DNA of 44,677 nucleotides. It comes from Thermoplasmatota archaeon. Its GTDB lineage: Archaea > Thermoplasmatota > Penumbrarchaeia > Penumbrarchaeales > Penumbrarchaeaceae. The stretch spans positions 1 through 44,677 of the forward strand of contig JARVGK010000024.1 in assembly GCA_029762535.1 (NCBI GenBank). Reading direction: 5' to 3'. The notes beneath the pieces are model-generated. The model was not told where the DNA came from. It did no database searches and saw only the letters and a program-made list of their open reading frames with translations. Shown in pieces: positions 1-44,677 of this stretch (position 1 is the first letter of the stretch; every line of letters starts with the position of its first letter). The position numbers were made by a program, and so were the translations under genes.

Positions 1-77
1 ACGCTCCACCTCGGATTGTTTACCAAGTGTTTCGTCGTAGTTGAAGGCTCGGAGGTCCCCGACGAACTTGAAGTTCA
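1..77. repeat. Perfect 77-bp direct repeat, copy 1 (copy 2 at 4760-4836)
   Basis: Base-by-base identity from ACGCTCCACC to GAAGTTCA; first mismatch at 78/4837. Confidence 0.95.
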
Positions 78-2049
78 GTTTGACCTTGCCGATCTCCTCG
101 GAGGACGTGAACACTATGTGGGCGATCTTTATGGTGGTCTCGAGCTCCACTGGGAACTCCACCGTCATGTTCAGAGTGAACTTCACCCAGATCTCGATGA
201 TCATCGAGGATTCAACGAAGTCGTAGCTGATGTTGAGCCGGGACATGTCCATGTGCATAACGTTCAGCGGATCGCTGATCTTTTTCACTCCTTCATCCGG
301 GGTATACTCGTACTCCGCCGAATAGAACCCGATGTTGAACTTGAATGTCACGGATTCGGTGGCGGTGGGGTCCCATCTGTTGATGACGCTCGCCTTCATA
401 CCGTAATACCGGTACTCCCCGTAGAAGGTCTTCCCGTCGGGCAGGTCCCCGGACAATACCTCCACTGGTCCGGGCTCGACCATGTTGAAGGGCGTGACGC
501 CGAACACCGCTCCCGCTGAGTATTTATTCCCGGGATTGTACATCGAGTCCGATATGAAGATCTCCTCGAGCCCGTCGCCGTCCCGGTCCCAGAACTGTAG
601 CTGCCCGTAGTTCGGATAATAATAGTAATAGTAGAAGGAATAGTACCCCGGACCTCCCCATGATTGGGAACCGCCGGATGGACCTTTTATGATCAACGTC
701 GAGATCTCCTCCACGTCGTGGGGGCCCTTGGTGTTGTTGAAGTCATCGTGTAGTATCACATAGACCTTCTTGGGGTTGGAGCACCCTATCATGAGGTCGA
801 GCTTGCCGTCCCCGTCGTAATCGCCCAGAGTGTGGGATCCGAAGTATGCGTTGTAATAGTAAACGGTCCCAGTTATCGCCGATGTGTAGAAAGCGTTGTC
901 GTACACGCTCGACTGGTACAGGTTCAGGGATCCCGTACTGAAAGAGGTCTTACCATTGACTATGTATACCCAACCTTTCTGATAGGCCGGGGCGCCTATG
1001 AAGAGGTCCGCAAGGCCGTCCCCGTTGTAGTCCTGTACGTTGACGGGGTAGCCGCCCGCGTACGATCCAGTCAATTTGAACAGCTGCCACTGGGCGTAGG
1101 AGCTCGTTGACCCAGCCGTCAAATACGAGATGCTTCTAATGCTGGATTCTGGATAGAATACTATGGCCGGGGACCCGCTCTGGTATGGGGTGGCGAAGAC
1201 CACCTCGTCCTGCCCGTCGCCGTTCATATCCCCCGTGCTCACACCGCTGCCGCCTATGTAAAGGCTGTATATCTCGAGGTCCCTGGTGGAGTGAGCTTTC
1301 GACCCGTTGAGGTCGCTGGCGCCGTACCATATGAAGGCCCTGTGGTTGCCGGGAGCGCACAGGATGACGTCATCGTAGCCGTCGCCGTCGATATCCCCTA
1401 TACCGGTGCCCTTTCCCATATAGTTCCCTGATGTCGTATGTCTGAAGCTAACGTCCGCGTTCTGGAGTGGGACCGATGACCGGCTATTCCAGTGCGGCCC
1501 TCCGTAGAACAGGTATCCATGACCATACTGGTAGTAAGCGGAGCCAACGAGGATGTCGTCGTATCCGTCTCCGTTGACATCGCCCACGGCGATGTCGGTA
1601 CCGAAGTAGTAATTATCGTAATCTCCGCCGAAGTTGATGTTCCACCGAGCAGAGCTCGATGTGCTCTGAAGGTCCGGGAACATCACCTGGGTCGCCCCGT
1701 CGAAAACCACGACGGACTGCCCGTAGAAGTACGGTCTCGTTACCGCGAGGTCCAGCACTCCGTCGCCATTCAGGTCGAGCTTGAGCATCTTGGCCCCGAA
1801 GTACTCGTACATGTTGCCCTCGATCAGGAACTCGGCCGGGTTCTCGCTGAGATCGTGCTCGCCCTCCCTCTGCCCGGGCTTAAGGGCGGTTGGCTGGAGT
1901 TCCATGATCTGGGGGCCTGTCCCATCGGCCTCCGATATCGCCGGGACGCCGACGATGGCCACGAAGGCCATGGCGACCATCATAAGGATCGTCATGCCGC
2001 ATACTAATCTCTTGTTACGAGTTCCTGCCTCATACGGTAAAATATCCAT
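1..2049 (-). CDS. FG-GAP (integrin-alpha-like beta-propeller) secreted/surface protein, paralog 1; 3' end lies outside the window
   Basis: Manually translated, 683 open codons from ATG at 2049: MDILPYEAGTRNKRLVCGMTILMMVAMAFVAIVGVPAISEA... SD GAGGTGGT lies at 2054-2061. It has seven DxxxDG loops (DLNGDGVLD, DVNGDGYDD, DIDGDGYDD, DMNGDGQDE, DYNGDGLAD, DYDGDGKLD, DRDGDGLEE) and is colinear with 2477..6826. It is absent from the ORF track because no stop lies in the window. Confidence 0.93.
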   Translation of the reverse strand, partial: MDILPYEAGTRNKRLVCGMTILMMVAMAFVAIVGVPAISEADGTGPQIMELQPTALKPGQREGEHDLSENPAEFLIEGNMYEYFGAKMLKLDLNGDGVLDLAVTRPYFYGQSVVVFDGATQVMFPDLQSTSSSARWNINFGGDYDNYYFGTDIAVGDVNGDGYDDILVGSAYYQYGHGYLFYGGPHWNSRSSVPLQNADVSFRHTTSGNYMGKGTGIGDIDGDGYDDVILCAPGNHRAFIWYGASDLNGSKAHSTRDLEIYSLYIGGSGVSTGDMNGDGQDEVVFATPYQSGSPAIVFYPESSIRSISYLTAGSTSSYAQWQLFKLTGSYAGGYPVNVQDYNGDGLADLFIGAPAYQKGWVYIVNGKTSFSTGSLNLYQSSVYDNAFYTSAITGTVYYYNAYFGSHTLGDYDGDGKLDLMIGCSNPKKVYVILHDDFNNTKGPHDVEEISTLIIKGPSGGSQSWGGPGYYSFYYYYYYPNYGQLQFWDRDGDGLEEIFISDSMYNPGNKYSAGAVFGVTPFNMVEPGPVEVLSGDLPDGKTFYGEYRYYGMKASVINRWDPTATESVTFKFNIGFYSAEYEYTPDEGVKKISDPLNVMHMDMSRLNISYDFVESSMIIEIWVKFTLNMTVEFPVELETTIKIAHIVFTSSEEIGKVKLNFKFVGDLRAFNYDETLGKQSEVER
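1964..2006. repeat. 43-bp near-perfect direct repeat in signal-peptide coding DNA, copy 1 (copy 2 at 6735-6777)
   Basis: AAGGCCATGGCGACCATCATAAGGATCGTCATGCC(G/A)CATACTA, 42/43 identical. Confidence 0.92.
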
Positions 2050-2110
2050 CTATACCACCTCTATCAGGTATCGAGAATTGCTTTTTTGCCCTTGCGTTGA
2101 AGATACTTAC

Positions 2111-2126
2111 TATTATATAAAAGTTT
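2111..2126 (-). promoter_or_regulatory. Putative BRE/TATA promoter of FG-GAP paralog 1
   Basis: Minus strand reads AAACTTTTATATAATA about 60 nt upstream of the ATG; resembles AAACTTTTAAATA upstream of rps19e. Confidence 0.6.
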
Positions 2127-2476
2127 ATTGTGATGGGCTTTTTCCTCTCTTTATAATTTCCGGAAGCCAGGTTTTTTATCAGGACCCAAGGGTTCCGTGT
2201 CTTCGTTGGAGAAAAAGGCCATGTTCTATTCCTTTTTCCGAAACGGTCACAGAAGGAGAACACGGACATATCCGTGTGAGTTAAATCCAAGCGAATGACC
2301 TCAACTCGTCCTTTTACCTATCGACCAACCGGTTCATGCAAGATATGGCAACTATACCTTCTCGGATCGCTCGCCCAAGATCACATCATGTGCCCTATTA
2401 CAAGAAGCCTAAATGGCTCTACAATATGCCTCACCCTTGGCGATATGGATGCTATGTTTCGATCCAACCATAATAA

Positions 2477-5400
2477 TTATCGACCACCGGACGGGGTATT
2501 GACGTTTGCGTTATCAACAACCGGCTGGGAGGGGGCCGGAGCGGCCACCCAACCCTCGGCTGGGGCCGGGGATACGGGCTGGGCGGTCATGGGAGCCGCA
2601 ACGGGCTCCGCTGCCGGAAGGTCCGATCCCCCGGGCTCGGCCGATGGAAGAGCGAGAGTGGCCTTTCCCTCAGACGCGGCCTTGAGCGCCTGAAGTTTCT
2701 GGTTGCCTCCGCCCTCGAGAAGCTGCTGCACCCGAAGCTCCTCCTCCTGGGCCGCCTTGACACCCTCCTCATCGACCTTCCTCTTCATCGCCATGGAGTT
2801 GGCTGTGAGGATGACGATAAGGAGTATCATAACAACTATGGCCAGGACGATCAGGACAACAAGAAGGATATCCAGAGTGTCCTTGGCCCCGGATCCCTCC
2901 CCCACATAACGCGGGAAGTCCAAAGGATCGGTGGGGTTCGTTCCCTGAAGATACTCCTCGAAGTCGGTATATCCGTCCCCGTCGAAGTCGTTGGCCTCGG
3001 TCACCTGGACCAGCCTATTGGAATACTGGTCCTTGACCATCGTCCAAACCTCATCCTTGCTCTTGCCCTCCATTGAGGAGGTGTAGGTCGGATCACCGTT
3101 CGAGGGATCGTCCCAGCCAAGGTTGTAGATGTACTCGAAGAGATTGGGCATGCCGTCACCGTCAGTGTCCTCATCGGAAAGCCAGATCGGAATTATCCTG
3201 GCTACGACCTCCACATTCACCGGTCCGAACTCCACAGTGTGTATGCCGTCGGACACACTCACAGTGATCGCATGAGAGCCCGGCTCCAATATCTGATCGA
3301 ACCTCGAGGGGTCGGACAAACCTTCTCCAAGCATCTTCTCGGTGGTCTCGCCATCGACAGTATGGAGATCGATCCATGAGAACGTCAGAGCATCACCGTC
3401 CATGTCCCGGGTCATCCGAGCATCGAAGCGAATGGATGTGCCCTCAAGGACCTCAAGACCGTCCTCGGGAGAGGAGACCACGGGGGCCGGAGCGGTGTTG
3501 ATAAGGATGTTGTACGCCTGAGAGTAGCTCGTCGGGTTCCCGGCCATGTCCCTGGCCCTGAACTGCAGGTAGTTCCTGTCACCCTGGGCGAACTCGATCC
3601 CGGGAAGGGTCACCAGACCCTCGGAGGTGATGGCCAAAGAACCCCTGCCCATCCACTCAGCCGTCTCCAGATCGGCCCTGCCTCCAGTGGAAATGCGGTA
3701 TTCCACGGTAAAGGGATCCACGCCCGAGTACATGTCGACGGCCTCGAAGGTCGCCACGACATTACCGTCAGGGATCCATATGCCCTCCCAGGCTTCCTCA
3801 CCGTTGAGCCTCAAGTTCTCGTAAACGACGCCGGATACGTCGACCTTCACCGTTACGGGATCGCTCTCGCCGGAGTTCCCCGCCTCATCCGTGGCCCTGA
3901 ACTTGACCATATTGTCCGATCCTTCAATAAGAACGGGATTGATGAGCGCATCAAGGTCCTTGGCGTTGAGCATCATACCCGCACTGGACCAGGGGGACCA
4001 GGTCACGCCGGCGTCCAGGGATACCGAGTATTCAACGGTCGCGCCCACGACGAACCTTCCACCTATGTCAGTGATAGTGTAGCCCACGTCCGGTGTGAAG
4101 GTGTTGTGCCATGTGTCGGATGAGGGAACGGGATTCGTGAAGGCGACGCCCTCCTTCTCGACGAGTATCGTTCCATATCCCCAGGGTCCGATGTGACCGA
4201 CCCTGTCGAGAGCACGTATCCCTACGGTGATGAGCCCGGAGGAGGGGGTCGTCACCTTGATGAAATTGTTCGTGGTGGTAAGGGTCTCGTCCACCCCGGT
4301 CACCTCCACCTCGTAATGGGATATGCCGCTGTTGTATTCGGCCGGTACCGTCCAGGTCACGTAGAGCGTCCCATCGTTGTCCACGATGGTGTTCTCATCG
4401 GTGAAGCTGTTGGACCGGACCCTGATCCCCGAGGGCGCGCTCGGGGTGTCCACATCTATATTGACGTAGAAGCCGGGTATAGAATTGAGAACCAACGTCG
4501 ATGTGAGCCCGACCTGTCTGAACTGATACTCGACCGTTAGAGGCAGGTCCCCTCCGTGCATGATTAGCTCGAAGTTCCTTCCCGAGGACGAATCGTCGAC
4601 GACCTCCTCGTTCAGCGAGCTCGTCCCGACGATACTGAAGAGATGGTTCCCCGGGGAATACGGTTCTACACCGTGATCTTTGAGGAAGTTCTCGGTGCCG
4701 TTATAGACGAGGCGCGGACCTTCGAACATTATCAGCTGCCCGTCTATGAACCAGTCACCACGCTCCACCTCGGATTGTTTACCAAGTGTTTCGTCGTAGT
4801 TGAAGGCTCGGAGGTCCCCGACGAACTTGAAGTTCAACTTCACCACGCCTATCCCCTGAGATGAAGAGAATACTATATGAGCGGCCTTTATGGTTGTTTC
4901 GAGCTCTATGGGGAACTCCACCGTCATGTTAAGCGTGAACTTCACCCAGAACTCGATGATCATCGAGGATTCAACGAGATCGTAGCTGATATTGAGCCTG
5001 GACAGGTCCATATGCATGATGTTCAGGGGGTCCGATACCTTTCTCATCCCCTCATCCGGTGTCCACTCGAAAGCGGCCGCATAGAATCCCATCTTGAACC
5101 TGAACCCTATGAACTCGGTCGCTTTTGGATCCCATTTGTTGATGACGCTTGCTTTCAGACCATAATAGCGGTATTCCCCATAGAATGTCCTCCCATCTGG
5201 GAGATCTCCAGACATTATCTCAATAGGACCTGGGGTTATCATGTCATATGATGTGATCCCATATATCACACCCGCTGAATAATCAGAACCATCAGTGCGC
5301 TGGTAATCGGAAACGAATATCTCCTCGGTCCCATCACCGTCCCGGTCCCAGAAGATCAAGGGTCTTTGTCCGCAGTAGTAATAGTAATATGCGGCATAAT

Positions 5401-6826
5401 ATCCAGGTCCCGCGAAATATGCCGTGCTTCCGCTCGGGGCTTTGATAGTGAGGGTCGAGACCTCCGTAAGGTCGTGCAATCCTGTGTTGGTCGTAAGGAA
5501 ATCGCCCAGGACCAGATACACTCTGCCAGGGTTTGAGCATCCGATGATCATATCTTTAAATCCATCCCCGTCGTAATCACCGAACGCATGGGTCCCAAAT
5601 GCCCCTGGGGCATATGCTCCAGATGTGACCTCCGAAGAATGGAACGCCAGATCATAAACTTGATTGATGTTGAAGGTCCCCGTATTGAAACTGGATTTCC
5701 CAAAAATGATATAGACTTTCGGAGGTGATATTCCTGGTGAGATCAAGGTGAGATCAGCTTTTCCATCCCCGTCTATATCCTCCAATGAAGCTTGATAACC
5801 ATGAGGATACGAACCCCCGCTATTGTCAGAAAATGTCTGCCATCTGATATAACTGGTCGTGGTGCCCACTGTAGCACTTGATATGCTACGTATCGAAGAT
5901 GTTGGATACATCACGTATGTCCTCTGTCCATAAGGTGATGCAAAAGCAACATCATCCCTGCCATCACCATCGAAATCCCCTGTGGACATACCCTTGCCAC
6001 CAATGTAGCTACCTCCGGTAAGGTATAGATCGCGATCATTGTAGCTGATCAGGCCGCTGAACCTCGTGCTTGATCCATAGAAAATATACACTCTGTTGTA
6101 ATATGGAATTGGGGCGATGATATCTTTGTAACCATCACCATCAATATCACCAAGACCAACGGATTGCCCGATATTATAGGTGGTGCTGGATTCGGTACTT
6201 CTGATCTTGGCATCCTCATCCCCATCGCCCAATCTCGAGCGGTTGTTCCAGTGGGAACCACCGTAGAAGATGTAGACATGGCCATAATAGTTGTATGTGG
6301 ATCCGGTGTATTCATACTGGTATTGCGACCCTATCACCAGATCATCTACCCCATCACCATCTATATCGCCCACATCGATACCGGATCCGAAATAATAGTT
6401 CATGCTTGGATAGTAATCTATCACCCATCTAGCATCGCCGGATTTCGGGTTCAGGTCCGGATACATGACCTGTGTGGCTCCGTCGAATATCAGAACCCTA
6501 CCCCGATAATGTCCTGTAGCGATAAGGTCGAGATGACCATCGTTGTTGATATCCGCTTTCAGCATATGCTGGCCAAAGAAATTATAGCTCTCGCCTTTTA
6601 TCATATATTCGGGAGGGTTTTGGCTTAGGTCATGCTCTCCTGTTCTCTGTCCAGGTCTGACAGCTGCAGGTTTGTGGTCAAGTGTCCCGATCGTTTCAGC
6701 CTCCGAGACCGCCGGTACACTGACGATCGCGACAAAGGCCATGGCGACCATCATAAGGATCGTCATGCCACATACTATCTCCTTGCTACCAACTCCATTT
6801 TTATACTTCAAACTCCCCATGAACAT
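2477..6826 (-). CDS. Large membrane-anchored FG-GAP beta-propeller surface protein, paralog 2: propeller, Ig/FnIII/PKD-like stalk, DxDGDG Ca-binding repeats, TM, Pro/Ala-rich tail
   Basis: 1449 aa with signal peptide and seven DxxxDG loops. FnIII-like segment (PSAPSGI..VTWTVP..SGISHYEV..VRALDRVGHIG-like), DTDGDGMPNLFEY and DFDGDGYTDFEEYLQGTNP repeats, TM ILLVVLIVLAIVVMILLIVIL. SD spacing suggests the true start may be ATG at 6820. Confidence 0.93.
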   Translation of the reverse strand: MFMGSLKYKNGVGSKEIVCGMTILMMVAMAFVAIVSVPAVSEAETIGTLDHKPAAVRPGQRTGEHDLSQNPPEYMIKGESYNFFGQHMLKADINNDGHLDLIATGHYRGRVLIFDGATQVMYPDLNPKSGDARWVIDYYPSMNYYFGSGIDVGDIDGDGVDDLVIGSQYQYEYTGSTYNYYGHVYIFYGGSHWNNRSRLGDGDEDAKIRSTESSTTYNIGQSVGLGDIDGDGYKDIIAPIPYYNRVYIFYGSSTRFSGLISYNDRDLYLTGGSYIGGKGMSTGDFDGDGRDDVAFASPYGQRTYVMYPTSSIRSISSATVGTTTSYIRWQTFSDNSGGSYPHGYQASLEDIDGDGKADLTLISPGISPPKVYIIFGKSSFNTGTFNINQVYDLAFHSSEVTSGAYAPGAFGTHAFGDYDGDGFKDMIIGCSNPGRVYLVLGDFLTTNTGLHDLTEVSTLTIKAPSGSTAYFAGPGYYAAYYYYYCGQRPLIFWDRDGDGTEEIFVSDYQRTDGSDYSAGVIYGITSYDMITPGPIEIMSGDLPDGRTFYGEYRYYGLKASVINKWDPKATEFIGFRFKMGFYAAAFEWTPDEGMRKVSDPLNIMHMDLSRLNISYDLVESSMIIEFWVKFTLNMTVEFPIELETTIKAAHIVFSSSQGIGVVKLNFKFVGDLRAFNYDETLGKQSEVERGDWFIDGQLIMFEGPRLVYNGTENFLKDHGVEPYSPGNHLFSIVGTSSLNEEVVDDSSSGRNFELIMHGGDLPLTVEYQFRQVGLTSTLVLNSIPGFYVNIDVDTPSAPSGIRVRSNSFTDENTIVDNDGTLYVTWTVPAEYNSGISHYEVEVTGVDETLTTTNNFIKVTTPSSGLITVGIRALDRVGHIGPWGYGTILVEKEGVAFTNPVPSSDTWHNTFTPDVGYTITDIGGRFVVGATVEYSVSLDAGVTWSPWSSAGMMLNAKDLDALINPVLIEGSDNMVKFRATDEAGNSGESDPVTVKVDVSGVVYENLRLNGEEAWEGIWIPDGNVVATFEAVDMYSGVDPFTVEYRISTGGRADLETAEWMGRGSLAITSEGLVTLPGIEFAQGDRNYLQFRARDMAGNPTSYSQAYNILINTAPAPVVSSPEDGLEVLEGTSIRFDARMTRDMDGDALTFSWIDLHTVDGETTEKMLGEGLSDPSRFDQILEPGSHAITVSVSDGIHTVEFGPVNVEVVARIIPIWLSDEDTDGDGMPNLFEYIYNLGWDDPSNGDPTYTSSMEGKSKDEVWTMVKDQYSNRLVQVTEANDFDGDGYTDFEEYLQGTNPTDPLDFPRYVGEGSGAKDTLDILLVVLIVLAIVVMILLIVILTANSMAMKRKVDEEGVKAAQEEELRVQQLLEGGGNQKLQALKAASEGKATLALPSAEPGGSDLPAAEPVAAPMTAQPVSPAPAEGWVAAPAPSQPVVDNANVNTPSGGR
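4760..4836. repeat. Perfect 77-bp direct repeat, copy 2
   Basis: Identical to 1-77. Confidence 0.95.
6735..6777. repeat. 43-bp near-perfect direct repeat, copy 2
   Basis: 42/43 identical to 1964-2006. Confidence 0.92.
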
Positions 6827-6913
6827 CGCCTCTGTTTTCCGAGATCGGCATTACTGCCAGGCCTCAATTATCACAGAACGATTATTACTACCTTTTGAGA
6901 CGCCGCTTTACCC

Positions 6914-6926
6914 ATTAATAAAGGTT
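6914..6926 (-). promoter_or_regulatory. Putative BRE/TATA promoter of FG-GAP paralog 2
   Basis: Minus strand AACCTTTATTAAT about 90 nt upstream of the start. Confidence 0.45.
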
Positions 6927-6979
6927 GTGTTGGACTGGGTTATCCGAATGATCGAATGATCAGGTATCTTCCACTTAAA

Positions 6980-7363
6980 TTATCTCGGATCATGATGAGG
7001 GCCCGAAATCGCATCGATTCGCATCAGTGGATATCCCAATTCCTCGACCCATCCCATGGACGCTTCCACCCGGATCCCCTTGTAGACAATGACGATGGAG
7101 GCGGACAGCATCCGCTCCCCCAGCGACGCGTACCCGAAATGGGAAAGACATCTGGACAGCTCCTCCCTGTCTATAATGACGGATGCTTCCACGACATAAG
7201 GCTGGGATCTCGCGCCCATCTCGATGGCCTGCTCCAGATGTGAGGCGGACCTCTCGCTGACTGGGGATCCCACGTACTGATGGAATATGGACCCGAGCTT
7301 TATCCCGGCCTCGAAGGCGGCCCTGTCCCTGTCGGTGCATCGGAAGTACCTCTCCGTCCTCAA
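6980..7363 (-). CDS. mptD: Archaeal dihydroneopterin aldolase, MptD family
   Basis: TDRDRAAFEAGIKLGSIFHQYVGSPVS...LEQAIE...QPYV...LGYPLMRI matches the family. A TTG start at 7363 overlaps the pssA stop (TTGA) with GGGGAGATGA upstream. The longer 243-aa track ORF is an upstream shadow extension. Confidence 0.85.
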   Translation of the reverse strand: MRTERYFRCTDRDRAAFEAGIKLGSIFHQYVGSPVSERSASHLEQAIEMGARSQPYVVEASVIIDREELSRCLSHFGYASLGERMLSASIVIVYKGIRVEASMGWVEELGYPLMRIDAISGPHHDPR

Positions 7364-8349
7364 GTGGTCATCTCCCCGTTCTCCTCCTCGTCCAGGGACA
7401 GCTCCCCGGCCAGCTCCATCTCCTCGAGCTCCTCCTCCATGCGCTTCGCGGCGCCCCAGACCCCGTCCCCACCGGCGGTGAGGGGGGAGAGCAGATATGC
7501 CGCAGAGCCGAACGCCCCCAGGAGGCATCCGGCGAGTCCGATGTGAGGTGAGAAATGCCCGGCGATGAGCGAAGCGATCAGAACCAGTGTGAGGACCCCG
7601 AGGAAGATCATCGAAGCACCCCTCATCCGCTTGTAACGAACGTCCGCCACCATAGCAAGGGCGCCGAAGGTCAGTATCCCAGGTACGGAGTAGGACGCCA
7701 TGACCTCCCACCCCCCTGTGAGCATGCCAGCTTCGGCCGACCAGTGATAGAGTCCGCAGAACGAGACGGCCATGAAGGCCATCGCAGGGGTTGGCAGTCC
7801 AATGAAATCTGGGAACCGGTAGCCCCGCGTGCTGAACCTGCCGAGCCTGAGTATCCCAAGAATGGATATGGAAAGCGACGCGACTACGGTAAGGACATAC
7901 TGAAGGGTGCTTTCCAGGCCTCCGTTCCCGGCCCCCTTGAACAGATTGTATAGCATGAACGCCGGAGCGATGCAGAAAGTGGTGGCGTCAGCTATAGAAT
8001 CGAGCCACTTTCCGAACCTATGAGGTGTGCCGAACCTCCTCGCCACCGGGCCGTCCAATCCGTCGAACATTATTCCTAGCAGTATCAGGACCAGCGCCGT
8101 CTTGAATGCGTCACCGCCCTCTATGGAATACATTATCGCACCCATGCCGCAGAGGAAGTTCATCAATGTCAGAACATCCGCAGGGGATATGAGGGACCTG
8201 ATGGGTTTGGGGACCAACGGCTTCCTCGGGCCCCGTCTCCTGCGGATCAGCCTTCTCCTGGAGCCGTCCTTGTGCAGGTACAGGTTGCTGGGGCTCAGCT
8301 TTCGAGGACGACCCCTGTCGTCAACGAATATACCGCGAATCCTGCTCAT
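7360..8349 (-). CDS. pssA: CDP-alcohol phosphatidyltransferase, likely archaetidylserine synthase
   Basis: Signature FDGLDGPVARR...FGKWLDSIADATTFCIAPA, plus ILRLGRF, FIGLPTP and multiple TMs. ATG 8349 overlaps the psd stop (ATGA). Confidence 0.88.
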   Translation of the reverse strand: MSRIRGIFVDDRGRPRKLSPSNLYLHKDGSRRRLIRRRRGPRKPLVPKPIRSLISPADVLTLMNFLCGMGAIMYSIEGGDAFKTALVLILLGIMFDGLDGPVARRFGTPHRFGKWLDSIADATTFCIAPAFMLYNLFKGAGNGGLESTLQYVLTVVASLSISILGILRLGRFSTRGYRFPDFIGLPTPAMAFMAVSFCGLYHWSAEAGMLTGGWEVMASYSVPGILTFGALAMVADVRYKRMRGASMIFLGVLTLVLIASLIAGHFSPHIGLAGCLLGAFGSAAYLLSPLTAGGDGVWGAAKRMEEELEEMELAGELSLDEEENGEMTT

Positions 8350-8972
8350 CTCATCGGCCTCCCCGAGGCTATGACCGATGAACCAGCCCTCAGCCTGTCG
8401 CCCTCGGAAACGATCAAGCCGTAACCAGGAGGTAGGTCGAACTCGAGATCGACCCTGGACCCGAAGCGGATCATTCCTATCCTGCCCCCGCGCTCTACAT
8501 GATCTCCCGGTTCGAGATAGGGCACGATGCGCCTGGCGACCGTTCCTGCTATCTGGGTGACCTTCATCCTGCCGTGACGGGTCTCCAGGGCGAGGACCAC
8601 CCTCTCGTTCCTGTCCGAATCCTTCCTGAACGCGGGGATGAAACCGCCCGGTATGTGCGTTACGCTCGAGACCCTGCCCGCCTCTGGCGCTCTGTTCACG
8701 TGAACGTTGTGGACGTTCATGAAAATGTTCACCCTGCACCTTCTTCCCCTTTGAGTGGCCAGCACCACCCTGCCATCGGCCGGGGAGACGATCCCAACAC
8801 CAATCCGTCTGGGGGGATCCCTGAAGAAGGATAGGATCGCGAGGCTGAACATTATCCACAGCAGCGTGGGAACGGCCCAAAGGGTGCCTTTGGTGATCAT
8901 CCACAGCAATGCCGTTACCACAGCAGGTGCCGGCACCGCGATCATCCAGACGGGAGTTCCCTTCGCAAGCAG
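8346..8972 (-). CDS. psd: Phosphatidylserine/archaetidylserine decarboxylase proenzyme
   Basis: Motifs FFRDPPR, VSPADGRV, IFMNVHNVHVNRAP, NER, QIAG and the GMIRFGSRVD self-cleavage site. Start is either ATG 8945 or CTG 8972 (SD GGGGTGA). Confidence 0.9.
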   Translation of the reverse strand: MLAKGTPVWMIAVPAPAVVTALLWMITKGTLWAVPTLLWIMFSLAILSFFRDPPRRIGVGIVSPADGRVVLATQRGRRCRVNIFMNVHNVHVNRAPEAGRVSSVTHIPGGFIPAFRKDSDRNERVVLALETRHGRMKVTQIAGTVARRIVPYLEPGDHVERGGRIGMIRFGSRVDLEFDLPPGYGLIVSEGDRLRAGSSVIASGRPMR

Positions 8973-9032
8973 TCTTTCACCCCGTTACAACGCTGTCGGG
9001 GATGGGGCGGGGGCGATTTTAAACTATCCCCG

Positions 9033-12000
9033 TTACGGATCGTCCTCCGCTTCGGTCCGATGGACCCTCTCACCGATAACAACACCATTTCCGGTCCTTT
9101 TCCTGACGATGAGATAAACATATCCGAAGGATACGATCGATCCCAAAAGGATCGCCAGCGCCGCGATCCATATCGGCGCGGCGATCGTCTCCCGTTCGCC
9201 TCCGGACGTGCGGTACTCCGGCGTTTCGTATCCTTCTTCCACCGTGAAGGATATCCTGAGGACCTCCGAATAGATGCCTCTCCGGTCGCTGGACCTGACC
9301 TCGACGAAATGCTCCGGTCCGGGTTCCGACCCGGACGGGTCGAGGAGGTATTCCCAATCGGGAGCTGACCATGCGGTCATCCAGGGGCCCAAGCCCTTCC
9401 TCACCTCGACGACGTTGACGGTCCCGACCGGACCCGAACTGCCCTTCAAGAGGACAGGCCCTGTCAAATTATCAAGACTAACAGAACGGTCCCAGCTGAC
9501 CCAAAGCTCTTCCCGTTCGGGCTCGAGGACCGTCATCGTTCCCGTGTCCGGATCGCTCCATATCCCCGAAGTGTCCCTGACCCTGAACTCGATGACGTGG
9601 CTGCCGGCCGAGAGGTCATCCGCCTCGAAGGATGACCTCCTCGATAGCATCCCGTCGATGTTGGACCTCCATTCGTAAGCGATGATGCCTCTTTCGGGGC
9701 CGGGTATGCCGTATCCATCGAACCGGACCATGTCTCCCTGGACCGCTTCAGAAGGATCGATCGAGGATATGACCGCTGTGGGCATGTTCTCCTCGCGGAC
9801 GATCTGTATGCTGAGTATCGATTCGTTCTCGGACATGGTCCCGCCCGCGTCCATCACCTCGAGGCTAACCTCGTACTCGCCGGGGGAGGAATATGAATGT
9901 GCCACGGTTGGCATGCTCTGCCAGGTGGTCTCCGTCCCATCGCCTAGATCGAACCTGTATGAGAGTATGGAACCGGAAGGTGAATAAGATCCCTCCCCGG
10001 AGAATACCATGCTCTCTCCCACTACCCCTCTCTCCGGCCCGGTCAGTATCGCCATGGGAGGGCCTTCCGATCCCATTCTGAACGAGTCGTGAACAAGAGA
10101 GCCCGGCCTGGGGTAAGCTCCGGTGATAAATACGGACACCAGATCATCCGTTTCGAATGGCCTGTCCTCCTCGACAATGTCTATAGAGACCACCGTGGAG
10201 CTTCCAGGCGCTATTTTTTCGCCCGATACGGAGGACATAGCCTTCAAACCGTATCTCTCGACCAAGGCCAGGACCCAATATTCCCTGAGGGTGTGGTCCG
10301 AAGGGTTAGATATCTCCGCGGTCAGGGTCAATGTACCATCTGAAAAGGAGTGCTCAAGGATCTCTATATCGTAATCGATGGGCTCATCCGGTTCGAACAG
10401 GCGGATGTGGGACCCCTTCTCGACATCGGTCAGAGTTGACTCCCGGCCCATTGGCCACAGGACCTTCAGCTCTATGGATCCCTCGACATTTCCGAGGCCG
10501 ATGTGCTGGACCATGGCATCCTGCTGTCCGTGCGCTCCCGATCCGGCACTTATCTCGCGTATCATGGACCTGTCGATGGTCCCGTCACGGTCATCGTCGA
10601 TATCGACAGTCAGGCGTGCCCCTATGGCCGCGGAGTTGGACTCCCTGCCTATGAGGGTGACCTTGAGGAATGAATTCTCCGAGGTTGATGATCCCCCGTT
10701 GTTCCTGAAAAGGTGTATGGATGAATGGACCGTGCTCCCGGATTCCGGATCCCAGTTGCCCCCTCCGGTGACCAGGTCGATCCAGCCGTCGTTGTCGTAA
10801 TCGCACCATGCCGATCCGTAAGTGTTCCACACCTTCAGGCCGGTCTCGTCCGTAACGTCGGTGAAGCGGAACCCGCCGTCGTTCCGGTAGAGCTGCGAAT
10901 GGGCATAAGATATATCCCCGTATATCTGGGGCAGGAAAAGGTCGAGGTCGCCGTCGTTGTCGTAATCCGCCATGGCGCATGATACGAAGAGCTCGTCCCC
11001 GCCTCCTATGGCACCCGGGATGCTCTTTACAGGGATCCCGCTGCCTTCCCTCCTGTCGACAAAAGCCCACCCACCTTCCTCGCCCAGGTTCTCGAACAGG
11101 TAGGAGTCATCGCAGATCGGACCCCGCCAGGGGTCCTTGTGGGCGAGGTTGGTCACCCAGAGATCGAGGTCCCCGTCGTTGTCGAGGTCCCCCCAGCATG
11201 CCCCGACCGAGTGTCCGTAATAAGGCCCCTCGCGGGTTACTGGATGATGGCTCTCGTGACCATCGACGCCAAGCTCCGCGGCCGCCTCCTCCATCTCGCC
11301 GTAAACGTTCCTGTAGAGGTAATTGGGCATTATTCTGTAGTTCGACACGTACAGGTCGGGCCACATGTCGTTATCGAAATCCGCGAAGCTCGCCCCCCTG
11401 CCCTGGTAAGGGTGGCCTCCCTCCGACATCCCCGACATCACCGTCCAGTTGCTGAACGTACCGTCCCCGTTGTTGAGCCAGAAGTGGTCCCGATAACCCT
11501 GGTATGTACCGTTCTCGTAATTCACCATGTACAGGTCGACGTATCCGTCCCTGTCCACGTCGCTCCACGCCCCGGCGACGGTGGGGAACGTGTCGGAGAG
11601 GTTCCCCGCCTCGAACGTCACGTCCCTGAACGTCCCATCGCCCATGTTCCTCCAGAGTATGTCCGGGTGAGTGGGGTGGTCCGACGAACCGGACCCCCCT
11701 CCGCAGAAGATGTCCAGCCACCCGTCGTTGTCGTGATCCGCGAATACCCCGCTGTTGACCTGTCCTCCGATCCGAGCCCTCTGAGTAACGTCCGTGAAAG
11801 TATGATCGGGAGGACCGCTGTTCCTGAAGAGTAGCTTGCCGTCCACCAGCAGGTCCTGGTAGCCGTCGTTGTCGTAGTCACCCCAGGAAAAGAAGTTGCC
11901 CCTGTAACCGGAGAGGCCGGCCTCCAGGGAAACGTTGGTGAAGGTCACGGGGGAGGCCCTCGAGGGCGGCACGGGATCATACACGGCTGCCCCTATCAGG

Positions 12001-12068
12001 CATGAAAAGGCCGGGTACAGAAGCGTTAGCAGCAGCAGTCCCGACACGGCCCAGCTCGAAGCCTTCAT
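9033..12068 (-). CDS. CRTAC1/ASPIC-UnbV-family FG-GAP repeat protein with PKD domains and C-terminal TM anchor
   Basis: Repeated DYDNDGxxDL and LxRNxG-xxF-xDVT blades. UnbV segment SNSAAIGARL..ISAGSG..HIGLG..VLWP. PKD YRFDLGDG..HSYSSPGEYEVSLEV. TM followed by RKR. Confidence 0.88.
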   Translation of the reverse strand: MKASSWAVSGLLLLTLLYPAFSCLIGAAVYDPVPPSRASPVTFTNVSLEAGLSGYRGNFFSWGDYDNDGYQDLLVDGKLLFRNSGPPDHTFTDVTQRARIGGQVNSGVFADHDNDGWLDIFCGGGSGSSDHPTHPDILWRNMGDGTFRDVTFEAGNLSDTFPTVAGAWSDVDRDGYVDLYMVNYENGTYQGYRDHFWLNNGDGTFSNWTVMSGMSEGGHPYQGRGASFADFDNDMWPDLYVSNYRIMPNYLYRNVYGEMEEAAAELGVDGHESHHPVTREGPYYGHSVGACWGDLDNDGDLDLWVTNLAHKDPWRGPICDDSYLFENLGEEGGWAFVDRREGSGIPVKSIPGAIGGGDELFVSCAMADYDNDGDLDLFLPQIYGDISYAHSQLYRNDGGFRFTDVTDETGLKVWNTYGSAWCDYDNDGWIDLVTGGGNWDPESGSTVHSSIHLFRNNGGSSTSENSFLKVTLIGRESNSAAIGARLTVDIDDDRDGTIDRSMIREISAGSGAHGQQDAMVQHIGLGNVEGSIELKVLWPMGRESTLTDVEKGSHIRLFEPDEPIDYDIEILEHSFSDGTLTLTAEISNPSDHTLREYWVLALVERYGLKAMSSVSGEKIAPGSSTVVSIDIVEEDRPFETDDLVSVFITGAYPRPGSLVHDSFRMGSEGPPMAILTGPERGVVGESMVFSGEGSYSPSGSILSYRFDLGDGTETTWQSMPTVAHSYSSPGEYEVSLEVMDAGGTMSENESILSIQIVREENMPTAVISSIDPSEAVQGDMVRFDGYGIPGPERGIIAYEWRSNIDGMLSRRSSFEADDLSAGSHVIEFRVRDTSGIWSDPDTGTMTVLEPEREELWVSWDRSVSLDNLTGPVLLKGSSGPVGTVNVVEVRKGLGPWMTAWSAPDWEYLLDPSGSEPGPEHFVEVRSSDRRGIYSEVLRISFTVEEGYETPEYRTSGGERETIAAPIWIAALAILLGSIVSFGYVYLIVRKRTGNGVVIGERVHRTEAEDDP

Positions 12069-12124
12069 GTTGCGATCCCCGAAGCTAATGGATATCTGGA
12101 ATGATTAGTGTTTCCATCGGCAGC

Positions 12125-15100
12125 TCACTCGAGTATTGCCGGGTCCGCCGGCTCAATTTCGATCGGAGCGGGTATCACAGGATCCCCCATCTGGGGCGGT
12201 TCCAGCTCGGGCGGGTCCTCGATCGCTATCGTTGGGCCCTCCTCATCGGGCATCGGCAGGTTTGGCGGAGACCCTTCATCCTGGGACGGGTCCTCCGTCA
12301 CGGCCTCCAACTCCTCCCCGGAGGCGACCGGAGGGGCTTCGAATCCTGGGTCGATCGGCGACGGGAGCCTGCGGACCTTTCTCCTCATCACCAAAGATGA
12401 TACGATGACGGCGCAGAGAAGGAGGACCATAACGAATAGGAAAACATGGGATGTAATTAAACCCATTATGCCCTTAGGGCTCTCTTCTTCAACAAGGATG
12501 GTCCTTTCCTCGGACAGGGACATCTCCCCGTCATCGTCGATCACGACAAGACCGACCACATAGCGACCGGGCCGCTCGAAGAAGACGGTATGGTTCCTCT
12601 CCTTACCCTCGTGGACCGCGGCACCGTCGATCATCCATCTGAAGGTCAGGGAACGGTTGTCGGAGGGCGTGTCGCTGCTGAGATGGCCGATAAGATCCAC
12701 CCCCTGGCCGACCCTCACCCGTTCGGGGATCTGCCCGAGACGGGATACGGGGGGCAGGTTGATGATCTCCATGACATGAGTGGAGCTGCCGCTCGCCCCC
12801 TGATCGTCGATGGCGATCACCGAGATGACGTAGCTGCCCGACCCGGGGAAGCTGATGTTCAGATCGCGCCCGGTGATCTCCAAAGGATCGCCGTCGAGCG
12901 TCCACCGGACGGTCAGGATCGGATCGTCGGATGGGGTGTCGGCCCCCTCCATCAGGCTGAGGGGAACGACCTCGTCCTCGATCGCGGAGGCGGGGCCGGA
13001 TATTTTAGGGACAGGGACCGCGTTGACTATCACCACCGAACGCTCTATGATGTCCAGATCGCCGTCGTCATCGGTTACGATCAGCTTCACCGTATGCTTT
13101 CCAGGCTTGGAAAAGCTTACCGAAAAGACGATGCCGGTCCCGTCGATGCTCCCGTCGGCGCCCACGTCCCACTCGTATATGAGGGATGCCAAGTCCGAAG
13201 GAGTGTCCCTGCTCGCGGAAGCGTTCAGGATGATGATCTGGTCCTCGTAGGCGAAATCGGGCATGGTGAGATCGGCGATCGGAGGTGAATTGACGATCTC
13301 TATCTCATGGAAGGCCATGCTGCTGGCCTCATCGTCATCGATGACCTCGAGGGATATGTTGTGAACGCCGCTCTTTTCAAAGTGGACATAGAGGCTGTCG
13401 CTCTCTCCGATAACGCTCCATGTCCTGGTGTGCCTCCAGATGTATCTAAGGGTTGGAAGGTCAGAGGGGGAGTCGATCGCAGCGGACGTGAAGTGGACCT
13501 TCTCATCTTCCAGGGCCGTGTTCGGACCGGTGATGCGAATCCTCGGGATCTCGTTGAACACGAGTATCTCGGCCGAAGCATTGGACACTGCGCCTTTCGG
13601 ATCCCTCACGCTGACCGACAACGTGTGAGAGCCCGATCCGGGTATGGACAGGTTCAGAACTGGGGAGGGTCCCCAGTCCATGACGATCGAACCGTCGAGA
13701 ATGAACGAATACCGCAGGTCGAACAGGTCGGGGACGGTATCGCTGCTCTCGGAGGCGTCAACGGTGAAGACCTCGTCCTCCATTACCGCGGAAGGGGCCC
13801 TCAAGAAGGCCGACGGGGGCTTGTTGTGGACCATGATAGGGACGACAGCGGTGGTGTTGATGAGCCCGTCCCCGACCTTCAGATGCAGGGTCCTGGGCCC
13901 CTCATCGTACCATGTCATCTCCACGTAAGGCTCGGTGGAATCGGAATAATCCAGCCCGTCATCCTCATCGAGGTCCCAGGCGAAGCTGAGAACGTCCCCA
14001 TCAGGATCGTATGAGGAGGAGGCGTCGATGACCGCTTTGATCCCTTCGTATATCATATCGGGGTCTATATTGACGATAATCATCGGGGCCCTGTTCAGGA
14101 CCTTCATCTGCGACCTGGCCCTCAAAAGGCCTTTTTCGGCCTCGATGATGTGAACGCCCGGAGCCAGGTCCTTGAACATCACGATCCCGCTAGGACCGGT
14201 CCTCGACCCGGGGAGGCCGGGTATCGAGACGAGAACGTCCTCCATCGGCGTCAGGTTGCCGTCGGAGGGATCGAACATCCCAATTCGGAGGTCGTCGTGA
14301 ATTCCGTCCCCGTCATCGGCGACCATCTCGGCGACGATGCGCATCCTCTCCTTCGGATCCGCCCTCTCCCTGAGCATCTCGTCCCAGTACGTATCGGCCG
14401 TGAAGGTGAGATACCCTGTATGGCCGTCGTAGTCGGGGTTGTAGAACGAGCGGTGGGGGAAGTATATGGACATGCCCGTGGCGTAGGGATTCCTGCCTCC
14501 GGGGACGTGGTATTCGGCCAGTATCGTGCGGTTGTATGTCTCGAGAGCTGCCTTGGCGAGGACCGGTATGTCCCCGGGCAGGTCGGACAGGGATATCTTC
14601 AAGAGGAGGTCTCCAAGGTCGAGTTGGAAGGACGCGACCCCCTCGACCCCCTTCACTACTTTCTCTAGCTGAAGATCGTTCAGGGCCTGGATGTCGTACA
14701 TCCACCCCCATAGCTCCATGGAAAGCGCGTCCAGGTCATCGATCAGATCGCTGCCCATCAACGTTAGGTTGGACGCCGCGAAAGTGGAATATGGATAATA
14801 TTCGGGGTTGGAGTATTCCGATGCGAAGGATGAGACGATACTCGAGGCCAATTCCCCCGGATCGAGCGAGCCCTCCCCGCCCATTTCCGCCACGAAGGAG
14901 TAGTTCAATCCGTAGAAGGGCTGCTCGTCCTCTCCCGCCAATCCTATCAGGGCCCAATCGCTAACCTGATGCAACACCTCAACGGTCCCCATGGAACAGG
15001 CATCGAAAGTGATGATGTCGATCCCGAACGATCCCAGGGCCACCTCCGCTTCAGATAAGGCCATTCTCAGCCCTTTAAGGTTCATCATCCCTCCGTCAGT

Positions 15101-15631
15101 CACGTCCTGGGCGAATCCCCTGGTCGGGGCATCGGGCCCGGCCTGCATCGCCGTCCAACCCGAGCCGTGATCCCATATGACGAGCATCACATGTTCGGCA
15201 TCGCTCCTATTCATTGAATAGACCAGGAAATCCCTGAGCGCCCTCCAATCGGAGGAGCGTATCTCATCCGTCCAAGTGGAGTTGACCTCGCTCAGGGGTA
15301 TCCTGTCGGACCCCAGGCCCGGAGAAGGATGATTCTTTATATCGAACAGGACCGTGTTCCCGTCGCCTTTCATGTCAGATAGAACGAGCGCTCTCACACC
15401 AGATGAGGGGAAGACCGATTCCAGCTCCTCAAGGTCCATCCATGCGGCGTTCCCGTAGGTCCCGTTCTCCCCCAGGGTATTGTCGGCCGCCATGTATATC
15501 ATCAGGAGCCATCGGTCCTTTTCGCCAGCAGGCTCCTGTCCGGTGCGCTCCCCCTCCCCGCCATGGACGTGGATCACCATGATGAGCGAGATCAAAGCTA
15601 TGGCCACCAGTTGATGCGAACGCCTACTCAT
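12125..15631 (-). CDS. Membrane-anchored clostripain-family (C11) cysteine peptidase with about six PKD-like repeats
   Basis: WLLMIYMAADNTL, VIWDHGSGW (catalytic His), FDACSMG (catalytic Cys), GMSIYFP. Repeats of NxxP..SSDTPSD..W..GxHxVxLxVxDDDG, then a TM and an acidic/Pro-rich tail. Confidence 0.88.
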   Translation of the reverse strand: MSRRSHQLVAIALISLIMVIHVHGGEGERTGQEPAGEKDRWLLMIYMAADNTLGENGTYGNAAWMDLEELESVFPSSGVRALVLSDMKGDGNTVLFDIKNHPSPGLGSDRIPLSEVNSTWTDEIRSSDWRALRDFLVYSMNRSDAEHVMLVIWDHGSGWTAMQAGPDAPTRGFAQDVTDGGMMNLKGLRMALSEAEVALGSFGIDIITFDACSMGTVEVLHQVSDWALIGLAGEDEQPFYGLNYSFVAEMGGEGSLDPGELASSIVSSFASEYSNPEYYPYSTFAASNLTLMGSDLIDDLDALSMELWGWMYDIQALNDLQLEKVVKGVEGVASFQLDLGDLLLKISLSDLPGDIPVLAKAALETYNRTILAEYHVPGGRNPYATGMSIYFPHRSFYNPDYDGHTGYLTFTADTYWDEMLRERADPKERMRIVAEMVADDGDGIHDDLRIGMFDPSDGNLTPMEDVLVSIPGLPGSRTGPSGIVMFKDLAPGVHIIEAEKGLLRARSQMKVLNRAPMIIVNIDPDMIYEGIKAVIDASSSYDPDGDVLSFAWDLDEDDGLDYSDSTEPYVEMTWYDEGPRTLHLKVGDGLINTTAVVPIMVHNKPPSAFLRAPSAVMEDEVFTVDASESSDTVPDLFDLRYSFILDGSIVMDWGPSPVLNLSIPGSGSHTLSVSVRDPKGAVSNASAEILVFNEIPRIRITGPNTALEDEKVHFTSAAIDSPSDLPTLRYIWRHTRTWSVIGESDSLYVHFEKSGVHNISLEVIDDDEASSMAFHEIEIVNSPPIADLTMPDFAYEDQIIILNASASRDTPSDLASLIYEWDVGADGSIDGTGIVFSVSFSKPGKHTVKLIVTDDDGDLDIIERSVVIVNAVPVPKISGPASAIEDEVVPLSLMEGADTPSDDPILTVRWTLDGDPLEITGRDLNISFPGSGSYVISVIAIDDQGASGSSTHVMEIINLPPVSRLGQIPERVRVGQGVDLIGHLSSDTPSDNRSLTFRWMIDGAAVHEGKERNHTVFFERPGRYVVGLVVIDDDGEMSLSEERTILVEEESPKGIMGLITSHVFLFVMVLLLCAVIVSSLVMRRKVRRLPSPIDPGFEAPPVASGEELEAVTEDPSQDEGSPPNLPMPDEEGPTIAIEDPPELEPPQMGDPVIPAPIEIEPADPAILE

Positions 15632-15710
15632 GGGAACGGCACGAGTTTATCCGTTTATTAATTTGCTGGTTATCCGTGCAACGAGAGAACGAATCCGGAG
15701 CCAAGCGGTG

Positions 15711-16517
15711 TCAACCGTTCCCTTCATCGAACAGTATCGTGTAACTCCATCTGCCGTCATCCAGCTCCTTGATGGAGAGTGATCCGCCCATCCTCTTGCA
15801 GTATCCTATCGATATAGGCAGGGGAAGCGCCTTCCATTCCTGTGTTGAAAGTGAGGATACGTTGCCGGTCAAACCATCGACCAGGGAGAGCATTTCGGAT
15901 TCGGGGATCGGCTCGACATATGATGTGATGGCGACGATCGGCCGATCTCCATCCTTGTCTATACGTAGGGCGACCTGCTCGTCCGGGGCGGAGTTCGAGA
16001 GCGCGAAGGATATCAGATGCCTGATACATTTCCTGGAAAGGTTGCGGTCCGCCATGGCGCTTATAGGCAGCGGGGAACGGGACATCTCGAGCCTCAGCCT
16101 GGACGATTGCCTTGAGGATAGTCCTTTGATCACATCGGTTACTATCGAGTATAGGTCGTTATTCTCCAGGTAAGGCTCCGGAGGGAGGTTGGTTATCGCC
16201 CCTATGTCCTGGACATCGTCGATATATTCGGAAAGCTCGTCTATGCTGGATTCGATCGACCCTATCTTGTCGAGGAGATCGTCCTCAACGGCCCCGCAAG
16301 CACCGCTCTGGATCAACTCGGTGTATATCCTCATCACGGTGAGCGTGCTCCTGAGGCGGTGGGAGAAGTTGGAGATCATGCAAATGGCCCGATCCGTGTC
16401 CTCGAGCGAGCGCTGCAGACCTTCCATGACAGCGATCTTTTCTGCCCCTTCGATGCTATCGTCCATGTTATACTTGCTTTCAACGGTGTCTGTTGAATAT
16501 AATCCTTTCCGAGCCAT
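15711..16517 (-). CDS. Histidine-kinase-like protein (HisKA with H-box, degenerate HATPase domain, no sensor domain)
   Basis: H-box-like NFSHRLRSTLT. ADRNLSRKCIRHLISFALSNS aligns to the N-box, and LPLPISIGYCKRMGGSLSI aligns to the G2 box with its glycines lost. Confidence 0.72.
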   Translation of the reverse strand: MARKGLYSTDTVESKYNMDDSIEGAEKIAVMEGLQRSLEDTDRAICMISNFSHRLRSTLTVMRIYTELIQSGACGAVEDDLLDKIGSIESSIDELSEYIDDVQDIGAITNLPPEPYLENNDLYSIVTDVIKGLSSRQSSRLRLEMSRSPLPISAMADRNLSRKCIRHLISFALSNSAPDEQVALRIDKDGDRPIVAITSYVEPIPESEMLSLVDGLTGNVSSLSTQEWKALPLPISIGYCKRMGGSLSIKELDDGRWSYTILFDEGNG

Positions 16518-16779
16518 TGCGGAATATTATAATGTGATGCGGATGATCTTCCTCGGTCGGATCTGCCTGACTTTCATCATGTGTCCGCAACCATTATGAA
16601 CCCCCTGCTCCAATTTTTCCAACATGTACGGACCTATAGGCAGGGATGGTGCGCCCCATGGATGAGCAGAATGTGAACATATACGATGTCATAACCGCCG
16701 TTATATGCCGTACGGTAGGGCGAAGAAGCGTTCCCGATCGTGGCGATCAAGGACCTCCGGAGATCGGTGAATTCAGCAT

Positions 16780-17448
16780 CTACATCTGATCGATAACGTT
16801 GAAGAGGGCCTCACCTATGCCCTCTATTCCTGCCCTTACCTCGTCCCCTGCGTTCAAAGGCCCCACGCCCGAGGGGGTGCCGGTCATTATGATATCGCCC
16901 CTCTCCAGTGTCATTATCCTTGATACATAGCAGATGATATCCTCGACTGGGAAGACCATATCCGACGTGTTACCTTCCTGACGGACCATCGAGTTAACCA
17001 AGAGATATATCCTTCTGTCCCTCCAGTCGAACTCGTCCGGACCGACGATCCTCGACAGGTAAGGTGCGAAGGTGTCGTATCCCTTCGCCTGTGTCCATGG
17101 AAGGCCCTTTGACCTCGCATCGTCCTGAATATCCCTGGCCGTCAGATCGAGCATCAGCATATATCCCAGGACATGGCCGATAGCCGTTTCGGGCGTCAGG
17201 TCCCTGCATCTATCGGCCATCACGACGGCCAGCTCGACCTCGTGATGCAATCTCACAACCTCTGTGGGCTTGATAATACTCCCGCCCTCACGTAAAAGGG
17301 AGGAGGGAGGTTTAAGGAAGAAGTTAATCCTGTCCGGAACGGGATTGTTCAACTCACTGGCATGCGCCCGGTAATTCCTGAGCATGCATATGATCTTGGA
17401 GGGGGATAAGCTGATAGTATCCCCGCAGCGATCAAGGTCCATGTCCAT
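16780..17448 (-). CDS. Fumarylacetoacetate hydrolase family protein
   Basis: KIIC..RNYRAHA, FFLKPPSS, HHEVELAVV, DLTARDIQ, KGYDTF, TLERGDIIMTGTPSGVG. Confidence 0.93.
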   Translation of the reverse strand: MDMDLDRCGDTISLSPSKIICMLRNYRAHASELNNPVPDRINFFLKPPSSLLREGGSIIKPTEVVRLHHEVELAVVMADRCRDLTPETAIGHVLGYMLMLDLTARDIQDDARSKGLPWTQAKGYDTFAPYLSRIVGPDEFDWRDRRIYLLVNSMVRQEGNTSDMVFPVEDIICYVSRIMTLERGDIIMTGTPSGVGPLNAGDEVRAGIEGIGEALFNVIDQM

Positions 17449-17546
17449 TTTCCCACCTTTACAACATCATGACCGCCGGGTTAATTAAGTGATTGTATCC
17501 GAACATCGGTCGCAAGTTAAATCATCAAATAAGATGATACTCCAGC

Positions 17547-18530
17547 ATGCGATCGTGCTTCTTGGGCACAGGCGGAAGCTGGCCGACAAGGGAGCGTAAC
17601 GTATTATCCATAGCCTTGACCCATTCGAGGAACACGGTTCTCCTCGATTGCGGCGAGGGCACCCAGAGGCAGATGATCGGATCACCAGTATCCCCTCTGA
17701 AGATCGATGCGATAGTCGTGACCCACCTTCACGGGGACCACTTCCTGGGCATACCGGGCCTTGTGCAGTCGATGTCATTGAACGGCAGGAAGAGGCCCCT
17801 GATGATCGCCGGCCCCTCAAGTATCCACGCTTCGGTGGAAAGTTCCCTCTCATCCACAGTGTTCCGTCCGGGATTCGAGGTGGATGTGAGGGAGATGAAA
17901 GACGGCGACCGCCTGGTGGTAGGATCGCTCACAGTGAGGTGCGCTTCGGTCGAACATGGGATCGAGGCCCTTGCGTACCGTGTGGACGCTCCGCCCAGGC
18001 CGGGTTTCTTCGACCGCGCGAAGGCGGAGAGCATGGGCATACCCCAGGGAAGGCTTTGGGGAGACCTCCAAAGGGGAAAGACCATAAGGTCCAACCAGGG
18101 TGGCGTGGATCTCGAGGTTCGCCCAGAACAGATAGTTGGGCCCGCCCGCCCCGGCCTTTCGGTCGTATATTCGGGTGACACATTGCCCCACGGTTCCGTC
18201 GCGGCCCTTTCCAGGGATGCGGACGCCCTCATCCACGAGGCGACGTTCTCCGACAGGCACGCCGATCTTGCAAGGGATTACCTGCACAGCACGGCCAGGG
18301 AAGCGGCCGAGATCGCCTCCGAAGCGGGTGTTGGATCCCTGTTCCTGGTCCACATATCCCCGCGTTACTCCGCTCCCGACCTTATTGATGAAATGAGGAA
18401 GGAGGCGTGCGAGGTCTTCCCGGGTGCGATCATCCCCTCCGACGGAGAATGCTTCGAGATCGGTAGGAGAACGAATAAGCCCTGTAAGCCAGAAGATGGA
18501 GGGGCAGGAGCAGTTCGAACCTGCCGATGA
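17547..18530 (+). CDS. rnz: Ribonuclease Z (tRNA 3' endonuclease)
   Basis: FLGTGG, LDCGEGTQRQ, THLHGDHFLG, exosite GIPQGRLWGDLQRG, YSGDT, HEATF, HSTA, LVHISPRY. Confidence 0.95.
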   Translation: MRSCFLGTGGSWPTRERNVLSIALTHSRNTVLLDCGEGTQRQMIGSPVSPLKIDAIVVTHLHGDHFLGIPGLVQSMSLNGRKRPLMIAGPSSIHASVESSLSSTVFRPGFEVDVREMKDGDRLVVGSLTVRCASVEHGIEALAYRVDAPPRPGFFDRAKAESMGIPQGRLWGDLQRGKTIRSNQGGVDLEVRPEQIVGPARPGLSVVYSGDTLPHGSVAALSRDADALIHEATFSDRHADLARDYLHSTAREAAEIASEAGVGSLFLVHISPRYSAPDLIDEMRKEACEVFPGAIIPSDGECFEIGRRTNKPCKPEDGGAGAVRTCR

Positions 18531-19914
18531 ACATCACGACCGATAGGGCGATCTTGAGAAGTGGGTTCAACGCCGAGATCCCCTCGACGGTCGAGTAGGT
18601 GCCGAAACAAAGGCCGGTGTTGGATATCGTCGTGACGATGAGGGACATCACGGAGAATATGTCCCCGCCCTCGAAAGCGAGAATGATCAGGGCGGTGATG
18701 GCGATGGTCAGGACCATGATCGCGAACGCCGACCCTGCCGATTCCAGAGAACGCCCCGAGTACGTGCCTTCTCCCCTCTTCAGGGTGAGGACCAGCCCTG
18801 GGTGTGCGGTCTTTTTCACCTCTCCTTTCAAGGCGGAGCCGAGGAAAAGGAGCCGTTGTACCTTGAAACCAGAAGCCACCGACAGCGAGGACCCTCCAAT
18901 GAGCATGAGCAGAAGGAGAGCCATCTTCGCAGGGTCTGGAAACGAGGCGATCCCCTCAAGAGATGTCCCGGTAGTGGTCATGGAGGATATGGATGCGAAC
19001 GCCCCCTTCCATATGGATTCCCCTAAAGGCATGCCCGATAATAGAAGGATGGCTCCGATCACGAGCGGTGATGCTACCACCATGGACAGATATATCAGGT
19101 TCTCGGGATCGAGCAACGTCCTTCTCCTGTTCCTCGCCGAGAGCAGACTCAGATGGACGTGATATCCCATACCTGACCAGATCATGAATGCCATGATGAG
19201 AAGGTGCAGCCCCGGTCCCGCGTTCAACACGATCCCCGTGGATGAGTAACCTCCAGTCGATACGATGGACATGGAAATGCAGATCGAATCGTAAACCGAC
19301 TGTCCGGTTATCCTGAGGAACAGCATTAGAACGATCGTGAAGAGCGAATAGACCACGGTAAGGTTGTATAGAAGGTTCGAAAGCGTGGGGACCAATCCCA
19401 TGCGGACGAATATCCTACGCTCGGCGCTCCTCTTTGCCATATCGCTTATCTCGGAAAGTACCCTGAACGCCGTCACGAGATAGAACAATCCCCCGAACCA
19501 CTGGATCGCCACCCTGTAGAACAGCATTCCCGCTCCTGCCCCCATGAAGACCTCGGGGCCGTGTCCGGAGAGCCCCGTCGTCGTGAATCCCGCAAAGGAC
19601 TCGAAAAGGGACCCTGCCAGACCGAAGGTCCCGGACAATAGAAAGGGAAAGGAACCGATTATGGCCATGTAAAGGAACGATAGCATTCCTTCGAACAGGT
19701 CGAACGTCCTTTCCTGAGCGGACCTCCTTCTCAGGAGGAAGGAGGAGAGGTACAGCAGCGCGGATATGGCCAATGGTACGGCTAAAGGCAGGATGTTGCG
19801 GATGGTGATATCCCCGAATATGAGATCGACCAGCAGCGCTGATGCGAAAAGCAAAGATAGTGGCAGATTGATCCTGATAACCGAAAGCATTATCCTGGTC
19901 CGGTCCAAATCCAT
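18430..19914 (-). CDS. trkH: Trk potassium uptake membrane subunit
   Basis: Four pore motifs FTTTGLS, VSTGGYS, MTTTGTS and ISNTGL, plus MFIGRFE. Start ATG 19914 lies just after the trkA stop. Confidence 0.9.
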   Translation of the reverse strand: MDLDRTRIMLSVIRINLPLSLLFASALLVDLIFGDITIRNILPLAVPLAISALLYLSSFLLRRRSAQERTFDLFEGMLSFLYMAIIGSFPFLLSGTFGLAGSLFESFAGFTTTGLSGHGPEVFMGAGAGMLFYRVAIQWFGGLFYLVTAFRVLSEISDMAKRSAERRIFVRMGLVPTLSNLLYNLTVVYSLFTIVLMLFLRITGQSVYDSICISMSIVSTGGYSSTGIVLNAGPGLHLLIMAFMIWSGMGYHVHLSLLSARNRRRTLLDPENLIYLSMVVASPLVIGAILLLSGMPLGESIWKGAFASISSMTTTGTSLEGIASFPDPAKMALLLLMLIGGSSLSVASGFKVQRLLFLGSALKGEVKKTAHPGLVLTLKRGEGTYSGRSLESAGSAFAIMVLTIAITALIILAFEGGDIFSVMSLIVTTISNTGLCFGTYSTVEGISALNPLLKIALSVVMFIGRFELLLPLHLLAYRAYSFSYRSRSILRRRG

Positions 19915-19918
19915 ACCT

Positions 19919-21283
19919 CTAGAAATTGTCTTTGACCCATCTAACGTTCCTGCTCTTCGTGAAGATAACGAGGCGGTCATTCGGATGTATGTAGGTGTCG
20001 CCTCTTGGGATTATGAGATTATCATTGCGCACCACTGCACCTATGAGAACACCTTTCATGCGCAGTCCCATGATGGAATCTATCCGCCTGTTGGCGAGCT
20101 TCGCCTTCTCCCGTACCTTGACCTCGATGACCTGTGCCTCGCCCTGGCTCAGGGTCGCCATCGATTGGAAGTCATCCAGGTGGAAGTATTTCATGATGGT
20201 CGAGAGGGTAACGTTCCTGGGTGTGATCACGAGATCGATGCCCATCTCCTCCAGGGTCGATTTCAAGGAGGGTTTGTCGATAAGAGCGATGGAGCGCTTT
20301 GCCCCGTGCTGCTTTGCCAGGAGGGATATCAATATATTGACCTCCTCGCGCTCCGTGAGAGCGAGAAAAGCATCGGTCTCAGAAAGCCCCTCCTCCCTCA
20401 AGAGCTCCCTGTCGGATGGGGACCCGTTAACGACCAGAACGCCCTCCAGCTTGTCCGAGAGCAACCGGCACCTCTCAAGGTCCTCCTCGATCATTATCAC
20501 CGCGACATCGTTATCGTTCAAAAGCTTCGCAAGATGCAAGCCGACCCTGGACCCTCCGGCTATCATCGCTTTCTTTACACGTTTGTCCAGCCTCACCTTT
20601 CTCGATGTGCCCAACGCCCTGGACAGCTTTTTTATCAAGGTGGGTGCCCCCTTCTCGGGCATCAGGGCAATTATCCTGTCGTTGTGCTCCAATTTGAGGG
20701 ACCCGCGAGGGATCAGGACCTCCTCGTTCCTGAATATCGTCACCAGGTTGACGTCCCTTGGGAGGGAGGCCTTCGCGATCTCCTTACCCACTACACGGGA
20801 CCTCCTCGAAACCCTCTCCTCGACTATCCGGACCTGGTCCATCATGAGTAAAGGGGAATCGAAGAGCACGGGCAGGGTCAGGACGTTCGATATATGCGTG
20901 GCCGATATAAGCTCCGGGCAGAATGCGAGCTCGACCCCGCAATCCAGCAGGTCCTTGTTCGATACCGGGGCCTCGATGTAATCGTCGCTGTTGATCCTGG
21001 CCATTGTATGGCAGCCACGGTTCTTGGCTATGGAGCATGCCACCATGTTCACCTCGTCCGATGCGGTCACGGCTATGAGAACGTCCGCCGAGTTGACGTA
21101 GGCCTTGTTGAGCGCCGATTGGGACGCGGCGTTCCCCTGAACGACCATAACGTCGAGACCCTCGAGCTTCCTCGTCTTCTCCTCGTCCCTCTCGATCACG
21201 GTGACGTTATGCCCTTCTTCGGAAAGTGCCCTGGCAAGGGAGAACCCGACGTCCCCGCCGCCCGCTATGACGACGTTCTTCAA
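19919..21283 (-). CDS. trkA: Trk potassium uptake regulatory subunit (two RCK domains)
   Basis: IAGGGDVG and IAGGSRVG Rossmann motifs, SDEVN/REEVN, two TrkA-C domains; TTG start with GGGGT SD. Confidence 0.95.
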   Translation of the reverse strand: MKNVVIAGGGDVGFSLARALSEEGHNVTVIERDEEKTRKLEGLDVMVVQGNAASQSALNKAYVNSADVLIAVTASDEVNMVACSIAKNRGCHTMARINSDDYIEAPVSNKDLLDCGVELAFCPELISATHISNVLTLPVLFDSPLLMMDQVRIVEERVSRRSRVVGKEIAKASLPRDVNLVTIFRNEEVLIPRGSLKLEHNDRIIALMPEKGAPTLIKKLSRALGTSRKVRLDKRVKKAMIAGGSRVGLHLAKLLNDNDVAVIMIEEDLERCRLLSDKLEGVLVVNGSPSDRELLREEGLSETDAFLALTEREEVNILISLLAKQHGAKRSIALIDKPSLKSTLEEMGIDLVITPRNVTLSTIMKYFHLDDFQSMATLSQGEAQVIEVKVREKAKLANRRIDSIMGLRMKGVLIGAVVRNDNLIIPRGDTYIHPNDRLVIFTKSRNVRWVKDNF

Positions 21284-21316
21284 GAAAATACCCCGCTGGG
21301 GAACCAGCCGGACCGG

Positions 21317-22495
21317 TTATATAGGTTTTCCATTTCGGGATGCATCACCTTCGATGCGGATATCAAGCGCGACATGGTCTATCATGGGCGCAAAGGATTT
21401 GACCCTGCGCCCCTCCTCCAGGGATACCCTGGAATTGGGTCTCGATCCATTGATGATCGTACTAGCCCTCTCGAACAGTCCTTCGATCCCGACCTCTACG
21501 GGGACCGTATCATGCAAGTGTATCCAACCCCCATCTGGGGAGAGATATGACGCGGCCCTGTTGAGGTAGCCGATGGTCCCTCCGACATAACCCATCAATA
21601 TCCTGTTAGCGATGCCTTCGGGAAGGGAGGTCCTGCAATCACCGAGAACAGGTACTACCTTGTTCTCCATTTTATTCTCCATTATGTTCCTGTGGAGATA
21701 TCCATGGGAGACGGGGTTCTTCTCGCAGGATATGATCCGGATGCCGGGATCCGATCTCGCCAATGGCAGGGTGAAGTAGCCTATCCCCGAGAACATATCA
21801 TAGACTATCTCGGACGCTCGGCCGTTCACGGCGTCGCTGAAGAGCGGGAAGAGCTTCAAGAGCTCCGCGGCGCGCATCCTCTCATGGTTATTTCCCGATG
21901 AGAACATCACCCTGGTCGGGTCCAGATGATAGCGGATCCCGTTCTCCACATGCCTGACATCGAATATACCATCTTCCGGGGGTATCACCGTTTCCACATC
22001 CGGTTCCCTCATCTCCCCCCTGATCCCTCCGGTGTCCAGGAGTACGTATCTCGCGCGAAGGACCTCTCGGTAGGCCTCGCACACCGTTCTCCTATGTTCG
22101 TATATCCCCCTGTCAAGCCTCAGTACCAGGGCGTCTCCGATCATCTCCCATCGGTCCGGGAGCCGTCCAAGTGATCCCTTGGGGAGGGAGCCGGACAACA
22201 GGCCTTCCACCTTTCTCAACGGGCTTTCCACCCCGATCCTGCTCGAGGTCATGTCATCGTCATGTAGGACCTCGACGAACGCCTCCGACCGACGTTCGAG
22301 GTCGGCGACCAGATCATCAGTATCTCCCTCAGGTACTCTTACTGGAAAGTAAACATACCCATCGTCCCGGCCTATCGACCTCCGGGGGTCGAATAGGAGA
22401 TCGGATAGAAGATGCCGCCTGAGGTCCTCAGCACTCTCCTTGGAGACCTTCAGGGTGATCCTTTGAACCTTTGGGCATTCTTGCTTACCATCCAT
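21317..22495 (-). CDS. taw2: Trm5/Tyw2-family SAM-dependent tRNA modification enzyme, most like Taw2 (wyosine aminocarboxypropyltransferase)
   Basis: HVENGIRY, VMFSSGNNHERMR, DMFSGIGYFTLP, EKNP, GDCR, ANRILMGYV. The FSxGN and MGY motifs favour Taw2 over Trm5. Confidence 0.75.
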   Translation of the reverse strand: MDGKQECPKVQRITLKVSKESAEDLRRHLLSDLLFDPRRSIGRDDGYVYFPVRVPEGDTDDLVADLERRSEAFVEVLHDDDMTSSRIGVESPLRKVEGLLSGSLPKGSLGRLPDRWEMIGDALVLRLDRGIYEHRRTVCEAYREVLRARYVLLDTGGIRGEMREPDVETVIPPEDGIFDVRHVENGIRYHLDPTRVMFSSGNNHERMRAAELLKLFPLFSDAVNGRASEIVYDMFSGIGYFTLPLARSDPGIRIISCEKNPVSHGYLHRNIMENKMENKVVPVLGDCRTSLPEGIANRILMGYVGGTIGYLNRAASYLSPDGGWIHLHDTVPVEVGIEGLFERASTIINGSRPNSRVSLEEGRRVKSFAPMIDHVALDIRIEGDASRNGKPI

Positions 22496-22588
22496 CTTTC
22501 ATCAATATGATTATACCGCATAATAACGTGTCGCAGCGTGGGGATGCTCACCCCACAGTGAATTGAACAGAAAAGTTTTATTACGCAC

Positions 22589-24973
22589 GTGCAACGTCAT
22601 TCAGATATGCGATCGAATCCCAACCAGGGATCGGCGGTCCTTATTATGGCCGCCATCCTGTTGTCCGGTATGTTGGCCCTTCCCGTCGATGTATCTCGCG
22701 CTGTTTCTACCCGAGGGGTGGGCGAGGATATCATGATAGAGGCGGTCTTCCAGCTCATCGATCCCCTCACATCGGTGGTCGAAGCCAGTTTCGATATATA
22801 TTCGATCATCTTCGACGATGTCCCACTGGACGCGGACGAGATCAGGGCCGCTTACTCGAACGACCCGGAGGGGGTCGCGGATTCGATAACCTCTGAAATG
22901 GGATCGAGGATCAACGAGAGGCTCGAGACCGCGATCGATGGCGCCGATTTCCAGCTGACGGGATGGTGGATAGACCCGAACACCCTCGATAATGACACGG
23001 CGGGCCAGGGAACGCCTGTATCGGGAACGGTCGATTTCAGAGGCGATATCCCTCCCGAAGAACTGATACCTGCCGGCTACCTCTCGGATATCGGGCCGGG
23101 AAGGATGCCTTTCGTTATGGGTGCGCTGTTCAAGAGCGGATTCACCTACAGCAGGAGCTACACGTTCTCGGCCGGTCCGGGAGAGAGCATCAAATATATA
23201 CTTCCGTCGAGCTTCGACCTTCTGGGCGACGGGGCCGTTGTCCTCCTTAACGAGCAGCCGGGACAGCCGATACCGCAGGATGGATACCTCCTATCCCTGT
23301 CAGGTGGTGCTGGAACACAGGTGGAGAGGTATTCATTCAAGGTAAGGGCCGATCGAACGATCGTACCCATGGAGGAGAGCATCGACGGCATCGTGACCTT
23401 GGACATGCCACTTTTGGATTCGATCTCCGTCCGCTCGAGTGTGAACATTCATAGTGTAAGAGCATCCAAGACGTCCATGCTCGACGACATCCCACAGGGA
23501 ATGGACCATCCCGCATACCTCGGGGCCGGGACAATTAGGTATCTCGCCCTTGAAGGTCTTCTCGATGAGAAGGACCTGAAAAGTGCGGTCGATGAGCTGG
23601 CAGCGGATGCCGCCGAGGACCTGTCCGGTGCGATGGATGCGGACATATACCTCGAAACCCGGCTGGACATGGGGATCTCGGGGGAGGACCCTCCACTGTC
23701 CGGATCGGACCTCGTCTCATCTCTAATGTCCAACAGGAGCATCATACTCCACATGGATACGGATTCCTATGCGAGGTCGAACATCACAAAGGGTTACGAT
23801 CCACAGGACGTTATGGGGTTGCTCAACGGAGGATTGATCATTAGTCCCGAGTTCGACAGGGCCGTGGATGACCGCTACGAAGTGCGCATCGTCCTTCCAG
23901 AAGGCCTTATGATCAGAGGCAGGGACCATCTCGAGAACGTGGGCGGCAGGAGGACCTATGCACTGCCTTACGGAGCAGCTTCAATTATATCACAGAGGGC
24001 ACCGCAGCTCAACGAGAGCCATGTTTCACTATCCGGTTCCATGGATATGAGCGTCATACGTTCGGTATATCTTGTCGATGCCACGGTCCAGCTCCAAGCG
24101 GACCTGGAGCTGCTCATAGGACATGTGGGTATCGACATCTCCGACATAGATATCGATCTGGACATGGGCATCGAGCTCGAACACCTCTCGGCCGATCTCG
24201 CAAGGCTCATGGTCAGGATGGGGATCCTCTCACGCTTCAGCTTCGAGGACAGGATCAGGGACGATCTCCATACGTTCCTTTCCGACATGGTCCCGAACAA
24301 AGAGGACCTCGGGGTGGAGTTCGTCGGTGATACCCTTGACTTCGATGGGGACCTCGAAAACGTCGATGGTCAGCATCCCCTGCGACTGAATATCAGTGTT
24401 CGATCGAACACGGAACTGATCGATCCCGCTCTCGGCAGGGAGGGTAATGCCATAAGGTCCGGGTTCCTGCCTTATCATCTGGATCCGTTGGTCCCCATGA
24501 GGTCCTACAAGAGGTCGATCCCTCTTGAAGAGGCCTCGGAATGGGATCTGTATATCTCGATCTCGTTCCCATCCGGGGTAGGCGTGAGGGGAAACCTTGG
24601 CAAAGGCTCGGACCATTATCAAAAAGAGCTCGAGACCCATGTTGAGGACGGGATCCCCACCATGATGCTGATCTCCCATCCCGGTGAGGGGGACCATATC
24701 TACCTTGAGCTTTCCGGCGCGGGTTATTTCGCATACAACAACGTTTCCGTCTGTTTCTTCTCTGTAATATTCCTCCTTGCCTTCATCCTGCTCTTCGTTC
24801 TGGTGAAGGTCGGCAAGGCGGTATCGAAGAAGATAAAGGATAGAAGAACGGTCCAACCCAAGGTCGATGATGACGAGTGGGATCCCAACAAGGTTCTGGA
24901 GGGTCCGGACGGTATAGAAAAGGTCGGGCCCAACTCGGGTCCGCCCCTGAAAGACCATGACCTCACATCCTAA
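22589..24973 (+). CDS. Hypothetical secreted, C-terminally membrane-anchored protein with three internal repeats
   Basis: 794 aa with signal peptide, acidic body, TM (VCFFSVIFLLAFILLFVLV) and basic cluster; start GTG 22589 or ATG 22607. Confidence 0.8.
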   Translation: MQRHSDMRSNPNQGSAVLIMAAILLSGMLALPVDVSRAVSTRGVGEDIMIEAVFQLIDPLTSVVEASFDIYSIIFDDVPLDADEIRAAYSNDPEGVADSITSEMGSRINERLETAIDGADFQLTGWWIDPNTLDNDTAGQGTPVSGTVDFRGDIPPEELIPAGYLSDIGPGRMPFVMGALFKSGFTYSRSYTFSAGPGESIKYILPSSFDLLGDGAVVLLNEQPGQPIPQDGYLLSLSGGAGTQVERYSFKVRADRTIVPMEESIDGIVTLDMPLLDSISVRSSVNIHSVRASKTSMLDDIPQGMDHPAYLGAGTIRYLALEGLLDEKDLKSAVDELAADAAEDLSGAMDADIYLETRLDMGISGEDPPLSGSDLVSSLMSNRSIILHMDTDSYARSNITKGYDPQDVMGLLNGGLIISPEFDRAVDDRYEVRIVLPEGLMIRGRDHLENVGGRRTYALPYGAASIISQRAPQLNESHVSLSGSMDMSVIRSVYLVDATVQLQADLELLIGHVGIDISDIDIDLDMGIELEHLSADLARLMVRMGILSRFSFEDRIRDDLHTFLSDMVPNKEDLGVEFVGDTLDFDGDLENVDGQHPLRLNISVRSNTELIDPALGREGNAIRSGFLPYHLDPLVPMRSYKRSIPLEEASEWDLYISISFPSGVGVRGNLGKGSDHYQKELETHVEDGIPTMMLISHPGEGDHIYLELSGAGYFAYNNVSVCFFSVIFLLAFILLFVLVKVGKAVSKKIKDRRTVQPKVDDDEWDPNKVLEGPDGIEKVGPNSGPPLKDHDLTS

Positions 24974-25026
24974 GATGGGCGTATCCAGACGCTGGACCTC
25001 TTGGATCGGGCATATTCAACGGCTGC

Positions 25027-25039
25027 AAACTTTTAAATA
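25027..25039 (+). promoter_or_regulatory. Putative BRE/TATA promoter of the rps19e operon
   Basis: AAACTTTTAAATA 70 nt upstream of rps19e; SD GGAGG precedes the ATG. Confidence 0.6.
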
Positions 25040-25108
25040 AAGGAGTAATTATCAGCCCTCCCACGCCCCCATACTGGGGTCGATCCAAATGGAATCCGGA
25101 GGCCTATA

Positions 25109-25561
25109 ATGACCACCATATATGATGTACCCGCCGAGAATCTCATTAGAAGGACGGCGGACGAGCTGAAGACGATGGAGAAGTGCCAACCTCCAGAATG
25201 GGCGCCGTTCGTCAAGACCGCTTCCCACAAGGAGAAGGCACCAATTCAGGAGGATTGGTGGCATATAAGGCAGGCCGCCATTCTGCGTAAGGTTTACATG
25301 CACGGTCCGCTAGGGATCGAGCATCTGCGGGGGTTGTTCTGCGGTGCTAAGGACAGGGGTTCGAAGCCCAACAGGAGCGTGCCTGGTTCAGGCTCGATCA
25401 TAAGGGTGTCCCTGCAGCAGCTGGAGGACATCGAGCTCGTCAGACCTGTAAAGGGAAAGGGCCGGGAGCTAACCCCGGGCGGAAGGAAGCTAATGGACAG
25501 GATGGCCCATGAGGTCATGAAGGATATCATCACCCAACATCCGGAGCTTGGGAAGTATTGA
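25109..25561 (+). CDS. rps19e: 30S ribosomal protein S19e
   Basis: MTTIYDVPA, PEWAPFVKT, DWWHIRQAAILRKVY, GSGSIIR..LQQLE, GRELTPGG. Confidence 0.97.
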   Translation: MTTIYDVPAENLIRRTADELKTMEKCQPPEWAPFVKTASHKEKAPIQEDWWHIRQAAILRKVYMHGPLGIEHLRGLFCGAKDRGSKPNRSVPGSGSIIRVSLQQLEDIELVRPVKGKGRELTPGGRKLMDRMAHEVMKDIITQHPELGKY

Positions 25562-25586
25562 ACGAACGATCGATATATGCGAGGTG

Positions 25587-25928
25587 ATGGGAATTTCCGA
25601 TGAGGACGCTGAACTGGAGATGATAAGGCGCAGGAAACTGGCCGATCTTCAGACGCAACAGGTCCAGGAGGAGAACATCGCCAGGCAGCAGGAACATCTC
25701 GAGGAGCAGAGGATGATCGTGCTGCGCAGGATATTGACCAAGGAGGCAATGGAGAGGCTCGGCAACCTGTCCCTTGCCTATCCGGAGGTCACCGAGAACA
25801 TCAAGAACCAGCTGCTCATGCTCTATCAGAGCGGAAGGATACAGAGGGAGATCGACGACGATACGTTGAAGAAGCTGCTGCAGCAGGTGCAGCCAAGGTC
25901 CAAGGAGATCAAGATAACCAGGAAGTAG
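25587..25928 (+). CDS. PDCD5-like double-stranded DNA-binding protein
   Basis: [47 protein letters not shown]; conserved position after rps19e. Confidence 0.92.
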
Positions 25929-25933
25929 ATACC

Positions 25934-26089
25934 ATGTCCAGCCACAAACCGCACGCCATGAAGAAGAGATTGATGAAAGCCACGAACACCAACAGGAGGG
26001 TTCCCGCCTGGGTCATGCAGAGGACCGGAAGGCGCTTCACGAACCATCCCAAGAGGTTCACCTGGAGAAGGAGCAAGCTTCAGAAGTAG
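25934..26089 (+). CDS. rpl39e: 50S ribosomal protein L39e
   Basis: Manually translated [51 protein letters not shown] (51 aa, below the track cutoff). Confidence 0.96.
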
Positions 26090-26102
26090 CATTAAGGGGT
26101 GA

Positions 26103-26381
26103 ATGAAAATGGCCGAGGATATGGAAGAAAGGATAATAGTGGTCCCTCTGAGGAAATTGATAGATTCCCCGAGGACCAAGAGGGCCAATAAGGCCATCAA
26201 GCTCATCAGGTCCCACATCGCCAGGCATATGAAGGCGGAGGAGGACCATATCTGGATCGACACCCCCATCAATGAGGCGATATGGAAGAACGGGAGGGAG
26301 AACCCCCCGGACAGGTTAAGGGTAAAGGCCGTCAAGTTCAAGGACCAGGACCTCGTCGAAGTCACCATTCCCGAGGATTGA
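26103..26381 (+). CDS. rpl31e: 50S ribosomal protein L31e
   Basis: ERIIVVPLR, PRTKRANKAIKLIR..RHMK, INEAIWKNGRENPPDRLRV. Confidence 0.96.
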   Translation: MKMAEDMEERIIVVPLRKLIDSPRTKRANKAIKLIRSHIARHMKAEEDHIWIDTPINEAIWKNGRENPPDRLRVKAVKFKDQDLVEVTIPED

Positions 26382-26402
26382 TCCCTTCGGGGGTGTTACT
26401 TC

Positions 26403-27095
26403 ATGCCAGTTCGGCTTGCGGACATATCCGGCAATCCCTACATAGGGGTATTCTGCAAGCTTGTGGGCCGCAGAATGCTCGCCCCTCTTGAGGCTTCCGA
26501 TCAATTCGTACAGCTTTCAGAGGAGGCACTTGGTGTACAAGTGGTGAGGACCCTCCTTGGAGGTACGAACCTTCACGGTTCGCTGCTCGCATCGAACAAG
26601 AGGGGCATGATCGCCCCGTATTTCCTGGACAAAGAGGAGATAGAGCGCGCCTTATCATCCACCGAAGAGGATGGCAACACCATGGATATCCACATAGAGA
26701 TATCCGATGACCCGCTGACCGCATGGGGGAACAACCTTCTGATGGGCGATAGTAAGGCCGTCGCCAACCCGGACATGTCCAAGCCGACCCTGAAACGAAT
26801 ATCGGACCTGTTCGACATCGAGATCATAACAATGCCCATTGCCGGCATAAAGACCGTGGGCTCGGTCTCAGTTATGAACTCGAAGGGGCTTCTTGTTCAT
26901 CCAAAAACATCGCAGGATGATATCGATGGATTAAAGGACATTTTCGGAAGGGAAGTGGACATCTCCACCGCGAACTTCGGATCGCCCTATCTGGGCGCCT
27001 CTATCGTGACCAACGACAGCGGAGCGATCATCGGTTCGAAGAGCTCCGGGGTGGAGATCAACCGTATAGAGAACACCCTTGACCTGATCGGATGA
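26403..27095 (+). CDS. eif6: Translation initiation factor 6 (aIF6)
   Basis: GNPYIGVF, GNNLL, IAGIKTVGS, GLLVHP, TANFGSPYLGASIVTND; follows rpl31e. Confidence 0.95.
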   Translation: MPVRLADISGNPYIGVFCKLVGRRMLAPLEASDQFVQLSEEALGVQVVRTLLGGTNLHGSLLASNKRGMIAPYFLDKEEIERALSSTEEDGNTMDIHIEISDDPLTAWGNNLLMGDSKAVANPDMSKPTLKRISDLFDIEIITMPIAGIKTVGSVSVMNSKGLLVHPKTSQDDIDGLKDIFGREVDISTANFGSPYLGASIVTNDSGAIIGSKSSGVEINRIENTLDLIG

Positions 27096-27101
27096 CACGG
27101 G

Positions 27102-27887
27102 TCACTTTCCGTAACGTCTCTTTCTAAGCTGGTAGGACCTGACGGCCCTGAGGAACTCGAAGAACGTCAGGCCTGGCCAGTATATGTCGGTGAAATATAG
27201 CTCCGAATAGGCCAGCTGCCACAGGAGGAAGTTCGATATCCGCACCTCTCCAGATGTCCTTAGGACCAGGTCCGGGTCCGGGAACTGGGCGGTGTAGAGG
27301 TAATTCGATACGGTATTCTCATCTATCTGTTCGGGATCTATCCTGTGCTCCAGAGAGTCCTTGGCTATCCTCCTGATAGCGGTGATGAGCTCCTCCCTTC
27401 CCCCGTATGCAATGGCGAGGTTGAAGAAATATCGATCGTGATCCCTGGAAGAGGACTCCGCCTCCTCTATCGCCGCTCTGAGGGAGGCGCTGAGCATCTC
27501 CTTCTGCCCCAGGACCGTGACCTTTATCCTGTTCTTCTTGATCCTGTCGTCCCTTGCTATCTTTACGAAGTTCTCCTCGAAAAGGCCCATGAGGGTATCC
27601 ACCTCGGTCCTCGACCTCTTGAAGTTCTCGGTCGAGAACGCATATACGGTTAGGATCCTGATGCCGAGATCGACGCACCACTCCAGCACGTCCTCCAGCT
27701 TGTCCCGGCCCATGAGGTGTCCGTCTATCGAAGGGCGCCCCTCCTCCTCGGCGTATCTTCTGTTTCCATCCATGATTATCGCTACATGATCAGGTACGGG
27801 GTTTTGTAGGACGAGCGTCTTCAACCGCTCCTCCTTGGCCCTCCTCAGGCCTCTTGATATGGATTCGGATATATCGGGTAAGGTCAG
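27102..27887 (-). CDS. uppS: cis-prenyltransferase (polyprenyl diphosphate synthase)
   Basis: PDHVAIIMDGNRRYA, YAFSTENFKR, IAYGGREE, PDLVLRTSGEVRISNFLLWQ..YSE, RRYGK. Start uncertain (CTG 27887 or GTG 27959). Confidence 0.93.
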   Translation of the reverse strand: MTLPDISESISRGLRRAKEERLKTLVLQNPVPDHVAIIMDGNRRYAEEEGRPSIDGHLMGRDKLEDVLEWCVDLGIRILTVYAFSTENFKRSRTEVDTLMGLFEENFVKIARDDRIKKNRIKVTVLGQKEMLSASLRAAIEEAESSSRDHDRYFFNLAIAYGGREELITAIRRIAKDSLEHRIDPEQIDENTVSNYLYTAQFPDPDLVLRTSGEVRISNFLLWQLAYSELYFTDIYWPGLTFFEFLRAVRSYQLRKRRYGK

Positions 27888-27991
27888 TCCCCCTGATAAG
27901 AACAGACCGGTTAAGAATGACCAGACATATTGTTTTTTCTGAGGGTCCGGAGCCTGCACAGGATTAAATTACCGGAGGGGCATAACGAGGC

Positions 27992-29032
27992 ATGGACCCA
28001 TACCTCAAGGGTTTGAAGGTCATAGTAAGCGATGGGGGGATAGCATCCACCCTCATCAACAAGGGTTCCTTCGGAACGGCGGTCAAGGGCGGAGGTCTCA
28101 GTCTCGATATAGTGGAGGCCGCCTATCTGGTCGAGAACGACAGGATCAGGGTGAGAAATGGCAGAAAGGGCGATCTCCTGCGGTGGGAGGACATGCTCGA
28201 GATCGGGTCGGGACCCGATCCCGCTTCGCTCTTCAAGTACGTGGTCTACAGGGATCTCAGGAGCAGGGGCATGGTCGCGAGGCAGGGTGCCGACGGAAAT
28301 TATCTGTTCTATCCCAGAGGCACCAAGGGCATGAAGGCGAAGCCCTCGGGATGGGCCTCGGTCTTCCAGCAGGACGATGCCATATCCCCGAAGGACCTGC
28401 TCTCAAGGGTCATCGCCAATGACAACATGAGGATCAGGACGCTGTATGCGATCGTGGATTCCGATTATGACGTGACCTATTACATATGCCGGCGATCGGG
28501 ATTGTCCACTGAGGCAAGGTCCGAGGAAGGTAGTTTCGATGAGGCCGCATCGTCTTTGGGGCGGCCTGACATACGCCCCGTCGGAAGCACCGGGTCCATC
28601 GCATCAGGTAATGGGGCAACGGACCTGGGCAGGAGGCTCTCCATCGGGACCGAGGTTAAGGGATCCCTTCTTCTCTCCAGGGAGGAGGCGATGCTCCTCA
28701 GGGAGTTGTCCGGAGAAAGGCAGGATGATAAAGACCTGCGATACAGCGTGTTCAGGGACCTTACCATAAAAGGGCACCGGGTCCGCTCCGGGCTCAAATA
28801 CGGATGTCATTTCAGGGTCTATTCCGGACGATCCCCGAAGGAGCACAGCGCCTACCTGGTACAATGTATGGGATCCGATGCGGAAGCGTCCTGGGAGTGG
28901 CTCTCCAGGGCCATAAGGCTGTGCCATTCGGTCAGGAAGAGGATGATACTCGCGTTCCGCACAGGCCCCGTTTCGGATGAGAACGGCCTTTCGCCGATAC
29001 AATATCTGGAGATATCATGGCACAGGCCTTGA
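27992..29032 (+). CDS. endA: tRNA-splicing endonuclease, two-repeat (alpha2-type) architecture
   Basis: Two VxRDL..G repeats. The C-terminal repeat carries the catalytic triad: GLKYGCHFRVY (Tyr), EHSAYLV (His), HSVRKRM (Lys). Confidence 0.9.
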   Translation: MDPYLKGLKVIVSDGGIASTLINKGSFGTAVKGGGLSLDIVEAAYLVENDRIRVRNGRKGDLLRWEDMLEIGSGPDPASLFKYVVYRDLRSRGMVARQGADGNYLFYPRGTKGMKAKPSGWASVFQQDDAISPKDLLSRVIANDNMRIRTLYAIVDSDYDVTYYICRRSGLSTEARSEEGSFDEAASSLGRPDIRPVGSTGSIASGNGATDLGRRLSIGTEVKGSLLLSREEAMLLRELSGERQDDKDLRYSVFRDLTIKGHRVRSGLKYGCHFRVYSGRSPKEHSAYLVQCMGSDAEASWEWLSRAIRLCHSVRKRMILAFRTGPVSDENGLSPIQYLEISWHRP

Positions 29033-29061
29033 AAGGCCGGGGCATTGATCGAGGATCCGCT

Positions 29062-29445
29062 CTACGAGGGGACGAAACGGACGTACTGGAAATCGGAGTC
29101 CGACTTGAAATCGTTTATTATGCGGTTTATCTGTTGTGCGGGGCCCTTGATGAGAAAGACCTCAAGGCATTTCTCACTGCTCAGATGGGTGTGTATCTGG
29201 GTCGTGATGAACGCCTGGTTATCATGCCTCATTTTATCCAGGTTCGGCGCCTTGTGTGAATCGTGGACGATCACAAGGACGCCCTCGACCTCGCCGGACA
29301 GGCCCTCACGGCTCTTGATCTCGTCCTCCATGGACCTTATACAGGCCCTGATGGCCTCGGATCTGCCTTTCAGTCCCATTACGTCTATGAGCCTGTCAAG
29401 GGTCTCCATGTTCCTGTCGCTCAAGGATACGCTAACGACCGCCAT
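29062..29445 (-). CDS. NikR-family ribbon-helix-helix metalloregulator
   Basis: VVSVSL..RSEAIR RHH domain; C-domain RHD..TQIHTHLSSEKCLEVF retains the His/His/His/Cys ligand set. Confidence 0.88.
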   Translation of the reverse strand: MAVVSVSLSDRNMETLDRLIDVMGLKGRSEAIRACIRSMEDEIKSREGLSGEVEGVLVIVHDSHKAPNLDKMRHDNQAFITTQIHTHLSSEKCLEVFLIKGPAQQINRIINDFKSDSDFQYVRFVPS

Positions 29446-29477
29446 AAGGGATCACATCGGTCATTGATGTGCTCATA

Positions 29478-29505
29478 TGTTATTAAGATTGTCTTGTTAA
29501 TCAGA
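29478..29505. promoter_or_regulatory. Candidate operator, 28-bp imperfect inverted repeat in the divergent regulator/ABC promoter region
   Basis: TGTTATTAA-N10-TTAATCAGA (7/9 symmetric) in an AT-rich intergenic region. Confidence 0.4.
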
Positions 29506-29587
29506 TAAATATTATTAAAATCCCATTTGTTACATAGTAATATTTAATATATAATAGACCATATGTTCTTAAAAATGAGGTGCTAAC

Positions 29588-30562
29588 ATGAAAAGGAACA
29601 TCAAGATGATAGCTGTGCAGCTGCCTTTGGCGCTGGTATTGATATCTGCGTCGATCATGATCGCCGGATGTCTAAAGGACGGCTCAGAGGACGGACTCGA
29701 TACGGTTATCGTCACAATTCTCCCGCAGGCGGAGATGGTGCGCTCCATACTGGGAGAGAATGTGAACCTCATAGTGATGGTCCCGGCAGGTCAGAGCCCC
29801 CATGGCTATTCCCCAACCCCCGGACAGATGAAGGACGTGGCCAAGGGGGATATCTACTTCAAGGTCGGCTCGGGCATCGAGTTCGAGGTAACGAATCTTC
29901 CGACGATCATCGAGACCAATCCCAGGATGAAGGTCGTCGATCTGTCCGAGGGAATGGTCCTGAAAAGCTTTGATGAACATCATGGCGTCCATTCCAATGA
30001 TGACGAACACGATCACGATGAAGAGGATGACCATCACGAGGAAGAGGACGGCCACGATGATCACGATCACGAGGGCGGAGCGGATGCCCACGTATGGCTT
30101 TCTCCGAAGAACATGAGGATAATGGCCGGGAACGTTTACATGGCGGTGATCGAGGCCGACCCGGACAACGAGGACATTTACAAGGATAACTATGAAGCCT
30201 ATCTTCAGAGGCTCGATGATGCCATCTCCCATATCGAGGACAAACTCTCACCATACCAGGACCGGGAGTTCCTGGTCTATCATCCCGCATGGGGATACTT
30301 CGGGGATGATTTCGAATTAGTACAGCTCGCAGTGGAGAGCGAGGGCAAGAAACCCGGACCGCAGGGCGTGGCGGCGATAATCGACCAGGCGAAGGAACAT
30401 AACATATCCGTCGTCTTCGTGTCCCCACAGTTCGAGACATCGGCCGCAAACGAGATAGCCCAGAGCATAGGAGGCGAGGTGGTCCCCGTCGACCCACTGG
30501 CCGAGAACTACATCGACAACCTGAAGCATATCGCAGAGCAGATGGCCTTGGGTTTTGCATGA
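29588..30562 (+). CDS. znuA: Metal ABC transporter substrate-binding lipoprotein (ZnuA/TroA family) with His/acid-rich loop
   Basis: IAGC lipobox-like motif, SPHGYSP, His-rich loop, DAHVWLSP, VYHPAWGYF, VDPL. Confidence 0.9.
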   Translation: MKRNIKMIAVQLPLALVLISASIMIAGCLKDGSEDGLDTVIVTILPQAEMVRSILGENVNLIVMVPAGQSPHGYSPTPGQMKDVAKGDIYFKVGSGIEFEVTNLPTIIETNPRMKVVDLSEGMVLKSFDEHHGVHSNDDEHDHDEEDDHHEEEDGHDDHDHEGGADAHVWLSPKNMRIMAGNVYMAVIEADPDNEDIYKDNYEAYLQRLDDAISHIEDKLSPYQDREFLVYHPAWGYFGDDFELVQLAVESEGKKPGPQGVAAIIDQAKEHNISVVFVSPQFETSAANEIAQSIGGEVVPVDPLAENYIDNLKHIAEQMALGFA

Positions 30563-30600
30563 GGCGGAGTATTAACGATGGTGAAACAATTAATCAATAG

Positions 30601-30620
30601 GGTCGTGATTACTCATGACC
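30601..30620 (+). other. RNA hairpin between the substrate-binding gene and the ATPase gene
   Basis: GGTCGTGA-TTAC-TCATGACC, 8-bp stem with one G-U pair. Confidence 0.5.
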
Positions 30621-30631
30621 GATAAAGCGAA

Positions 30632-31408
30632 GTGATATCGTTGAAGGGTGATGTTGCTCTGGATATCAGGGGTCTGAGCGCGGGTTACGATGGCGAGCTG
30701 ATCATCGAGAACATCGACCTGCGCGTCCAGGAGGGGGATTTCCTGGGGATCATCGGCCCAAACGGCGGAGGCAAATCAACTCTTCTGAAAGCGATCCTCG
30801 GGCTCATCGAACCGATGAAGGGCGACATCCGAATATACGGCGATCCACCCCAGAAGGGTAGGAGATACCTGGGATACGTCCCGCAGTATACCGTTTTCGA
30901 CAGGGATTTCCCCATAACCGTCCAGAACGTCGTGATGATGGGCAGGAGAAGGATGAAGGGGATCAGACCCTGGTATTCTATGTCGGATAAGGATGCCGTC
31001 AAGAAGGCCCTGACGGACGTGGGAATGTGGGAACACAGGAGGAAGCACATTGGCCAGCTCTCGGGCGGCCAGAAGCAGAGGGTCTACATCGCAAGAGCTC
31101 TGGCCTCCCAGCCGAAGATACTGCTGCTGGACGAGCCTACCGCCTCTGTCGATGCGAAGGTGGAGGATTCCATCTACAAGCTGCTGACGGAGCTGAACCG
31201 GGAGATGACCATAGTCCTGGTCACCCATGACATAGGCATAATATCGTCGCACGTTAGCAACGTCGCGTGCATGAACCGACACATATTCAAAGGGGACGGA
31301 AAGGAGCTGACGGAGGAGATGCTACAGGAGAGCTATCAATGCCCTGTCGACCTGATAGCACACGGATTGCCCCACAGGGTGCTGCCACCTCACGAAAAGC
31401 ATGATTGA
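30632..31408 (+). CDS. znuC: Metal ABC transporter ATP-binding protein
   Basis: GPNGGGKST, LSGGQKQR, LLLDEPT, VTHD, C-terminal His/Cys tail. Confidence 0.92.
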   Translation: MISLKGDVALDIRGLSAGYDGELIIENIDLRVQEGDFLGIIGPNGGGKSTLLKAILGLIEPMKGDIRIYGDPPQKGRRYLGYVPQYTVFDRDFPITVQNVVMMGRRRMKGIRPWYSMSDKDAVKKALTDVGMWEHRRKHIGQLSGGQKQRVYIARALASQPKILLLDEPTASVDAKVEDSIYKLLTELNREMTIVLVTHDIGIISSHVSNVACMNRHIFKGDGKELTEEMLQESYQCPVDLIAHGLPHRVLPPHEKHD

Positions 31409-32306
31409 CGGTCATAACATGTTGGAGTTCATAGATTATCTGCAACTGCCCTTCGTCCAGAGGATGATAATAGCAGGTTTGCTCTCAGCCCTCGCATGCG
31501 GGGTGATCGGAACCATCGTCGTGGTCCGAAGGAACGTTTTCATAGCGGGGGGGATCTCGCACACGGCCTTCGGCGGAATAGGAATGGCATATTATCTCCA
31601 GGATATGGGATACGCATGGTTCGATCCTATGCTGGGCGCGGTACTGGTGACGACCGGGGCCGCACTACTTTTGGGCTTCGAGCCCGTGAGGAAGAGGTTC
31701 AGGGAGGATTCGACCATCGGTGTGTTGTGGGTCATAGGCATGGCAGCGGGGATACTGTTCCACAACATGGTGAACTGGAACAACGTGACGTACGTCTCCC
31801 CTGAATCGATACTATTCGGGGATATACTCCTCATAAACGCTTTGCACCTTCGGATCATGGCCGCTCTACTATTGCTCATATACTCTTTCACGTTGTTCTT
31901 CTTCAAGGACATCGAGGCCGCATGCTTCGATGAGGAGTTCGCCAGGATCAGCGGGGTCAGGGTCTCACTGCTGAACACCGCCCTGCTTGTGCTTATCGCG
32001 CTCACGGTGACGATACTCGTCAAGGTAGCGGGGGTGGTCCTGGTCCTTGCGATGCTTACGATCCCCGCGGCGATCACCAACCTCTTCACGAAGAGGCTAT
32101 CGACGATGATGATCGGGGCGACCGTCACAGGGATCGCCTCGACCCTTCTTGGCATCATACTGTCGATCGAGCTGGACCTGCCTCCTGGGGCAGTGATCGT
32201 CATCCTTATGGGTGTACTCTTCCTGCTGTCCCTTTCAGGGCGTTCGGTTTATTATAGAATGAGAACGATGCTCCAGGGCAACTCATCCGCGGCTGCCAAG
32301 GAGTGA
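31401..32306 (+). CDS. znuB: Metal ABC transporter permease
   Basis: GISHTAFGG, ILFGDIL, FDEEFARISG, LTIPAA, DLPPGAVIV. Confidence 0.92.
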   Translation: MIDGHNMLEFIDYLQLPFVQRMIIAGLLSALACGVIGTIVVVRRNVFIAGGISHTAFGGIGMAYYLQDMGYAWFDPMLGAVLVTTGAALLLGFEPVRKRFREDSTIGVLWVIGMAAGILFHNMVNWNNVTYVSPESILFGDILLINALHLRIMAALLLLIYSFTLFFFKDIEAACFDEEFARISGVRVSLLNTALLVLIALTVTILVKVAGVVLVLAMLTIPAAITNLFTKRLSTMMIGATVTGIASTLLGIILSIELDLPPGAVIVILMGVLFLLSLSGRSVYYRMRTMLQGNSSAAAKE

Positions 32307-32597
32307 ATGGAAATGATCAAAACGGAAAAGGTCTCTGGATCGGACAAGGGCAAGGTGATGCTGTATGCTATCAGCACATGCATTTGGTGCAAGAGGACCA
32401 AGGAATACCTCAACAGCCTCGGAGTGGCCTACGAGTACATCTTCGTGGACCAGCTCAGCAGGGAGGACAGAAGCAAGGTCGAGAAGGATGTGGAGGTATG
32501 GAACCCACGATGCTCCTTCCCCACACTCGTCGTCAACGACAGCAAATGCGTCGTCGGCTTCAAGGAGGATGAGATCAAGGAGGCTTTAGGCATATGA
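32307..32597 (+). CDS. Glutaredoxin/NrdH-like redoxin (methanoredoxin-like)
   Basis: [13 protein letters not shown] (CxxC), SFPT (cis-Pro), VVGF. Confidence 0.9.
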
Positions 32598-33103
32598 GCT
32601 CTTCCGAACCCTCGGATGAGGAGGTACGGCGCCTCTTCGAGCGCCTCGACCGCGAGGCCGAATCCGGAGGATATCATCTGAATCCCGACCGAGAATTCAC
32701 CATGGACCTCGTCAGAAGCCTGCTTATCAACGAGGAGAGATACGGCTACTGGGCATGCCCCTGCAGGCTTGCCGACGGGGTCAAAGAGAAGGACCTGGAC
32801 ATCATCTGCCCCTGCGATTACAGGGATCCGGACCTCGCGGAATGGGGAGCATGCTATTGCGCTCTGTATGTCGACGACGCTATCAAGGCCGGCGAGAAGA
32901 AGGCGGAGCCGATACCCGAGAGGCGCCCAAGGGAGAAGGACAGGGTGAAGAGGGAAATGGAACCCGTTCAGGGATCCGTCGGGTCCCTGAAATATCCGGT
33001 ATGGCGCTGCACGGTATGCGGCTATCTAGCGGCAAGGCCAGAACCACCTCTCGTATGCCCTGTGTGCAAGGCCAAGAAGGACCGCTTCGAGAGGTTCATC
33101 TGA
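32594..33103 (+). CDS. Ferredoxin:thioredoxin reductase catalytic domain fused to a C-terminal rubredoxin-like domain (ferredoxin:disulfide reductase type)
   Basis: CPCR, ICPC and CYC cluster/disulfide motifs; CTVCG..CPVC rubredoxin knuckles; ATGA overlap with the redoxin. Confidence 0.92.
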
Positions 33104-33164
33104 ACAGCAGGTGCTATCATATACTCCAAATCATCATCGATCATATTTGATATTATCTTCATTT

Positions 33165-33201
33165 AAAAAAAAAAGGGGAGGTCCCCTATCTGGGCCTCCC
33201 C
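33165..33201 (-). terminator. Hairpin plus T10 intrinsic terminator for the PKD/CARDB gene
   Basis: GGGGAGG(T)CCC..GGGCCTCCCC stem at 33175-33201, adjacent to an A10 run (T10 on the minus strand), 26 nt past the stop. Confidence 0.75.
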
Positions 33202-33227
33202 CGTTGTCTTTATCCTTTCGTGGTGGA

Positions 33228-36110
33228 TCAATCCTTCTTCCTCTTGTTCCACCATTCAACGATTACCTCGTATCCCCACTCGTTCCTGGTCACCTTCATG
33301 AACACCACGTAGACGACCACGAGAACTGCAAGGGCGATCAGGAACCACCACCACTGAAGGATCGGGTCTGCGTCCAGGATCTTCACCGTTGTCTTGAAGT
33401 CGTTGGGCTCCTCGACCTCCTCCTTTACATCATCGTTGACATCGACGATGACCTGGAACTCCCTGTTCCCGGCCTTGGGCAGTGTATAGGTGAAGTTGTA
33501 GAAATATGTCTCCTTCGAGGCGATGGAGACATCTATCAACTTCTCCCTCACTACCTTCCCGTCCACCAGCACCTGTATGGTCCAGTTGGCAGGAGCATCT
33601 ACATTCCCGTTGTTTATGATGGGGATGGATATCTTGGTCTTCTTCTTCTCCCGAAGGCTGTTGATATCAGGGTCCCTGAACTCGATGTTCCTGACCTCCA
33701 GGTCAGGTCCCTGCACCCTTATGGGTTTGTTTACCCAGCCCATGAGGCCGTTCTCATCGGTCACGGTCAGGTTGATCATGTAGTCGCCGGGGATCATGAA
33801 CCTGTACTTCATGATCATTCCGTAAACGGTCACGTTCTCTTCTGTCTCCTTGTCCACCCACCACCAGGTGTAGTTCGCCAGCTCCTCAATGTTCCCTGAT
33901 GTCCTGGGATCGTATGACTGGCTTCCGTTGAGTGTGACCTCAGAACCCATGAGCGGATCCTCCGTCAGGGGTTTGATAACGGCCATCGGTTTGGTGGTGT
34001 CCTTCACGGTGATCGAAGTGACGTTCTCCAGAAGCTTCTCGTTCTGCACGGCATCTATCAGCTTCAGGCTGATGTTGTAGGTGCCGGGATCCGTGAACCT
34101 GTATTTCACGACCATGCCGTTAACAGGAGCCGTGTCCATACCGAAGGTCCAAACGTAGTTGGTGATGACGCTGTTGTCCGTAGCTGAAGAGGCGTTGAAC
34201 TCGAGTTCCACATCCTCTTCGACCTCGTAAGGCATCTCCATGGTCGTGTTCGAATCTACCTTCTTGACGGTGAACTCGGTCATTGTCGGAGGCATTCCGT
34301 CGGGCTTGATATGGACCCAATCGGCCTCTGACACCAATCCGGAGGAGTCGGTCACTTTCAGGGTGACGTTGTGATAGTCATTGGAGTTCTTCTTGAACTG
34401 CAATGTGACCTGATCGGCCTCATCCTCGGATGTGCCGGTCAGATTGCCCTTTACTACCTCGTAATCCGCCGCGGGCAGGGGGATCGTCCACTCGTAGCTC
34501 TCCACCTTGCCGACAGGGTCTGTGGACCCCTTGCCGGAGAGGGTGACGTTCTTGTCGAGGGAGACGACGTAGGTCTTGTCCTCCGCCCTGTAGAACTCGA
34601 AAGCGTTGCTGAAGGATATGACCGCCGTGGGGCCCTTCTCCTTCTTCGCGTTGAACTCAAGTGGATTCTTTACGAGTATCATGTTCGTCATTTCCATATA
34701 GGGGAACTCGGCATTATCTCCGAAGTCGCCCAGTATCTCGTAGTTCTCCGGGACCTTTATGATGACATGCTCTCCCGGCAGGAGGGCGAGGACCTCGACC
34801 CTGAGATTGTCGCCGTCGTTGAAGACGATCTCGCTATCGTATCCCTGGTGGGATGTGACGGTGGGATTCGCCACATCGAAGACGCTGCCCTGGAAACCAT
34901 CCGTTTCCACAGAGTAATCGCCGGAGGCGGTGTAGTGCTTTCCGTTGACAAGAATGAAGTCCTTCGTGACCTCCCATGCGGGCCCGTAGCCTTCCATGAC
35001 ATCGTCCACCATTTCGGCCTCGGACGCGTCCACGGTAAGCCAATCGCTGGAGTAGAACATGCCCGAGATCTGCATCCTGGGGGTTCCGAACGTGTTCTCG
35101 AAACCAAAGACCCTTGAGTTCGCATCCAGGGTCCACTCGGTCGTTATCGTGGGGTTCTTGATCCCGTCCTCGCCGGTCATATCGACGGTGGTGACCTTCT
35201 CCTCGGGATGTTCGATGGGTGTCATGTCGAACACCTCGTTATCGGGTGCCCAGAAGAAGGGAGCCATCGACAGATCGATCGAAGGAGCCCAGAAAGGCTC
35301 GTATCCCTTGGCCTCGACCAGCATCCTGAATGACGAATTGTATAGCGGCACCGACACGGACCCGTCCATTGTCCTGTCGAAGGGCACGATGTGCCCGTTG
35401 ATGGAGTCCCATATCTTTACGGTCACATCGGGTATGAACTTATCTCCCTCCCTTACGAAACCGAGCGCCCTGTAGGACCCTCGCTTTCCAGAAGGCTGAT
35501 TTTCGAGCTCGGCATGGTGGATCGCCTCGAGGGATGAGTTGATCTCGACGTTGACCGAGTATGTGAGCATTCCAGGATGGAATATGACCACGTGGATCTC
35601 CTCCTCGGGGCAGGTGAAGTTGGCCCAGCCGATCTCGTCGGACATGGCCATCTTATGGAAATCCTCACCAGCGAAGATATGGACGGAAGCGCCCTCGACG
35701 GGCATCATATTGTCCATGACCATTATGTGCAGCCTTGCAACATTGTCCATCATGGTCAGTGTAATAGGATAGACCGAAGAGGACCTCTCCTCGTTGAGCT
35801 TGTTCACCATTCGCGAGCTGGTCTGGTAGCCGGACATGCTTGCGAACACTTCATAGGTTCCCGGGGGCACGATGGCCATATAGTAGCCCCTTCCCTCGTC
35901 AAGATAAAGATCGTACGAGTTTCCCGAATGGACGTTGATCGCATGGACGGAAGCTCCGACTATAGGATCCTTGACCTCATCTATCACGGTCACCCTAAGG
36001 GTCACCCCGCTCTCTTCCGCGGACCCTGCCGACATCATGAGTATGACCGGCAGGACCAGGATGAGAAGGGTCATCATTCCCCACATCTTTCCGCTTGAGC
36101 TCTTCGACAT
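33228..36110 (-). CDS. Large surface protein with carboxypeptidase-regulatory-like Ig domains, three PKD domains, CARDB and C-terminal TM
   Basis: Signal peptide, VPPGTYEVFASMSGY, YVWTFG..FTDPGTYNISL, GPDLEV..NNGNVDA..VDVNDDVKEEVEEPND, TM WWWFLIALAVLVVVYVVF. SD GGAGG favours ATG 36110. Confidence 0.87.
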   Translation of the reverse strand: MSKSSSGKMWGMMTLLILVLPVILMMSAGSAEESGVTLRVTVIDEVKDPIVGASVHAINVHSGNSYDLYLDEGRGYYMAIVPPGTYEVFASMSGYQTSSRMVNKLNEERSSSVYPITLTMMDNVARLHIMVMDNMMPVEGASVHIFAGEDFHKMAMSDEIGWANFTCPEEEIHVVIFHPGMLTYSVNVEINSSLEAIHHAELENQPSGKRGSYRALGFVREGDKFIPDVTVKIWDSINGHIVPFDRTMDGSVSVPLYNSSFRMLVEAKGYEPFWAPSIDLSMAPFFWAPDNEVFDMTPIEHPEEKVTTVDMTGEDGIKNPTITTEWTLDANSRVFGFENTFGTPRMQISGMFYSSDWLTVDASEAEMVDDVMEGYGPAWEVTKDFILVNGKHYTASGDYSVETDGFQGSVFDVANPTVTSHQGYDSEIVFNDGDNLRVEVLALLPGEHVIIKVPENYEILGDFGDNAEFPYMEMTNMILVKNPLEFNAKKEKGPTAVISFSNAFEFYRAEDKTYVVSLDKNVTLSGKGSTDPVGKVESYEWTIPLPAADYEVVKGNLTGTSEDEADQVTLQFKKNSNDYHNVTLKVTDSSGLVSEADWVHIKPDGMPPTMTEFTVKKVDSNTTMEMPYEVEEDVELEFNASSATDNSVITNYVWTFGMDTAPVNGMVVKYRFTDPGTYNISLKLIDAVQNEKLLENVTSITVKDTTKPMAVIKPLTEDPLMGSEVTLNGSQSYDPRTSGNIEELANYTWWWVDKETEENVTVYGMIMKYRFMIPGDYMINLTVTDENGLMGWVNKPIRVQGPDLEVRNIEFRDPDINSLREKKKTKISIPIINNGNVDAPANWTIQVLVDGKVVREKLIDVSIASKETYFYNFTYTLPKAGNREFQVIVDVNDDVKEEVEEPNDFKTTVKILDADPILQWWWFLIALAVLVVVYVVFMKVTRNEWGYEVIVEWWNKRKKD

Positions 36111-36343
36111 CAACTTTCCTCCATTTTTCATACGTCCATTCATACCAGCCACTGGCCGGTTTTGACCCATTATTACCTTTTCTTATTTAATTGTTCCCGA
36201 CCCCCAAGTAGAAGGACAGGTCCCTGTTCGAATGATAATGGGACGCCCCCTCTAACCCATTTAGTTATATAAAACCGACTATGCGTTGGAACAGCTCTTC
36301 AAGGGGCCGGCAGGTATCTGTGCGGATCCCGTTAGCGATACAT

Positions 36344-38332
36344 TCATCCGATGGAGGGTTCCGGTGGTCCGGGGAAAAGGTCACTACCCTTTGGAAGCAT
36401 CTTCGTCAGCCTCTGGAGGAGGGATTCGCTCTTGGTATGCTTTACGAGCGCTATGTCGAGGACCTCCCGGATGTCGCTGACGGGGATCACCTCGACCAGT
36501 TCCCTGAACCTATCGTCCAGTATCACGTCCTTCTGGTTGGCCTTGGGTATTATTACCCTCTTGAGACCGGATTTGGCGGCCGCCTCGATCTTCGCCGAAA
36601 CCCCGCCGACCGGAAGAACGTCCCCTCTCACGGATATCGAGCCGGTCATCGCGACCTCAAGATTGACCGGGATCTCCTCGAGAGCGGATATGACCGCCGT
36701 TGCGATGCTTATCGATGCGGAATCTCCGTCAACACCCTGGCTGTCCATGAACTGTATGTGAACGTCGTAGTTGGATATGTCCTTCCCGGTGAGGGTCTTT
36801 ATCAGGGCCGAGACGTTCTGGACGGATTCGCGGGCGATCTCGCCCAGTCTTCCGGTCGCGATTATTCGGCCCTCCTGCTTGGACGAGGCGGGTGTTATCT
36901 CGGCCGCGACCCTGGTGACGATACCGGACATCTCCTGAAGGCTCTCATCCCCCAGAAGCACCGCAAGACCGTTGACCACGCCCACCCTCGAACCCTTGCT
37001 CGAGATCTCGATATACTCCTTGCGTTTGTCTATCTCCCGGTCCGCGACCTGCTGCTCCAGAGACCTCGATATGAGCTTTCCTGTCTGAATGTCCCCCAGA
37101 TTCACGAGCCGGTGCCTTCTCTCCTTCGCTATGTCGCCGCCTGCCCTTACCAGCCCTCCCAGCTCCCTGAACCTAAGTGAGAGCTGCCCCCTGACGCCGC
37201 TGCGGCGCTGGGCCTCCCTTATGACCTCGGCTATCGCCTCGGCCTTGAAGTGAGGGATCTTCCCGTCCTTCTTTATCTCCTGGGCGATGAAGCGGACCAA
37301 TTTCAGCCTGTTCTCCGGTGTATCGTCGAAAGTGCTCTTGACGTATACCTCGTAACCATATCCCCTGATCCTCGATCTCAAAGCGGGATGCATGCCCCCG
37401 TACCTCTGACCGTCGCTGCCCTTCTGGCCGTAGACCGAATCCAGATTTCCAGCGGCGACGAGAATGAAATCACACGGGGCGGCCTCGGTCTTTACCATGG
37501 CCCCGGCGGACCTCTCGGACTGTCCGAAGATAGAGAACCTCTTCTCCTGCATGGCTGTTAGCAGGGACTGCTGCGATTCGGGCCTGAGAAGGTTTATCTC
37601 ATCTATGAAGAGCACGCCCTTGTTGGCCTTGTGTATGGAACCTACCTCGACCCTGTCGTGCGGAGGTGTTTCGAGGCCTCCGCTCTGGAACGGATCGTGC
37701 TTCACGTCGCCGAGCAGGGCTCCCGCGTGGGCTCCCGTGGCGTCGATGAAGGGGGCCTCGCCGACCTTCTCATGGGATACGAGGAGCTTCGGTATCAGCT
37801 CGTCCGTCTTCTTGGACATGGACAGGAACCTGGACATGAAGAGCACCGCGACCACCCCCATGGCGGCCACGAGCAGGATGAGGGGGTTGCTGTCCACAAG
37901 CAGGAAGTATGCCCCGGCTCCGATGATGATCAGTATGACGATCAGGTACTTGAGGGAGCTCTTCCTCTCCTTGTTCAGCTGGGCCTGGTTCTTTGCCGCC
38001 TTTGTTATCTCAGATCCCTTCCCAGCAGGAACTATCCTTATTCTGGGCTCGTTCGGGTCCTCCTGATTGGGATAGACGAGAACGTCCTCCAACTCCTCCG
38101 GGGGCAGGAATTCGGTCATGGACCTGGCTATCATCGACTTACCGGTCCCTGGATCCCCTATGAGGAGCAGATGCCTCCTCTGCTCCGCGGCCTTCCTTGC
38201 CACCTCTACGGCCTCGTCCTGTCCAATGACCTGGCTCATGAGATCCTTGGGCACATCCACGTCATTGGTGGTCCGGATCCCTTTTTGCTCCAGCCACTTC
38301 TCGATCTCGTCCCTTTTGGAGGTCCTCTTCAA
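36344..38332 (-). CDS. lonB: Archaeal membrane-bound ATP-dependent protease LonB
   Basis: Walker A GDPGTGKS, two TMs within the AAA+ domain, Walker B LFIDEI, catalytic DGDSAS and K in SAKIEAA; TTG start with GGTGA SD. Confidence 0.96.
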
Positions 38333-38466
38333 ACAGCATCACCGATGTGGTCCATTTAGATCCGTATCATCCCATGTACCTACAGGTAGATAAAATATGT
38401 TTCCCCATCAAACTGATCTTGGACCCATGGCAAGTTTTTTCACATGAACTGACCATAGACCCGTTC

Positions 38467-38661
38467 ATGGTTCCAGGAGGCTCCTTGCGCAAAGGTAGGG
38501 ACCCATGGGGGGAGAGATCGAACGACCCGTTCATCAGGGAGCTGAGGAGGAACCCCAAGAGATATGCCCTGCTGCAGGCCGCCATATCCGTGGGACTGGC
38601 CCTTTTCTGGGTCCTCTTCATCATCGGATTGCTGGTCTATTTCGCGTTCCTCCTTCTTTGA
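38467..38661 (+). CDS. Small hypothetical membrane protein (64 aa)
   Basis: MVPGG..DPFIRELRRNPKRY followed by a long C-terminal hydrophobic helix; fills the gap between lonB and the MBL gene. Confidence 0.6.
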   Translation: MVPGGSLRKGRDPWGERSNDPFIRELRRNPKRYALLQAAISVGLALFWVLFIIGLLVYFAFLLL

Positions 38662-38674
38662 GAGCGGCGGGGCC

Positions 38675-39319
38675 TCATACGAAACGCATCATGCCAACGG
38701 CGGATGCGATCTCGCGGGAGGGGTTCTCGAGCTCGTAGCGGCCATGGCCTGGATACAATGCCTTGACCTCGAGTTCCCGGAGCCTGTCGATGGACCCCTT
38801 GTGCGTCTCAAGGTCCCCCCCTGGCAGGTCCCATCGGCCCACACCGCCATCGCAGAATATCAGGTCACCGCAGAAGAGGTCCCTGGACCTTTCGTCGTGG
38901 TAGCACACCTGTCCCGGGCAATGGCCCGGGGATGGTATGATCGCGAGGTCCAACTCCCCCGATCGGAACCTGTCCGATATGATCTTAACATCTTCGATAG
39001 GGCTCATCGCCTTCCCGAACAGGAAGCTGCCAGTCATCATCGTATCGGGCCCCCCTACGACCCTCGCACACGCTTGGGAGGCCATCACCGAGCCCCCCAA
39101 CCTCCGAACGATCTCCTGAGCCCCCCCGCAGTGATCGAAATGCTCATGGGTCAAAAGGACCCCCAGGAATTCCATCCCATGGGTCCTGGATGCGATCTCT
39201 TGAACGACCCTGTCGCAGGACGCGCCCGTTCCCGCATCGACCAAAATGGCCCTGTCGCCTTCGGTCAGCAGATATATATTGGAATCCATGGGTCCTGAGG
39301 TGATTGGGGTAACTTCCAT
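38675..39319 (-). CDS. Metallo-beta-lactamase-fold hydrolase (glyoxalase II-like)
   Basis: SNIYL, LVDAG, THEHFDHCGG, SPGHCPG, FCGDL, LYPGHG; probable start ATG 39319. Confidence 0.9.
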   Translation of the reverse strand: MEVTPITSGPMDSNIYLLTEGDRAILVDAGTGASCDRVVQEIASRTHGMEFLGVLLTHEHFDHCGGAQEIVRRLGGSVMASQACARVVGGPDTMMTGSFLFGKAMSPIEDVKIISDRFRSGELDLAIIPSPGHCPGQVCYHDERSRDLFCGDLIFCDGGVGRWDLPGGDLETHKGSIDRLRELEVKALYPGHGRYELENPSREIASAVGMMRFV

Positions 39320-39379
39320 ATTAACACCGGTCGTCGGGAACGAGGATTGTTTTTTTAACATAAAATACATACCACGCCC

Positions 39380-40801
39380 ATGCGACGATCCCGAGAGGAC
39401 ACATGGACATTCCCTCCCGAGGCCAGGAGCGAGGTCCTGCGTTCCATCTCACCCACCCCCGAGGAGATCGAAATGGTCGAGGGGGCCACCATCGCCCTCC
39501 TGGACAGGATCGACGGCGCGATCGAAGACCAGGACATCCCGGACGCCCGCACGGTCCTTACGGGTTCCGTCGCCAAAGGGACCTATCTCAAGGACCCCGA
39601 TCTGGACGTGTTCGTCCTCTTTCCCATCGGAACGGATCCGGACATAATGAAGGAAAAGGGGCTGTTGATAGGGAGCAAGGTGCTTGAGGACGCGGATCTG
39701 AGCTATGCCCAGCATCCATACATGCACGGTCGTTTCATGGGATTCGAGACGGACGTCGTCCCCGCCATGGACATCCCCAAGGGCGAGAGGATAATCACGG
39801 CAGTGGACAGAACGCCGCATCACACCGAGTTCATCAACAGGAACCTCGATCCCGGCGCCAGGCAGGATGTGATGCTGCTCAAGGCCTTCCTAAAAGGCAT
39901 AGGGTCCTACGGGGCGGAGGATACCGTCTCAGGCTTCTCCGGATACCTGACGGAGCTGTTCATCTTAGCTCTAGGATCCTTCGAGGGCGCGATCGAATAC
40001 CTCGCCTCCCTGCCGGTCATCAGGAGGCCGCCCCTCCGATCCGAGGAATCCGGTGCGGAGCATATCCTTCCGGGATCGGTCCCGCCGTTGGACATGGCCT
40101 CCATCGCCAAAGGGTCCGCTTCCTCCCGTGATGGATGGGCGAAGGAGCTCATGGGCAGTCCTCTCATACTCAGGGACCCCGTGGATCCTGACAGGAACGT
40201 GGCCTCACCGCTTTCAGGCCAGACCCTGGCGCATACGGCTGGATGCGCCGCGGACCTGGTCCGTGAGCCCGGACCCCGACCGTTCCATCCTTTCTCCGTA
40301 CGCCCACACGATCCGGATAAGTTGAAAGATACCTTGACCGTGCCTTCGCTCTACTTCGACCTGCCGCCCGGACCGCCCTCCCGGGTGCATTCCCAGATCA
40401 AAAGCAGCATGAACAGGCTTTCCAAGGCTCTTGTGCGGGAGGGGTTCTCCAGAGCCGTGATCGCGTACCGGTTGGAATTCCCATGGGGTTATCCGATAGA
40501 CGGGGCATACCTCAAGGGCAGAGCGGTATGGTACTCTTCCATCGATAGGCCCCAACTCAGGTTCCGGCCAAGGACCGAACCAGAGGTCCTCGACAGGAGT
40601 TTCAGGCACAGCGGCCCGCCGGTAGGCCATCCTCTTGAAGGCGATTTCCGGAAGAGATGGGAGGGGAAAACCGTATCCTCCGAGTCCGGGCGACTGTACG
40701 TGATGATACAGCGCAGGACCGTGGATCCCCTGACCCTCGCCATGGAGATATGGCCCGGTATCGGACATGGGCCCGATATCCCCCATGACCTTTCGGCATG
40801 A
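39380..40801 (+). CDS. cca: Class I (archaeal) CCA-adding tRNA nucleotidyltransferase
   Basis: GSVAKGTYL..DLDVF, YAQHPY, DVVP, AVDRTPHH, GFSGYLTEL, DPVDPDRNVA, HSGPP. Confidence 0.92.
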   Translation: MRRSREDTWTFPPEARSEVLRSISPTPEEIEMVEGATIALLDRIDGAIEDQDIPDARTVLTGSVAKGTYLKDPDLDVFVLFPIGTDPDIMKEKGLLIGSKVLEDADLSYAQHPYMHGRFMGFETDVVPAMDIPKGERIITAVDRTPHHTEFINRNLDPGARQDVMLLKAFLKGIGSYGAEDTVSGFSGYLTELFILALGSFEGAIEYLASLPVIRRPPLRSEESGAEHILPGSVPPLDMASIAKGSASSRDGWAKELMGSPLILRDPVDPDRNVASPLSGQTLAHTAGCAADLVREPGPRPFHPFSVRPHDPDKLKDTLTVPSLYFDLPPGPPSRVHSQIKSSMNRLSKALVREGFSRAVIAYRLEFPWGYPIDGAYLKGRAVWYSSIDRPQLRFRPRTEPEVLDRSFRHSGPPVGHPLEGDFRKRWEGKTVSSESGRLYVMIQRRTVDPLTLAMEIWPGIGHGPDIPHDLSA

Positions 40802-40909
40802 TATATCGGCCCCGTTCGGCCGGGTCGGGGCAAGGTTAATTACGAACCGCTCTCTACCCTTCGATAACAGTGGAAAGCTTATAGGGGAAGATCCTCGGGG
40901 GCCGATATT

Positions 40910-41767
40910 ATGAGCCTTGAAAGATTCGATTACTGGACGGATATCGATGACAACGCGGCCGATCTCGCCGGGATAAGCACGGAGGCGAGGCGCTGGATCA
41001 TCAGGATGACGCATGAGGCGGGCTCCGGGCACCCCGGAGGTTCCCTGTCGTCCATCGACATACTGATAGCGCTGTACTTCAAGGTCATGAGGCACGATCC
41101 CTCCGATCCCACCTGGCCCGACAGGGACAGGCTGGTCATGTCCAAGGGCCATGGGGCGCCCGCTCTCTACACCGCGCTTTCACTGGCGGGATATTTTGTG
41201 AGGGAGGAGCTTTTGACCCTGAGGAAACTCGGCAGCAGGCTGCAGGGGCATCCGAGCATGAACAAGACCCCGGGAATAGACATGTCCACGGGATCATTGG
41301 GCCAGGGGCTGTCCATTGCCCTGGGGATCGCGCTCGGAGCGAGGCTCGACCGCAAGGATCACAGGGTCTACTGTATACTCGGCGACGGGGAGGTACAGGA
41401 AGGGCAGGTATGGGAGGCGGCGATGGCGGCCGCGCATTACAAGGCCGACAACCTCTGCGCGGTCCTGGACCGAAACAATCTGCAGATCGACGGGCCCACC
41501 GAGAAGATAATGTCCATCGAACCCGCCCTCCACAAGTTCGAGTCCTTCGGATGGAACACGATCGAGATCAACGGGCACGATTTCAAGGACATACTCAAGG
41601 CGTTCCACGATGCGGAGACCGTGAAGGGCAGGCCCACGATGATCATCGCGAACACGGTCAAGGGCAAGGGCGTCTCCTTCATGGAGGGATCGGTGAAGTT
41701 CCACGGCAAGACCACGACACCGGAGGAGCTTGAGAGGGCGTTGTCCGAGCTCGGAGGTGATATCTGA
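40910..41767 (+). CDS. Transketolase N-terminal (TPP-binding) subunit
   Basis: SGHPGGSLS, DRLVMSKGH, LQGHP, TGSLGQG, GDGEVQEG, TVKGKG. Confidence 0.96.
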   Translation: MSLERFDYWTDIDDNAADLAGISTEARRWIIRMTHEAGSGHPGGSLSSIDILIALYFKVMRHDPSDPTWPDRDRLVMSKGHGAPALYTALSLAGYFVREELLTLRKLGSRLQGHPSMNKTPGIDMSTGSLGQGLSIALGIALGARLDRKDHRVYCILGDGEVQEGQVWEAAMAAAHYKADNLCAVLDRNNLQIDGPTEKIMSIEPALHKFESFGWNTIEINGHDFKDILKAFHDAETVKGRPTMIIANTVKGKGVSFMEGSVKFHGKTTTPEELERALSELGGDI

Positions 41768-42711
41768 TGGAATGGAAGCTCAAGAACATGAGGCCCGGGT
41801 TCGGCGAGGCCCTGGTCGAGCTCGGGAGCAAGTACCAGAACATCGTGGCGCTGAACGCCGACCTCTCGGGTTCGACGACGACCTCCATGTTCGAGTCCGC
41901 TTACCCGGAGCGCTTCTTCAATATGGGAGTGGCGGAGCAGAACATGATGGGCGTGGCCGCAGGGCTGGCATCGACGGGCAAGATCGTGTTCGCATCGACG
42001 TTCGCGATGTTCGCCACAGGGCGGGCCTACGACCAGGTCCGGCAGTCCATCGCCTACCCCAAGTTGAGCGTGAAGATCGTTGCGACGCATGCGGGGATAA
42101 CCGTCGGGGGCGACGGTGCGTCACATCAGATGCACGAGGACCTCGCCCTCATGAGGGTACTTCCCCACATGACCGTGATAGCCCCGGCGGATTACTGGGA
42201 AACGAAGAAAGCGGTGCTCAACGTCGCCCGGACCCCGGGACCCTGTTACATAAGGACCGGGAGGACGGACACACCCCTGATATACGACGAGGATTACGAT
42301 TTCAGGATAGGCATCGCCGACACCCTTGTGGACGGCGAGGACGTCACCGTGATCGCCATGGGATTGATGGTCAGCAAGGCCATGGAGGCCGCGGAGGTCC
42401 TGGGGAAGGAGGGCATATCCGCCAGGGTCGTGAACCTTTCAACGATCAAGCCGATAGACAAGAACTGCATCATCAAGGCCGCCCGCGATACCGGGGCGAT
42501 AGTCACGGCGGAGGAGCACAACATGATAGTGGGTATGGGATCCGCCGTCGCGGAGGTGCTCCTGGACCATGAACCGGTCCCGCAGAGGAGGGTCGGGATC
42601 CCCGACGTTTTCGGGGAGTCGGGCGAATCCGAGGAGCTGATGCAGGCCTACGGATTGACGGTAGAGAACATAGTCGAGAGCGCGAAGAAAGCTGTGGCGA
42701 TGAAGAGGTGA
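41767..42711 (+). CDS. Transketolase C-terminal subunit
   Basis: [39 protein letters not shown]. Confidence 0.96.
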
Positions 42712-42716
42712 TGAAA

Positions 42717-43364
42717 ATGAAGATATTCCTGGATACGGCCAATATCGAAGAGATCAGAAAAGCCAGCGAACTTGGTGTCGTGGACGGCGTCACGACCAAC
42801 CCCTCCCTCATAGCGAAGGAAGGTAGGAGGTTCGAGGATGTGGTCAAGGAGATATGCTCGATCGTTGACGGCCCCATATCGGCCGAGACCGTCACCGAGA
42901 TGGCGGATACCATGGTCGAGGAGGCCGTCCGTTTATCGAAGATACATCCGAACATAGTCGTGAAGATACCCATGACGGCCGAAGGGCTCAAGGCCGTCAG
43001 TGAGTGCAGAAAAAGGGGCATCAAGACGAACGTCACCCTGATATTCTCGGCGAACCAGGCCCTTCTTGCCGCAAAGGCCGGGGCCAACTACGTTTCTCCT
43101 TTCGTGGGAAGATTGGACGACAACACGGAATACGGCATGGACCTCGTCGAGAGGATCGTGTCCATATTCCACAACTACGTTTACGATACCGAGGTGATAG
43201 TCGCCTCCGTGAGGAACCCGATCCATGTCCTTGAGGCCGCGCAGATGGGAGCGGACATAGCAACGGTTCCGTATTCCGTGCTGATGCAGATGCTCAAGCA
43301 CCCTCTGACCGACATCGGGATCCAGAAGTTCCTATCGGACTGGAAAAAGGTCCCCAAGGAGTGA
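42717..43364 (+). CDS. tal: Transaldolase (TalC/FSA family)
   Basis: [22 protein letters not shown] (Schiff-base Lys), [35 protein letters not shown] favours ATG 42717. Confidence 0.95.
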
Positions 43365-43840
43365 GGACGACGAGGATCCTCGTCGTCGGCGTCGGATCCC
43401 GGCTAAGGGGGGACGACGCCGCCGGGCCATTGACAGTTGACGTGCTCAGGGATATGTTGGAGCGCGAAGGCCACCCCCCCGGCACGGAGATCAATTTGAT
43501 AGACGCCGACGTCATGCCCGAGAACTACACCAAGCCAATTCAGGAGAGCGGGGCTGACGCTGTTTTTTTCATAGACGCAGTGGACCTGGGCCTGCCCCCG
43601 GGCGAGGTCAGGATCGTCCCTCCGGAGAGGATCGACGCCTGCCTGCCATCGACGCACACCCTGCCGATGTCCCATGTTATGGCATATATCAAAGAGGCGA
43701 TCCCCAGGGTGGATCTCATCGGCGTTCAGATAAGGAGCGCGGGATTGTTCGAGGAGATGTCGGAGGAGGTCCGGGAGGCATGTTCCCGGCTAGCCGGAAC
43801 GATCGTGGACGGGGGGTGGAGGGGGATCCCCTCGGCATGA
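43361..43840 (+). CDS. Hydrogenase maturation endopeptidase (HycI-like, A31 family)
   Basis: [47 protein letters not shown]; GTGA overlap with tal. Confidence 0.88.
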
Positions 43841-43946
43841 AATATATCTATATAGTATTTTCATATAATATAATATATATTTATTTTAGGGGATTTTTCG
43901 TTGGTTTTAAATATTTATCAAGACGATACCTACCAAGGTGATCCAA

Positions 43947-44015
43947 ATGAGAGGGATCCCGGGTGATCCGAGCAAGCAATCAGGGAGAAGCAGCCCCGTC
44001 CATGAACGATGCTGA
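43947..44015 (+). CDS. Possible 22-aa small ORF/uORF (MRGIPGDPSKQSGRSSPVHERC)
   Basis: Preceded by AGGTGATCCA (43936-43945), a long match to the 16S rRNA 3' end complement, and by an AT-rich promoter-like region. Confidence 0.3.
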   Translation: MRGIPGDPSKQSGRSSPVHERC

Positions 44016-44085
44016 TTATGTTATAGTTCTGTTCAATGATCGTTCTAAAACTGATAAATAGTTAAATCTTTGTCTGTTTAGTTGT

Positions 44086-44677
44086 ATGGGATCGTATGTT
44101 GCCAAGATGTGCATTATAACATTATCATTTATAGCGATCCTCCCGGCATTGTCATCATCGGGCAATTCGGAGTATCTGGAGATTGCATTAACAGATTTCC
44201 AAGGTTTGGATAAGGATCGCTTCTTTCTTAAGAACAACGGTTTCTATCCTTCAGAGAACGTATTCCTGGGAAGGACATCCTTCGGCAAGGTGGGATTCAC
44301 GAACGATGGGGTTCTGTACTGCATGGAGGACGACGATGAGATGATCGTTGTCAAGCTGCGGTTCTCAGGGTGCAACAATATCCAGCCAGAAGGAGAATGG
44401 GATCTCCCGGATATCGTCAGGTATGGGATCTCGAGCAATGTGAATTCCGATACGAGGCTGTGGGCTTATTCAAGGGTCGTCTATCGCGATGTATGGGACC
44501 GGATAGATCTCCTTTTCTACCATATCGATCTCGGGTTGAAGTACGATGTGAGGATCCGCCCCGGCGGTGACATTGCTGACATCGAATTCGTATATGAGGG
44601 GACAGGCGATCTTGTAATAGATGATTACAGCTATCTTTTCATTGATGAGGGAAAGGTAATCCTCGGCGAATCGATCC
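44086..44677 (+). CDS. Secreted protein with the N-terminal domain typical of SBBP beta-propeller surface proteins; runs off the window
   Basis: Manually translated MGSYVAKMCIITLSFIAILPALS..FFLKNNGFY..KLRFSG..YSRVVYRDVWDRIDLLFY..LKYDVRIRPGGDIADIEFVYEG; open to the window end. Confidence 0.8.
   Translation, partial: MGSYVAKMCIITLSFIAILPALSSSGNSEYLEIALTDFQGLDKDRFFLKNNGFYPSENVFLGRTSFGKVGFTNDGVLYCMEDDDEMIVVKLRFSGCNNIQPEGEWDLPDIVRYGISSNVNSDTRLWAYSRVVYRDVWDRIDLLFYHIDLGLKYDVRIRPGGDIADIEFVYEGTGDLVIDDYSYLFIDEGKVILGESI

Follow-up and report, generated by a model that had tools for sequence, protein, structure and literature searches.

Two tandem, co-oriented genes of a Thermoplasmatota sediment archaeon, designated hereafter A and B, match closely at the DNA level in their signal peptides and stalks and only distantly in the heads that lie between, which raises the question of how regions of one gene pair came to differ so much in divergence. 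The window, that is the whole stretch of DNA that was analysed (44,677 nt), is the complete contig C19, and its position 1 is the contig end. Gene B encodes, in this order, a signal peptide, an FG-GAP propeller, a thigh-like domain, an Ig-like/fn3-like stalk, a TSP3 repeat, a transmembrane helix and a cytoplasmic tail. The offset between gene A and gene B is 4759 nt, and the features of the locus are as follows.

1–2049, minus strand: gene A, 5' part, 683 codons, truncated by the contig end; signal peptide, FG-GAP beta-propeller and thigh-like beta-sandwich
1–77, no strand assigned: terminal 77-mer, identical to 4760–4836; k = 77 graph overlap, the contig entering the A/B repeat
78–440, minus strand: thigh-like domain of A, of intermediate similarity to B; putative older conversion layer
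1964–2006, minus strand: signal-peptide core of A, 42/43 identical to 6735–6777
2050–2173, minus strand: ancestral promoter region of A
2174–2476, minus strand: 3' flank of B, GC about 0.43, without counterpart at the relative's locus or downstream of A
2477–6826, minus strand: gene B, complete, 1449 aa
2502–4836, minus strand: inferred tract common to A and B, about 2335 nt, in which 2552–4759 would represent both copies, collapsed
4837–6734, minus strand: headpiece of B (propeller and most of the thigh-like domain), deep branch, saturated dS against A, GC3 about 0.49
6735–6777, minus strand: signal-peptide core of B, 42/43 identical to 1964–2006
6827–6979, minus strand: upstream region of B, in which the A-type promoter is recognisable only weakly and in degenerate form
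6980–7366, minus strand: dihydroneopterin aldolase (DHNA) gene, 5' end approximate, conserved upstream neighbour

The products of both genes are predicted to be membrane-anchored surface proteins in which an integrin-alpha-like headpiece is carried on a long Ig-like stalk. Pfam FG-GAP matches were obtained for A (4e-33) and B (1e-25), and a Foldseek search of the PDB with the AlphaFold model of the A headpiece (pLDDT 81) returned integrin alpha headpieces as all of the best 50 matches, aligned over about 700 columns (E about 1e-14). The succession of an FG-GAP beta-propeller and a thigh-like beta-sandwich found in A and B is that of the integrin alpha headpiece (alphaV, alpha5 and alpha4; PDB 8xfg, 7nwl and 3v4v), and the likeness extends to the long Ig-like leg, the single transmembrane helix and the cytoplasmic tail, the last two being present in the sequence of B. 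Unlike integrin alpha, the A/B-type stalk bears TSP3 and other domains; sequence identity to integrin alpha is 11–15%, with TM-scores of only 0.3–0.45, and any homology beyond the propeller is tentative. Prokaryotic integrin-type propellers (PMC3192720) were also used as a compared system.

The sequence-only reading had described the coordinates and identities of the A/B pattern, and every one of these features was present. Followed along the two copies, as that reading had proposed, dS was 0 at the edge (1–77 against 4760–4836, the first mismatch lying at 78/4837) and 0.45–1.3 in 78–440, where nucleotide identity was 72–90%; it was saturated in the propellers, which showed about 60% nucleotide and about 50% amino acid identity as well as indels. 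Conserved degenerate residues were encoded by identical codons at 74 of 237 positions in the head, compared with 17/24 at the N-terminus (Fisher P=2e-4), 29/45 in the distal thigh-like part (Fisher P=4e-5) and 25/26 at the edge (Fisher P=5e-11). The pattern of synonymous identity between A and B thus exceeds chance, and regions of one gene pair differ significantly in synonymous divergence, as is characteristic of gene conversion. The 42/43 match in the signal peptide is less striking than it looks, since four of its codons are ATG. This patch of similarity covers about 85 nt of coding sequence from the start codon, stops short of the promoter and in a genome-wide comparison matched only within the A/B pair; a search for homogenisation of the A and B promoters gave a negative result. 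The signal peptide and the thigh-like domain are the parts least conserved among orthologues (4–34% amino acid identity) and most similar between A and B (77–86%). Base composition also differed, with a GC3 of 0.49 in the head of B compared with 0.76 in the head of A and 0.75 in the stalk of B, the switch occurring where similarity to A rises.

An identity that begins abruptly and continues for 77 nt to the window edge was central to the original observation. The identity itself is real, and the length of the block was set by the assembler. Among the 204 contig ends of the assembly, 45 carry a terminal word of exactly 77 nt that is found elsewhere and 3 carry a longer one; 77 is therefore the k of the assembler, a SPAdes-type de Bruijn graph that broke at an unresolved repeat. 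De Bruijn contig-end overlaps show themselves as terminal words that have the same length at many contig ends, and the exact word shared between the end of C19 and a second place is of this kind. The block has its length, and runs to the window edge, because the assembler stopped at the repeat. In a bin-wide search, the 77-mer was present only at C19 positions 1 and 4760. A collapsed repeat had been named beforehand as an outcome that would undermine the pattern; a collapse did take place in a sense, yet it implies that the copies are truly identical. Unlike a meaningless k-mer overlap, the word marks a real two-gene repeat; a second contig and a relative allow its extent to be put at about 2.3 kb.

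This second contig, C46, starts with the last 26 codons of gene A, and the rest of A lies on it. Its nucleotides 1–78 encode the last 26 codons of a B-like gene, of which nucleotides 1–50 are identical to C19 2551–2502, and the encoded tail, NTTSDNPPI before the stop, matches the tail of P0003, the single full-length A-type gene in a close relative (NTVSDNPPV), and differs from that of B (NTPSGGR). The predicted length of gene A is 1445 aa (683+736+26), compared with 1442 aa for P0003. A second close stalk was not encoded on the contigs of the bin (tblastn, best 25–29% identity). The identity of A and B is directly visible over 77 and 50 nt, the 2208 nt in between being the part that would have been collapsed, and the two genes probably share about 2.3 kb (2502–4836) as judged from these sequences. 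Stalks that are identical or nearly so are collapsed by a short-read assembler, and the shared stalk repeat appears to be real and long. Bubble-popping could hide a few differences between the stalks. C46 extends only 50 nt into the repeat, not 77, and no contig end sharing a 77-mer with the left repeat boundary inside C19 was found in the bin. A 41-nt A-specific junction word had no match among metagenome contigs or genome contigs, and an exact look-up of gene B returned no record; these searches thus yielded no further assembly of the population.

In the close relative, a 62.9-kb contig carries genes for DHNA, P0003 (90–91% amino acid identity to A), a 1145-aa protein, a GTPase, OapB, OapC, HHH and CARDB, and no B-type gene is present at this locus. 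The gene order of C46 is that of the relative from the 1145-aa gene onward, with the exception of OapB, absent among the C46 ORFs scanned. Upstream, positions 2020–2173 (the A promoter and the first 30 nt of A coding sequence) showed 92% identity to the P0003 upstream region, and 7008–7116 in the DHNA gene were 90% identical to the relative's copy. A search of genome contigs for related loci gave mostly generic FG-GAP proteins, the nearest relatives being Thermoplasmatota.

Separate phylogenetic trees of head and stalk, with orthologues included, were incongruent, as expected under gene conversion; congruent trees, which would have counted against recombination, were not obtained. The head tree grouped A with P0003 (support 100/100, tips of 0.04 and 0.07) and placed B on a deep branch (tip 0.47), and the stalk tree grouped B with P0003 (100/100, path 0.18), the stalk of B being A-type. 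Among 5.8 billion proteins no relative of the B head above 48% identity was found, and relative to other genera the heads of A and B form one clade. Gene A is the resident orthologue of P0003 and gene B is a second copy with a far older head. The sequence-only reading had argued that the pair is no evenly aged duplication and that recombination made the mosaic, and the dS profile, the incongruent trees and the contrast in conservation among orthologues bear this out.

We consider it probable that this mosaic arose by repeated gene conversion between two tandem paralogs that have long coexisted, that the conversion was confined to their signal peptides and stalks, and that the stalks were collapsed in the assembly. 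Under this explanation, ectopic conversion between the neighbours would repeatedly have replaced sequence in the signal peptide and the thigh-like domain, and its latest round would have covered the entire stalk, in a tract of about 2.3 kb that stops about 25 nt short of the stop codon. The propellers would never have been homogenised, either because selection retains two binding specificities or because their nucleotide divergence of roughly 40% halts heteroduplex extension. The assembler would then have collapsed both stalks and, after exactly one k-mer (77 nt) of the repeat, closed the contig. As the relative lacks B, the two genes can have coexisted for long only if B was lost there. The thigh-like domain of B is about equidistant from A (77% amino acid identity) and P0003 (80%) and far closer to both than the head is, which places an exchange with the A lineage before the split of A and P0003, with B already resident. 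While the mosaic, the k-mer origin of the 77 nt, the link to C46 and the incongruence of the trees are observed, identity over the whole 2.3 kb and conversion as the mechanism are what we infer from them.

Two other histories concern the origin of B. It might be a xenologue that arrived with its own flanks from an unsampled related lineage, was inserted between the DHNA gene and the A promoter and later had its stalk overwritten by A; in an equivalent scenario, foreign DNA recombining at the signal-peptide and stalk anchors might have taken the place of the headpiece in a recently made duplicate of A. The close relative has the A-type gene only, the proximal promoter of A is orthologous to the relative's while the 3' flank of B matches nothing, the GC3 of the B head is low, and this head branches as deeply as P0005 from another organism. 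The composition shift is weak evidence of foreign origin, since a low-GC3 head on a high-GC3 stalk is usual in the family (orthologues and P0005); low GC3 in the B head as decisive proof of import was rejected, the heads of the orthologues and of P0005 also lying below their stalks. The search that found nothing beyond 48% identity offers the B head no closer relative elsewhere, a faint A-type promoter resemblance is kept upstream of B, and the early exchange seen in the thigh-like domain indicates that B was already resident, all of which makes acquisition from outside rather unlikely. That the heads of A and B fall in one clade against other genera would also fit a recent tandem duplication after which selection drove the heads apart very fast, without recombination. 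Such a course is hardly credible and was ruled out by the saturated dS and the incongruent trees: synonymous sites are saturated in the heads, the thigh-like domain and the edge being unsaturated, which protein selection cannot bring about, the head of B falls outside (A, P0003) and its stalk inside with P0003, and the flanks of B are not copies of those of A. A simple tandem duplication of the A locus was likewise rejected, the 3' flank of B being unrelated to the A flanks and its 5' flank only faintly like the A-type promoter.

The remaining explanations question the tandem or give it a function in exchange. With a metagenome bin as the source and a contig that loops back onto its own 77-mer, the heads of A and B could be two alleles of a single gene, each from a different co-assembled strain, and the tandem would be false. 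Unique sequence (2050–2476) nevertheless links the start of A to the stop of B within the contig, two different 3' tails (on C19 and C46) each have a different downstream neighbour, and the A promoter and the DHNA gene upstream of B both have orthologous counterparts in the relative; the sole path using all graph pieces runs C46, stalk, A head, spacer, stalk, B head, and a chimera is very unlikely. Programmed head-swapping or antigenic variation, in which conserved anchors allow high-frequency exchange of heads among cassettes or strains, was the system proposed by the sequence-only reading, and it would suit a head bordered by two DNA patches of raised identity (signal peptide and stalk) and a family with highly variable heads on conserved stalks in tandem arrays. 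What was seen is a stalk that moved and was homogenised, and no swapped head. Instead of constant anchors around exchangeable heads there are two heads only, both in complete genes with their own start and signal peptide; a tblastn search of the genome for further heads gave no other copy above about 29% identity, A and B alone in the genome have the anchors, and silent promoterless donor cassettes were not found. A recombinase, which was also missing from the original view of the locus, and a reverse transcriptase were both absent by Pfam from neighbouring ORFs of at least 150 aa in about 25 kb of C19 and 12.6 kb of C46. The promoters of A and B are not shared, and the stable orthology of heads between A and P0003 and between two arrays of a more distant genus (G030 and G034, 85–89%) speaks against frequent shuffling. 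In the silent-cassette antigenic variation of Neisseria pilE/pilS and Borrelia vlsE, a variable exposed region is likewise bordered by conserved sequence able to guide recombination; unlike those systems, the A/B locus has neither promoterless cassettes nor an array of many donor copies, each of the two genes is complete, and nothing points to switching. We regard a programmed system as highly improbable. A looser version, in which constant stalk and variable head form a recombination scaffold across this large family, and identical stalks together with conserved signal-peptide DNA permit the exchange of entire headpieces between paralogs or strains without a dedicated enzyme, seems distinctly unlikely; if true, binding specificities would be reshuffled at the population level, and B would be an imported or retained head on a locally homogenised stalk.

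Domain-restricted gene conversion, the reading we prefer, is a known process and no new mechanism is revealed here. Concerted evolution has been described in prokaryotes in general (PMC6053082), and domain-restricted, long-lasting conversion in the tandem archaeal paralogs mtrA-1 and mtrA-2 (PMC4632066). As with A and B, one part of these neighbouring paralogs was repeatedly homogenised and another stayed distinct, as detected by region-specific trees and similarity profiles. Unlike the mtrA enzyme subunits, A and B encode predicted surface proteins; what escaped conversion in them is a ligand-facing head, diverged yet homologous, whereas in the mtrA pair it is a non-homologous transmembrane domain, and their persistence is shown only inside one genus-level lineage. 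The babA/babB adhesin paralogs of Helicobacter pylori undergo intragenomic recombination and conversion that changes phenotype within hosts and gives observable chimeras (PMC3444412, PMC4552749). They too are paralogous surface proteins with a distinct binding region; unlike bab, whose loci are dispersed, A and B are tandem and archaeal, and no alternative combinations were seen.

Comparable cases occur in relatives. In one (G004), two adjacent genes of the same family on one contig have heads at a dS of at least 1.4 and are exactly identical over 2151 nt, a tract that ends about 33 nt short of the stop, and in another (G009) the C-terminal parts of four paralogs are 96–98% identical; the genome studied here has a second collapsed stalk repeat (C68). 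In the more distant genus (arrays of 8 genes in G034 and 5 in G030) no concerted stalk evolution was found, identity within genomes equalling that between genomes (about 72%). Stalk homogenisation is not universal in the family, because the stalks of G030 and G034 are no more alike within than between genomes. Together with the present locus, the G004 tract and C68 suggest that it recurs in this Thermoplasmatota protein family, and that short-read MAGs systematically break or under-count genes of the family. The assembler can shape what looks like a biological signal, and here it set the length of the block and yet marked a real repeat. For archaeal surface proteins, the locus provides a probable and well-resolved example of gene conversion restricted to certain domains, in which predicted ligand-facing heads that differ are carried on one common stalk.

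The window is the complete contig C19, one of 102 in the 2.96-Mb bin of this archaeon (G000). It carries the tandem surface-protein genes A and B and, upstream of them at 9033-15631, two more large surface-protein genes, the first listed of which is replaced in a close relative by a 435-aa PKD protein and a 196-aa ORF.

1-2049, minus strand: gene A, 683 codons, cut off at the left contig end
2477-6826, minus strand: gene B, 1449 aa
Within 9033-15631, upstream of B: FG-GAP/ASPIC/PKD protein, 1011 aa
Within 9033-15631, upstream of B: clostripain-family peptidase with PKD domains, 1168 aa

A and B each begin with a signal peptide and have FG-GAP repeats (Pfam, 1e-25 for B and 4e-33 for A) in their heads. 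B runs on beyond the head as a long stalk of Ig-like/fn3-like type, with a TSP3 repeat, a single transmembrane helix and a tail. All 50 best PDB matches of the AlphaFold model of A (pLDDT 81) were integrin alpha headpieces (E about 1e-14), with about 700 aligned columns spanning propeller and thigh, and the label 'integrin-alpha-like' is thus fair at the level of the fold. The nearest named relatives were Thermoplasmatota MAGs.

The sequence-only reading had described diverged heads between near-identical anchors, and this profile was reproduced. Signal-peptide DNA at 1964-2006 matched 6735-6777 at 42/43 positions, 1-77 was identical to 4760-4836 with mismatch beginning at 78/4837, similarity was intermediate over 78-440, and the propellers shared about 50% protein identity, with indels. 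Sliding-window dS was saturated in the head, fell to 0.45-1.3 over 78-440 and reached 0 in the final 25 codons. Where a conserved residue has degenerate codons, the codon was identical at 74/237 positions in the head; the proportion was higher at the N-terminus (17/24), in the distal thigh-like part (29/45) and at the contig edge (25/26), an excess in these three with p from 2e-4 to 5e-11. It is in the signal peptide (86%) and the thigh-like domain (77-81%) that A and B resemble each other most, yet among nine orthologues from related genera these two regions are the least conserved (4-29% and 26-34% amino acid identity), so the anchors cannot be put down to purifying selection.

The perfect block had also been reported to run up to the window edge. 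Its identity is confirmed, but its length and its stop at the edge are properties of the assembler. When the longest terminal word found again elsewhere in the assembly was measured for all 204 contig ends, it was exactly 77 nt at 45 of them and longer at only 3, the signature of de Bruijn graph assembly with k = 77. C19 breaks off one k-mer into a repeat that the assembler did not resolve. Within the bin the 77-mer occurred only at C19 positions 1 and 4760, and no other contig ended on it, so gene A past the edge would share a graph path with the B stalk.

A tblastn search of the whole bin with B found no second close stalk, all else being 25-29% identical. The left end of another contig, C46, matched C19 2551-2488 at 61/64 positions (the first 50 nt exactly) and encoded in frame the 26-residue C-terminus of a B-like protein, agreeing with B up to 8 codons before the stop, beyond which the tail differs. 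The following gene on C46 is a 40-42% orthologue of the gene downstream of B-orthologues in the related genomes G005 and G013. A protein search with A identified P0003 (1442 aa), 90-91% identical over all 683 residues of A and encoded on a 62.9-kb contig of the close relative, which has a single gene at the A/B site. The order there is PS decarboxylase, CDP-alcohol phosphatidyltransferase, DHNA, P0003, a 1145-aa gene, GTPase, OapB, OapC, HHH and CARDB/FG-GAP; the first three match C19 upstream of B, those from the 1145-aa gene on match C46 (OapB being absent among the C46 ORFs scanned), and the tail of P0003 is like that on C46 and unlike that of B. Together these data suggest that gene A comprises C19 2049-1, about 2208 nt collapsed onto C19 4759-2552, and C46 1-78, giving about 1445 aa, compared with 1442 aa in P0003. 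A and B would then most likely share 2502-4836, about 2335 nt. C46 reaches 50 nt, not 77, into this putative repeat, possibly through end trimming or a variant; overlaps of 50-66 nt were seen at seven other contig ends as well. Genes for origin-associated proteins are found a short way downstream of the adhesins, at C46 4876-5610 (locus L103) and at 18661-19814 of locus L104 (OapC, in the relative also OapB), so the locus may be near a replication origin.

Separate head and stalk trees, including P0003 and the third-lineage protein P0005, were incongruent. The head tree grouped A with P0003 (100/100; tips 0.04 and 0.07) and placed B on a branch of 0.47, as deep as P0005, whereas the stalk tree grouped B with P0003 (100/100; path 0.18), with P0005 outside. 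B is thus chimeric, with an old head on a stalk of A type. In the thigh-like domain, B is 77% identical to A and 80% to P0003, roughly the same distance, while A and P0003 are 95% alike there; this layer is therefore older than the separation of the two organisms. The A/B mosaic is biological. It has three layers of different age: the head is old, the signal peptide and thigh-like domain are intermediate, and the stalk is recent. These fit conversion events repeated over a long time that never crossed the propeller.

The proximal promoter and first 30 coding nt of A (2020-2173) were 92% identical to the relative's, and the 3' end of the DHNA gene (7008-7116) 90%, whereas no match was found for the 3' flank of B (2174-2476) and its 5' flank (6827-6979) bore only a faint resemblance to an A-type promoter; a plain, recent tandem duplication therefore does not account for the pair. 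B could be an import, as its head (4837-6826) has a GC3 of 0.49, against 0.76 in the A head (1-2049) and 0.75 in the stalk (2477-4836). However, heads of lower GC3 than their stalks are common in this FG-GAP surface-protein family, which makes this weak evidence, and the closest relative of the B head in the protein collection was 48% identical. The intermediate layer favours B as an old resident paralog since lost in the relative. Head GC3 was below stalk GC3 in most orthologues and in P0005, so that A and P0003 stand out as exceptions; the difference may reflect GC-biased conversion of the stalks.

Gene conversion between A and B, proposed from the sequence alone, is supported by the dS profile and the incongruent trees. 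The proposed system of variation by head swapping is not: only two heads exist, each in a complete gene with its own, dissimilar promoter, and head orthology is stable. No silent cassettes emerged when the bin was searched by tblastn with B, and Pfam revealed no recombinase or reverse transcriptase in the neighbouring ORFs scanned. The closest described cases are domain-restricted conversion in the tandem archaeal paralogs mtrA-1/mtrA-2 (PMC4632066), concerted evolution in prokaryotes in general (PMC6053082) and recombination of H. pylori bab adhesins (PMC3444412).

Members of the same family in related genomes occur at the following loci.

L023 (G004:C2:32000-50000), 6905-9055 and 10477-12627: identical tracts of 2151 nt
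L013-L016, more distant genus: tandem arrays at G034:C1 140000-176000 (8 paralogs) and G030:C103 20000-43000 (5 paralogs)

In the two adjacent G004 genes, on one 167-kb contig, the heads differ at a dS of 1.4 or more, but the next 2151 nt are exactly identical, up to about 33 nt before the stop codon; this closely parallels the structure proposed for A/B. In G009, the C-terminal parts of four tandem paralogs are 96-98% identical. G000 itself contains a second collapsed piece of the same stalk family, C68 (1133 nt), joined through 77-mers to C53 on one side and to the alternative 3' ends C65 and C67 on the other, which points to a further paralog pair with a collapsed identical stalk. In the G030 and G034 arrays, sharing a genome makes stalks no more alike, their identity being about 70-80% in all comparisons within and between the two genomes. 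Heads there are 5-30% identical within a genome but 85-89% between orthologues of both, so that between orthologues the heads are better conserved than the stalks. Heads are thus not being shuffled in G030 and G034, and the comparisons suggest that stalk homogenisation is recurrent in the family, though not universal.
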